NCBI GenBank assembly: GCA_963575745.1
Contig: CAUYUJ010000042.1
Coordinates: forward strand, 1-64,000
Direction of reading: 5' to 3'
Length of the DNA: 64,000 bases
Source: Prorocentrum cordatum
Lineage: Eukaryota
Shown here: positions 1 through 64,000 of the stretch, one piece after another
Layout of the letters: every line of letters starts with the position of its first letter
Position numbering within the stretch: the first letter of the stretch is position 1
The notes under the pieces: generated by a model
Seen by the model: only the letters and a program-made list of their open reading frames with translations
Databases searched by the model: none
What the model was told of the DNA's origin: nothing
Program-made: the position numbers and the translations under genes

Positions 1-172
1 CACGAAGTGAAGTGTCCCAACGTCATAGGGGGGGAAGCTGGGTTTGGGTGGTCGCGAAGAGTCGTTTGGATATTTGGTAGAGCTTGTAATGCCCCCCCCC
101 GAAGTGGGGGTATTGCCTGGTGTCGTATGAAAACCCTGGCACTGGGGAGAACACCACGCGTTCGGGTAAAAT

Positions 173-173
173 G

Positions 174-218
<45 letters not shown>

Positions 219-260
219 ATTGTTATTGTTATTGATCTTGGTGTTCTTGTTATTGTTGTT
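173..260. repeat. (GTT)n/(GTTATT) microsatellite
   Basis: Visible trinucleotide run gttgttgtt... Confidence 0.95.
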
Positions 261-477
261 GAGTTCCCATTACTGAAGAATAGTTATTGTTGATCCCCCC
301 CATCCGGTGCACATTGGATTTTTTAATTGAAATGCCCCTCTCGGCACTCGCACCCTTATTTCACCAGGGAAAATTATCCCGGCAAAGCAACCGTACAGCG
401 AAGTGTAGAAGCATATCTGGAAACATTCCCCTTAAGATTTAGGTCAGAATCCAATTGTAGAATTCTTGTTCTCGCAG

Positions 478-1072
478 TCGCAGCCTCAGCCTGCCTCGGC
501 TTGCCTCGGCCTCAGCCTCAGCCTGCCTCGGCCTCAGCCTCAGCCTCAGCCTGCCTCGGCCTCAGCCTCAGCCTGCCTCAGCCTCAGCCTGGCATCAGCC
601 TCAGGAAGCCCCCAGCCTGCTCAGCCGCAGATTGCCTCAGCCCCAGCCACAGCTCAGCCTCAGCCCCAGCCTGTCTTTTTTTCCCCAAGCTTCAGCCTCA
701 GTCCTCAGCCTGCCTCGGCTTGCCTCGGCCTCAGCCTCAGCCTGCCTCGGCCTCAGCCTCAGCCTCAGCCTGCCTCAGCCTCAGCCTGCATCAGCCTCAG
801 CCTCAGCCTGCCTCAGCCGCAGCTTGCCTCAGCCTCAGCCACAGACTCAGCCTCAGCCTCAGCCTGCGTCAGCTTCAGCCTCAGCCTCAGCCTGCCTCGG
901 CTTGCCTCAGCCTCAGCCTCAGCCTGCCTCGGCCTCAGCCTCAGCCTCAGCCTGCCTCAGCCTCAGCGTCAGCCTCTCAGCCTCAGCCTGCATCAGCCTC
1001 AGCCTCGGCCTCAGCCTGCCTCAGGCTCAGTCTCAGCCTGCCTCAGCCTCAGCCTGCCTCAGCCTCAGCCTC
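478..1072. repeat. Degenerate (GCCTCA)n hexamer tandem array
   Basis: Repeated cctcag/cctcgg units; explains the PQPQ/SASA/LSLS low-complexity ORFs in three frames. Confidence 0.95.
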
Positions 1073-1356
1073 ACAGTTGGCTCCGGGCAATCAAAATGTA
1101 ACCTGGGAGTGGTGTTCTGGGAACGAAGCACACGAAGTGGCCTACAGTTGGCTCCGGGCATTCAAAATGTGACCCGGGAATGGTGTTCTGGGAACACGAA
1201 GAACGCGAAGTGGCCTACAGTTGGCTCCGGGCATTAAATGTGGTTCGGGAATGGTGTTCTGGGAACACGAAGAACACGAAGTGGCCTACAGTTGGCCCCG
1301 GGCATTCAAAATCATGCCCAGGAATGGAGTTCTGGGAACTCGAAGACCACAAGTGC
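1073..1356. repeat. ~72-bp minisatellite, 4 copies
   Basis: Unit acagttggctccgggcattcaaaatgt...ggaatggtgttctgggaacacgaagaacacgaagtggcct repeated four times. Confidence 0.9.
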
Positions 1357-1499
1357 GTTACTGTTTGCTTAAAAAGAATTCCCCGGCATCCCTCCTGCAT
1401 GCTACGCCGGGTCGCGCCCAGACCCCCTTGGACCGTCATGATGCTTTCTTTTGACGTTATTAGAAACCTATCAGTTTTCGTTGTTATATAAATATTCCT

Positions 1500-1775
1500 C
1501 CTCAAACTGTGCCCTTGGCCCCCGGTTTACAGCAACAGCAACAACAATAGCTCCCGCTTGATACTTCCTCAAAATTTACTCCGGTCCTCCGCTCCCGCTT
1601 GAGACTTCCTCGCAATTTACTCAAGAATCGCGCTCTCGCCTGAGACGTCCTTGCAATTTACTCAGGCGTCGCGCTCTTGCCATTCAGGAATCGCGCGTTC
1701 GCTGGGGACTTCCTCGAATTTATTTAAGAATAGCCATCTCGCTGGAAACTTCCTGGCTAATCACGCACACCTCAC

Positions 1776-1815
<40 letters not shown>

Positions 1816-2650
1816 ATATATATATATACATGTATATGTATATATATATATGTATATATGTATGTACGTATATATATATATATATATGTATACATACCAA
1901 AAGTGGTATGATCGAAGACAACGAGGGCGGGTATCGAGGGTTCGGGAAATGCATGCAGAGTGACACTCGAGCAGACAAGAGCGAACAGTTTTAAACTGAT
2001 TGCTGTTGTTGTTGAATTTTCACTTCTGATGAATAATTCTTGTTTATCCCCCCTCACCGGTGCAAGCTGTTTTTCTCAATCAAAGTGTGCCCCTCGACGT
2101 TCGCACCTTGTTTTTTTGACAGGGAAAGTCTTGATGCTCAAACTGTGCCCCTGGCCCCCCGGTTTGCAACAACAGCGGCTCCCGCCTGAGACGTCCTCCA
2201 AATTTACTCAGGACCCCCGCTCCCGCCTGAGAATTCCTTACAATTTACTCGGGTTTGGTGCTCCCGCCTGTGACATCCTCGCAATTTAGTCAGGACCCCC
2301 GCTCCCATCTGACAGTTCCTCACAAGTTACGCAGGAACGGTGCTCCCGCTTGAGACTTCCTTACAACTGGGGCAAGACTTCCTCGCAATTTAATCAAGCC
2401 CCCCGCATCCGCCAGAGAACCCTTCACATTTTATTCAGGAATTGCGCTTTCGCCTGTGACTTCCATGCGATTGATTCAGAAATCGCGCTTTCGACGCTCA
2501 GGAAACACGTTGTGCCAAGGACGCCGTCGCAATTTACTTAGGAATCGCGCTCTCGCCATACTCAGGCATCCCGCTTGAATGTCCCACCCGCCCGACCCGC
2601 CCGTCAGGGGATCGCCCGCCCGTCGTGGGCTCCCGCCCGAGACTTCCTTC
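1500..2650. repeat. Degenerate ~41-bp minisatellite (cgctcccgcctgagacttcctcgcaatttactcagga) in two blocks, each headed by ctcaaactgtgccc
   Basis: Recurrent motif at about 1550-1760 and 2175-2650; header sequence duplicated at 1501 and 2137. Confidence 0.8.
1777..1895. repeat. (TA)n/(TATG) microsatellite
   Basis: Visible dinucleotide run. Confidence 0.95.
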
Positions 2651-2989
2651 AGGAACGGCGCTTTCGCTTAGGTTTTCCTCGAACGTTCACATTCTTACCT
2701 TCCTGTTCCTCCTCCCTCTCCCTCCTCCCACCTCCCTCCTCTCCTCCGTTCTCTCTGCCCCCTCTCTACCCTCATGTTTATGCCTCTCTGCCCTATCCCC
2801 GCTCCTTCCTCTCCCTCCTCTCTTCTCCCTCCCCTCTCTTGCCTCCTCCCTCTCTCTTTCTTTTTTTTGTTATATCTCTCTCTCTCTCTCCTCTCTCTCT
2901 CTCTACCTCTCTTATATGTTTTTTTTTTCTCTCTATCTCTCTCCCATCTCTCTGCCTCTAATCAACCGCCCCCCTGCTGCTCTTTCTCT

Positions 2990-3545
2990 CATCGGCGCCG
3001 CCACCAGCAACAACAACGCTCCCTCTCGAGATGTCATCCCTTTTTTATTCAAGACGGTGCTCCTCCTCGACGCCGAAAGCCGCCGTCCCGACAAAACCAG
3101 CGCTCCCGCCCGAGACTTCTTCCCGTTTTACGCTGGATTGGCGCCCTACTCTCTTTTGAATTGGCGCCGCTCCCAGCAAGAACAACGCTCCCGCTCGAGG
3201 CTTCCTTTTCTTCGTTCCCCAGGACGGTGCTGTTCCTCGCCGCCGACAGCCCCCGTCTCGACAAACCACGGCTCCCGCTCAAGACTTCCTCCTTTCTTAC
3301 TCAGTGCGGTGTTCGTCCTCGCCGCCGGCAGCCGCCGTCCCAACAAAGCCAGCGCTCCCGCTTGAGACTTCGTTTTGTTTTACGCTGGACTGGCGCCCTA
3401 CTCTCTTCGGCATTGGCGCCGCTCCCAGCAACAACAGCGGCCCTACTCGAGACTTCCTCCCTTTCTATTCAGGGCCAGGTCCTTGCCTTGCCGCCGACAG
3501 CCCCCATCTCCGCCAAGGCAATCCTGTCGCTCGATACTTCCTTGT
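2990..3545. repeat. ~85/170-bp higher-order repeat containing the cgctcccgc.cgagacttc core; further copies at about 4195-4485
   Basis: Alternating 'ggcgccgc.cccagcaacaacaacgctcccg' and 'cgccgccgacagcccc...acaaa.ccagcgctcccg' subunits. Confidence 0.75.
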
Positions 3546-3789
3546 GCTTTACCCTTGGCTGGGGCTCCACTGGCGGTCTCGCATCGGCGCACCAAGGCGC
3601 GGGCATGGATTTTCGATGCGGGATATGTTGAAATTCCTCGGGGGAGGTTTTTGCAAGACCTCATTGGGCGGGATATCTGGGAATGGGAATAACGGACCCC
3701 TCTATAGAACAATAGTCCCCCATGATGGGGATGGTTATCATGATGGTCGCATGCTTCGTGTGGAAACATCGCGCATGACGGTAAACTGA

Positions 3790-4007
3790 TTGTTGTTGTT
3801 GGTTGTTGTGTTTGTAATTGTTGTTATTATTATTGTTGTTGTTGTGGCTGTGGTTGTTGTTGTGGTTGTGGTTGTGGTTGTGGTTGTGATTGTGGTTGTG
3901 GTTGTGGTTGTGGTTGTGGTTGCGGTTGCGGTTGCGGTTGTGGTTGTGGTTGTGGTTGTGGTTGTGGTTGTGGTTGTGGTTGTTGTTGTTGTTGTTGTTG
4001 TTGTTGG

Positions 4008-4041
<34 letters not shown>

Positions 4042-4052
4042 GCTGCTGTTGA
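3790..4052. repeat. (GTT)n/(GTGGTT)n microsatellite
   Basis: Visible run. Confidence 0.95.
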
Positions 4053-4487
4053 ATGTTAGGTACCAAACAATTATTATTGTTGGACCCCTTGAAGGCGCTC
4101 TAGCGCTCTCGCCTCGGCGCCGGCTGCATTTTCATCGAAAATGAGGCTCACTCTCAAGCGGTCTGGGGGACTGCAAAAACTGCCCCCCCCCAAGAACAAC
4201 AACGCTCCCGTTCGAGACTTCCTCCTTTTTTACTGAGGGCCGGTGCTCTCAGCCGTCTCAACAAACCCAGCGCTCCCGCTCGAGACTGCCTCCCGCTTTA
4301 CCTTGGACAGACGCGCTACTCTTTCTCTCATCGGCGCCGCCCCCCAGCAACAACAACGCTCCCGCTCGAGACTTTATTCTTTTATGCTCAAGGCGGTGCT
4401 CTTGCTCGCCGCCGACAGCCCCCGTCCTGACAAAGCAAACGATCCCGCCCGAGACTCCCTCCCGTTTTACGCTGGACTGGCGCCCGT

Positions 4488-5000
4488 TTCTCCTCCTCCT
4501 CCTCGTCTTGGTCCTCATCCACCTCCTCCTCCTCCTCCTCCTCCTCCTCTTCCCTCTTCCTCCATCCCTCTTCTTCCTCCCTCTTCCTTTCTTCACCCTC
4601 TCCTCTTCTCCCTCCTCCCTCCTCCGTCCCTCTTCCTCCTCCTCCCTCCCTCCTCCTCCCTTCCCCCTTTTCCTCCCTCTCTTCCTCCTTCTCCTCCTCG
4701 TCCTCCTCCTCCTCCTCTTCCTCCTCCTTCTCTTCCTCCTCCTCTTCCTCCTCCTCCCTCCTCCTCCTCCTCCTCCTCCTCCTCCTCTTCCCTCCTGCCC
4801 TCCCCCTCCTCCCTCCTTCCCCTTTCCTTCCCGCCTTCTTCCTTCCTCCACCCCCTCCTCTTCTCCCTCCTCCCTCCTCCCTCTCCCGTCCCTCTTTCCT
4901 CCCTCCTCCTCCATCCTCCTTTCCCTTTTCGTCCTCTTGTCTCCTCCCTCCTGCCTCACTCCTCTCTCCTCCCTCTTCCCTTCCCCTTCCGTCCTCCCTC
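4488..5000. repeat. Polypyrimidine (CCT)n tract
   Basis: Visible run; similar (CCT)n/(GAG)n tracts recur throughout the window. Confidence 0.95.
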
Positions 5001-7039
5001 GTCGCTCCCGGTTGATATTTCTTCACCTTTTACTCAAGACTGTGGCCCTCGTTTCGGCATCGCCTCCGGGGAAGTTCCAAGAGTCCCTGTTGAACCTTAC
5101 TTATAGAATAACTATCATTTTTGGATAGCATAGATACTGTGAAGGAGGAGGAGGAGGATAATAATGAGGACGGGTGGCTCCCAGGGACTCCAAGGATCGA
5201 GGGCCGAAGGACTCACATCAGGGATTCCTTGAGAGAGTGTGGAGGGGCAGGCGGAGGATGCGAGCATGGGAGCGGCGGCGCCTGGGGGCGTGAACGTTCA
5301 GGGCCACGCGCCGAGGCCACAGGATGGTGGCGTAACAGTTCGAACGAGGAGTAAGAACCACCTCCTCCTCGGAGGCACTGCTAGTAAAACTGCTCCTCTT
5401 TCCTCCCCCTTCTCCTCCTCCTCCTCCTCCTCCTCCTCCTCCATCCTTCTCCTCCTCCTCCTCCTCCTCCTCCTCCTCCTCCTCCTCCTCTCCCTCTTTC
5501 CCTTCCTCATATTCCTTCCCTTCCTCGTCCTCTCCCTCCTCCTCCCAGATGCGGGGCGTGCGCAATGCGATTGCGATGGCGACGTGCCGTCCGAGCTGTG
5601 GATGTCGAAGTTATTCGGAAGAGGTGGTGGCAATACTTGCTTGGGCGGGGGATCTGGGCGAAGGAATATCGGGCCCCGCGCGCCAGAACCGACAAATCCC
5701 TTGTGACGGGGTGGGGTATCCAGAAAGATGCGCGCGCGCGTCGAAGCATGGCGCATGATGGTAACATGTTTTTGTTGTCGTTGTTGTTGTCGTCGGCGCC
5801 GTGGCCGTCGACGTCGCCGCTTGTCTCGGGTGAGCGAGCGACGAAGCCATGGCAAGTTTTATGACCGTGCGGCCTCAGATTCGAGAAGGCCTGCTGCGTC
5901 CGCGCGCGACGCGCCTTGCCATGATGTGTCGACATGAACGTCGTCGTCGACGTTGGCGTCGGCGCCAGTGTCGGCATCGGTGTCGGCGTCGGGCGTCGTC
6001 GTCGTCGTCGCCCTGGTCGCCGCTGGCGGTGGGCCGGCGGCAGGCCCGCCGCTGGACCGTTTTCAGGTGGTCTTTGATTCAGAGGAGGGACAGCTGAGGC
6101 CTCGGCAGCCGCCGCAATTTCTTCTCTCGTTTCGCATTTCGTAATTCCTGGTTTGGTGTGTCCCCTTCCCATCGGCCGTGATCCGTGAGGTGGCTGGTGG
6201 GCGGTGTTGGGCTCGCCGCGCGGGGCGACGCCGAGCCTTGCTTCCACTTCTTTCGATTTCTGCCGGACACCTGCGCGGCCGTTCCATCAGTGTCGTATCC
6301 ACGCGGTTAGTCCAGACCTCGGCTGTCTTCGTGCGTGGGGAAGGCAGGTGGGTGTCTCTCCTTGGCGTCAGTGGTGCATGGAACGGTGCTTTCACTGCGT
6401 GGTCGTAAGCCGTTGCTGATTGCGTGGCTCCGCATCATCGGATTATTCTTCTCTGATACCAAGCTTACTTCGTTCACCCCTGAATATGAAGGAGTTGCAG
6501 AACCTCTGCGACAAAGAGGGCGAGGCTGTGACGGCCATGAAGGCCTTGCCGTGCTGTCCTTTTCCACGGGCCGGGGTACGGCGAGGGCGATATCGGAAAC
6601 AGTTGAATAACGACGGCGAAGAAAACCAGAGCAACGAGGAAGCGTAGACGAATTATGAGGGTTTGGGGTGATGAAGAGCAGCAGCGACAGCATGGGGGAC
6701 TGTGGCGGTGACGAGGGACAGGGGCAGGAACAGCAGCATCACGGCGGCAACGCCAGGGATTCCTTCTTCGCGACGTGCGCTCCAGGGACCCCGACCTCAT
6801 TCCGGCGGCGAGCATGGGGGGAAGTGAGGAGGAGCGGGCCTTCTTCAGAAGGCTCGGAAGTCCCATGGCCTTCTGGAGAAGTTTTCCCAGCCTTCCACGC
6901 AGACATAAAAAACCTTTCGGAAAGCGCAAGGGCTTCTGACAAGTCCCGGCACGTTCTGAGAAGGCCTTTTCCTTCCCATTTCCCCCTTTCGCTCGCCGCT
7001 GATCATCGCAGGGGGCCCCCGACCTCATCGCAGGGGCCA

Positions 7040-7600
7040 AAGGAGGATGAAGAGGAGGGGGAGAACGAGGATGAAGAGGAGGGGACAAGGAGGAGGAGGA
7101 GGAGGAGGAGGAAGAGGAGGAGGAGGAGGAGGAGGGAGGAGGAGGAGGAGGCAGGAGGGGAGGAGGAGGAGGAGGAGGAGGAGGAGGAGGAGGAGGAGGA
7201 GGAGGAGGAGAGGAGGAGGAGGAGGAGGAGGAGGAGGAGAGAGGAGGAGGAGGAGGAGGAGGAGGAGGAGGAAGGAGAGGGAGAGGAGGAGGGAAGAGGA
7301 GGAGGAGGAGGAGGAGGAGGAAGAGGAAGGAGGAGGAGGAGGGGGGGAGGAGGAGGAGGAGGATAGGGAGGAGGAGGTAGGAGGAGGAGGAGGAGGAGGA
7401 GGAGGAGGAGGAGGAGGAGGGAGGAGAGGAGGAAGGAAGGAGGAGGAGGAGGAGGAGGAGGACGAGGAAGAGGAGGAGAAGGAGGAAGAGGAGGGAGAGG
7501 AGGAGGTGGAGGAAGAGGTAGGACGAGGAGGAGGAGGGAGGAGGAGGGTAGGAGGAGAGGAGGAGGAGGAGGAGGAGGAGGGAGGAGGAGGAGGAGGATC
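7040..7600. repeat. (GAG)n polypurine tract
   Basis: Visible run. Confidence 0.95.
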
Positions 7601-8295
7601 ACGATAAAAGGTTTCTGAGCGTGCGTTGCCCTTCCTGTGCCGCTTGCGCGCCGGCTGGGTCTCCGCGGCCCCGCGCGCTCCCTCCGTGGGGCGCTCGAGG
7701 GCCAGCCCTCCCGGGACCCCCACCCGCCCGCCCTCCTCTCTCCTCCTCCTCCTCCTCTCCTCCTCTCTCCCCTCCTCCTCCTCCTCCTCTCCTCCTCCTC
7801 CTCCTCCTCCTCGTGCTGCATGCATGCAGCTGGTTTCGGCCCCGCCGCCGGGCCCATTCCTCGATACATGGGTGCCTCCTGGCGCCAGGAGGCGCTGGGG
7901 AAATCAGCTACGTGAGCGGATTCTCTACCCAACCCGTTGCTATCCCCCCCCTGTCGCCCCCCCCCGATAAACGATGCTCAGAGGGGTGGTGCGAGGGGTT
8001 GTGCAAGGGGTTTGTGCGAGGGGGGTTGTGCGAGGGGGTTGCGCGGGAGCTGTGCAAGCCTGGGCAGAGGGGCGCCGCCGCACGGGGAGGGCCAGGCACG
8101 CTCACGGACCTTTTATCTTGGATCCTCCTCCTCCTCCTCCTCCTCCTTCCCTCTCCTCCTCCCTCCCTCCTCCTCCTCCTCCTCCTCCTCCTCCTCCTCC
8201 TCCCTCTCCTCCTCCTCCTCCTCCTCCTCCTCCTCCTCCTCCTCCTCCTCCTCCTCCTCCTCCCTTGTCTCAGCCACGCGCCGAGGGGGAGCAGG

Positions 8296-8479
8296 GGGGC
8301 GCTGAAGAAGGAACCTTTTTTCGCTGGGGAGAGGCTCGGTGCTCCTTGATTGATTCACAGCTTGCCTAAGGTTTTCCGTAGGTTTTCGATGGGATACAAC
8401 AAATGCCGGAGTCTAACTCATGGATGAAGAAAGGGGCCTCGTTCCTCATTTAGGGATCATTAGGTCAACGCCCCGACTG
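8296..8479. mobile_element. MITE family A (TIR CAGTCGGGGCGCTGA, TA flanks; Tc1/mariner-like), left end degenerate
   Basis: Internal sequence shared with 20598-20773 and 55850-56353; right end tcaacgccccgactg followed by TA. Confidence 0.75.
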
Positions 8480-8481
8480 TA

Positions 8482-8653
8482 CAGTCAACCCGCCTGGTAA
8501 GGATGGGCAACCTGCCCAGGGGTAACCTTGCATCCTTGCCCATTCAGCCCATCCTTTGCGACTCTCGCTGGCCAACTGCGTTCGACGAACGCGCACGTGG
8601 CCCTCCAAGCCACTTGCATCATTACCGCGCATCCATATGATACGGGTTGATTG
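8482..8653. mobile_element. MITE family B (TIR CAGTCAACCCGC, TA flanks)
   Basis: cagtcaacccg...cgggttgattg; internal 'cccttgcatcctt' motifs shared with copies at 29520, 45859 and 52046. Confidence 0.8.
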
Positions 8654-8892
8654 GACTAGATGCTATGAAGGAGAAAAGTGTCGGAAGGGTTGTGCGAGGG
8701 GTTGTGCAAGGGGGTTGTGCGAGGGTTGTGCCAGGGGTTGTGCAAGGGTTTGTGCGGAGGTCGTGCAAGCTTTTTTTGATGCCTATTCTATCCCGTCACA
8801 TCTAGCAGTCCTTTCCTCGTGCTGCCCTCCTTTCAGGGTTCGATCATGGGCCCCCTTGTGAAACGCAGCCGTCCAGCGTTCGCGCCAGAAGC

Positions 8893-9075
8893 CGCTTGAG
8901 ACCGCCGAAGGCTGCCAGAAGACCGCCGAAGCCCGCCCAAGACCGCCCGAAGACCGCCGACGACCGCCGAAGACGGCCAAAGACCGCCGAAGACCGCCGA
9001 AGACTGTCAGAAGACCGCCGAAGACCGCCCAAGACCGCCCGAAGACCGCCCGATGACCGCCGAAGACGGCCCAGG
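8893..9075. repeat. (CCGAAGACCG)n ~10-11-bp tandem repeat
   Basis: Visible array. Confidence 0.9.
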
Positions 9076-10626
9076 AGCCACGGGTAGCGAGGGTTCCATG
9101 GTCGAGCACGTGTAGCCTCCTTTCCCCTCCTCCTTCCTTCGGGGGTTGCTGAAGGTGCCCCTGGCCCAAGGTGCCCCCAGCTTGTCGATCAATGTTGAAG
9201 CCCCTGGGGCCCTCTGGGCCTCGTGAGGGGTGCCCTGGAGGCCGTGGGGGCCTTCCTGGACATCCTGGGGGCACTTCTAGCAGCACCCGATGATTCCTCC
9301 CTTCTGCTCGCTGGCTCCCGGGCGGTTCGCGTCCTGCGCACCCCACGGAGTGCACGAGGAAGAGGAGGCCCCGACGTGATGGGAGCGTTGGTCAAGGATG
9401 GAGGGCAGGTGGTTTTAAAGGTGTGGCTCTCGCCTTAGCGCCGCGCTCATTCGTCTGAAAAGTGTTTCGCAGTTCACGGATGGACGGCAGTTCCTTTTTC
9501 AAATGTATGATTATCGTTTTCGCGCCGCGCGCATTCGTCGTCCAGTTTCGCAGTAGGTTCAAGGATTCGTAGGGTTGATGTTCAGGAATTGTTTTGAGGG
9601 TGCGATTTAGGATTGTCAGGTCGCAACAGACACTTGCATTCGCTGTGTTGAAGTTCCAGGAACGGTGTTCTAGCACTACCCAGAATTGTCAGCAAATGAA
9701 GCACACGTTTGCTTGCGGCGTTGAGCTCCAGGGACTGCTGTCTTGGCACGCTTGATGAGGATTCTCACACGATTGTCTTTCAGCGAGGTACTTACCACAA
9801 TGAAGCTAGATTTTTTGCAGGGACCTATGAAGAGGGAACTTGGAGGGAGAGTTTAGTGCAACATCGTGGATGTGTCTTGGGTTCACACTGGCCCTCCTCC
9901 TCCTCCTCCTCCTCCTCCTCCTCCTGCTCCTACTCCTCCGCCTCCTTCTCCTCCTCCTCTCTCCTCGTCCCCCCCACCCGCCCCACAGCACCGTGGCGAG
10001 CGGCGTTTGCTTGATGACCTCGGCCTCGCCGAGCGGCGAGGCCGCCTTCGCATGCTCGGGTGGGGCGACGGCGACGCGCGGGGGCGCCGCCGCGGGCGCA
10101 CGCTCAACCCAGCCGCTGCACGGCGCGATCGTCGCGCCCGAACGGCAGCAGTACCAGGGCCTCTGCGGCATCCGCGGCCCCGGTGCGCCGCGTCGCGGGG
10201 GCACCCCGCGGGCGCGGCCCGCGACCGACTCGTTCTGGCTGCCGCGCCCCGCGGGGAAACCGCCCCGCGCGCGTTCGGCGCGCGGCAGCGGGCGCGACCG
10301 CCTCGCCCCGTTGAGATCCGCAACCCAGGCACCCTCCGCTCTCCTCTCCTCCGCTCCCCTCCCTCCCTCCCGCGCTCTCTCCGACGCTCGATCCCTCCCT
10401 CCTCCCTCCTCCCTCCCTCCCTCCCTCCCTCCCTCCCTCCTCCCCCCTTCTCCCTCCCTCCCTCCTCCCCTTCTCCCTCCCTCCCCCCTCCTCCTTCCTC
10501 GGAGCGGGGGGCCGGCGGAGAGGCCGCCGCCGCGGCCGTGCAGCGCCTCACCCGGCAGCAGCTGGAGGAGGCCGCTGGGCGCTGCCCGCGCTGAGCGCCC
10601 CGCTGCTGCCGAGGAGGGAGGGCGGG

Positions 10627-10662
<36 letters not shown>

Positions 10663-11769
10663 AGCAGGAGCAGGAGGAGGAGGAGGAGGAGGAGGAGGAG
10701 GAGGAGGAGGAGGAGGAGGAGGAGGAGGAGGGGAGGGGAGGAGGAGGGGGAGGGGGAGAGGAGGAGGAGGAGGAGGAGGGAGGAGGAGGAGGAGGGGAGG
10801 AGGGGAGGAGGAGGAGGAGGACCGAGGCCTGAGCTCCAAGCGGCACTCCCATGTATTCCACGGGCTCGAGAGAGCGCGGGAGGGAGGCAGGAGGCACCCA
10901 CCTCCTAACGTTCTCTGAGGAGGCCCCCGCGCGCCAGCCAGTGCGCTCTGGCGAGATGACAGCCGCGTTTCGCCCTTTGGGCATGGTTGCCGGTTCCCTT
11001 CGCGTGGGTCCGCGTCGCCGAACCAACCGCGCTGCGCCCGTGGACCCGTTGCCCTGTGCGCGCGCGGCCTGCCTGCGGGCATGCTCGTCCACATCGATGT
11101 CGGCTCAGCCAGGGCGGCAGCCCGCGATGGCCGAGGGCATAGCCATCACGGCGGGCCTCCGGCGCGAGATTGCCCGCCCAGCTGACCTGCGCTGTGGCTT
11201 GGATGCGGCGCGAGACGCTTTCGCTGGACTCGGGTAGCGGGCGGGACGGCTCGTCGCACCGACTCCCGTGCCGCCCCGTCACGGCGCGGTCTTGCGGCTT
11301 ACCTTCGCACTGCGCCCGGGTACCCGCAGCCCCGCCGATTGCTGCGGCATGGTACCATCGTGCATCACAGTCACGGGCGGTGGTGTCTGACCACGCTCAC
11401 AGTTCGACTGTGCCGCGCCGCCCGCCCCCGGCCAGGACTCATGCCAAGCACGTAGTGCTTGGAATTCGTTTTCGCCTCTGGGTGTTTGATTTACGGCCTG
11501 GCCAAATGCCGGCCAGAAGTATACCCTAGAGTGGCCAAGGTGGCTGGCGGCCGTCCCCTTCTTGACTTGGAGGGTTTGCCAATGTACGTAGCTAGGCGTT
11601 TTTGCCCTCGTCGTCCATTCCTCCATGCTCCTTCTCCCCTTCCTCCTTCTCCTGATTGCTATGCTTATGTGGAACCTGCCTGGAGCTGATGAGGAGGAGG
11701 AGGAGGAGGAGACGGAGGGGGAGGAGGAGGATGACGGAGGAGGCAGGCGGAGGAGGAGGCGGTGCATGA

Positions 11770-12319
11770 CTACTTATGACGATGGCAAAAGATGGTGATG
11801 GTGATGGTGATGGGTGATACTGATGATGGCGGTGATGTTGTTGGTGACGATGGTAATGGTTGATGCTGATGATGATGCTGGTGACGGTGGTGATGGTGGT
11901 GATGGCGATGGTGACGACAGCGACGATCTCCTGGATGATGCAGATAACGGTAGTATGATAATGGTGAAGATGATGAGGATGTTATTGATGATGATACAGA
12001 TGATGATGGCATTGATGTTGATGATGATGATGTTGATGGTGATAATGATTATGATGATGATGATGACGATGATGATGATGACGATGATGATGAAGATGGG
12101 GAAGAGGATGATGCTGATGATGCTGATGCCGATGCTGATGCTGCTGCTGATGCTGATGATGATGATGACGACGATGCTGCTGATGCTAGTGATGAGGATG
12201 ATGCTGGTGAGTGCGATGATGGCGATGGTGGCGATGATGCTGCCGATACTGATGCTGGTGGTGATAGTGCTGATGATGTCGATGATGATGATGCTGATGA
12301 TGATGATGATGATGACGAC

Positions 12320-12372
<53 letters not shown>

Positions 12373-12485
12373 TGATGCTGCTGATGATGATGAGGAGGAG
12401 GGTGATGATGATGAGGAGGAGGAGGAGGAGGAGGAGGAGTATGAGGAGGAGGAGGAGGAGGAGTATGAGGAGGAGGAGGAGGAGA
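11770..12485. repeat. (GAT)n microsatellite grading into (GAG)n
   Basis: Visible run; source of the poly-Met/poly-Ile/poly-His ORFs. Confidence 0.95.
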
Positions 12486-13585
12486 AGGGGCGGGTACACG
12501 CCATGGCACAACCTTCGCGTGGACGGAGGTCGGCCGAGGCCCACCTCGTGCGAGGCGTGGTTCGGGAACAAAAAACACCTCAGGTTGACCGCTCCCTAGA
12601 GAAGCTGAAGGACAGGATGAGGAACGATTCTCTTCGAGGTTTCGGTGGTTTGCTTTCGTGCTGTTTTTTTCATCCAGGGACCTTTTGAGGTTTCTGGGGA
12701 TTTGCAGGCGCTTCCAAGGATTCCCAGCGGCTCCGAAGACCTTGAGAGGCCCCTTGGGGCGGGGGGGGCTCCTCGTTCCGCCCCTTTGAAACATCGAGCG
12801 CCTTTGCTTGTGCCTCTTCCTGCCTCTTCCTGCCTCTTCTTCCTCATGTGCTTTTGCTTTCCTCTCGTCCACCTCGTCTTTCTCCGCTAGTTCCTCCTCC
12901 ATCCCTTGTCCTTATACGCAACCACTCTTACTCGCGCCTCTCTGTAGAGCTGTCCGGGCATTTCGCTTGAGACTCTGTCGCTATTGCGTACGAGTGGAGT
13001 GCGGGCTGTTTTCGAAATGAGCCTCTCCCGCGTCAGCGCCACGCGCGTTTGTCTTAATCGTTTTTCAGCAGTGGCAGGTATGAAGGGCGGGCCTTGTTCA
13101 GCATGCTTTTCGCTTGAGTGCTGCACGCAATCGTCTTTAGACGCTTCCAACGCTCCCAAGGATGGAGGGCGGCCCGTTCTCGAAGTCGTGTTCTCGCTTT
13201 TTCGCTTCCCCACGTACTACGACTTCCCGAAGTGTGAGCAGGCGCGGCATTTACTTGGTCGGAGCGCGGTTCGTTTTCGCACCGGGGCTCTCGTTCGACA
13301 TCTCTCTTTGGTATGTGTCCCCCGACGTCCGACAATGTGTTACAGTGACACGGGTGCGGGGCAGGCCTTTTTTGCAAAACAAAAAAAAACCCGAGACTTC
13401 CTTCAAGCCCGACCCAGTGCGCAACACTGTGTGACTGGAGGTTTGGGGGTGAGGCCAACGTAAACCGGGGTCGCCCGACCAGATGTTGATTTTCGACTTC
13501 GATTCGTGCCGTGCGCGCGGGCGAAGCAGCGCGAGGTCTTGCACTCGAGTGGCTCAGGTCACACCAAAATGAGTCGAGGATCTCC

Positions 13586-13860
13586 AGGGCGTGCCGTGGG
13601 TTGTCCCGCGGCCGCCCCGCGGTATTCCCATGGCGTGCCCGGACTTGTCCCGCGGCTGTCCAGTAATGGCCCCGCGGTTTTCCCGTGGTCGTCCTGTGGT
13701 TGTCCCTGATTGTCCCGCGGTTGTCCCGTGGTTGTCCTGTGCTTTTCCCATGGTTGTCGCGTGGTTCTCCCGTGTCTGTCTTGTCCCGTGGTATTCCTAT
13801 GGTTTGCTCGTGGCTGTGGCTGTTCCATGGTTTTCTTGTGGTTGTCTTGTCTGTACACAA
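13586..13860. repeat. Degenerate (GTTGTCCCGTG)n ~11-bp array
   Basis: Repeated gttgtcccgcg/ccgtggtt units. Confidence 0.8.
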
Positions 13861-14334
13861 ATGGTGAAGCCGATGTCCATACTTCTCTTCGAGATGCATA
13901 AGAGCTGTCTGCGGCAAACCACGCCACTGGGCCTGTGGAACAGCGCTGCAAGAAGAAGACTGGGTGTAGGCACGGCACAATTTCGACAAGTGGTATGCTA
14001 AAGACGGGTCGTGAATAAGATCTCGTCCTCGTCCGCGCGGTAGGAAGGAAGTCGAGTTCACCCCGCGGCAGTTCAGCGAGTGGTCTGAATTGGGGAGGGT
14101 CGTTATCCCGACATCGTCTTCGTCCGCGCAGTAGGGAGGAGGAGGAGGAGGAGGAGGAGGAGGAGGAGGAGGAGGAGGAAGAGGAGGAGGAGGAGGAGGA
14201 GGAGGAGGAGAAGGAGGAGAGGAGCAGAAACAGGAGGAGGAGGAAGAAAACGAAGAAGAGGAGGAACAATCTGAGGAGGAGGAGGAGGAAGAGAAGAGAA
14301 GGAGGAGACCGAGAACATGAGGGCGAGGAAGCGG

Positions 14335-14960
14335 AAGTTTCTTGGGGCCCTCTTGGGGCCTTCTGGGGGCCTTCTAGGAGCCTCCTGGGGGGCCTCTTGG
14401 GGGTCCCTTGGGGGCCTCCTGGTGCCTCTTGGGGGCCTCCTGGGACCTCTTGAGGCGATTGGCCCGTCTGACGCCTTCGGAGGGCGTCTTGGGGGCATCT
14501 CTGGGCCGTGTTGGTATCCTCTCGGAGCGGGCTCCTCTAGGGAGGCACGTTGGCGATCTCGGGGTCCTCTTAGGCCTACTCGGGGCCCTCTTGGGGGCCT
14601 CATGGGTTGTCTAAGAGCTATCTTGGAGGCCTCTTAGGCCATCTTGGGCGGTCGGATGCCCAAACATACGAGAGCCTCAAAATCTGTCGAAAGCCTTTGG
14701 AAATGAAGGGTGTTGTTTCCTCGGGCTCTCTTGGAGGGCCTCTTGGAGGCCACAAGACAGCCCAACAGGGCGCCTAGAGGCTCCCAAGAGAGTCCCACGC
14801 GGGCCCGAAGAGGCCCCAAGGAGATCCCCAAGACGGCCAACACCCTCCAAGACGCTCCAAGACGGCCCAAAAGGGCCCCAGGACGGCCCACGAGGACCCG
14901 AAGAGGGCCCAGCACGGCCCCAACAGGACCTCCAAGAAGGCCCAGAGACGCCAACCTCGT
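14335..14960. repeat. (GGGGCCTCTTG)n array followed by its reverse complement (CCAAGAGGCCC)n; foldback-like
   Basis: Polarity switches near 14750; same motif family at about 53575-53900. Confidence 0.7.
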
Positions 14961-14961
14961 G

Positions 14962-15390
14962 ACACCAGGGCTCCCCAGAGCGAGCGGTGACATAAACAAC
15001 TTTTAACACCAGGGCTCCTAAGAGCGAGCGATGACGGAAAAAGCTCTGAGCACCAAGGCTCCGACGAGCGAACGGTGACGTTACAAGCTCTGAACACCAA
15101 GGCTCCCAATAGCGAGCGGTGACGTAAACAGGTCTGAACACCAAGGCTCCCAAGAGCCCATAGTGACGTGGCAAGCTTTTAACCTCAAGGCTCCGACGAG
15201 CGAACGGTGACGTAACAAGCTCTGAACACCAAGGCACCCAAGAGCTTACACTGACGTGACAAGCTCTTGACACCAAGGCTCCCAAGAGCGAGCGGTCACG
15301 TAAAAAGCTTTGAATACCAAGGCTCACAACAGCGATCGGTGATGCAACACACTCTCAACACCAATGCTCCCATGAGCGAACGGTGCCACT
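14962..15390. repeat. 44-bp minisatellite, about 10 copies
   Basis: Unit acaccaaggctcccaagagcgagcggtgacgtaacaagctctga; starts at 14962, 15006, 15050... Confidence 0.9.
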
Positions 15391-15476
15391 AGCCATCTCG
15401 GGCAGGTTTCTGAAGCGCACGTTCCGTTCCCGTGCTGGCCCAGGTTCTGAGACGCTCATTCGGGAGCCTTGAGACG

Positions 15477-15670
15477 TGGGTCAATGCAAAGGGGGGTCAG
15501 CCAGAGCGCCCGATCTTGCAGGATCCTGCAGGGCCAGGGTCGCATTGACCCGGGTTTGGGTGCAGGATCCTGCAGGATCCTTCGCATTGACCCGGATTTG
15601 GGTGCAGGGTCCTGCAGGGTTTTGCTGGATTTTGCAAGGCCTGACTGACCCGGGTCTGGATTGAACCGGG
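15477..15670. mobile_element. MITE family F (gggtcaatgc...gcaggatcctgc...ctgactgaccc...gattgaccc); second copy at about 52706-52860
   Basis: Two dispersed copies with inverted termini and internal GCAGGATCCTGC palindromes. Confidence 0.75.
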
Positions 15671-15789
15671 TCAGAAGATTCCCGTCTCAATCCGCGCAGG
15701 CACGGTGCAGGCACGGTGGCGGATTTGGGAGTTAGGTACCCTACATGCGGCAGAATTTGGTGGTTCTCGGCAAGTGTGCAGGCCAGCTG

Positions 15790-16900
15790 CGGACATATTC
15801 CCAGCACGTGCGCCTCTTGCGCACGTCTTGGCTCCTGGAGACAAGCGATACAGTCTTGAAGCTGCGGCGCGCACTGCCCGAAGAGGCCTGGTCTTCATTT
15901 CTGCTGACGGACTCCAAATCCATTTTAGGGACAACGCTGGCGGACCAGATAACCTCCTGCCCACTGTCACGATTTCTTTCTGCTGGGACACGTCGGAGCA
16001 TCCCGATCCCTCTGCCTTGCAGAAGCAGATGATCGTCGACACGTTGGAAAAGGAGCGCAGCAAGTATCACGGCCGAGCAGGCGAAATTTACGGCTTCGTG
16101 GATATGGGCGTCTTCTGGGGTTGCCCATCGTTGGTGCATGGTGATTTGCGTAGTAAGGCCGAGGCGGCGAAAAAAGCGGCGCCCTGGCAATGGAACAGCT
16201 AGGAGGACGCCGAGAAGGCAGCTGCAGCGGCGAAGCGCACGCCAGCCGAGAAGGCGGCTCTCGCTAATTGCGCTGCACCACACCATGGAGCTGTGGCACG
16301 CGCACCGCGACACTGCGGTCTACCTAATTACGCAGCACCGAAGCAAACGAGGCAGCCAGCGCCCGCGAGGTTACTCGGAGTCTGGTTGGACTACCTTTGA
16401 GCGCTGCTCAGCTAAGCAAATCAAGCAGCTCAAAGCCAACAAGGAGATCGTCAAATGGATGCTCCGGCACCACATGCCGAAATTCAGCGACGACGGGGTT
16501 TCCGTTGCCAACCGGCGCTGGCCAACAGGCCCTGATGACTTTGACGCGATGATCGCGTCTCTGTCGTTTGCCACTGGCTTCGGCCGCGGGTCCGTGAAGC
16601 AGCTCTTCCGGCAGATGGGCGTGGGCCAGCTTGGTAGCCTCAAGGAGTGGTATCTCGAGTCGCCTCCATCAGATCCCTGTGACATGGACCAGCTCGGAGG
16701 CCGTGTGGTGTTCTGTGAGGAGCACGGTCAGAGCATGCAGGCGCTGGCAGGGCGCCGGACCACTGCAGCAGCCCCGCTCCCTCTGCCTCAGCGCCTGGCT
16801 CTCGACTGGAATCTGACTCGCGGCGCGGGCGCCGAGGCGCCGTGGCGCGCCTCCCGCGCCCCGCGCCCGGGCCGACGCAGCTCGAGCTCAGCCAGAACGA
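15790..16900 (+). pseudogene. Intronless HET-like domain + LRR protein pseudogene
   Basis: ISFCWDTSEHPDP, MGVFWG, MELWHAH..TAVY and SGWTTFE motifs split across two frames; LRR-like QRLALDWNL..AGAEA; frameshifts. Confidence 0.65.
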
Positions 16901-19363
16901 GGTCGGAGGAGAGGACGCTGCGGCGCCGGCGCGTACCCGGACCCCCTCGAGTCCTGAACAAATCACGACGGGAGGTTCTTCCATATTTTCAGCCTCCGGG
17001 GGGCCCCGCTGGGCCTCGGGACCATCCAAAAACGACTCAGGATGAAGAGCAGGTCCCGGGGAAAAGGGGTCCAGACCTCTGGGGGTGGACGTCATGAGAA
17101 AAAAAACATGACGTCGGTGGCTTGGGTACGCTGCCGAGCCTCCCGAAGCTGCAGGCGTGGTGCCCTAGTGGGAGCAGGGGATCGGCGAGGCGGGCGCGTG
17201 GCGCGCGCGCTGCCCAAGGCTGCCGAAGCTGGGCAGCCTCGGGGCCGGCACGAGCGCGAGCGGGGCCCGCGGGCGCCAGGGGGCTGGCCGGCGCGCTCCC
17301 CTGCGCCCCCTTTCCACGACGCTGGCTGCTCTCCTCCCTGCGGGTCCCCGCTGGTCCCCTGCTGTCGTAAGGCGCGGACCTGCCCGCCCCCTGCGCGGTC
17401 ACCGAGCTGGTTCGCTCGCGCACGTTGGAGGTTTCACTTCGTCTCTGGCCGTGGCTTGCCGCCTCACCCCAGCTTGCTTCCTCCCGCTCTCTCGGCACGC
17501 GGTGCTTGGGTTCCACGTCGAGCGCCGGGCGAGGCGTCGGGGCTGCAGAGGCTCCTGGTCCACAACGCGACGAGGCCGGAGGGCGGATTCCACAGTGGTG
17601 GGCAGGGAGGGCGCCGAAGCGCTGCCCTCCGCCCGGAACACACCATCAGACACAGATCCGCGATCTCGGCACTGCCATCGACTAGCACCGATGGCTGCTG
17701 CCAGGGATGCTGCGATGCTGATGGCTGCAGTGGCGCTGCCGCAGCATTCATCTCCCGGTCGAGCCCAGCGACATGCCTTGCAGGAAGTTGGTGCCAAACA
17801 TGTACACATAATGGAGAGTGGCGAGCGCCTCGGATTCGACTCCTCTTTCTGGCTGGTCTGCCAGCCCAGGGGCTCATTACGATTCGACGGGGGAGCAGTG
17901 TCTCATGCAGCCTTTCGTGCTGGCCCACCGTATTTTCCAGACGCTCGTTCAAATTCCAGACACTTCGCCTGACCATCATGAAACCTGCCTGTGACTTGGT
18001 CGCATCAGAATGTGGCTGACGAGCGGCGTTCCCTGCAGCGACGCACTTGCAGAAAGCGTGGTTCTGCCTACCCCCTTGCTTCAAGGTGGCCGAGGAGAGA
18101 GCGACCAGTGGTCGGTAATGCTCGCTGTGTGCAGGTCCAGGCCCGTCCGAGCATTCCGTTACAGGGCCAACCGCCAGGCCGCGAGGGGCATTGCGTTCCG
18201 CACGAGGAGCACCAGGGGGGAGCGAGAGCGAGATCGAGAGCGAGCAGCGGCGAGTTGTGCCCGCTCCTTGCGAGTCTGAGGCGACCGCAAACATGGCTCA
18301 AGAGGCCGTGGATCAGCGACGGGTCCCGTTTCCATCGGACATCGCGGATTTCTGCCGCCGAACTATGCGGCACCGACCGCATTTTGGGGAGGACACCTCC
18401 CCCGATCCATGGATTTGGCGCGCATGTTTGCGCGCTCCCAAGAGTCCTTGACTCGAAGAACAAAACACGGCATACATATGATTTCTCGGACTTCCGAGAA
18501 AGTGTGTTTCTGCCACAGCTCGCTCCTCTACTTAACGCCCGTCCAAACACTCGAGCGTGGCCAGCGTCGATACGAGATCATCCCGTCTCAGGGGGGAGTG
18601 TGAGTGGCGCCCAAGCGAGAGCGACTCGCGGCTGACTGTGCCCGCTGCTTGCGGGTCCAAACGCCCAGACGAACACCAGAATGTGTCTGGCGCCGTGGCG
18701 CGTCCTTGTCCCTCTCAACTTGCTCCGCTACAGCAAAGCCGAGCTCGAACGTCAGGCTACGGCCAATCAAGGGGCCTTCCGAGGTTGCTTTCTGGACTTT
18801 GTCCTGGGACTCATGACTCCTGACTCCTTCTCCTCCTTCTTCCATCCCCCTCTTCCTTCAAGACCCTCTTTTCCTCTCCCTCGTACCCTGCTTCCCTCCC
18901 TCCTTCCGTCTCCCCCCCCGCCCCTCCCGAGGTCTTCTCAGGCCCTCGGAGGACTCCCGACGCCCCGACGAGGTCCAAACAAGGACTCAAACACAATCAT
19001 CGCTCCTTCCCTCCCCGCGTGCCCTTTCCGGCTCGTCGTGTCCTTCGCCGCCGTCCTTTTCCCGTCGCCGCCCTCGTCGCCGTCTTCGTGGCCCCTGTCC
19101 TCCTCGTCGTCGTTGGCGTCCTCGTCCTCCTCCCCAGACCCCCGACGTCGTGATCTTTTTACGACGCCGACCCCCAGAGTTCCCGACCCTTTTTCCCCAT
19201 GGCTGGCTCCTCGTCCGGAGCCGTTCTTGCTACGCCCCCGAGGCCCGGTAGGGGGGGGCCCCCAGAGGCCGCAGCTGCAGAGAGGCCTCCCGCCGTGAGT
19301 GCCACGTGGCTCGAGGGGGCCCCGCAGCCCCTGGAGGCAGACCTGCGCGCCCCCCTATTCCTC

Positions 19364-19550
19364 GGGGGCGGAAAAGAGGTGATGACTACGGGGGGGGTGG
19401 ATATCATGGCGGGGGCCATGATATCTCCCCAGATCTCAAGGCGCGTCTTATTATTCCATTACGTCCCTGGCCCCCCCGCTGGGCCGCGCACATGTCGCCG
19501 GTCATGATTTGCACCCCCCCCTCTTGGACACCCCCCTCTTGGCCGCTCCC
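19364..19550. mobile_element. MITE family G (GGGGCGG.AAAGAGG ... CCTCTTGGCCGCTCCC); second copy at about 22858-23092
   Basis: Two dispersed copies with inverted termini and cccccctcttggaca subrepeats. Confidence 0.75.
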
Positions 19551-19594
19551 GAGATTCCCTCCCTTCTCCCCCCGCGCGCCGCGCGCCATGGGCC

Positions 19595-19668
19595 ATGGCA
19601 GACCTCTACGGGGTGCTGGGCGTCGCGCCCGCGGCCTCGGCGGCCGAGGTGCGGAGCGCCTACCGGAG
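19595..19668 (+). CDS. J-domain (DnaJ/Hsp40-type) protein, exon 1
   Basis: MADLYGVLGVAPAASAAEVRSAYRR matches J-domain helices I-II; ends AG|GC (phase 2). Confidence 0.85.
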
Positions 19669-20097
19669 GCGCGCGCCCGCGCGCGGGCCGGGCGGAGCGC
19701 GCAGTGGAGAGACCCGCGCGCCGAGACACTCCTCCTCCTCCTCCTCCTCCTCCTCCTCCTCCTCCTCCTCCTCCTCCTCCTCCTCCTCCACCCCCTCCTC
19801 CCCCTGCTCGCCGAGAGCAGCCCAACGCGACGACCGTCTTTCTGCGTCTGTCCCCGGGGTGGTCCAGGACGGGCCCGGCCTTCCTGACTGGATGGTCCGG
19901 GACGTCCGGGCTGGTCCGGGACGTCCTGCGTCTGAGTCTGGTCCTGGCCCTCCCGACTGTGTTCTCCCGGGACGGCCCAGGAGATGGTCCGGCCTTGCTG
20001 GCGCTGGCCTCGCCGGCTTAGAGGTGCGCGCGCCCGAGCGATGCCAACGGGGGGTGGCAGTGGAGGCCCGTGCCAAGAGACGCCCTGCTTGCCTGAA

Positions 20098-20252
20098 GTC
20101 GGGCCTGTCCTCCTACAGGGGGATTTTGGAGGAAAGGACGAAAGCAAATTGTCAAAAAATGCCGCAACATGATCAAACGATACCAGAAAATCGTCCCCTG
20201 ACTATTTTTTAACTACTTCTTAATATTCCTCCTGTAGAGGGACAGGCCCGAC
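20098..20252. mobile_element. MITE family C (TIR GTCGGGCCTGTCCCYCTACAGG, TTAA-like flanks); other copies at about 27432-27698, 45590-45742, 48641, 49123-49272, 50414-50572 and 50816-50967
   Basis: aagtcgggcctgtcc..ctacagg ... cctgtag.gggacaggcccgacttaa around an AT-rich ~110-bp core. Confidence 0.85.
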
Positions 20253-20311
20253 TTAATGCTTGGCTCCAGGGTGCCCGTGGGTTTCTTCGGTGTCGACGGC
20301 TTGGCTAATGG

Positions 20312-20488
20312 AGGGTGACGATTAATAAATGACCGGGGGTCGTGTTCACGCGGCGGCGCCCGGGATGACGATTAGAAAAACCGACCGCGGGCTGGAAAAC
20401 TATGTTTTTGTATCGTTCTCCTCCAGTCAGAAATAGCAGACAACTATTGTTTAATCGTTCTCTCTCATTTTTTATTAATCGTCATCCC
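20312..20488. mobile_element. Short TIR element (GGG.TGACGATTAATAAA)
   Basis: gggtgacgattaataaa ... tttattaatcgtcatccc inverted termini. Confidence 0.6.
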
Positions 20489-20597
20489 GCATTATGGAAA
20501 GCGTGGCGTTCCCCACCCCAAAAAAGTGACGTCCTGGGGTCTCGGGGTTGAGTTTCTTGGGGAGCGTTTCCTGTGGACTGGCCTCCCCTGCACTGTA

Positions 20598-20773
20598 CAG
20601 TCGGGGCCCTGAAGAAGGAACCCTGTTCGTTGGGGAGGGGCTCCGTGTTCCTTGATTGTTTCACAGCTTGCCTCAGGTGTTCCCTAGGTTTTCGATGGGG
20701 AATCGAGCTTTCACTGATGGGAAATAGGGGCCTCGTTCCTTATTTAGGGTTCCTTAGGCCAGCGCCCCGACGG
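20598..20773. mobile_element. MITE family A copy
   Basis: ta-cagtcggggccctga ... cagcgccccgacgg. Confidence 0.8.
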
Positions 20774-21059
20774 AACGGTAGGTTCGCGCCGTGTCGATCG
20801 CCGGCGGCCCCGCCGCTGGCGCTCCACGCGGAGCGCCGCAGGCGACCCACAATCGGTCGATGTTGAAGGATCTCGCAGGCTTAGAGGTTGACACCAACAC
20901 CAGTCTCGGCGGTGTGCCTCCATCGAGGGAAGAGGATCCCGATCTCGGTGATGGTGGTAATATTCTGGCTTCCAAGGTAAGCGAAATATTACCACCAACA
21001 CCGAAATCGAGGATCATCTTCCTCCTGTGGAGGCAACCCCCTGCGTTGGTGTTGCGCAG

Positions 21060-21176
21060 GCTGGCGCTGCGCACGCACCCGGACAAGGGTGGCTCGTCCG
21101 AGGCCTTCCGGAGGGTGCTGCGCGCTTTCGAGGTGCTGTCGAGCACGCGGGCGCGAGCCGCCTACGACACGAGGAG
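21060..21176 (+). CDS. J-domain protein, exon 2 (HPD motif)
   Basis: cAG|G acceptor joins exon 1 in frame to give YRRLALRTHPDKGGSSEAFRRVLRAFEVLSSTRARAAYD; ends AG|GT. Confidence 0.88.
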
Positions 21177-22452
21177 GTCCGCGCTGAGCGCCCCCCCATC
21201 TCCATCACATTTCCTGTCCGTCCATCGCTTTTCTTCTCTCCCTGCCTCCTTCCGAGCTCTCTCATCCTGCACGTTGCCTCCTTTGTCCGCGTGCCTCCTT
21301 CCTCCGTCCTTCCCCTGCTTCGCTTCTCACGTCTCCGTCGTCTGTCCTCCTTCCCTCTCCTCCCGACTCTTCTCTTCGGCCCCCTCCCGTTGCCCGCAGA
21401 TCGTCCCAATATGCTCCCGACGTGTGGTCAAGACGCCTCGCGTGAGCGACGCAGTGGCTCCTTGGGAAATGCAGGCAAAGCTCGAAGCGCCCCCCAGCAC
21501 GAGCATGCCCGCCAGAGTCTCACCCAGTCATGTGCGGCACCCCCTCAAATGCGAAGCGGAACTGCAGTGCACGCTTCGGGATACCTTCACCTTGGTTTCG
21601 GAAGGGGCCCGATGTTCCTTGGGCCCATCCATGGGCGTGGATCCAGCTGCCAACAAGAATGCCCGAGGAGCTTTCACGGAGTACTGCACTGCCCCCCTTC
21701 CCAGGGTTTGTTCCGATCCGATCGGTCCGATTCGGTATCGATTCCAGCCGTCCCGATCCAATTCGATTCCAATATTTTTTTTCCGACGATCCGATGCTGT
21801 CCGATGCTTGCATGGCGTTGGTGCGTTCTTGCGCGGCCCACCCAATTCGATTCCGACTCCGTACCGATGCAGCCCGATCCAACGCACGTTCGGATTCGAT
21901 TCGATTTCCCGAGTCGATGCTCACTGATCTTGCCCCTCCTTTCTCCCTCACTGTCACTTCCTCCTCTACCCCTCCCACTTGTGCGTCGGCGCTCTCGCTG
22001 GCCGTAGGTTCGACGATCCAGTCCACCAAGATGGCGAGGTCTCCATTGGAGCTCTGTGTGCCGCTGGTTCGCTCGAGCCCCCCCTCCAGAGGCGCGGCGC
22101 AGGACACTTGGCAGCGCCCACTGTGAAGTACCCAGGGGGTCCACGCGGCGGGTTGCCATGCCGAAAGCGCTCCAGCTGAGCACGGGCGGTGGCGGCAGTT
22201 GCATGTTGGCCGCTCTCGCAGTTTTGTCCAGCGGCTTCGGTGCGCAATGATTGGCTCTCCCGCGCCCAAGCTGCTGCTGCAGTCGGACCGAGGCACAAGA
22301 TCGAGGCCGGTTCGAGGAGGCTACCCTCGTGTTCTTCGTGCTTGTGGGAGATGCTCTTGTTCTCGTGCATCCTGGGGAGGGTACCCATGGATGCTCTGTG
22401 TGGTTTGGCCGGCGGAGGGTTTCGTGTTCTCGAGGGATGTTCTTCTGGCCTA

Positions 22453-22716
22453 CAACCCTCGTCAAAATTAATCTCAAAAATGTCTGACGTGGTTGAACTG
22501 CTTGTCGGAAGATCTGGGGCCGTGTATCGATGAGTGCGGGGTACTTGCATGCGCCGCCCCTCCAATGTCGGTCGACGTCAAACTTTCGAGTCAACTTCGG
22601 TCAGACTATCTTTGCCCTCGCCCCGACATTGAAGGGGCGGCGTGTCGACAGTGAGGGGCGCGCCGAAATCGAAATGACGTGCCAGCAACTGTTGAGGTTA
22701 AGTTTGACGAGGGTAG
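22453..22716. mobile_element. TA-flanked TIR element (CWACCCTCGTCAAA.TTAA.CTCAA)
   Basis: ta-caaccctcgtcaaaattaatctcaa ... ttgaggttaagtttgacgagggtag-ta. Confidence 0.7.
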
Positions 22717-23231
22717 TAGGTCCGCCTGTGCCCCGCGCCTCGTGCCCCACGCCGCGGCTGGCCACAAGCAGCTTCTTGCGCCCCCCGCAGACGAGAGGAG
22801 GCACCGTGGGGGCCCGCCCGGCGGGCCCCCCTGCTGGAGCCCCACGACCCAGGAGTCGGGGGGCGGTAAAGAGGGGGATGACGACTAGGGGGGGGTGGAT
22901 ACCATGGCGGGGGCCAGGATATTTCCCCAGATCTCATGGCGCCTCTTCTTGCCTCATGACGTCCCTGGCCCCCCCGCTCTTGGACACCCCCCTCTTGGAC
23001 ACCCCCCCTCTTGGACACCCCCCTCTTGGCCGCTCTCTTGGACACCCAGAGTATGCACCCCCCCTCTTGGACACCCCCCTCTTGGCCGCTCCCGGAGGAG
23101 CGCGGAGGGGGACGCGCGGAGTCGTCTGGGCACCCGGCACCCCTGGTAAGCACCGAGGGGGGCCTCCGGTGCGCCGTGCGCGCCGCTCCGCTGGGCCTTC
23201 GGGGGGCGCGCGGGGCAGCGGCCGCTGTGAG

Positions 23232-23726
23232 TCAGGAGGGAAAACACACACACACACACAGACACAGACACACACACACAGACACAATTAATCGTCGCCT
23301 CCCAGGAAAATAGGGGAAAATATGGGAAGTGGGCGGGAAGACAGAAACCCAGACAATATGGGAAAATATATGGGGAATCTTTCTATTTGTGTGTATTTAT
23401 GTGTGTGTGTGTGTCCCTGGGCCCCTTCAGTGGGGTTGGCAGCGGTCGGAGAGGTGGGGTCTGCGGGTGGGGTCTGCGCAGGGCGTTCCAGGGAGGGCCT
23501 CGCGGCGGGCGCCATCGGGAGGGCGGAGGAAGCCTGCGGAAAGAGAGTGCCGCCCCCCATAATTGAAGGGGCCCAGGGACACACAAATAAATACACACAA
23601 ATAAAAAGATTCCCCATATTTTCCTATATTTTCTGGGTTTCTGCCTTCCCGCCCAATTCCCATATTTTCCCATATTTTTCGGGGAGGCGACGATCAATTG
23701 TGTCTGTGTGTTTTTTTCCCTCCTGA
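23232..23726. repeat. Inverted pair of a ~165-bp dispersed repeat (family D: tcaggaggg...acacaattaatcgtcg...tatttgtgtgtattt...gccccttca); solo copies at about 26562, 47938 and 49627
   Basis: 23232-23430 is the reverse complement of 23562-23726. Confidence 0.85.
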
Positions 23727-24600
23727 ATGATAGGTCGAGTTTTTGGGTGTTAGGCTGGTGTTGCCTTCTTTCGCCCACACGCTCCGGCGTATCCTCCTCC
23801 TCCTCCTCCTCCTCATCCCCTTGATGCCGTACCCGCTTGAGTTCCCGTACAGGCCGTATCCGCTTGAATGCCCGAACGCTTTAGTTTCCAGTCTGCGCAC
23901 GATGTACGTTAGAGGGTCGGCGCGCCGCCGTTCCCGAACAGCGGTGAGAACAGGCAGGCACTACCGTTCTTTGCCCACGCGCTCTGGCGCACGGCAGTAC
24001 TTGAAGACTTGAAGGTTTCCAGAACCCGCCACGTGGTGGGCCGCTCCGCTCAAATCCCCCAGAGGCGCATGAAGTCGCAGCTGCTGCACATGCGGCATCA
24101 TTCGAGGCTGGCGATGCACTGTTTGGTGATACGCGGCGTGCCGCTCCGCAATGCCCTTCAGGGCCGCAGGAAGTGGCAACGAATGCAGGCAAACTTGGTG
24201 ATACCCAGGGGTCTTCATGTACAACCTTTCTCGATTATCGAGTTTTGGCGAGGCAGCGTTCTGTGAGCAGGTGAAACATGCAAACCTGCAACGTTGTGTG
24301 AATCGTTGATGTTGATGTCTCCTCATCGCGTGCCTCACGCATGCGTTCACTCGCCTCTTGATGCCTTCGTGGCCATAGGTCTGCGTGGCGTCGCCTAGAA
24401 CAGGAGCCACACGCGAGTCTTACGCATTGCTGGCTCTTGCATCACATTGTCTTGCGACGACGTTTAGTCTATCATGTCTGTCTCTGGACTTACCCACGTG
24501 TTGTTAACAGCCTGCCCAGAGGGCGGCCTGGCTTGGCTTTCTCACAGCTCTCGACAGCGCTCCGCTGCTATGGGCTAGCTCGGACGCTACTCCGAGTTTC

Positions 24601-24754
24601 TTAATAAGCGTCGGGGGGCGTCACCCCCGCCGACAGCCCCGCATCGACCACCGTCGCGGGCAGCCACCGCGCGCCGAAGGCGCTCCGACCCCCGTCGCGG
24701 CGCGACGACGAGGCGAGGTTGACCCCCGTCGGGGGTACCCCCCCACCCTTATTA
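24601..24754. mobile_element. TTAA-flanked short TIR element
   Basis: ttaataagcgtcggggggcgtcacccccg ... cgggggtaccccccacccttattaa. Confidence 0.65.
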
Positions 24755-25439
24755 AGACACCCAGAGTATGCTTGACCGACTGGACTTCCGGGCTTCAACC
24801 ACGTACAGTGCTTCAGGACCTAAACAGCCAAGGGGTGCGGCGAGACACCCACTTGTGGCCGTTCGGTTTCCGCCCTGGTGCGAAACACGCGCAGTAACCG
24901 CCGCCGTCCTTCGTGGCCTCCCTCCCCTGACCTATTCGAATGGGGAGCTGGGGAGAGGCCGCAGTGGCCCTTGTCTTTCGTTGACCTCTTGTCCCGGCGC
25001 GAGGTCGGGCCTGGCTGCTGCCGCCAGGGCATGCCGGCCAGGCAGGCGTCGCCCAGGGGCACAGCCACAGACTGGCCGCCCAGACGCTGCCCCCAGTGCT
25101 GGGGATGGCGCCGGCGACATCACCTGAGCGACGGAACAAAGAGGAGCCGATTGCGCAAGCATTCGCGCGTAAGCTGCCCGTGTGAGATCTCGCGTAAGCG
25201 CCCTCGCTTCCAATGTGGCGTGCCGCGCTGGCTGCCCGCGCAAGCCGCGGCGTAAGGTCGCTATGTCTTCTCTCGGATATAGGCAGGATCAGGTACGGGG
25301 AGCTGGTTAGTGATTGGGGCCCGAAGCCCAAACCATCGACTGGTATTTCTTCGGGTGACGGCTATTCCGGGTCGTGGCATTGGGCGCCGGGCGCCTGATG
25401 GCGAATGCCTTACGGCCGATGCCGCCGACCCTGAAGGGG

Positions 25440-25628
<189 letters not shown>

Positions 25629-25654
25629 CCCGCCCGTGCCCGATCCTCGCGCAG

Positions 25655-25901
25655 GGCCCGTTTCTTCTCGCCGCTCCCCTGCCCTGGCGCTGCCGCGGGC
25701 GAGCGCCACGGCGGCGCCGGCGCCGGCGCCGGCCGCGCCGAGGCCGCCTCCGCCGCCGAGGCCCCGGGCGCGGCCGCCGCCGCGGGGCCCAGCGAGCTGG
25801 GCGGCGGCGGGGCAGCCGCGGCGGGGGGCCGCGGGCCCCGAGGCGCCGGCCAGCGCGGCGGCGGGCGCGGCCGGGCGCGGCGGCTGCCGCGGGGAGCAGA
25901 G
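25655..25901 (+). CDS. Putative low-complexity Gly/Ala-rich exon of the J-domain gene
   Basis: gcAG|G acceptor is phase-compatible with exon 2; GC3-rich frame ARFFSPLPCPGAAAGERH...; AG|GC donor. Confidence 0.45.
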
Positions 25902-28900
25902 GCCCGCGGAGCTCTCGAGGGGGCAGCGAGCGGCGACGAGCGAGCAGCAGTTCCTCCTCCTCTCTCCCCTCTCCTCCCTCCTCCTCCTCCCCTCCTCCTC
26001 GTCATCCTCCCTCCTCCTCCTCCTCCTCCTCCTCCTCCTCCTCCTCCTCCTCCTCCCATCAACGAACAAACAATACAGGAACATTGAAAACATATTCGGA
26101 GGTGCGCACGGATTTCTCAGATCGGCGCTGGACCCCCCTCCCTGGCGCGCGGAGCGCGCCAGGGGTGGCGCGCCAGAGGTGCCGCAAGGGGGCCCTGGCG
26201 CCGCGCGGACCTCAGAGTTGTTTGTGTATGTTTTTGTTTGTTCTGTTTGTTCCCTTAGAGCAGCGCACACATGCACACATTCACACCCATACCCATAGGT
26301 GGGACAGAGGAGCTATGGGTGCCTGTTGTCGGATGGGGGTCCCCGCTCGAACGGCCCCCCCCCCGTGAGGTCCGACAACCCGCACTCGCAGCCAGCCCCC
26401 TCCTGCCGGGCTCTCGAGGACAAGGGCCCGCCGTCAGCAGAAGCGTTTGGAGGTCCGCGCGGCTTTCTTGGAGCGGCGCAGGGCCAGCTTCCAGACTGGG
26501 TCTCGTCCTGTTCCTGACGGCCCCGCCAGGCCAGCTCGAGTCCTCCAAACTAGAGTCTTACTCAGGAGGGAGAGAAACACACAGACACAATTAATCGTCG
26601 ATTCCCCGGAAAATATGGGAACATATGGGAAGTGGGGGGGAAGACAACACCGAAGAACATATGGGAAAATGTGGGGGACATCTTGTATTTGTGTGTATTT
26701 ATTTGTGTGTCCTGGGGCCCCTTCACTTACGTCTTCCCGACACGCCGCCGGGGGGTCGTGGCCAGGAGGCCGTGTGCACGATTTTTGCTGCTCGCCGCCT
26801 CGGAGGCGAGGGCCCGTCGAGACAACGGCAGCCCTCCCCGTCGTATTTTGTCTGCCTCTCTGGGCCTCCGCGGAGGCTCCTCGCCTCCGCGGCGGGCTCC
26901 GCCTCGAGGGACGGACCAGCGCGGACCCTGGGAGGGTCCTCCTCCTCCTCCTCCTCCTCCTCCTCCTCCTCCTCCTCCTCCTCCTCCTCCTCCTCCCCCC
27001 TTCCTCCCCCCATCAAGGAACAAACAATACAGGAACATTGAAAACATATTCGGAGGTGCGCACGGCTTTCTCATATCCGCGCTGGATCCGCCTGGAGGGA
27101 CGGACCAGCGCGGACCCTGGCTTTCTCTCGATTCTGGGCCCGACCGAGCGTCGCCGGGGATGGGGACAAAGGGCAGGATCGGGCAGCATCGGCTCGGAGA
27201 GCCGGATCGGAGCGGGACGTGCGCCTCGGATCGGGCCGCACCGGCTCGGCATCGACATCGGATCGGACCGGCGGGACCCGCCCTCGACTCGGATCGGCGG
27301 GATCCGCCTCGAGGGGCGGAGCAGCGCGGACCCCGGGAGGGGCCTCCGGGGGCCGGCTTCGAGGGGACGGTTTGGCCGCGGTGGGAGAGCCGCCGAGTTG
27401 TGTCAAGAGGGCCCCCTGCACGTCTGCGGAAGTCGGGCCTTTCCCCCTGCCAGGGGGATTTTCGACGAAAGATAAAAAAAAAAATCCCCCGAAAGTAGTC
27501 AAGGAAAAATCAAAACAGATAGTCAAACAAAACAGGATTTTCGACGAGAGATAAAACATACCCCCAGAAATAGTCAAACAAATCGTCAAAGAATTTTCGG
27601 AGTATGTTTTTTTGAGTATTCTGTTGACCAGTTGGGGGTAATTTTGGGGCATGTTTTATTTTTCGTCGAAAATCCCCCTGTAGGGGGACACGCCCGGCCT
27701 TAACGTATGCGTGGATGCGTCGCTCTCCCCGCCAGAACCCTAGCCCCGGACTCCCTTGGCTTCGGATCCGCCGTACTTCGGGGCGACTTCGCAAGTAGGG
27801 TGGACATGTCCGCCCTATTTCTCAAGCTCCCTTCATGCCAATTTCCGCTCTCTCTTGCCGTCGCTATTTCCCACCATATCTCTGCGCGAAAGAACCTGTC
27901 ATTTTCTGAGGCGGGAATCTCCGCCTCTGTTTTTCGCACCTCTCGGGGTAGATTTCTGGCACGACTTTAGGTTGGTAGATCGGCCACAGCATCGCGGATG
28001 GTATCCAGGGGTGGACGGACCTCCTAATTACCCCGACACGTCGATGAAGGAACTGGCCGTCTGCGGCTCGCGAGAGGGCGTCGCGGCCGTCCTTCTTGCG
28101 GGCCCGGGTCCGTCGGCTTCGGCCCCAGGCCGTTTTTTTTTCACTGCGGGGAGGAGGAGGAGGAGGAGGCGGAGGAGGAGGAGGAGGAGGAGGAGCGAGG
28201 AGCGAGGAGCGAGGAGCGAGGAGGAGGGGAGGAGGAGGAGGCGGAGGAGGAGGAGGAGGAGGAGGAGGAGGAGGAGGAGGAGGAGGAGGAGGAGGAGCGA
28301 GGAGCGAGGAGCGAGGAGGAGGAAGAGCAGGACGAGGAGGAGGGTGTGCTAGATGGAGGCAGGGCCCACCCCCGAGGTGTGCTCGGGGCCGGCGGCGCCC
28401 CCGGGGGGGGGGGGGGGAATGAAGCCGATGGGGGGGCCGCCTCGGGGGGCTCGCGGAAGGGCCTCCTGCCCTCTGCCGGGCTTCCCGGGCTCGGGCCCCG
28501 AGGGCGCATGTTAGTAAGCTTTCTCCGCAGGATAACGTCGGGCCTGCCCCTCTGACAGGGGGTCGGGGGTGGACAGACCTCCTACCCTGACACGTCGATT
28601 AAGGAATTGGCCGTTTTCGGTTCGCGAGAGGGCGTCGCGGCCGTCATTTTTGCGGGTCCAGGTCTGTCGGTTTCGGTCCCAGGCCGTTTTCACTAAGGGG
28701 AGGTTTACTAAAGGGAGGCTTGTCCACCGCCGAGGGGGAGCATTCCAAGACAGTCAAAACATAGTCTGGGGACCCTTTTTTGCGCATTTCTGGGCATGTT
28801 TGGAGTATTTGCTAAGTCTCTTTTTTACTCCTCGTCGACAACCCCCCTGTAGGGGGACACGCCCGACTGGAGGCTTCTGGGACGTCCCGCCGCCCTCTGA

Positions 28901-29519
28901 GAAGGCCGTCCTCCCTCCCGCCTCCGAGGCAGGGCCGCCTGCGATCCGTGTCGGTGCGATTCCGTTCGCCGTGCGGGGCCGCCTATACGATGCGATGCGG
29001 TCCGCCGGCCGGGGCTGCGATTCCGATCCGATGCGGTCCTGCTCTGTTCGCCTCCGAGTTTTTATGTTTTTGTGTTCCCCTACACTACAAACGGCGCAGT
29101 GACCACACCATTCCTCCTGCTCCTCCTCCTCCTCCTCCTCCTCCTCCTCCTCCTCCTCCTCCTCCTCCTCCTCCTCCTCCCTGAGTCGGCCAGGGCCAGC
29201 CAGGAGAGCGGTGCGCGGCGAGTCGATGCCGATCCGATTCGGGACGATTCGCCTGCGGTTCGAGCCGCGCCAGATCCGATCCGATTTCGCGACCCGATCC
29301 AGCGCAGACTTGCCTCCCCCCCTCGCTCGCTGCCGATGGTCGGTATCGTTTAACCGATCCCCATCCCCATCCCCTCCGAGACCCCCACCCAATTACCACC
29401 CCAGTTGGGGATACACCCCTCGAAACCCGCAGGTAACGACCTGTATCCCCATCCAGGGTGGTAGATCGGCCAGTGGGGCCCAGGCCACGCCGCTGGGGAT
29501 GGGGATCAGTGAAACGATA

Positions 29520-29692
29520 CAGTCGACCCGCAGAGTAAGGATAGGCATCCCTCCCAAGGGTACCCTTGCATCCTTGCCTTCTCGGCCCATCCTTGGCCGC
29601 TTTCGTTGGCCGCGGCCCGCTCGAGAAGCTTCGACATAGGCGTCCAAGGCCCTTGCATCCTTAGCGCGCATCCTTACTATGCTGGTTGTCTG
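29520..29692. mobile_element. MITE family B copy
   Basis: ta-cagtcgacccgc ... gctggttgtctg. Confidence 0.75.
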
Positions 29693-29805
29693 CACATTTA
29701 AGCCGGGCCTAAAAGTAGTCCGGGGACTATTTTTAGATTATTTTTTGCCATTTTGGAGCATTCTTGTAGTATTTTTTTTTCGTCGCAAATCCCCCAGACA
29801 GCCAG

Positions 29806-29918
29806 AGGCTGCTGCTGCGGCTGGAGCGGTGGGTGCTGCGGCTGCACGCGCTGGCCCGGCGCATGGACCCGGCGCAGCGCAGGGCGGCGCTGCTCGGCCT
29901 GTCGCCGGGGCTCCAGAG
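29806..29918 (+). CDS. Putative exon of the J-domain gene (RLLLRLERWVLRLHALARRMDPAQRRAALLGLSPG)
   Basis: Protein-like, GC3-rich helical frame bounded by AG acceptor and GC donor candidates. Confidence 0.55.
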
Positions 29919-30288
29919 GCGGCTCGTGGAGTGCGTCGAGTCCCACGGTCTGCGGGGGCCCCGCCTCGCCAGAGCTCGGCGGCGAGCGAGGTTCTGACTG
30001 CGAGGTTCTGGGTCTTCGAGGGGAGGAGGAGGAGGAGGAGGAGGAGGAGGAGCAGCAGAAGGAAGAGGAGGAGGAGGAGGAGGAGGACGGGGAGGGAAGG
30101 GAGAAGGATGAGGAGGAGGAGGCGGAGGAGGAGGAGGAGGAGGAGGAGGAGGAGGAGGATATTGGAGGAGGAGGATTTTGAGGATGGGTCCTGGGGGCCT
30201 CTTGGGCGCGTTCTCGCAGTCTCTTGGCGGTTTTGTCGCCCTCGGGGATGCGTTCCAGCGGCTGCGCCCCGCCGAGAGCGTGCCCAGG

Positions 30289-30437
30289 TGCGAGATATAC
30301 GCTGTACATATTGTGTATTGTGCAGATTGTGCAGAGCACGACGGTAGCATAGCGAGCGAGCCATTGCACTTTGGCCCAACACTTTTCAGGGCCCTTGAGT
30401 CAGCGCAGCAGCGGTGTGGAAAACATCTCAGATGTTA
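30289..30437 (+). repeat. Copia-A 5' LTR, left part
   Basis: Aligns to 44279-44427. Confidence 0.92.
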
Positions 30438-30527
30438 TGCCTAGTGTTCAACACGTGTTTGTTAGCTTCTGTCTCGGGGTTGGGCCGCCGTGAAGGTCGC
30501 GGGCTTGCATCACGTCGGAGTGTTGTA

Positions 30528-30549
30528 TCCGTGACCTTGTTGGCTCAAG
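30528..30549 (+). promoter_or_regulatory. DinoSL-like 22-mer at the 3' end of repeat A1 (identical copy at 36622-36643)
   Basis: TCCGTGACCTTGTTGGCTCAAG vs DCCGTAGCCATTTTGGCTCAAG: 18/22, ungapped. Confidence 0.8.
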
Positions 30550-30564
30550 CGAGAGCCCGGTTCA

Positions 30565-31008
30565 ATGCTGAACCGGGTGACCGACTGGCTGGGAGTGGGC
30601 GTCATTTCATACCTCCGTCGTTGCCCCTCAGCTCCTGCCTGTCCCGAGTGCCCGCCATACACGTGCCAGCTGACTTGTCCTTCGGTTCCGAGCTGCCCCG
30701 CGTGCCCTGGGTCCCCGACGCCAGCGCAGGCGTCCTGTCCTGAGCCTCCAGTCTGCCCAGCACCCGACGTGACGCCGCCCTCGAGCCGCATCTGGGACGT
30801 GGTGCTAGGCTTTCTCTCTGCGCTCACGATTACAGGGCTCGTCGCGGCGGCTGGTTGCTGTGGATCAGTTTCTCTGGCAACTTCCCGCCGCCATGGCGTC
30901 AGGAACCGTCCAGCCCTGGGCTTGGATCCTGCACAGCGGGGATCGAGGCTGGCAGCAGCGGCGAGTCTTGGGCCACTTGCGGCCGCAGGGAGTGACTCCA
31001 GTCAATGA
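30565..31008 (+). CDS. Small Cys/Pro-rich single-pass membrane protein (accessory ORF0 of the YR element)
   Basis: ATG 15 nt after the SL-like motif; repeated CP motifs, hydrophobic WDVVLGFLSALTITGLVAAAG, CC, basic tail. Confidence 0.55.
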   Translation: MLNRVTDWLGVGVISYLRRCPSAPACPECPPYTCQLTCPSVPSCPACPGSPTPAQASCPEPPVCPAPDVTPPSSRIWDVVLGFLSALTITGLVAAAGCCGSVSLATSRRHGVRNRPALGLDPAQRGSRLAAAASLGPLAAAGSDSSQ

Positions 31009-32208
31009 TCTGCTAGTGGTGTGCGTGACGCCCGATGCCGAGGTGTACTTCGAGCAGCTCGATGGGACGAGCCAGGACTACCAGGCGGTGCGCTTCGCCT
31101 CAGATCGACGGACCATCCCGCCTGGGATCGCGCGGGCCGAGACCTATAGGTTTCGTCGCCCGCCCACTGCTGCCGAGCTCGCGGTGTTCATGGTCAGGCT
31201 CGTCAGGCGGCATATGACCTGTACATCCAGCAGGCGGCAGCGGCGGCGGGGTTGCCAGCGGTGGCTCCGCCCGGAGGCGCCTTCATCCCTCTGGCGCAGC
31301 CGCTCGCGGTGGTGCCCGAGGGCGGCTCGATGCCGGCAGCTGGTGCCCTGGCTCCCGCTGCTCCTCTCGCAGGCGGCGCGGCCGCGGGCGCCGCTGGGGC
31401 TCAGTGGGTGACGGTGGAGTGGACCACGTTCGGCCCTCGCGGGTCACCTGTCACTTTGGCGGCGACTGATCACGTGCAGGGCGAGGTCGGCATCTTCACC
31501 ACTCCTTCTGGCGCAGCCGTGCTGGTCCGCGACCTGCAGGCTCACCCCGTGGAGGAGTACGTCGCCATGGAGAGCCATCACGATCTGAGGGTCAGCAAGG
31601 CCACGATCGTGGCGTCGAGGGATCGTCTCAGAGGTCGCTTCGTCGGGTCGGACGTTCAGCTTCGGGAGTCACCCTTTCCAGACTGGCCCGTGCCTGGGCC
31701 TAGGACGGTGAAGTGGCGCTGCAGCTGGCTCTTTCGCCGGCAAGGAGGACCTCTCGAGCACCACCGCTCGCTCATCATGACCTTCGGCCTGCGGACCGAT
31801 GACTGGGGCGTAGAGGTCCACCACACTGCCTTGCGCTGCCTAGATGAGGGCTTTTGTTATGATATGATTGACGTTAGCAACAGTGCCACGATCGAGCTCC
31901 TCCTCAGGAAGGCGCAGCTGGTGGAGTACGTCTACCACGTGGACTTCCTGGCCTCGCGCGGTTCTGGGCCGAAGGGCAAGGACAAAGGGGGCTCGTCATC
32001 GTTGCAGCACGCCGTGTTCGATGAGGCCGCCATCTTCTCGGGGATGACCAAGGACTCGGGCATGGCGATGGTCTGCCCGGACCTCATCGCCCACGTGGCG
32101 GGCGAGGTCGAGCGCGACGCTGCGATCCTCAAGCAGGTCCGCAAGGCCCGCGAGGAGAGGGCGGAGCTCGTGAAGCAGGGGAAGAAGGGTAATCAGGAGC
32201 AGGGGTGA
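30893..32208 (+). pseudogene. gag-like ORF1 of the YR element (frameshift near 31200)
   Basis: MASGTVQPW...TPDAEVYFE; DWPVPGPRT..W; HH; YD..DVSNSATIELLLR; KQVRKAREE. Confidence 0.75.
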
Positions 32209-34430
32209 TGCTTCCCCCTCCAGGGCTGGACCGACCTCCCGACAAGCCCTGTCGCGATCACGCCCTTCAGGGAGGGCCTCCTGGACTTACACCTGGGAGG
32301 CAGTCTGCTCACAGTCATCCTTTTTGGGCTGAGGAGCGGCAGCGCAACTTGCTGCCTCCGCCTCGGCCCGCTGCAGTTTTGCATCGAGGCTTCAGAGGAT
32401 CTGCTGTGCACCTTGGCAGGTCTATCAGGCGTCGGCTGCTGCGTACCAACCATGTTGATGAAGTTTGTGACGAGGTCGCCGGCGCGCTGAATGATTTGTA
32501 TATTGGTTCAGCCTGTCCGCGGAAGACCCAGGGCCCCACCGCCAGCCAGCCGGCCAGTCTCAACATGATTCGCCAGTCGGTCATCTCGGTGGGGCCGCCG
32601 CCGGGCGATCTGAACGGCCCAGGAGCCCTTCGAGCGCTTCGGGCGAAGAGTGCTTACGGCGAAGGCGCCGTGATCGCCCCCCTCAGCATGGGCTCCGTCC
32701 ACCTGGTCGACCTGCCTGCGGCTGGATCAGCGTCGCGGCCCCTTGAGCATCTGCCAGGCGATCGGGGCAGAGAGATTGCTGAGCGGCTAATTCAATTGCG
32801 CTTGCCAGAATCCACTGGCAGGGAGATAGCCAGACTCGAGGGACCTGCCCGACCTTACTCGGATCCTGCTCAGAAGCGGTCGCCCGCCCTCTACGCGGAG
32901 CTGCTGCGTGGGATGGCTGACTGCGACCTGATCGAGTGGCACTTGTCGGGCGAGGTCTCTCGCGGCCTGTTCTTCATTTATAAGAAGTCAGGGAAGTACC
33001 GTTTGATCGTGGGTGGTAGGCTACCATCGTGCCATTTTCGCGATAGCGACCCAGTGGCTCTGGCGTCTGGGGCTGCCTTCTCGGCCATAGAGGTTGACAG
33101 TGCGGCTCCTATCCAGGTCGGCTCGGTCGATATCATAAACGCGTTTTACAACATGCAGTTACCCGAAGCTCTTCGTGATATGTTCGTCCTCCCGAGGTTC
33201 GCGCCGACCTGGTGAATGTCTCGGCGGCCCAAGGCCGCGCTGTCAGGCGGGGCCAGTACCTGTTTCCAGTCCTGAAGGTGATTCCGATGGGCTGGAAGCT
33301 CTCCCTCTGGGCCTGTCAGCAGGTACTTGAGCATCGAGCCAGGGGGGTTCGAGGCGCGTCTGACAGCAATGCCGTGGTTGATCATCTCCCCCACCCTTGT
33401 CTGGAGCCCTTCGCGCACGCTGAGTATGTTGGCAACTTTTTCGCTTTCGGGAAGGATCGGGAGGTAGTCAAGGGCGTGGAAGAGGAGGTTCAGCAGGAAT
33501 TGAGTGGGGTAGATCTTCCAACGCATCCAGTGGAGGCGGGTCCCGGCATGACGGCTTTACGCTGGGCCCTTGACGAAAACGCTACTGTTGGTTTGAGTCC
33601 TCGCATTGTCTGGAAGATTAGGTTGGCTATTCAACATATTCTCAAGGAAGGGTATGTCAGCGGGGAGACCTTGACGGTTATCATGTCTCATTACACGACG
33701 AGAGCTCTCATCCGCCACGAGGTGTTGTGCGTTTTCTCGGCCTGTTACTCCTTTGCAGCTGACGCTGGACCTCGTCGCCGCCGTCTCTGGGGTTCTGTTC
33801 GACGCGAACTGGGCTGGGCCGCTGGGCTCATCTCCCTCGCCCCTCGTAATCTTGGGGCTGCTTGGTCTGAGGATGTCCTCGCTGTCGATGCGTCGTCTTG
33901 GGGAGGGTGTACCGTGCAGCAGAAGGTGGACATCGGCACTGTCAAGTCGCTCGGTCGGTTCAATGACAGGTGGAGATTTTCTCGCGAAGCTGAATTGCGT
34001 TATCGACCTCGGGATCACGCTCTCTCGCTCGCTCTTCTAGGAGGCTTCGACGTAGACGGGCCCGCCCCCGAGGTTCCAGAGGATAAGCTCGACGTTGACT
34101 CGAATATATGGGACGGCGAGTGGCGGCGTGTCTTGGTGAGACGGTGGGCCCGCTCGGAGGCGCAGGTGGTCCTCGAGGGCCGCAGCATGGTTCTAGCTCG
34201 CCTCCACAAGACGCGTACCCTGGCGAATTTCGGGAAGCGCCACTTGTACCTGGGCGACGCCATGGCCAGCATCCTTGCCGTGCCCAAGGGTCGTTCATCC
34301 TCCAAATTGATGCGAGTCTGTCGTCAGATTGGTGGCCTCAGCCTTGCTTTCGACGTGACCTCTCGTTGGCGCGGTGGCTTCCTTCAGAGCACAATCCCGC
34401 GGGTCGAGGCTCAAGGCGCAAGCAGGGTGA
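32208..34430 (+). pseudogene. Reverse transcriptase + RNase H of the YR element (frameshifts; YVDN altered to YVGN)
   Basis: LFFIYKKSGKYRLIV, DIINAFY, IPMGW, EYVGNF; VDASSWG, LEGR, KGRSSS, WLPSEHNPA. Confidence 0.88.
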
Positions 34431-34759
34431 CTGGGCCGAGGCGTCGGCCAAGCCCCACGCGCCCGACCCTCCAGCTGCTGTCCTACCCAGGCCGAGGCAT
34501 GCTCCGCTGGGCGGGGGCGCCCGCGGCCAGCGGGACGGCCGCGTCCGCGCCTTTGCAGCCAGGCTCGGTCGGGCCTTTGGCGTCGACGTCGGCCCCGCTG
34601 ATGTTCCCGCCGCGGCTGCCAGCAGCGAGGCCTTCGACCGCCCAGAGGTGCCGCAATCGGCCCGCAGCGCAGTCGCTGGCACCGCCCAGCGGCCTCGAGC
34701 CAGACCGTCGAGCCGATCGCGCTGCTCGCCGCCGCAGGGGCTACGGGTCGGAGCCGGCG

Positions 34760-35737
34760 GTCGACGAGCTCGGCCTGTCTCTGCTCGAGAGGCGCACCGT
34801 GAAGAAGCCCCAGGAAGCTCGGTACAAGCGAATTGTGGGTCAGTCTTGTCTCTGGTGTACAACAGCCGATCGGGCGATCGAGGACGCCACCCAGCTCGAC
34901 TCGGCGGTGACGGCCTACCTTCACGAGCAGTTCTCCCAGGGCTACCCGAGCTCGGTGGGCGCCTACCTCCTGGCGGCCCTCGCGCACTGTCGGCAGGACC
35001 TGTCGCCAAAGGCGCCCGAGCTGCTGAAGGCGAGGCGGGCGCTCTTGGGCTTCCTGAAGGCCGCCCCAAACCGGTCGAGGTGGCCCCTCCCGTGGCCGCT
35101 CACCGCGCTGATCGCGGACTCGCTGATCAACCAAGGCCACTGGGTGGCGGCCGCAGCGGCGCTCCTGTGCTACGTGTTCTACACCAGGCCGTTCGAGCTT
35201 CTGCGCCTGCGAGTGAAGGATGCTGTTCCACCACCGCGAGGAGGACCCAGAGCTCTGGCGATGTGGACCCTGCTGCTGAACGCGTCGGAGTACAGCGCGC
35301 CTTCAAAGACGGGCGAGTTCGACGAGTCGCTGAGCCACGACAACACGGAGTTCTGGTGGGTGGGAGGCCTGCTGACGCGGCTCCGTGCCGGCCGCGGCGC
35401 AATGCTGCCGCTGCTCAACCTGAAGTGCTCGAGCAGGGCCGCCCTGTTCCCCCAGGCCGCGGTCGACGTGGGCCTCGGCAACCTGGGGCCTCCCACGCTG
35501 CGCCAGCTCCGCCACGGCGGAGCGAGCCGCGAGCTGGCCACCCGCGCCCGCCCACTCGCCGAGATCAAGAAGCGCGGGCGGTGGGCAGCCGACAGCAGCG
35601 CGCGCCGCTACGAGAAGAGCGGCCTGTTGCCCACCCAGCTGCAGCGGGCCTCGGACGCCGTGCAGCGCCAGGCTCACGCTGCCGCCGCGAGCATCGGCTC
35701 GCGGATCCTGAGGATGCCGCTCGCCAGGCAGCAGTGA
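34760..35737 (+). CDS. Tyrosine recombinase
   Basis: YTRPFELL (Arg box I), SKTG, LRHGGAS, RGRW..DSSARRY (catalytic Tyr); true start uncertain. Confidence 0.9.
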   Translation, partial: VDELGLSLLERRTVKKPQEARYKRIVGQSCLWCTTADRAIEDATQLDSAVTAYLHEQFSQGYPSSVGAYLLAALAHCRQDLSPKAPELLKARRALLGFLKAAPNRSRWPLPWPLTALIADSLINQGHWVAAAAALLCYVFYTRPFELLRLRVKDAVPPPRGGPRALAMWTLLLNASEYSAPSKTGEFDESLSHDNTEFWWVGGLLTRLRAGRGAMLPLLNLKCSSRAALFPQAAVDVGLGNLGPPTLRQLRHGGASRELATRARPLAEIKKRGRWAADSSARRYEKSGLLPTQLQRASDAVQRQAHAAAASIGSRILRMPLARQQ

Positions 35738-35744
35738 CAGGACA

Positions 35745-36411
35745 ACAGTTTGCTCTAGAGATCTTTTCGGGGTCGGGCCGCCTTGCTCAGGCTCGGCGGC
35801 GGGCTGCAGCTTTGAAGAATATTCAGATACTTGAGATCGACATTCGGCACGGGCCACATTTTGACTTGCTAAATCAGAGCCTCGTCCGAAAAATCCGCGG
35901 ATGGGCTCGCGCTGGCCTGATCGCCGCGATCTGGCTGGTTCCGCCTTGCTCCTCCTTCTCGGCCCTCCGGTGCCTCTTCTCGCCGGTTCGGTCGCGCGCC
36001 TTCCCTCTTGGCCTCCCCTCCCTCTCGCCCGCCGACCAGCGTGTAGTCAACATAGCCAATCGCCTGTGCAAAGTGGCCTCCAGTATCTTAGATCTGCGCC
36101 GCAGGCTCGGTGCGCCGTGCGTCGTGGAGAATCCTCGCACCAGCCTGCTTTGGAATGTTAGAGCGTTCGAGATCCTCGCGCGAAGCTCGCGTATAGAGAC
36201 GCGCGTCACTGACTACTGCGCCTGGGGCGCTCCGTGGCGTAAGCGCACGAGGTTTCTCTGTGCCCGCATCTCAAGCAGGCATCTCAGCGTCGCTTGCTCT
36301 GGCCGCGGCGTGTGCTCGTTCTCAGGTAAGAAGCATGTTGAAATCGTTGGCAACCATCCGTGCGGTGTCAAATTCAGTAAGCTGCTTCGGAGCAATTTCG
36401 GAGAGGTCTGA
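35745..36411 (+). CDS. C5-cytosine methyltransferase-like domain of the YR element
   Basis: LEIFSGSG (motif I), PPCSSFS (motif IV), VENP (motif VI), DYCAWGAPWRKRT (motif VIII-like). Confidence 0.85.
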
Positions 36412-36824
36412 GCCGCCGTGTATGTATTTTCCCCTTGGCGGCCTCCGTCTGTTTGCGCCCCGGCTGCCGGGCATTTCGCCACTGGAAAGTCGTCTTGGCA
36501 TCCTCTGGCCTCGAGAAAGAGAACGCTCACGCACCTAGTGTTCAACGCGTTTTTGTTAGCTTCTGTCTCGGGGTTGGGCCGCCGTGAAGGTCGCGGGCTT
36601 GCATCGTGTCGGAGTGTTGTATCCGTGACCTTGTTGGCTCAAGCGCCCTCCCTGCTTTTAAGCTCCCTCCCTGCGGATCTGCACAGAGGTCTCGGAGAGG
36701 TCGGAGCCGCCGTGAATGTATTTTCTCCTGGCGGCCTCCGTCTGTTTGCGCCCCGGCTGCCGGGCATTGCGCCACTGGAAAGTCGTCTTGGCATCCTCTG
36801 GCCTCGAGAAAGAGAACGCTCGCA

Positions 36825-36881
36825 TTATGGTTTCTTATTCTCATTGCCATCGAAGACTTCGAGGGCTTTGACCAGTTCATA
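36825..36881 (+). repeat. Copia-A 5' LTR, right part
   Basis: Aligns to 44428-44484. Confidence 0.92.
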
Positions 36882-36882
36882 T

Positions 36883-36899
36883 TGGTGGCGGAACCTGGC
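36883..36899 (+). promoter_or_regulatory. Primer-binding-site-like sequence (TGGTGGCGGAACCTGGC)
   Basis: TGG starts one base after the LTR end and is complementary to a tRNA CCA end; tRNA identity not determined. Confidence 0.65.
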
Positions 36900-37087
36900 A
36901 AGCCAGGCTCACGTTTCGCCTTTCCATATATCAGCGACCTCTCTTTGGATCTGGTCGCCAACTTCATATGCAGCTCCGAGTTCCCAGCAGATCTCAGCGA
37001 CTTTACAGCAGATCTCAGAGGAGATTTTCACGTCAGTTTCTCAGCAGCCCACGCACACGATCCCACAGTCGGTTCCAACAAGGGCAG

Positions 37088-40000
37088 GATGTCCAAGCCG
37101 ATGGCGGACATGTTACCAGAGCGAGGAGTTCCACAGTTCGGCGGCACGCTCAGCAAATGGAGCGAATACGAGGAGCGGGCGACGGCTTTCATTGAAAAGC
37201 TCACGTTGGAGAAGAAGGAGGGCGAAGCAACTCTCATGCACATCGCAGGTCTCACAGGCGAAACTTGGGACGAAGCGGGGGATCTCTCAGCAGACGAGCT
37301 CATCAAGCCCAACGCGGCGAAGCAGCTCATGGCCAGATTACGGAATCATATTTCAATATGGACGACAGGACGGAGCTCGCGGACGACTTTGAGGAGTATT
37401 TCTTCAAGTTCAAGCGGCACGAGGGCGAGACACTGTTCGCCTGCATCTCATGAGTGCGCGCTGCAGAGCGCAAGCTCATGACGCACGACATCGAGCTACC
37501 AGCGAAGGTCCGAGGCTGGCTCGCGCTACGACGAGGAAGATACAGCGCGGACCAGAAGGCGGTCATCATGTTGGTAGTTGGCAATGGTATCACACAGCAG
37601 AACGTCATTGAGGCATTGGAGACAACATTCGGGCAGGAGAGCATCATGCACGAGCCGAATCACGCACGGAAGCAGTATTTCGTCGACGAGGACAGAGCAG
37701 AGTACTATGACGAGGAGTTCTACACTGGCGAGCCGGAGGACGAGCCAGACGACTACGACCAGACGTACTAGGCGGAGGATGACGAGACCAAGTACGACTG
37801 CGACGAGAGCAACTACCAGGGCGACACCAACACAGCGCAAGAGCTCGACCCAGGCGAGTACGACGAAGTCTACGCGGCCTACGCGGACGCCAGGAAGCGG
37901 TTCCACGACCTGAAGCTAGCACGCGGTCTCTACCCGGTAGTGGCCATGGTAGGTGGAAGCTCAGGCTCGGCCGCAGCATAAGCAGAAGACTCACCCGGGC
38001 GAGGCCGGTCAAGCAACACAGGCACCTAGGGGCGCGGCAAGTCCAATGGAAGAATGGGCAGCCCAAAAGGATCATCCCCTCCAGGCGCACGCAGCAGACC
38101 ACGACCTACGGCGTCGGACCCACTGGGAAGGGCATGGGCAGTTACGACGCCAGTTCCAACATCAACACCATCGGCCAACTGCCTACGACGCAGCACGCCC
38201 AGCCACTGCGCTTGGGACTGCGCCGAGCCACCCAGCGAGAGGCGGGCCCACGCCGGCGACAGCTTGATGGTCGACGAGGTCTACTGGGGCGACAGGTGTC
38301 ATAGCAAGGCCAACCCCCGCGCAATACCAGCAAGCAACGGACTCATGGACTGGAGCAACAACCCTCATGTCCGGCTCAGAGACGATCAAGGACAACGTGA
38401 GGGACTGCAGACAGAAGGGCTATCCCATCGAGGACCTAAGGTTCTAGATGTGCCGACGGCCTTTTCGGTTCGGCAACGGCAAAATGAAATATTCGCAGCG
38501 GCGCGGCACGATACTTGCCAGCTTCAAGCAGAGGTCAGGCGCGCTCTACATTTACGCGGTACCGGGGCGTCCGCCCATCCTCTTTCCGAGGCCGTTGCTG
38601 GAAGCGTTCGGAGTTCAGGTCGACTGCGCCAAGCAGACAGTCGCATGGAGCGGCGGCGAGTTCGAGGCCGCAACGCAATCACCCCAAGGACACTACGCGG
38701 GGGACCTACTAGAGGAGCTGGGCGGGAAGACGAATCGCCAAACGAACGACTTCGAGCACGAACCCGTCGATGCAGCGCAGTTCCTGGGCCCCTGCAACGA
38801 GACCATGAGCGGCCTAGAGTTGCCGGATGGCGCCTGCCTGGCGGACTCCAGCGAAAGCGGCGAACAGCAGGAGCAACCGCAACGGCGACCTCATACAGAA
38901 GGCTGTTCCCGACGCGTAGCACAGGCCAGTTGCTGCAAGGCCTACATGAACCAGTGGCAGTGTCGGCAGCATTCCTCACGTGGCAACCCGTGCTTCACTG
39001 CGACAGCCATCGCGCCAGTCGACGCCACGCTACCGGAGTCATGCTGGTGCCCGCTGTCACTTGCAGCGGGCGAAGTCATTTTCAGCGCCGACGACGGCCC
39101 CGACGACGGCGTCAGGCAGATTTCGACCAACTTCGTTCAGAGGATCGCCTCAGCCGTCAAGCACGCCAGAGAGCAGCACTTACAGACCATGCGGAGAGTA
39201 GCTCACCAACGACGCACTACGTGGCGGACGATATGGGAAGTCTTCGCTGGAGAAGCCAGACTTTCACAAGCACTTCGAGATCTAGGAGCACGCGCGGAGA
39301 CGGTTGGACTCAACGCTGGCTGGGATTTCGCAGAGGCGGACCATCAGAAGGCATTCCTCAAGAAGCTGACGGAGGAGCAGGCTGACGAGGTTCATCTGTC
39401 ACCAATATGCGGACCCTGGCCCAGCGTGCAGGAGCTCGACATTCACCGGCGCCCTGGTTGGAAGGAGTGCCTCACCGAGCTTCGAGAATGGCGTCATCGA
39501 GTGCATCTACAGTTCGCGGCTAAATTGCATCGCGTACAGCAGCAAGGAGGGCGGCATGCTCACATCGAATATCCAGCTGCGTCGAGGGCGTGGCATGCTG
39601 CGGCGTTCAGCCGCCTACACGGCGAACACAGCACAGTCGACCAACGCACGCGCGGCCATGCGATCGAGGGCAGCGCGAACATGGCCAAGAAGCCGACAAC
39701 GCTTGAGACGACCAAGAAGCTCATGGCAGCTGTACTCTACGAGCGATGCGACAGATCACATGGGCACGACTTACTGGAGGGACGAAAGTCCACAAAACCC
39801 GCCGAGGACTACCCGTTCATCTTGGCAGCGACGATGGCGCAAGTCATGGTCGAGCCGGAGATGGAGGACACCTGCGCAGCGGAGGACTCAACGCAATCGG
39901 AGGAAGGTGCCAAGCCCGAGCGCTCGGGCTCCAGTCGTGAGGCTCACGAGCACGCGCGCCTACGAGAGCAGGCCCCGACCCAGCAGTACGGCATCTTTTA

Positions 40001-43000
40001 CATCAACAGGCAGGCGCCCAGGACAACATCCCACAGTGTGCATCGGAGTATCGGCGTGGACACTGCATGACCAGACAGCGCCCACCAAACGCACCCAATG
40101 CGTCAGCGAAGCAGGCCGCCGAGTTCAACGAAATCGTCTATACGGACGTCTTCTGGATCCAGAATAGTACCGGCAAGACGGCAGTTCTTTCGATGATAGA
40201 CGGGGGCACGCGCTTCTGTGCACTACGTACCACCAAGACCGAGACGGCAGAGGAGCTGCTCAAGGCAGTTGAGCACGGCTGGATCAGGCCAGTTGGACCC
40301 ATGGGAGAATTGCGGATAGACGATGGTTCAGGTTTTGCTTCAGATCGTGTTACACAGTTTTTAGAACAGCATAGCATGTCGATCGTTATTGCAGCAGGCG
40401 AGGCGCATTCCAGTCTGGGAGTTGTGGAACGTCGGCATCAAGTTGTTCGAGAGGCGGTGGAGCTTTATTGCTCAGATGTTAACGACCGTGGCGCCAGGGC
40501 GGCTATCGCGGAGGATTTGATTGCGGAGGCATGTCTTTATGTACCTCGGCAGGTCAATCGCTCGCCTTGCATAAAAGGGCTATTCACCATGCCAGTGGGT
40601 TTTGGGAATGGATCCAACTACTACCATGACTAACAAGTTCTCACCAGCGACCCTGTGCCGGGACTTCAACGGCGGCATCGGCGCGCGTGAAGGCGGACGC
40701 CCGGGCCAAACTGCGACGTGCACATCTGCGGCGTCACGTTGCCCTCAAGCGCGATCTCGCGATCGGCCAGCGGCGCTGCTACTGGAGAGAGGGTAAGACC
40801 AACGGGCCCATCAAGAACAAGCTGAAGGGACCCACAACCCTTGCCTTCAAGGGGATGAGGCAGGACGAGAGCGGACCGAGGATCTACTGGATCGTGCGCG
40901 GCGCAAACCTACTACGCTCTGCCCCAGAACGCGTTCGACCAGATGTTCGCGATCATGGATGCGTTCTCCTGGAGAATCTTGCGCGGGCCAAGGGGGCGCT
41001 CGGCAACGTGGGGGGGGCCGGGGTCACGCATTTCCACTATGTCAGTTCACAGCAGCAGCCGTTTCACGCGCCAGGGGACTCGGACATGGACATCAGCGAC
41101 GACGATGGACCAGGAGACGAGACACCGCCAAAACGACAGAGGGGAGCACCATCTACTGGAGCAGCAGCTTCGGCAACGACAGAGGTGGCACCGCCACTCT
41201 CCCCCAGTGCAGGCATGCCCATCACTACAGAGGACGAGCCGATGGACGTTCCCGGCGCGCCTCAACAAGGAAGACAGCCAAGCGATGGACAACCGGGTCA
41301 AGGACCAGTACCACCGACACCCCCACCTCAGACTATGGAACCACCACACAGTCAACGACGCCACCAACCACGCAGACACAGTCACCACTACCTCCAGTTT
41401 AGCGCCTGCCACCAACACCAGCGCCATCTACGTTGGGACCAGTGTCGGCAGCCCCGTCGAGTTCACTAACGCCGGCCCCAACATCGGCTACGGCGAGTTT
41501 GGAGTTAAGGGAAAGCCGCAGGCGATTGGACGCAGCAGAAGCTTCCATCTTCACCCGACCTGTAGGAGTATATCGAGGACCGCCATTATCAGCATCAACG
41601 GCAGAGTCTCAACCAGTAGGAGACGACAGCGCAGACGACGAGCTCGCAGCCATGCAGCTCATGTTAGAGGACAACGACTTACCAGTCGGATGGGAGTTCG
41701 ACAGCAATGCAACGAAGCTCAATGACATCTACGCCGAGATCAGCACCAGGACCATGACGCCACGCGAGCGAGCAGCATTCATGGATGGCCAGCGGAACGA
41801 GCTTGAGGAGTTTTTCGGAAATGAAGTTTGGGAGTTTCATAAGCCTACCGGAGACGAAGACCCCAAGCGCATCCTGAAGGCCATGTGGGTATTGAAATGG
41901 ACCAAGAACGATGACGGCGCGCCGAGGGCCAAGGCGCGTCTCTCGTGCTACAAGGCTTTAACGACCCAGACGCACTCGACCGCAAGGTACCGACGGCATC
42001 ACCTACAGCGTCTCAGTTGGGACGTCAATTGGCTGTGTTACTGGCAGCTATCAACGGATGGAGATCGTGGGCAGCGGGCGCGGCAGCCGCATTTATACGA
42101 GGACGGCCGCAAGAACGAGTACTCTACGCCAAAGTTCCGCGAGATGCCGCAGACCTCATGGGCATCGAACCGGGCGCGCTCATGAAGCTGATCAAGCCGA
42201 TGCACGGACAAGTGGGCGCGCCACGACGTTGGTGGCAATGAGCTGGTGACGACCGCAAGGCCAGCGGGCTCGAGCAGCACCCCCTGGACCCATGCCTCTT
42301 CGTTAGCTACGATACAGACGGCAACTGCGACGCGTTTCTCCTACCCCACGTAGACGGCATGCTCGGGGGAGGAGATCGCAAGCTCGGCAGCAACTACAGC
42401 AACATCAGCGAGGCAGCCAAGTGCAAGTTGAAGCTTCGGAAGTGGATCGAGGATGACAAAATGGAGCATTGTGGATCGGACCTGCGCCAGTCCACTCACT
42501 GGGGCAACAAGCACTCCAGCGGCACTGAGATCAACATCGCGATGCAATCCTACGCCTCAAACCTCAAACCGATCGCGATGGGCCAGGGGGGCGGCGACAA
42601 CGACCGACCGCTCACGCCAGAAGAGGCACGCCAACTTCGAGGACTACTTGAAGCTCTACAGTGGCCAAGTTCGCAAGCGTGCCCACATGCGTCAGCGTCA
42701 GTCAGCATTCGCCAAGGACAGCTTCCAACGGCGACGATGGCTACAGCAAGAGAGGTAAAGAATACGCTAAGGTTCTACGAGCAGACCAGGTCAGCGACAT
42801 CGTGCTCGTAGCGATGGCAGATGCAGCTTGGGGAGTACGACAAGACGGATATTGTCCAGGAGGAAATTTGATGAGGGCATGTCATTTGAAAGTACTTGAC
42901 GGCAAGGATTCAGAGGTATGCGTTCTTGGTTGGGAATATTTCAAGTTGATGAGACTAGCCAGGTCACCGCTACACGCGTAATCCCAAGCAGCGGCAGCAG

Positions 43001-43900
43001 GCATGGACGCACTAGAATTTGCGAAGTGATTCGGGGCAGCTCCCATCTACGACAACGTGAACGTCGACACTGACCAGATCACGCACAATTCAGGAGAGTC
43101 AGTACTCGTGATCGACGCGAAGGCACTCTACGACGCAACCAAGAGGGAGAGCGCCACCATCTTCCAGGACAAGCGCACCGGCATCGAGGCAATGGCACTA
43201 CGAGAGCGGATGGGTGCTACGCAGACGCAACGGAAGCGGCTCTCATCAGAGCGGCAGTGCGCGGACGGTCTCACAAAGCTAGCGGCAAGACAACTCTTCG
43301 CATACAGACTTCGAGCGGGGCGACTTCAGCTACAACGCGACCCTACCTATTCGGCAGCCAAGAAGAAGACCAAGGAGGAGCGATATGAGATTATTAAGAA
43401 GAGCAAGATGGAGACGTCATCCGCTACTGAGGGGAGATCACCACTCATGCAGTTGGCGGTCGTTGCGACGCGTCGTTGCAAGTCGGCGGCGACCTACGCT
43501 CCAGAGTTCGACTGCCACACAGAGTATAAGCACTACTATGATGAGATAGCGAAGTGTTCGTGGCTTTCTGTAGGCGTCTGGGGTGCATCAATGTTTACTA
43601 TGATTGGAATGGCAGCGGCAGTTCCAGCAGTCTACCATATTGAGAGAGTTTACGGAGCATCGAGACGACTCCAGTGTGAAGTACCAGACTGAGACAATCA
43701 ACAAGCATGAGACGACCGAGGAGACAGCGACGACCAGCATCCATCGACAAGGAGACGACCATCCACCTCAAGAAGACGAGCAGCAACCACAAGCTGGTGC
43801 GACGGCGGACGGTCGGCGTCCAGAGCATGGCGCTGCAGGGAGATCAATGGCGATTCTGTCGCAAGGTGAATGGATTCAAGCGATCAGGCGAAGTTTTTAG
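37088..43900 (+). pseudogene. Copia-A Gag-Pol remnants: gag, degenerate zinc knuckle, protease, DNMT-like (about 39230-39820), integrase (about 40080-40630), RT (about 41750-42800), RNase H (about 42810-43320)
   Basis: FRFGNG; WEVFAGEARL..SPICGPW..HIEYP; YTDVFW, IDGGTRF, RIDDG, GVVERRH; WVLKW..AKARL; ADAAW, IDAKALYD, ADGLTK; many stops and frameshifts. Confidence 0.9.
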
Positions 43901-44278
43901 GGGAGGCGACCGAACCCAATCAGTGGCAGGACGGCTGCCATTGGACAGCAGACGACAGTCCCAAGGGCTTCGGTGAGTGAGCCAACGCACCAACGCAGCT
44001 TCATATTTTCTTTGCACGCTCAGTTTGTATTGCTAGTGTGCGCGTTCCATATTCAGTTTGCTGACGCAAGTTTGCATCCCATATTCACGCAGTTGCACAT
44101 GTCATCTGTATCTTGCAGGCGCGAGTTTGCATTTCATGTATGCCGTTTGTTTATGCCCGTTTGTTTGTGCAATATTCGGCAGCTTGTGCAGAAGATGTTT
44201 AACTTGTGGGTTTCCGAATTTCATATCTTATCTTAAAGAGAGGGCTTCTCTCTGCTTTGATTTTTGTTCTCTCACCTT

Positions 44279-44484
44279 TGTGATATATGCGCTGTACATC
44301 CTGTGTGTTGTGCAGATTGTGCAGAGCACGACGGTAGCATAGCGAGCGTGCCATTGCACTTTGACTCACAACTTTTCAGGGCCATTGAGTCAGCGCAGCA
44401 GCGGTGTGGAAAACATCTCAGATGTTCTTCTGGTTTCTTATTCTCATTGCCATCAAAGACTTCGGGGGCTTTGATCAGTTCATA
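44279..44484 (+). repeat. Copia-A 3' LTR (uninterrupted)
   Basis: About 17 mismatches by eye to the reassembled 5' LTR. Confidence 0.92.
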
Positions 44485-44649
44485 CCGGGGGTGCCCAGGC
44501 CGTGCAGAGCGGCCGCCATGGAGGCCCGAGGTTGTGGCCCGGAAACCACATTTTCGGCGGGGCGGCCGGTGGGGGAAGTGAGGAGGCGCATCCGGCCCCC
44601 GGAGACCGGGGCACGGATAAACCGGGACACGCAGCACCAATCGACTTAA

Positions 44650-44820
44650 CGTAAGAGTGACTCTTCGCCGGAGTGACCTCTGGTGCGGGCACACTAGGGT
44701 TTCCCAATCGCCGAAATCGATGCGCTGGTAGCGTCTTGCGCGCCTGTGTTTGGTCACCCCGCGGCCCCCCAAAAAACCGCGCATTAAAGGTCACTTTTGC
44801 CCAGGGCCACTTTTACCCGG
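44650..44820. mobile_element. MITE family H (GTAAGAGTGAC ... GTCACTYTTAC); second copy at about 46772-46935
   Basis: Two dispersed copies sharing tagcgtcttgcgcgcctgtgtttggtc. Confidence 0.7.
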
Positions 44821-45858
44821 AGACGGTGACAGGGATAAACAACTTTGTATATATTTTGGCATTTTTGGCACTTACGCATGTTATAAGCTAGTCTTAGCTA
44901 CGCCGCAAACCCGTTATGACAGTGTGGTAACGTATCCATGAATATGTTATGATCTGTATAGAACGTCATAAAGCCGACTGGTGATACAACGAATTGTAAC
45001 ATTGTGTTACCTTGTTGTTATACATGTTTTAACGAAACCAACATAATTCGCATCGGGGAAATTACGCGGAATTGTAAAACGAAATACGGCCCAGTTACAC
45101 AGAGCACCAAGGAAACGACAGCCTTTCATGCAGAGTCACAGTTTTCAGTACTCCCGTGCATTTTTTGGTTTGCTGCGCTGCAGGATTCGGGTTGGTGTCC
45201 GGGTTCAAGCGAGTCTTGCAGGTTCTTAGGGCCTGTGCCCGGGTTTAATTGTTGGAAGTGCTGCAGTGCAGCATTTTGTGCGTGCCGCCGTCTGGGAAAA
45301 TGGATTTCGAAGGATGTTGGGCCTCCGGGTCCAGCTTGTCCAGGTTTACGGGGCTTTGAGAGCAGAGCTCCTCAGAAGGCGTTGGGCCTCCCGGAAGCCC
45401 CCGCGCCCTCCCAGAGAAGTGCTCGGAGCCTGCACGCCGAGGGCGCAGGGAGCTCCTCAGAGGGCGCGGCGAGGGCGTCTGAGGAGCCCGGCCGCGGGCG
45501 GCGGCCGCCCTCTGAGAGGGCCTGCGCCCTCTCGCTTCCCCCTCGGCTCGCCGCCGATTCCGGGGCAACGTCAGGGGCGCCAGGCTCAAGTCGGGCGTGT
45601 CCCTCTACAGGGGGAATATTCAAAAATGGTAACAACTAATCGGGGGACGATATGTTGATCATTTTTTGAGCATTTGGGGGGTATTTTTGGAGTATGTTTT
45701 CATTTGTCGTCCAAAATCCCCCCGTAGGGGGACACGCCCGACTTAACGCTAGGCTCAGGGGGGAAGGCATCGACCCCCAATCGCCCCTTCATCGCCGATA
45801 GTGGCCCGAGAGGCCCACCCCGCCCAGGACTGGGCGGAGTCGGCACATCGAGGGCTTG

Positions 45859-46034
45859 CAGTCAGCCCGCATGGGAAGCGAGGCTGAGCGACTCTCCAAG
45901 GCTACCCTTAGCAGCCTTGCCCCTTCGGCCCATCCCTGGCGACTCTCGCTAGCCAACCTCGTTCGAAAAACGTTCACACGGGCCTCCAAAGCCCTTGCAT
46001 CCTCACCGCGCATCCCTGCTATACCGGCTGGCTG
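45859..46034. mobile_element. MITE family B copy
   Basis: cagtcagcccgc ... ccggctggctg-ta. Confidence 0.75.
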
Positions 46035-46268
46035 TATCGCCGACCAAACGGCGATGCATCGCCGATTCTGGTTCGATCTTTCTCCCTTTCTTCGGTTCCC
46101 CCGTGCTGTTGCCCCTCAGGTCTGGGCCGCAAGGGGGCGCCAGGCGACGTGCCGCGGCGCGCCGCGGCTGCTGTGCGCCGCCAGGCGCCCCGCGTCGTGG
46201 GCTCTGGCTCTCTCGGGATCGCTCGCGCGGTGCGCAGCGACCTGGAGGATTCGAAGAAGAAACGTTTA

Positions 46269-46416
46269 GCCTAAGCAGACACTGTTTGGCGCTCCGCGCG
46301 GACTTCTTGGATCCGCGCTGGGGCCCCCCGGCGGCGCCTCCGGCGCCGCCTCTGGCGCGGGGGCCCAGCGCAGATCCAAGAAAGGCGCGCGCACCGTCGA
46401 ACGTGTCTGTTTGGGC
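46269..46416. mobile_element. Palindromic MITE family E (GCGCTCCGCGC.GATTTCTTGGATCCGCGCTG); related copies at about 26100, 27058, 47695 and 49350
   Basis: Near-perfect hairpin: cttggatccgcgctg ... cagcgcagatccaag. Confidence 0.75.
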
Positions 46417-46429
46417 CGTCTTTTCGTCG

Positions 46430-46676
46430 TCCACTGGAGGATGGCGACTTCGCCTCGTCGTCGTCGTCGCCCGAGGCGCTTCCACTGGAGGACGCAGCGG
46501 GTGAGGTGCTCCTCGTGGACACAGGCGACGTCGCCGCGCACCACGGCGCCGAGGGCCCCGTCCAGGGCCCCCCGCGAGAGGCCGCGCGCCCCGATCTGTC
46601 TGGCCGTGCAGGCGTCACGGGCATCCGTGGGGTGTCCCGGCGTGTGGACACCAAGACGGGGGGCATTTCCTACCAG
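46430..46676 (+). CDS. Putative exon ending ...GVTGIRGVSRRVDTKTGGISYQ
   Basis: GC3-rich frame, CAG|GC donor; 5' boundary uncertain. Confidence 0.5.
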
Positions 46677-47081
46677 GCCTTGATCTCGGGACGATCGAAG
46701 TGGTGACGGGAAGAAGGGGTGCAAAGACCGGCAGCCTTTCTTGCCCTTTTTGGGCAGGACTCTCGATTGCAAGTAAGAGTGACCTTTCGCCGGAGTGACC
46801 TCTGGTGCGGGCCCAATGGGGTCCCCCGATCGCCGAGAGCGATGGGGCAGTAGCGTCTTGCGCGCCTGTGTTTGGTCCCCCCGCGGCCCCCCCAAAGCCG
46901 CGCACCAAGGGTCACTCTTACCCAGGGTCACTCCTGCGTGTAGCCGAGACTCGCTGTCGGTGTCGCCGCGGATTGCGTCCACTTGAGACAGAAGCCCGTC
47001 AGCCCAACAGCGGCCGCTGTCGGTAGGGACAGCCTTTATTGTTGGACACTGTACCCATTTTTGCCCGTACCCATGTCGGGC

Positions 47082-47606
47082 GTCCAAGTGATCGTGATCT
47101 CGTACGTGTGCGTCCGGACGGGGTACTCGCAGAACATCCAGACCGCGATTGATCAGCACATTGCGCTGTTCCAGCTCAAGGACAGTGTCGAGAGCGCCCT
47201 GCGGTCCGAGGCCCCCGGCGTCTGCCCATCGCAGACGGCTGCGTTCGAGCATGCGATCTCCAGCGTGTTCGGAGAGGCGGTCCAATCTACACTGGCCAGA
47301 TGCAAGGTGTCCTTCTCCATCGACATGCGGGCTTTCGGCATGAAGGTGAGCACCCTCACGACGACCAGCCTGCCCGAGGTCCTCGGCCACCGCCGCCAGC
47401 TCCTGGGCGCCAGGGAGACCGGCGAGCAGGCCTTCGCCGCCGAGCTCGAGCGGGTGCTGCAGTCTGCGCGCGCCCACGTCTACAAGCGGAGCCGGCAGCT
47501 GCGGCCCGACGAGGCCGAGCGCCTGGTCCGGTCCATGCTGGAGGGGGCCCTGGAGCGCCGGCAGCGGCGCGAGGAGCGCCTGCGCGAGAGCCGGCGGCGG
47601 CGCCAG
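47082..47606 (+). CDS. Putative large exon of the J-domain gene (globular segment then coiled coil)
   Basis: Strongly GC3-biased, protein-like VIVISYVCVRTGYSQNIQTAIDQHIAL...SFSIDMRAFGMKVST...; CAG|GA donor; acceptor unclear. Confidence 0.7.
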
Positions 47607-48133
47607 GAGCTCCGAGGTAGAAAAGGTACCCATACCTCTACCCTCCGTCGCTCGTTTTCCCCTTTTTGGGCCTCCCGGGCGGCCCTCGTCACCACCGCTG
47701 GGCCCCCCCCGGCGGCGCCTCGCGCCAGGGATGGAGGGGGGTCAGCGCAGATCCAAGAGATCCGCGCAGAGCGCCAACAGTGAATGGTTATGCCGTTGCT
47801 TCTTCTTCGACAAAGCGTGCCCATGTCGCTATTCCCCGGACCTCTCTTGGGGTGCGTTCTGATTCGGATTTCGAGGCGAAGCCGACGGTGGTGACGACGC
47901 CCAGGAGGCCCCAAAAAGGGAGCACGAGCGAAGGGTATCAGGAGGGAAAGAAACACACAGACACCATTAATCGTCGATTCTCTAGAAAATATTTGAAATA
48001 TAGGAAGTGGGGGGGAAGACAGAAACCAAGAAAATATGCGAAACTATGGGGAATCTGTTTATTTGTGTGTATTTATTTGCGTGTGCTTGGGCCCCTTCAG
48101 GGTAGCGGTACCGGTGCTCGTTGGTTTCTCCAG

Positions 48134-48343
48134 GAGCGGCGCCTGCGGCACGCGCGGCTGCTCGAGGCGCGGGCGGCGGCGCGGCGGGAGCGGCTGGCGG
48201 CCCACTGGCGGCGCGCCGCGGCGCGCGCCGAGCGGCTGGCGGTCGAGGCGGGCCAGCGCCGGGCGCGGGGCGCCGCGGCCGCCGGGCGCGCGCGGCTGGA
48301 GCTCCGCCGCCGCGCGCTGAAGCAGCGCCGCGAGGCGGCCCAG
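48134..48343 (+). CDS. Putative Arg/Ala-rich coiled-coil exon
   Basis: ttctccAG|G acceptor, phase 0 with the previous exon; ERRLRHARLLEAR...; CAG|GT donor. Confidence 0.6.
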
Positions 48344-51163
48344 GTCCGCCACGCGCAGAGGGGGAGCAGTGGCGAAGCGTCCTGGCGTGCCTATAGGCCT
48401 GCCAAACAATGCTCTAAGAACCTGATGTGGTCTCCACGAAACGTTCTTAGAAGATTTCTGGCTGGGACTGTCTTGCTTCAACACACCGGGCGTATGTTCT
48501 AAGAACGCTGCTTTCGTTTTGGGAACATGTTGGGTTCTAAGAACATGTCGCTGTAGGCCTATAGGCCTATAGGAATGCCGGAACGGTCGGTCCCTGCTCA
48601 AAGAGGGGGACACAGGTTATGATGGTCCAATCTACTTTAAGTCGGGCCTGTCCCTTTTACAGGAGGAACATTCAGAAATTGACAAGCAAATCGTTTGGGG
48701 ACGATTTTATAATTTTTTCGATTCTTTTGGAATATTGTTCGAGTATTGTTATTTTTTGGCTCAGAATCCGCCTGTAGGGCTTCTGTAGGGAGATTTGCCC
48801 AATCTAAACCTACTTTAGCCTTGACCACCAGAAACAATTTCGAGCACCAGGAAAGGACCGAGACTGAAGGGTTTTCATGTGTGGGGCCCTGGGAGGCGAT
48901 ACTATTTCGACACCGTTTCGATACTTTTCTGGGTGCTCGAAATTATTTCTGGGATGTGGTCGGCCACGCGCAGAGGGGGGTAGGGGTAGGGGGTGGAGGC
49001 TTATTAGAAGCACCCCGCCTTACCTATAGAAGCAAGGCCCGCGCCTTCTAAGGAACAGCCTGCTTCTAAGAAGCCTTCCCCCCTCCCCCTACCCCCTTGT
49101 GCGCGCCGCCAAGTAGGGTTAAGTCGGGCATGTGCCTCTACAGGAGGAATTTCCAAAAGCAGTCAAGAACTAGTCTGGGGACGAGATTTCTAGTATGTTT
49201 GACCATTTGAGGCATTTTGGGGCTATGTTTAATTGTTCTTCCAACATCTCCCGATAGGAGGACTTGCCCGACCTAAGCATAGGGGGGGAGGGAAGGCCAG
49301 GGAAGGCATCTTAGATCGAGAAAGAGAAACACCATAAACATAATCTTGTTGCGCTCCGCGCAGATTTCTTGGATCCGCGCTGAGACCCCCCTGGCGGCGC
49401 CTCTGGCGCCGCCCCTGGCGCGCTCCGCGCGCCAGGGAGGGGGGTCCAGCGCGGATCCAAGAAATCTGCTCGGAGCGCAAACAAAGTATGTATCTGCCGT
49501 GTTTCCTTCTTCGATTTTCGAAGGAGGCCGCTCTTGAGAAGGCGCGGGCCTTGTCTAAAGATGTGGGGTCAGCGCCTTCTCAGAGGCGGCCTCCTTCTGT
49601 GAAGCCTCCCCCCCTCGCCCCAATTTTCAGGAGGGGAGAATAACACACAGGCGCAGTTCATCGTGGACCCCCAGGCAGAACTATGGGAACATGTGGGAAG
49701 TAGTGGGGGGGACGATGACAGCCAAGAAAACGTTGGAAAATTGGGGGAGCCCAGGGATTCCGTGCACTTTATTTGTGTTTCCCTGGGGGCGCCTTTCTAT
49801 ACTCGTGCCCCCTCGCGCGCGCCGCCACCCCAGACCCCCGACGTCATGATTTTTTCACGACGTCGACCCCGAGAAGAGGTAAGGGACCCATTCCCTGGGA
49901 CCGGCTTTTCATCCTGAGGAGGAGGAGGAGGAGGAGGAGGGAGGAGGAGGAGGAGGAGGGAGGAGGAGGAGGGAGGAGGAGGAGGAGGGGGAGAAGGAGG
50001 AGGGAGGAGGAGGAGGGAGGAGGAGGAGGAGGAGGAGGAGGAGGAGGAGGAGGAGGAGGAGGAGGAGGAGGAGGAGGAGGAGGAGGAGGAGGAGGAGGAG
50101 AGGAGCTGCCAGCTCCTGGCTCCTCGCGCGCGCGCAGGGCCCGAGGCCCGGTAGGGGCCCCCCGAGGCCGGAAACAGCGAAGAACCTCCCGTCGTGACGT
50201 TTTCCTGGCTCGAGGGGGGGTCTGGGGCGCCAGGCGCGGGCCGCGGCGGAGCGGCGGCGCCGGGCCCGGCTCAACCCGCAGGCGCTCAAGGGGCTGACCG
50301 GCGGAGGCGAGGAGGGGGCGGGCAGGCGCCCGGCCGAGGGAGCCGGATGGTGCCGGGTGCGGCCGGTGGGCAGCGGACGTCCTGGGGCCCCCGGGTGGGG
50401 CTTCTGGTGTTCGGTCGGGCCTGTCCCTCTACAGGAGGAATAGGGAAAACAGCAAAAATAGTACGGGGATTATTTTTCAATATTTGTTAAGCATTTTTTG
50501 AATATTATATATACACACGCTATTTTTCATTTTGCGTCCAGAACCCCCCTGTAGGGGGACAACAGGCCCGACCTGATTCTTGTGGGAGGTTTCTGGTGGA
50601 CCGGCCTCCAGAAAGGGCCTTGCTCTCGAGGATCGGATGAGTTGTCCGCTCTTCCGCGGCGGAAGGTCGGCGGAAATAAGACGAGGCCGCCCCCGCCGGC
50701 GGAAGCCGGCGGAAGCTCGGTGGAAAGCGGCGGACGCAAAACATGCGCCCCCAAGAGATGAACACGTTTTTGGGTACAGGGTTTTCGGAATCGGGCCAGT
50801 GTTAGCTAGGGTTAAGTCGGGCCTGTCCTTCTACAGGAGGAATATTCAAAAATAGTCAAAACATAGTCAGGGGATGATGCTTCGATTATGTTTGACCATT
50901 TGGGTGGCATGTCTTGAGTATTTTCAAATGTTCGTCCAAAATCCGCCTGTAGGGGGACAGGCCCGACCTAACACTAACAACACGATGAAGACGAGGCCTC
51001 ACTGAGGTCCCCGTCTTCGCATTGGGGACGATCTATCTGGGCGGTTTGGTCTGACACGTCTGCAGAGCAGACCCCTTGTCCCGAATGGTCTTGGTCCTCC
51101 CAGCTCAGGTCCCCTCCCAGAGGGTTATGGGGATCTGTTTGGTTCATCCTGATGATGTTCCAA

Positions 51164-51350
51164 CCTACTTTAGCTTTGATCACCAGAAAGAATTTCGAGC
51201 ACCAAAAAAAAAACACACACACACCAAACTCGAGGTTTTTCACGCGTCGGGCCCTGGGAGACACTCGCCCGACACTGTTTCGACATTCTTTCGACACTTT
51301 TCCGGGTGCTCGAAATTATTTCTGGGATGTGGTCCTTAAGCTTTAAGTAG
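51164..51350. mobile_element. TIR element (CCTACTTTAGC...AATTTCGAGCACC); interrupted copy at 48809-49117
   Basis: cctactttagc..aatttcgagcacc ... ggtgctcgaaatt..ctttaagtagg. Confidence 0.75.
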
Positions 51351-52045
51351 GATGGGAACAACATAAGTTCATCTTTGGATGCCAGATTCTGTCGGTGGCG
51401 ATCGATCGCGGCCGATCGGCAGTCCAGATGGCCCGCCACCGATTTCGCCCGATTCCCAACTCGGCCGCGACCGGAAAAACACTTCTGGCATCCAGCGATC
51501 TGGGAGGGGCGGGAATGGCACACGTGTTGGCCAGGGAGCGGTGAAGACGCGTGGGCGATCGGAGCCCCTTGCGGCCAGGAACCTTTTGGAGAGCGTGTCG
51601 CTCCGCAGGAGATCGAGGAGGAGGAGGAGGAGGAGGAGGAGGAGGAGGAGGAGGAGGAAAGAAGGAAAAGGAGGAGGAGGAGGTGGAGGTGGAGGGGGGA
51701 GGGGAGGGGGAGGGGGGAGGAGGGGGAGGAGGGGGAGGAGGGGGAGGGGGAGGCGGGGAGGAGGGGGAGGAGGGGGGAGGAGGGGGAGGAGGAGGAGGGG
51801 GAGGGGAGGAGGAGGAGGAGGAGGAGGAGGAGGAGGAGGAGGAGGAGGAGGAGGAGGAGGAGGAGGAGGAGGAGGAGGAGGAGGACCCACCGCGCTTCGC
51901 CGCGTCACGCCATCTACGTCCCAGTCCCAGAGCGCCAACGTCCCGAGCCTTTCCCGGCTTCCTGGCCCGCTGGGCGGAGCGACACGCGAATGACCCACTC
52001 GCATGGCGCACAGCGGGTCGCCGAGGCCGCGGCCGCGGCGCGCTG

Positions 52046-52554
52046 CAGCCAACCCGCAGTGCAAGGATGGGCAACCCTCCCAAGGACACCCCTTGCGTCC
52101 TTGCCCCCTCGTTCCACCCCTAGCGGCCTTTGCTGGCCCACCTCGCTCGAAGAAACGGGAACATGGTCCTCCAAGGTCCTTGCATCCTCGCAGGTCAAGC
52201 CGCATAGCAAGGACGGGCAACCTTCCCGAGGTTACCCTTGCATCCTTCCCCTTCAGCCCACCCTTCGCGACTTTCGCTGGCCAACCCAGTTGGAAAAAAC
52301 GTTAGCATGGCCCTCCAAGGCCCTTGCGTCCTTGACGCGCATCCGTACGGGAGGTTCGTGTCGTGTCGACGCGGCGACGACCCCAGCGGGGGCATGCCAG
52401 GTTGAATGCCGGCAGTCGCTCAGAATCGGCCAACCTGGAAGGATTTGGCGATGGAGTAACCGCCGATCGTTTCAGCTTGCCCGATGCACGGGGTTTCGGG
52501 AACCAACGCCGGGGTCGACACGGCACGGACATGCCGCACTGTGCGGGTTGACTG
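52046..52554. mobile_element. MITE family B, compound or nested copy
   Basis: Two internal units, then gcgggttgactg-ta. Confidence 0.7.
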
Positions 52555-52599
52555 TAGGCAGAATTTCCGACCGCACGTGTGAGTGCCCCCCCGGGCGAG

Positions 52600-52676
52600 C
52601 CGCCCCTTCTGCGGCCGCCGAGCTGACGTTCGGCCAGCAGCAGGACGTGGCCGCGCAGCTCCGCCACCGGGCCTGA
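52600..52676 (+). CDS. Possible terminal exon (AELTFGQQQDVAAQLRHRA*)
   Basis: Short GC3-rich stretch ending in TGA; linkage to the upstream exons is inferred only. Confidence 0.3.
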
Positions 52677-53988
52677 CGCGCGCTGCAGCGGTCGGTGGCC
52701 TCGAGACGGGGGTTCAGTGCAGGCGGGGGTCAGTCAGAGCGCGAGACCTTGCAGGATCCTGCAGAGCCAGGGTCGCAGTGACACGGGCTTCGGTGCAGGA
52801 TCCTGCAGGATCTTGCAGGATCATGCAGGGCCTGACTGACCCGTGTTTGGATTGACCCGGGCCAGTGGATCCCCGAAGCGGCCGCGGGACACCCACTGGC
52901 GCCAGTGGCCCGCAGGGCTCGGCGAGACACCCGAATGCAGCGCCAGAAATCTTCGGAGGAGCCGCGCGTGAAGTCGGGGAACCAAAGATGGCATGATCAT
53001 GAATTCCAGACGCGTCGCATATACAAAGGCATCCCAAAGGATTTCTTCTTGCGCGGCGCGCGACGCGCCGCGAATTTTTGTTTGTTTGATTTGTGCGAGG
53101 TGCTAAAGCTATCGCTCTGCGAAAACGACCCTCTGAAAATATCAAATATTGGTGCGGTGCTAACGATAACCCCGGTGGGGTTTTTAAAAGCTTCATGAGG
53201 TTAACCATACGAGCCCATCCAAAAACGATACCCGATCGAGTTGACCTGATCAGGGGTGTGGAGGAGCATGCAGTGGACAAAGAGGCGGTAAGCCGTCATT
53301 CCCCAAGAGGAAATCGGAGGATGGATGAAGCATCGGAGGAGGAGCATGAGGAGGAGGCGGAGGAGGAGGAGGAGGAGGAGGAGAAAAGGAAGGAGGAAAA
53401 GGAGGAGGAGGAGGAGGAGGAGGAGGAGGAGGAGGGAGGGGGGGAGGATGGGGGAAGGAGGGAGCAGGAGGAGTAATAAACGGAGGAAGAGGAGCAGAAG
53501 GAAGAGGAGGATGAGGGCTAGCAGAAAGGCCAGATGAATTTCGGATGCCTTTCGGAGTCTCTTCGGATATCTTTCGAGAGCTTCTTGGAGGCATCTTGGG
53601 GCGTCTTGGTAGTCTCTTGGCAGTCTTGGGAACCTCTTGGGGCGTCTTGGGTGCATCTAGGGGGCCTCTTGGGGCCTCTTGGGGGTCTCCTGGGAGCATC
53701 TTGCAGGCATCCTGGGTGCATCAGGGGAGCCTGCGGGGAGCCTCTCGGGGCCGCCTGGGCACCTCTTGGAGCCGTCTTGGGGCGCCCTGGGCAGCCTCGG
53801 GGGCATCTTAGAGGTCTCCTAGGGCCTCCTGGGCAGCTCTTGAGGCCACCTTAGGGCACCCTTGGGAGCCTTGGGGGCCATCTTCGGGCCATCTTGGAGG
53901 TGATCGATAAAAAAGCGGGAGGTTCCAGTCAGGGTCCCCTCAGGAGGCCAACATGTGGCCACAACCTTCGTGAACACAATTATTATGT

Positions 53989-55490
53989 TGCACAGGGTGT
54001 CTAGAGCTCCGTCGACTTTATTTCGGCACGATACGGGTCGATGCAGCCCCTAGGCGCCCACCTCCCAGCGCGCCCCCTCCGCATCCACTTTCTAAAGCAG
54101 CCTTGCCGAAGCAGCCCCTCGGCCCTCCGCATCACTCCCCCTCCGGCCAGCGCAGCCAGCCCGCCAGCCAGCGCGCCCCCTCGGCACCGGCCCCGCCAGC
54201 CAGCGCGCCCCCGGCACCAGTCCCGCCAGCCAGCGCGCCCCGTCCGCCCCGAACGCTTGATTTCGGCACGGCACCAGTCCCACCAGCCAGCGCGCCCCCG
54301 TCCGCCCGACCGCTTTATTTCGGCACGGCACTGGTCTCACCAGCCAGCCCCCTCCGCCCCGACCGCTTCATTTCGGCACGGCACCTGTTCCACCAGCCAG
54401 CGCCCCTCCGCCATCAGCCAGCGCAGCCAGCCCACCAGCCAGCGCTCCCCCTCCGCCCCGACCCTTTTATTTCGGCACGGCACCGCCCCCCCCCACCCCC
54501 CGCGCAGCCAGCCCCTCCGCCTCGACCCCAGCGCGCCCCCTCTGCCCCGACTTCCAGCGCGCACCCTCACGCCCCAGGCCCCCACCTTCCAGCGCGCTCC
54601 CTCTGCATTCACTTTCTGAAGCAGCCGTGCCGAAGCAGCCCCTCGGCCCTCCGCATCCCCACCCAGCCAGCCAGCGCAACCAGCCTGCCAGCCCGCGCGC
54701 CCCCTCGGCACCGGTCCGACTAGCTAGCGCGCCCCCTCCGCTCCGACCGCTCTATTTCGGCACGGCACCGGTCCCACCACTCAGCGCGCCCCCTCCGCCC
54801 CGACTCTTTTATTTCGGCACGGCACGGGTCCCGCCAGACAGCGCGCCCCCTCCGCCCTGATTAATTTATTTCGGCGCAGCCCCCGTCCCACCAGCCAGCG
54901 CGCCTCCTCCACCAGCCGGGGCAGCCAGCCCACCCGCCAGCGCACCTTCTCCGCTTCGATTTTTTTATTTCGGCACGACACCGCCCCCCCCGCACCCCCT
55001 GCGCAGCCAGCCCCTCCGCCCGGATTTCTCCCCGACGACTTCTCTATTTCGGCACGACACCGCGCCCCCCCCACGCCCCCCCCGCGCAGCCATTCCTTCT
55101 GCCTCGACCCCAGCGCGGGCCTTCCGCCCCGATCGCTCTATTCTCTTGCACAGGGTGTCTAGAGCTCCGACCACTGTATTTCGGCACTGCACCACCTCCA
55201 TCACCCACCCATTCCACCAGCCAGCGCGCCCCCATCCCCCCCACCCCATCCCCCCACCCACCAGCCAGCGCGCCCCCTCCGCCCCGGCACGCCCCCCCCC
55301 CCACCCCATCCCAGCGCGCCCTCCGCATCCCCCCCACCGCCAGCCAGCGCGCCCCCTCCGCCCCAACCCCTTATTTCAACACGCCCCCCCCCCCCCACCC
55401 ACCCAGACAACCATCCCCCCACCCACCAGCCAGCGCGCCCCTTCCGCCCCGACCTTTGTATTTCGGCACGGCACCCCCCCATCCCGCGCG
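53989..55490. repeat. Modular C-rich satellite (tatttcggcacggcacc / cagccagcgcgccccctccgccc); header tgcacagggtgtctagagctccg at 53989 and 55148
   Basis: More than 15 recurrences of the modules. Confidence 0.85.
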
Positions 55491-55849
55491 GCTTCTGCGG
55501 GGGGGTGGTCCTCTGGGAGGTTTTTTTTCGCCGTCGTCGTCGTCGTTGGAGGAGGAGGAGGAGGAGGAGGAGGAGGAGGAGGAGGAGGAGGAGGAGGTGG
55601 AGGAGGAGGAGGAGGAGGAGGAGAAAGAGGAGGAGTAGGAGGAGGAGGGGGAAGTTGGAGGAGGGATCCCTTGGAGACCGGATGCCCCCCTCATCCTCCC
55701 CCCTTCATCGCCACCTCCCCCTCCCCAATCCGCTCTGGTTCCGCCTCTGGCGCCCGCGTCCGTCTCTCCGACAGACCCCGTCCATGGCTTCGCTAAATGA
55801 GCGACCAGCTGGCCTCTTGTTTGCGTTCGCACCTTGTTTGCTGAGGCTA

Positions 55850-56353
55850 CAGTCGGGGCGCTGAAGAAGGATCCCATTTCGTTGGGGAGGGGCTCGGTGA
55901 TTCTTGATTGTTTTACAGCTTCCCTTAGGTTTTCCTGGGGTTTCCCGTGGGCAGTCGAGGCTTCACTCAGGGGGCCTCGTTCATTATTTATCTAGGCCTT
56001 CTAGATGGGGTCGGAGTGGATGTGGTCGGAGGATCGCGCCGCACCGCCGATGCATCGCCGATGCGGCTCGATGCGGAACGGAGCCCGATTTCCTTCGCGC
56101 CGGCCTCGCCTAGGCACCGCCGCTTTTTTGCCGATACATCCCCGATACATCGCCGATGCATCGCCGGTGTACCGTCGATGCGGTGCGACCCTCCGATCCC
56201 ATCTGCTCTGACCTTCGCTTTCTTTCGGCCCCTCGGGCCCTCCCGTCGCGCGTCGGCTACGCGCAGGAGTTATTGTTCTGACGATGACCCGAGGATGAAT
56301 CAAAAAAATAGGAGGCCTCTAATTTAGGGTTCTTGAGATCAGCGCCCCGTCGG
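55850..56353. mobile_element. MITE family A copy with an internal (gcatcgccgat)-rich insertion
   Basis: ta-cagtcggggcgctga ... tcagcgccccgtcgg. Confidence 0.7.
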
Positions 56354-56489
56354 TGCGGCCCTCACGCCGTCTGTGCACGGGCGGGCTCCTGGGCTCCCTG
56401 GCGGAGCGCGCACGACTCTGGCGCTCGTCTCGCCTCTCGCCTCCCCCCTCCGCTGTACTCCCCTCGACCCTTACATCCCCCCCCCCCTC

Positions 56490-56828
56490 TGTGAAGCGAA
56501 GCTTCACAGGGTCAAATACACCTCTTCCTTCGAGCTGCTCTCGACGTAGCTCGATACGATCCTCTTTTCCTTGCAGCGCCGCCTGCACCGCAACAGTACT
56601 TGCCACCAGTGCTGTATCTGTGCACGGAGTGTGTGGAGAGGGAGAGGTGTGTGGTATTGGGCTCGATTGAATAGAAGGTAGGAGAAAGACGGGGGGCCTC
56701 TGATGGCCCCCGGGACCCTGCTGGCCCCGCAATGAAGGCCTGCAGCCAAATGGCTATGGATGGAGCGAACATTAAACACGATCCAAGATCGAAAGATCGA
56801 CACCGACCCTAAAATATCTTCGCTCACA
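56490..56828 (-). repeat. Putative Copia-B 3' LTR (339 bp)
   Basis: TG...CA with inverted termini tgtgagcgaag / cttcgcttcaca, just downstream of the RNase H stop; partner LTR not in the window. Confidence 0.7.
56740..56760 (-). promoter_or_regulatory. DinoSL-like 21-mer within the Copia-B LTR
   Basis: TCCATAGCCATTT-GGCTGCAG vs TCCGTAGCCATTTTGGCTCAAG: 18/22 with one gap. Confidence 0.75.
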
Positions 56829-56868
56829 TCCATAGGCTGGCAGCCAACGAGTAGCAGAGACAGAAAAT

Positions 56869-59800
56869 TCAGTCCTTCGGAGACTCTTCAAGGCTACCCC
56901 AAAGGTCTGGACGGAAATCTAGCTCGGTCACGGACTCTAGAGCAGATATCCCTTGACCTTTCCGCCTCTTAGCGGACTCGAACATTTGGTCGTACACTAA
57001 ACGCCATCGACAGCCGTTACTGAAAAACAAATCTAATTGCCAACGTTCATGGCCTTTAGTCAGGCTGTTCGCTAGCATAGCATCACTGTGAACCCATCTA
57101 ACTGGACACGCACATGCCTCGATGCCGTTTCTAAGTGCTAGAAGTTCGAGACCCGTTCTGAACTCTTTGCCTCCCATGAGCTTCTCGGGGCAATCTGTCG
57201 TACAGGTTTTTCGAGTCTGTGACCAGACACCCAGGAACTCGTCGAACTTGGGCCCAGGGATCTCGAAGGTCTGGTCGCCACCCCGAAAGTTCCGAAAGCA
57301 GAAACCTGACAAACGTGAGCTCATCCTCTGTATTTACTGTAGCTGATACCTCGGCAGCGGGTGGGGATCGACATGTCCGTTCAACCTTCCCAGAACGCCA
57401 ACTGATCAGTGAAACCCCGGTCTCGATCCCTTCCAGAAACGACTCCGGGACGATCCCAAGAACTCGGCCTTCTGTGGATTTTCCATCAACTCGATTAGCA
57501 AATGCAGCATCACCCCAGCCTATGACCGCCAACGATTCCTTCTCGGGAAACGAAAACACCTCCAAGAATCTGTTGTTACCCTCTTTGGCTCTCTTGATCA
57601 ACTTATTTATCTTCAGGAGGTCCTCTACGGTGCACGACTCTGTCTTGCTCTGCAACAGACTCAGCTCTGCTAGGATGTCTGGCCCGGTCTGCGTACCTTT
57701 CCACTGGAGACTACCGGTGGCCGCTCTGAACTGACTCTTTTCTGATGATGTGACGGGCGACGATGGCTGTCGCCTCCGGTCAGGAGGCACCTCGATCTCC
57801 ACGATCTGCTCCAGGTAGGTCTTCTGATCCAGCCTGAAGCTGTAGTCCTCGCGCTGGTGGATGTCCACCCCGCACTGCGTGAACTTGCCGTACTCCCACT
57901 CGGTCCATCGGAAAGCGTCCATGATCGACTTCTTGGCATGAGCCCACACATCATCTCCGTCACGACCTGCGAATAGAAAATCATCAACATGAGATAGCGC
58001 CATCCCGATGATGTACTCAGGCTGGCCCTCAGAGATGAACCGCGTCAGGATCCACACGCACGGATCTGACTCTAGTTGTCGCCAACCCAGCTCTTGCAAC
58101 TTCTTGTTCACTGCTTGGTGCCACGCCCGAGGAGCCTGCACCAGGCCGTACGCTGACTTCTTAAGGATAGCTACTTGTCCGGGTCGAAGGCCAAGAAACT
58201 CCGCGATATCTCCGGTCGGTCTAACAAATAGGTCACGATCCAACTCTTCACCCTGGAGAAACGCCGACTTGACATCGCCCTTGGCCACCCGCATTCGTAG
58301 ATGTGCCGCCTTCTGAAGGAAAACCTGCCGGGCTGTCCTTGTGGCTGTTGGGGCATATGATTCCTCGGTGGTCAGGTCTGGGTCCTGATAGCCTAGGATA
58401 ACCAGACGAGCCTTTGCTTTTCGTCCGCCAGGTTCAGATGGATATATCTTCCACGTCAGGACCCACCGAAGCCGCATGAGGCGATCGGCTGGCACCCGTA
58501 CATGATCGGGCAAAGCCTCCAGGACCAGCTCCTTGATCCACTCCTGGGCCTCCTTGGACTTGGCTTTCTTGAACTTCTCCAGGTCGTCAGCCGACAAGGA
58601 TCGTTCTCGTACCTCAGCTCTCTGTCGCCGCAGTTGAGTGGCCACGAAAGCTCCAAAGTCTCGCACTGCTGTGCAAGCCTTAGCTCCTTCCGGAAGAGTA
58701 ATCTCGATCTCGACGGCGCTATCTTCCTTGGCCCAGAAACAAGACTCGGACTCACTCTCAACCAGCAATGCACTCTGCTCCTTCTCGTCCTTCGCCAACT
58801 GCCTGGCTGACTTGTCCTTGCCATAGTCGCCGACTGCCGATGAGGAGGCCGGTAGACCTTCCCAGGCATATGGGGAAATCCTCGTCGAAGGAGTCCTCGA
58901 CTTGTTTGGTGGCCTCGCCGGTGTCGCTGGAAAAGTCCCTGCCATGTCTGAAGAGGCAGACCTAGGGGTATTGCCGTCCGTCTTCAGGGCTTTCGAACGC
59001 TGCTCATGCTCTTCAGGACTCCGCTTGCCACGCAGTCGAGAACGCAGTGGTGGGTCTTCTTCCATAACCGTAGGCAGAGGAGGCACCCCTGAGGCCTCAT
59101 CGTAGTCACGATCAGAAGGTATGAGACGCTCGTCCTCCGCCAGATCCTCGAACTGGCCTGGTCTCAGGTTGCTCGTGAGTTGGTTGAATGTCCACGGCAG
59201 TTCGGTTCCATGCAGTATGTCATGCTCGGCAATCTCCCGATCCGAGGCGTCTCGCAGCTGACACGGATCACACCTGATGAGCCTCCCGCACGCGTTGAGC
59301 CACACTCTCGGTCGAGCTTGAGCTTCACCGTGCCGGTGGACAGTCTCGCTCGCCAGCACGCGCGCGGGTCCGTAGAAACGTCCAGTCATAGAGCTGCTCT
59401 TCGGATTCCTGAAGTAGTAGACCAGGGTGCCGGGCGTGTAGACTCGAAGGCGTCGAGACCTGGCATGTGCTGCACGCCTAGCTCGCTCGCCATAGATCCA
59501 CCTCAAAAGCTCCTCCTGAGCCTTCCTCATGAGCTGGAAATTGTTCCCGAACTCTGTGTCTACGGCCTCTGATTCCAGGGCTGGAAGGTTGATCGGGTCA
59601 CCCGGAACGTCGACAAACGCACCATCTAGATCTGGCGCTCGTCCCAGTGCTACTTGTAGAGGCGAGAAACCCCGGTGTCGGTCGAACTCGTTGTACGCGG
59701 CCATAGCCCTGGCCAGGTACTCTTCGCATGATCTCCCAGGATGCTCCTTCGCCAACACCGTCATGGTGTCCTTGATGAGGCTGATGAGCCTCTCGACCCC

Positions 59801-62800
59801 ACCGATCTGCCAATGAGCTTGGCCTGGGATGGGATCCATCTGAATACCGCTGCCTTCCAGGTTCTCCCGGATAGCGTTGCTCATCCACGCCCCTTCAGGG
59901 TCTACCTGGAGCACTCGAGGTCGACCGAAATACCCGATCCACCTGCTCCAAATTGAGTCTTTCAGATCCTCTGCCGTGGCGTTCCTGCTCTTGACCATCT
60001 TGAATAACGTGTGTCCTACTCCCAGTCGGCTTCCCATATCCAGGTAGAGAGCAATCTTAAACTTCTCGTGAGTACATGGGTCCTCCCATTCAGCCAGATC
60101 GCTCTGAAGCACTGCCCACTTCTTCGGAACTTCGTCAGCTGATCCCACCGGTCGAGGCGGACAGTGCTTCTGACTCTCGTCACAAGCTGAACAACGCATC
60201 TGCCTGACATGATCGACGATCCGCTTGTCTGCGCCCTTGGCTGCCAAAGACTTAGCCACTTGGACGAACGGGCAGTGACCGCACGCCGCATGGATACGTC
60301 GAGCTGAAATTTCCACCTTTCTGAGCGTGTCAGCGTCGATCTCTGCCTCAGATTTCGAGACTGCGTAGCCCAGCTCCAGGTCGTTCTCACCCTCCTGCTC
60401 CTCGATGTGCCGTTTGATCTCCAGGTATCCTGGCTCGTGCAGCATCGCTCTGACTGCCCTCCGGACGAACTCGTCGGGATAATATGCCGTGGCCGCTGTC
60501 CTGGCTCCGCCTACACACGGAGAGTGAGAATGGCGCCCATCACACCGCACTGCCAGTCGCTGTCGGAGGACACTGGACGTCGACCAAATCTCCCACGGCT
60601 TTTGCATCGGTAGTCCCGTGTCTATGGCCTTGACCCCGAGCATGCAGCCGTCACACACCGTGGCCTGCATCTCAGCGTCTCGGAAAACTTGACGGAGCTC
60701 GGGCCAGCGGTAAGGTGAGAGGTCCTTCGGCCACTCCCAATGTACATGGCCTTGATCTGCGACCTGATCCATGACTAAGGCCAGGCAGTTCCTGATCAAC
60801 CTCTTGGACTTCTTACGGCTCTGCAGAACCTGAGCCCAGACTTCAGGTTTGTGGATGTTGAAATTCTGGTTGCCACTCCATGGCCCACAAGGGAGAGAGA
60901 ACCACAGGTGACAGGGTCGCACTCGGTGACGTTCGGCACGCGCTTTCTGTAAACCCGCAGCGGTCGACAGGTCGAAACCGTTCCAACCACTAATTCGTGA
61001 TGCACTGCCCGCTCCTGACTCCTGCTCCATGAAGGTGGTTAGACCCGATGCTGGTGAGCAACAGACCTCCATTAGCTTGACCTTCGCAGTGTCCGTCAGG
61101 AGCGACCACGCCGGCGTAACGCTCTTGTCCAGGTGCCCCGCCAGCCAGGTCGCCTGGGAGCTCGTAAGTTCTTTCAAGGGCCCTTGCCGGCCCGCCCAGA
61201 CGGGACGGCCGTCGACGACCCTTCCTCGACCTTCTGCACTCTCGAGGTCAGCGCGTGCATCTGGTTCTTCATGTCTCCCAGCAGGTCTATGATCTGATCC
61301 TCCTTGGTCTTGACGTCCTCCATCTTGACCTGCTCCTCGTGACACGACCTCTTCATCGTCGGACGGTTCGGGATCCTCTGTGCGCTCTCGTCCTTGACAT
61401 CCTTGACCATGAACCATTGGCTCTCCGACTTCTCGTATTTCACCTCCGGCTGAGGAAGCTCGAACTTCTCCTTGTTCATCATGTCCTCGGCCTTCACACC
61501 CTTGGAGATCAACCAGTCGGTCAGCTTCTTGAACCTCGGGTCCCGCATGCTCACCAACCAGCCCGCATATTCGCGCTCCTTCTCGAACAGGTGGATGTAC
61601 GTCTGGCCGCGGTGCCTGCCGAACGGAATGATCTCGGAGGGACTGACCTGGACACCTAGCTCCTTGCACCTCTCGACAATCAGGATCTGCAGGTCCCCCT
61701 TGGTCTCCCTGCCTGTGAGTATGCATCCGGCATCCTCCGCGTCCTTCACCAACTCCGCCTTTTTCTTGTGCATGGACGTCGGCCTCACCTCGAGGGGCAT
61801 CGCCTTGTGGATCTGCCGCAGTCTGGCACGGAGCATCTCCACCGTCATGTGGCGGCAGTTCTCGTCCCATTGGCATAGCTCCGCCTGGAGCTCGGCCTTG
61901 CGCATCGTCGAGGTGTGAGGGTGACCGTGCATCTCGAGAGGCACTCCCTGGCGGGACAGCCCTCGGTGAAACTTGCAGACTTCGAGCCACAGTATGTGTA
62001 CGGGCCATCTGCGAGGACCACGTGGGGCTCAGCTGGGTATCTTCATACACCTCATACCGCTCATCTCTATAACTCTGTTCCTTTTCAGAGTCCGTTTGGA
62101 AACGTGTATTGATTTTATCGTTATCCAGGTCCCTAGATTCCACGGGCTGCCCGGCTGATTCCGAGCCTCCCCTTGGCGCCCGAGTGACAACCCTAGACGT
62201 ACCCGAAGATGCCCTCAGGGTCTCTGGAGATCTCGTTTGGCTTCCTGTAGGTCTTATCTGGGTTCCGGTGGCCGTCCTCTGGAATCCTAGACACGTTTTC
62301 TGAGTACACGACGGTGGCCCCGACGACGTAGGACAGGCCCCACTAGATCTCGAACCACTCTGTGAGGTCCCGAGAGTTGCCCGTCTCGAACAGGAGGTAG
62401 TAGACCGGGTTCCCGCAGAGCTCCTCGAGGTCCCACCCGGAGGCCATTTTGGAGCCTGAACCTCACCTGGTCTGTTATTCAACGATGCCGTCGCCATCAG
62501 TGCTGTCTCTGCTGTACCGTCGCTGTCTGTCGCCACGACGTGATGAGCCGATGGAGGAGGTGGAGGAGGAATGCATGGCGCACACTCTGGCGCCTCCTCG
62601 TCAGTATCTCCAAGCGCTGGTAGCGGCGCCTGGCTAGAAAGCGATGCCACGCCGCGGCTCAAGATGCAATCCCCCGGCCTGTCGGTGACCCCGACGTCGC
62701 CCAGGAGATCGCACGTCAAGTCGATCAGGAGGTGGCCAGTCCTGGACCTCTGAAAGGAAATCATCCTGTGCGGGTCGATGCTCTTGAAGACGCCGATGCC

Positions 62801-64000
62801 GGCCTCGAAGTCAATCACGGCTCCGAGCTGCCTCAGCGTCTCGATGGACACCAAAATGGGAATCCCCGGAGCGTCGACCGCATGAACCAGGAAAGACACA
62901 TACACTCCCTTGACCTGCAACTTGAACTTGACTCGGCAGAGGACCCGCTTCACCTCGCCATTCCCGAACTTGTACACCGGGCGGTCGGTCAGGTCCACCT
63001 CCATCGGCGGATGACCCCTGGCAATGAGGAGCTCATTCAAAGCCTCCACTGCCTCGATGCCGCCGATGGTCTTCGTAGCTCCGGAGTCCATGATTCCGTG
63101 GCCCATCTCCGTCGTCCTCGACACGATGTAGGCCATCTTGATCTCCGGGTCATCTAGGTCCACACTGTTGTTCAGATCAACGTGATCCTCGTCGGCGATC
63201 TCTGCCGTCAGGACCAGGCCGGTGAACTTCTCCCCCTGCTGGGGAGGGCCTCGAGGACCGGGTGCACGTCCAGCTAGCTTTGGGTCTCCACGGTCTGGAC
63301 ACGCACCCGTGCGATGGGCTCCTCCGCACTTCAGGCAGGGCCCCTGGCGTCCATCACTTCGAGATCCACCATTATTGTTAAAGAAACGCCGTCCCGTCCT
63401 GTGCTTGTTGATCTGCTGTCGTGCGTCTTGAAGTCGGCGTTGACTGGCCTGGAACTGTGCATAAGCTTCCTCTTCCTCGTCGATGGCATTGGCAAAAGCT
63501 GAGTCGTCGCCTTCATCACCGTCTTCCTCCTGTTCAGCTTCTGCCACCGACGACACGAGAGCGTGATCACGCTCTTCCTCTCCGTTCCAGGTCTGAGCGT
63601 CTTCGCCGTAGAAAGCCGCGGCCGCCACCTGCTGGCGGATGAACTTTGACTTCCTGTAGTCCCGGTCCTTCAGGTTCTCGTCGCTGGGCCACTGCGTACG
63701 TAACGCACTCTCCACATTGTCCACTGTGAAATCGCCCCTGCACGATCCGATGACCGCCGCGATCTCACCGCCGTCCAGGCCCGCTCTGTGAAGTAGATAC
63801 CAGCCCCTGACGATGCTCGGGAGAACTTCCGGCAGGTCCTGCGTTGGGAACGTCCCCTGGCTCTCACGGTCGAAGCCACGCTGTGACCAGTGATCGTCCT
63901 TCCAGCCGCCCTGCCACCAGCGGTGTTGCCGCCACCAGTCTTGTCCGTCAGCTCCTCCCTCGACCTCCCAGTCTCGGACTTCGTCAGGTTCAGCATCTGC
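56869..64000 (-). CDS. Copia-B Gag-Pol polyprotein (open from the window edge; one frameshift in RNase H near 57190)
   Basis: CLKCGGAHRTGAC knuckle; IMDSGAT protease; SLPCGPWS MT-like; H..CGH..CSAC plus D,D,E integrase; KAKARLV, DVKSAFLQG, YGLVQAP, HVDD RT; WGDAAF, TDSKNLYD, LANSLTK RNase H. Confidence 0.92.
61174..61944 (-). CDS. Overprinted internal ORF: tandem SAP/HeH-like motifs + FGxHxG..Y..W module
   Basis: GC3-rich, protein-like frame nested in the Pol frame: MRKAELQAEL..TVEMLRARL; KKAELV..GCILTGRETKGDL; IPFGRHRGQTY..LFEKEREYAGWL. Confidence 0.75.
   Translation of the reverse strand: MPLEMHGHPHTSTMRKAELQAELCQWDENCRHMTVEMLRARLRQIHKAMPLEVRPTSMHKKKAELVKDAEDAGCILTGRETKGDLQILIVERCKELGVQVSPSEIIPFGRHRGQTYIHLFEKEREYAGWLVSMRDPRFKKLTDWLISKGVKAEDMMNKEKFELPQPEVKYEKSESQWFMVKDVKDESAQRIPNRPTMKRSCHEEQVKMEDVKTKEDQIIDLLGDMKNQMHALTSRVQKVEEGSSTAVPSGRAGKGP

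Follow-up and report, generated by a model that had tools for sequence, protein, structure and literature searches.

Nearly all dinoflagellate mRNAs receive one common 22-nt leader, and the retro-copying of RNAs bearing this spliced leader (SL) is thought to have shaped the very large genomes of these organisms. For retroelements residing in such genomes this poses a problem: trans-splicing should strip off the 5' repeat sequence which they need to replicate. How a retroelement copes with trans-splicing is not addressed in the literature we searched. The question is raised by a stretch of 64,000 nucleotides of Prorocentrum cordatum DNA, hereafter called the window, which harbours a tyrosine-recombinase (YR) retrotransposon whose terminal repeat ends in a sequence strongly resembling the SL. 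Is this resemblance accidental, the relic of a past reverse transcription, or a working part of the element, as proposed in the preliminary description of the locus, which regarded it as a leader encoded by the element itself?

Results

Architecture of the element carrying the motif

The element extends to position 36824, where the preliminary description had placed its end, while the start assigned there (30438) proved to be 2 nt early, since repeat A1 begins at 30440. It sits inside the 5' LTR of a Copia element (Copia element 1, with PR-INT-RT-RH order between its LTRs). The left part of the broken LTR (30289..30439, + strand) is 92% identical to 44279-44426, the right part (36825..36892, + strand) is followed by the PBS-like TGGTGGCGGAACC, and the unbroken 3' LTR (44279..44500, + strand) serves as empty-site reference. 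The repeats of the YR element, all on the + strand, are arranged in the order A1 - coding region - B1 A2 - B2, i.e. in the split-direct-repeat (PAT/Ngaro-like) layout as defined in PMC3783388 and PMC7192593. A1, the 5' terminal repeat (30440..30551), comprises 112 nt and is 96% identical to its internal copy A2 (36534..36645), all four differences falling within the first 88 nt and three of them being CpG transitions. A2 is directly adjoined by B1 (~36398..36533), which shares 96% identity over ~131 nt (36692-36821) with the 3' terminal repeat B2 (36692..36824). Between A2 and B2 lies a C/T-rich spacer of 46 nt (36646..36691, + strand), and a similar C/T-rich tract is present in relatives of the element.

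The coding region, likewise on the + strand, starts with ORF1 (30565..31008; 147 aa), to which no family could be assigned and the region of which is conserved in a cousin, the antisense-ORF relative P0027. In the subsequent RT/RNase H region (32193..34600) the frame changes near 33195, which breaks it into two parts; sibling contigs show 1-nt insertions at 33195 and 33197. Pfam yielded no match for the element's own RT, YR and methyltransferase-like ORFs. Support for the RT comes from homologues, residues 1-480 of the ORF 33179-35734 retrieving 17 relatives, six of which contain PF00078; a putative RNase H behind it gave no family match and was read by eye only. The YR region (35051..35734) is 79% identical to that of L002 and 33% identical to that of L004, the L-numbered relatives having been taken from metagenome contigs. 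PF00589 is recognised in L004 with E=2.5e-6 (27.8 bits, cut-off 27.1) and, in both cases below the cut-off, in L002 (5.5e-4) and L003 (2.9e-3); within the element, an rve domain was not detected. Adjacent to the YR, a cytosine-5 DNA-methyltransferase-like domain (35743..36411) is truncated at its C-terminus, with ~118 nt missing compared to L001. Neither Pfam nor the PDB returned a match to its sequence. A Foldseek search of the PDB with its AF2 model (pLDDT 76) listed exclusively matches to C5 DNA or DNMT2-type methyltransferases, with E-values from 3e-4 at modest TM-scores of 0.34-0.46; these matches cover the DNMT1, DNMT2, DNMT3, ZMET2 and bacterial classes. The gene order RT .. YR - methyltransferase-like, the latter in its own frame, is common to the window element, L002-L004 and L010, and the closest named relatives retrieved by homologue search are proteins of Prorocentrum cordatum. 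The frame changes and the truncated methyltransferase-like ORF identify this copy as degenerate and thus silent on present activity.

With its A-coding-B-A-B repeats, a divergent RT missed by Pfam, a YR, a cytosine-methyltransferase-like fold and a dinoflagellate host, the element resembles the SymbioDIRS-Dnmt3 retrotransposons described from Symbiodinium, the DIRS RTs of which are also missed by Pfam (de Mendoza et al. 2018, PMC5890265); family and layout match a published type, a point in support of the preliminary description. Unlike in the two arrangements given in PMC5890265, the methyltransferase-like domain is here placed after the YR, in its own frame and outside the RT ORF. The accessible parts of PMC5890265 on SymbioDIRS-Dnmt3 mention neither “spliced leader” nor “DinoSL”.

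An SL-like motif at the inner end of repeat A

The 22-mer TCCGTGACCTTGTTGGCTCAAG is located on the + strand at 30528-30549 in A1 and, identically, at 36622-36643 in A2. Both copies fall within the final 24 bases of the repeat, so that 2 nt (CG) remain after the motif, and the A2 copy ends 48 nt before B2. Aligned without gaps to the dinoflagellate SL exon, which is the 22-nt DCCGTAGCCATTTTGGCTCAAG (PMC7245778), the motif agrees at 18 of 22 positions, with mismatches at positions 6, 7, 10 and 12, and the U-rich core of the SL is changed in it to TTGTTGG. Both sites, the degree of this match, the end of A1/A2 identity 2 nt past the motif and the distance of 15 nt from the A1 motif to the first ATG at 30565 had been given in the preliminary description and were all reproduced. 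The ATG lies in the loop of a 10-bp hairpin (30555..30578, + strand; 6 nt after the motif), the stem of which is present in the MFE as well as in the centroid fold, the z-score of the whole region being just -1.6.

If up to three mismatches are allowed, TCCGTGACCTTGTTGGCTCAAG is found at just these two sites within the window, and none of 100 shuffles gave any. For at most four mismatches to the SL in 21 positions the analytic expectation amounts to 0.015 over 128 kb, and a gapped SL score of 13 is attained by three real sites in the window versus none in 10 shuffled windows. Measured against 2000 dinucleotide shuffles of the stretch between B1 and B2, the A2 motif yields p=0.0005. The canonical SL is absent from the window at up to three mismatches, and a search of Rfam gave no match. 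Given the empty Rfam result and a CG instead of a GT donor after the motif, the latter looks as if an SL exon had been attached to the body of an mRNA. The motifs of A1 and A2 are identical including all four non-canonical bases, which is uninformative by itself as a divergence of 4.5% predicts only ~1 difference in 22 nt. Taken together, these results support the view that repeat A has the motif built into it and that this motif derives from the SL, being neither a product of chance nor an SL RNA gene.

Recurrence of the motif in related elements

New compared with the preliminary description is that a distant relative possesses an SL-like motif, too, and in the corresponding place. L004, whose proteins are 32-33% identical to those of the window element and whose gene order is the same (RT..YR-methyltransferase-like-B1-x-B2), carries between B1 and B2 the sequence ACCGTGGCCGTTTCGCTTCAAG, which matches the SL at 17 of 22 positions (p=0.0025). 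Within the inter-B stretch, on which the comparison with relatives drew, it ends at nt 107 of 157 in L004 (50 nt before B2) and at nt 110 of 158 in the window element (48 nt), and the noncoding sequence around it is no longer alignable between the two. The enrichment against shuffled controls which the preliminary description had envisaged across related YR families was in part obtained: it holds for L004 and for the four relatives with a delimitable inter-B stretch combined (Fisher's p=0.0039), whereas the three others are weaker or non-significant (p=0.064, 0.26 and 0.29), leaving L004 the only one individually significant, and no motif is present in either L010 (596 nt downstream) or L017 (461 nt), both of which should extend as far as the site.

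An unguided MAFFT alignment of the five inter-B stretches places all of the motifs in one block, and this block and the C-rich tract after it are the only conserved ones. The motifs of the window element and L004 agree at 15 of 22 positions, each being nearer to the canonical SL (18/22 and 17/22, respectively) than to the other, as would be expected if the host SL had refreshed them or if selection drew them towards it. Four of the five motifs have lost the AG of SL positions 6-7, all five retain an AG at their 3' end, and the centre differs among relatives. A further sequence, L029, has an ordinary relic-SL gene start which looks the same as the junction of the motif with the mRNA body.

Discussion

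With a probability of about 0.5 we regard the motif as an SL-derived R-like segment which would mark the 5' end of the element RNA and serve as the homologous sequence when the strand is transferred onto A2. In retroviruses and LTR retrotransposons, the first strand transfer is guided by the R region, a short sequence which both RNA ends possess. Unlike R, the redundancy would here consist of a host trans-spliced sequence of just 22-24 nt with its second copy lying internally, and the element is of YR type and has no integrase-type LTR cycle. With the motif in A1 as well as in A2, the DNA arrangement permits such a redundancy. It is from the sequence that we infer how the motif originated (through reverse transcription), where the RNA has its 5' end, the use of an acceptor and the role in strand transfer.

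Most likely, an SL-trans-spliced RNA of the element was reverse transcribed, whereby the host SL exon would have become fixed in repeat A; the junction of the motif with CGAGAG..ATG looks like an ordinary SL-mRNA junction and fits such an origin. The motif in A1 would be the point where the element RNA begins. Repeat A would accordingly consist of an 88-nt upstream part missing from the RNA and an R-like part of 22-24 nt kept in it, which would recur in A2, near the RNA 3' end. Having reached the RNA 5' end, minus-strand cDNA would pair with A2 and then copy the missing 88 nt and B1, by which the full element would be restored as in the DIRS model. That split-direct-repeat elements restore missing RNA ends from an internal copy, a premise of the preliminary description, is indeed the accepted DIRS model (PMC7192593). 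The left repeat is missing from the DIRS-1 transcript, and experiments show that its restoration requires the internal copy (PMC7192593). With its internal copy near the 3' end and its A-pol-B-A-B order the present element is comparable to DIRS-1 with its internal complementary region and to PAT/Ngaro elements with their B1A2 junction copy (PMC7192593, PMC3783388), yet none of the DIRS-order elements has been reported to use a host leader as overlap of RNA 5' end and internal copy. Nor did the literature searched contain an earlier description of the present observation.

The terminal AG of the motif (30548-30549) is probably re-used as trans-splice acceptor. If so, the encoded copy would be exchanged for a capped real SL at unchanged RNA length, the strand switch would take place inside the perfectly matching 3' part TTGGCTCAAGCG, and A2 would act as master copy. 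As an alternative to acceptor use, transcription might start at the motif itself. It speaks against the acceptor that an acceptor in A2 would cut the genomic RNA, too. Moreover, copying of a trans-spliced canonical SL would make A1 canonical; as A1 carries the four non-canonical bases of A2, the 5' end copied last fell short of a complete canonical SL, except in the case of an early strand switch. The model accordingly requires that the strand be switched early or that the 5' end be encoded. Of the initial idea of an element-encoded leader, there remains that the motif is SL-derived, built into A and recurrent in L004. Against its simplest version speak the variant instead of the canonical SL in A1, the weakness of the second Copia case and the absence of the motif from L010 and L017.

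The altered SL copy in both A repeats, together with the motif of L004 at the equal spot, suggests that the element depends on host trans-splicing for its own copying. If this holds true, an SL copy at the edge where the RNA starts, repeated in the internal copy used for restoration, would solve the stripping of 5' repeats in a simple way. It would also provide a testable rule by which to annotate, in dinoflagellate retroelements, the R-like region and the site where the RNA starts, explain how elements can be expressed without a promoter of their own, and connect the fact that SL-tagged retrogenes are abundant with reverse transcriptases adapted to SL-bearing templates. A retroelement fixing its own 5' end in a trans-splicing host is known from Trypanosoma cruzi, where L1Tc bears the Pr77 promoter / HDV-like ribozyme at its 5' end (PMC3383444). 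Unlike the element described here, L1Tc is reported to be a non-LTR element relying on an internal promoter and self-cleavage, with unspliced transcripts and no SL copy.

It is possible, if on balance doubtful, that the motif is a passive relic, SL-capped element RNA having been reverse transcribed once and the SL being carried along in A without any role in replication or expression. Retro-copied genes of dinoflagellates commonly have relic SLs in front of them (PMC3229502, PMC7245778, PMC5585692), and these relics are explained by the model of Slamovits and Keeling (described in PMC3229502 and PMC7245778). The present motif shares with them that it is a DNA-encoded copy of the SL exon right before a coding region which reverse transcription can explain. 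Its four mismatches, as in a decaying relic, the relic-SL gene start of L029, the lack of individual significance in two of the four relatives (p=0.26 and 0.29) and the absence of the motif from L010 and L017 are equally in line with a passive origin. Relics stand, however, at the extreme 5' end of the retro-copied unit, and older ones are stacked in tandem and truncated at the AG of positions 6-7, which as an internal acceptor yields truncated tandem copies in retrogenes (PMC3229502), while the motif is full-length, single and not truncated at nt 7. It is furthermore situated in the terminal repeat of a mobile element, 88 nt inside, and is duplicated in the internal copy. A one-off relic at the RNA 5' end would leave the copy in A2 unexplained, as it would the SL-like motif at equal offset in L004, an element of ~32% identity with unalignable surroundings. 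Were the motif gained passively and independently at one spot, that spot would itself be set by the replication mechanism. Even as nothing but a passive relic, the motif would be a useful marker of trans-spliced element RNAs.

We consider it unlikely that the transcription start coincides with the motif or immediately precedes it and that the RNA is not trans-spliced, the SL look-alike serving as 5' leader, e.g. for factors which recognise SL-bearing mRNAs in translation or RNA handling, and the terminal redundancy being incidental. Such a leader would predict A1 to equal A2 at the four non-canonical positions, as found. A real SL brings along its cap structure, which an encoded copy would be devoid of, and the variation of the motif centre among relatives is a poor fit to a sequence-specific recognition element. 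In favour of an encoded start, DIRS-1 has its start site close to the left repeat's inner end (PMC7192593).

It is very improbable that part of an SL RNA gene was captured, or that the element inserts into SL genes as known for SLACS/CZAR-type elements; nothing but the similarity to the SL exon speaks for this. SL RNA genes consist of SL exon, GT splice donor and intron, often in tandem or 5S-linked arrays. The tested features contradict such a descent: both copies are followed by CG, the core is changed to TTGTTGG, neither Rfam nor the search for a canonical SL in the window returned a hit, and the motif is positioned 88 nt inside the element's own repeat, the element in turn residing in a Copia LTR and not in an SL array. 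Chance resemblance, for which only the shortness of the motif could be adduced, has a negligible probability in view of the shuffles, the analytic expectation and L004, in which the motif occurs independently a second time at an equal offset.

Returning to the R-like segment, one may tentatively ask whether unrelated classes, DIRS-like YR and Copia LTR elements, have built the host SL into the R-equivalent of their terminal repeats; we are rather sceptical of so general a scheme. Trans-splicing would in that case recreate rather than remove the needed 5' repeat, the SL would act as cap donor and as homology for strand transfer, and the elements would be promoter-independent passengers of polycistronic transcription. 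Of the SL-like feature claimed in the preliminary description for two Copia elements in the window, one instance is significant and the other is weak. The weak one concerns Copia element 1, where a stretch at ~30358-30380 in the left LTR part reaches a local score of 11 with the aid of a 5-nt gap (p=0.008), the unbroken 3' LTR giving p=0.057. The significant one is TCCATAGCCATTTGGCTGCAGG (56739..56760, - strand; p=0.002) in Copia element 2, which is characterised by RVT_2 in the ORF 57131-64000 on the - strand. It lies downstream of this element's pol stop, at a distance of ~370 nt, and ~70 nt into its probable 3' LTR.

Spliced-leader-like motif within repeat A

A 22-mer resembling the dinoflagellate spliced leader (SL) had been noted near the inner end of the terminal repeat of the tyrosine-recombinase (YR) retrotransposon. 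This motif, TCCGTGACCTTGTTGGCTCAAG, is present on the forward strand at 30528-30549, within repeat A1, and in the same sequence at 36622-36643, within repeat A2. No other site in the window deviates from it by three mismatches or fewer, and none of 100 shuffles contained any match. The ungapped agreement with the leader DCCGTAGCCATTTTGGCTCAAG (PMC7245778) amounts, as claimed, to 18 of 22 positions, the four mismatches falling on positions 6, 7, 10 and 12 while the final 10 nt match perfectly. On both strands of the window, 0.015 sites with up to four mismatches in 21 positions are expected by chance (analytic estimate). A gapped SL score of 13 is reached by three real sites, namely those in A1 and A2 and one near a Copia element, and by no site in ten shuffled windows. 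The motif is real and not a product of chance. Its described position is likewise confirmed: it is followed by CG, i.e. 2 nt, after which the identity of A1 and A2 ends, and the first ATG (30565) is located 15 nt past the A1 motif. The 9-mer TCCGTGACC occurs once more in the window, near Copia 2, a number which lies within expectation. A hairpin at 30555-30578, beginning 6 nt past the motif, consists of a 10-bp perfect stem and a 4-nt loop which harbours the start codon of ORF1. As implied by P0027, a protein relative of the antisense ORF across A1, the 5' UTR of a cousin is very similar.

Reading the motif as an SL RNA gene can be dismissed, since at both copies the 22-mer is followed by CG instead of a GT donor and its U-rich core is altered. 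The Sm site is situated inside the SL. The canonical SL is not found in the window at up to three mismatches, and an Rfam search gave no match. The junction at the motif looks like that of an SL exon and an mRNA body with the start codon just after it, and the same arrangement is observed at an ordinary gene start with a relic SL in the metagenome locus L029. There, within 1815-1945, the relic CATTGGCTCAAG is truncated; about 70 nt further on comes another SL-like stretch, CTGTAGCGCTTTTGGCTGCCAG, located 16 nt upstream of an ATG which opens an acidic repeat ORF.

Anatomy and classification of the YR element

Repeats A1 (30440-30551) and A2 (36534-36645), both 112 nt in length and on the forward strand, are 96% identical, as are B1 (approximately 36398-36533) and B2 (36692-36824) on the same strand. 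The order A1-coding-B1A2-B2 corresponds to the layout described for split-direct-repeat tyrosine-recombinase retrotransposons (PMC3783388, PMC7192593). Neither Pfam nor PDB sequence searches with the ORFs of the window's own element gave a match; the missing Pfam matches agree with the remark by de Mendoza et al. 2018 (PMC5890265) that the reverse transcriptases (RTs) of Symbiodinium DIRS elements align poorly with Pfam. The domain calls rest on relatives (RT and YR) and on the predicted fold (methyltransferase-like domain). Of the 17 homologues obtained for the RT/RH part, 6 show PF00078, and the nearest named ones are proteins of Prorocentrum cordatum. In the recombinase region, identity amounts to 79% with the sibling locus L002 and to 33% with the more distant L004, the latter matching PF00589 above cut-off. 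For the last ORF, the structure of which was predicted with a pLDDT of 76, the Foldseek matches listed against the PDB are cytosine-5 methyltransferases throughout, with modest TM scores. Since all three domains are supported via relatives or fold, the element resembles the published SymbioDIRS-Dnmt3 type (PMC5890265), although the domain order differs, being RT..YR-methyltransferase-like in the window. The YR element as such is of a known kind. The copy in the window is degenerate: a frame change interrupts its RT at a place where sibling contigs have 1-nt insertions, and its last ORF lacks about 118 nt compared with the sibling L001.

Insertion site

The element resides in the 5' LTR of Copia 1, an element with the gene order PR-INT-RT-RH between its LTRs. 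The LTR portion preceding the insertion (30289-30436) is 92% identical to 44279-44426, and the LTR resumes at 36825. The DNA contigs from four public runs which align to the YR element comprise sibling copies and one empty-site contig, in which a diverged version of the site joins 30403 to 36828. In a further DNA contig, A1 is preceded by another flank. Hence, the 6.4-kb unit is a discrete insertion. Of the 1111 differences in the aligned contigs, the 40 listed include none within the motif, a number too small to judge its conservation.

The sequence TTATG is present on both sides of the element (30435-30439 and 36825-36829). It cannot count as a clean target duplication, as the uninterrupted 3' LTR of Copia 1 reads GATGTTCTTCTGGTTTC at the insertion site. 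One sibling contig from run X2 is aligned from 30436 (TATG) on and has a different flank before this point. TTATG/TATG at the element edge could stem from the recombinase preferring certain targets or from a crossover core.

Occurrence of the motif in related elements

Metagenome contigs were scanned for proteins resembling the methyltransferase-like domain, which yielded 37 loci. In four of these, a direct-repeat pair (106-189 nt, 95-99% identical, spaced by 272-289 nt) lies downstream of the domain; the B repeats in the window are spaced by 294 nt. The stretch between B1 and B2, which holds A2 in the window, could be delimited in these four loci (L004, L025, L036 and L022). L004 shares the gene order of the window element at a protein identity of 32-33%. 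Its inter-B stretch (157 nt vs. 158 nt in the window) contains ACCGTGGCCGTTTCGCTTCAAG, matching the SL in 17 of 22 positions (p=0.0025, 2000 dinucleotide shuffles), with the motif ending at position 107 vs. 110 and lying 50 nt vs. 48 nt upstream of B2. The motif of L025 is weaker (p=0.064), and neither that of L036 (p=0.26) nor that of L022 (p=0.29) reaches significance alone. Combined by Fisher's method, the four relatives give p=0.0039. An unguided MAFFT alignment of the five inter-B stretches placed all five motifs in one block with a C-rich tract after it, while the remainder did not align. The motifs of the window and L004 agree with each other in only 15 of 22 positions, compared with 18 and 17, respectively, to the SL. 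The AG at SL positions 6-7, which has been described as an acceptor yielding truncated tandem relics in retrogenes (PMC3229502), is gone in four of the five motifs; the AG at the 3' end is kept in all five.

The matching offset in L004 supports a motif kept in related elements. Evidence to the contrary comes from L010 and L017, in which 596 nt and 461 nt, respectively, follow the domain and no motif is found. The siblings L001 and L002, at a protein identity of 76%, break off within or ahead of B1 and do not reach A2. When the five aligned motifs were turned into a profile, its only instances in the 37 loci and the window were the training sites themselves and A1. Exact scans for the variant 22-mer gave no match in viral_contigs or genome_contigs, and metagenome_contigs had none for a 27-mer taken as an anchor immediately 5' of the motif. 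The protein-guided scan of viral_contigs returned 15 pattern matches and no relative. As a protein query, the antisense ORF across A1 retrieved one relative, P0027, which ends just before the motif; the sense ORF across B1-A2-B2 retrieved only two unrelated repeat proteins from the representative library. An SL-like stretch in L005 (p=0.003) was treated as chance, since it is coding sequence, in the tail of the methyltransferase-like ORF, and its counterpart in L009, a 98% identical copy of L005, is weaker.

Some further features of the relatives concern their architecture. Repeat B of L004 (3142-3260 and 3418-3536) starts with an AATAAA-containing stretch, which would be consistent with an RNA whose 3' end lies in B2; repeat B of the window has no such signal. 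L025 and L028 are 84% identical copies of one family, the former organised as B1-x-B2, the latter having a single B followed by unrelated sequence, as would be expected had B1 recombined with B2 and A2 been lost. Sequence identity among L005-L009, five contigs from different records, is 98-99.9% over up to 5.5 kb. A recombinase gene and a methyltransferase-like one are present in these contigs; no RT was detectable in them, nor were B1/B2 repeats within 4 kb. They may represent a domesticated or a different kind of element.

SL-like stretches in the Copia elements

A similar feature had also been proposed for both Copia elements of the window, a claim which stands for one of them and is weak for the other. 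Copia 2 is encoded on the reverse strand, with RVT_2 in ORF 57131-64000. Its SL-like motif TCCATAGCCATTTGGCTGCAGG (56760-56739, reverse strand) emerged from an unbiased window scan with a score of 13 (p=0.002 locally). It is located about 370 nt past the pol stop and probably about 70 nt into the 3' LTR, whose boundaries are putative since the 5' LTR is outside the window. In Copia 1, however, the match of AGCCATTgcacTTTGGCCCAA requires a 5-nt gap and constitutes a weak case (p=0.008 in the 5' LTR, p=0.057 in the 3' LTR, from a targeted look). The LTRs of the two elements do not align, and their integrases are 24% identical. Directly past the (probable) LTR, both elements have TGGTGGC (36893-36908; 56599-56585, reverse strand), which resembles a primer-binding site. 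Its presence after the expected 3' LTR of Copia 2 may indicate that a second element, in tandem or truncated, follows downstream.

Possible role of the motif in replication

The DIRS-1 transcript has been reported to lack the left repeat, and the internal copy was experimentally required for restoring the element (PMC7192593). By analogy, repeat A would consist of 88 nt absent from the RNA and an R-like part of 22-24 nt, the SL copy, which would be found at the RNA 5' end (from A1) and again in A2. cDNA reaching the RNA 5' end could then anneal to A2, from which the missing part would be copied. The first 88 nt of A1 and A2 differ at four positions, three of them being CpG transitions. All four departures from the canonical SL are common to A1 and A2, so that the variant is older than this insertion; these sequences also indicate that the last replication cycle copied a 5' end which was not a full canonical SL.

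Dinoflagellate mRNAs generally depend on the SL. A real SL could be spliced on at the terminal AG, giving an RNA whose SL part would have the canonical bases (A-G at positions 6-7, A at 10 and T at 12) and be followed directly by CGAGAGCCCGG. The strand switch would then occur within the perfectly matching TTGGCTCAAGCG, making A2 the master copy. Alternatively, transcription could start at the encoded motif itself. On account of the general SL dependence and of the pattern of lost and kept AGs, we slightly favour splicing of the SL onto the terminal AG. The proposed function of the motif in replication appears plausible.

Full-text literature searches revealed no description of an SL copy inside a transposon terminal repeat. 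None is described in the sections retrieved from PMC3229502, PMC7245778, PMC11453091, PMC5890265, PMC5585692, PMC3942190, PMC5776459, PMC8045281 and PMC12014239, and the terms "spliced leader" and "DinoSL" do not occur in the main text retrieved for PMC5890265 and PMC5776459. What is new is a repeat whose inferred RNA-start edge holds an SL copy, with a duplicate inside the element and a counterpart in a distant relative.

Surroundings of the elements

The window has a G+C content of 60.7%. Many long trinucleotide-type tracts (GAG, GAT and GAC runs) lie within 1-29000 and 45000-56000, and a 44-nt tandem array is located at 14918-15445. Several dispersed short repeats are common to 8300-8650, 20100-20750, 45580-46030 and 49100-52350. 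Fragments of DnaJ domains are present at 19508-20209 and 20782-21924.
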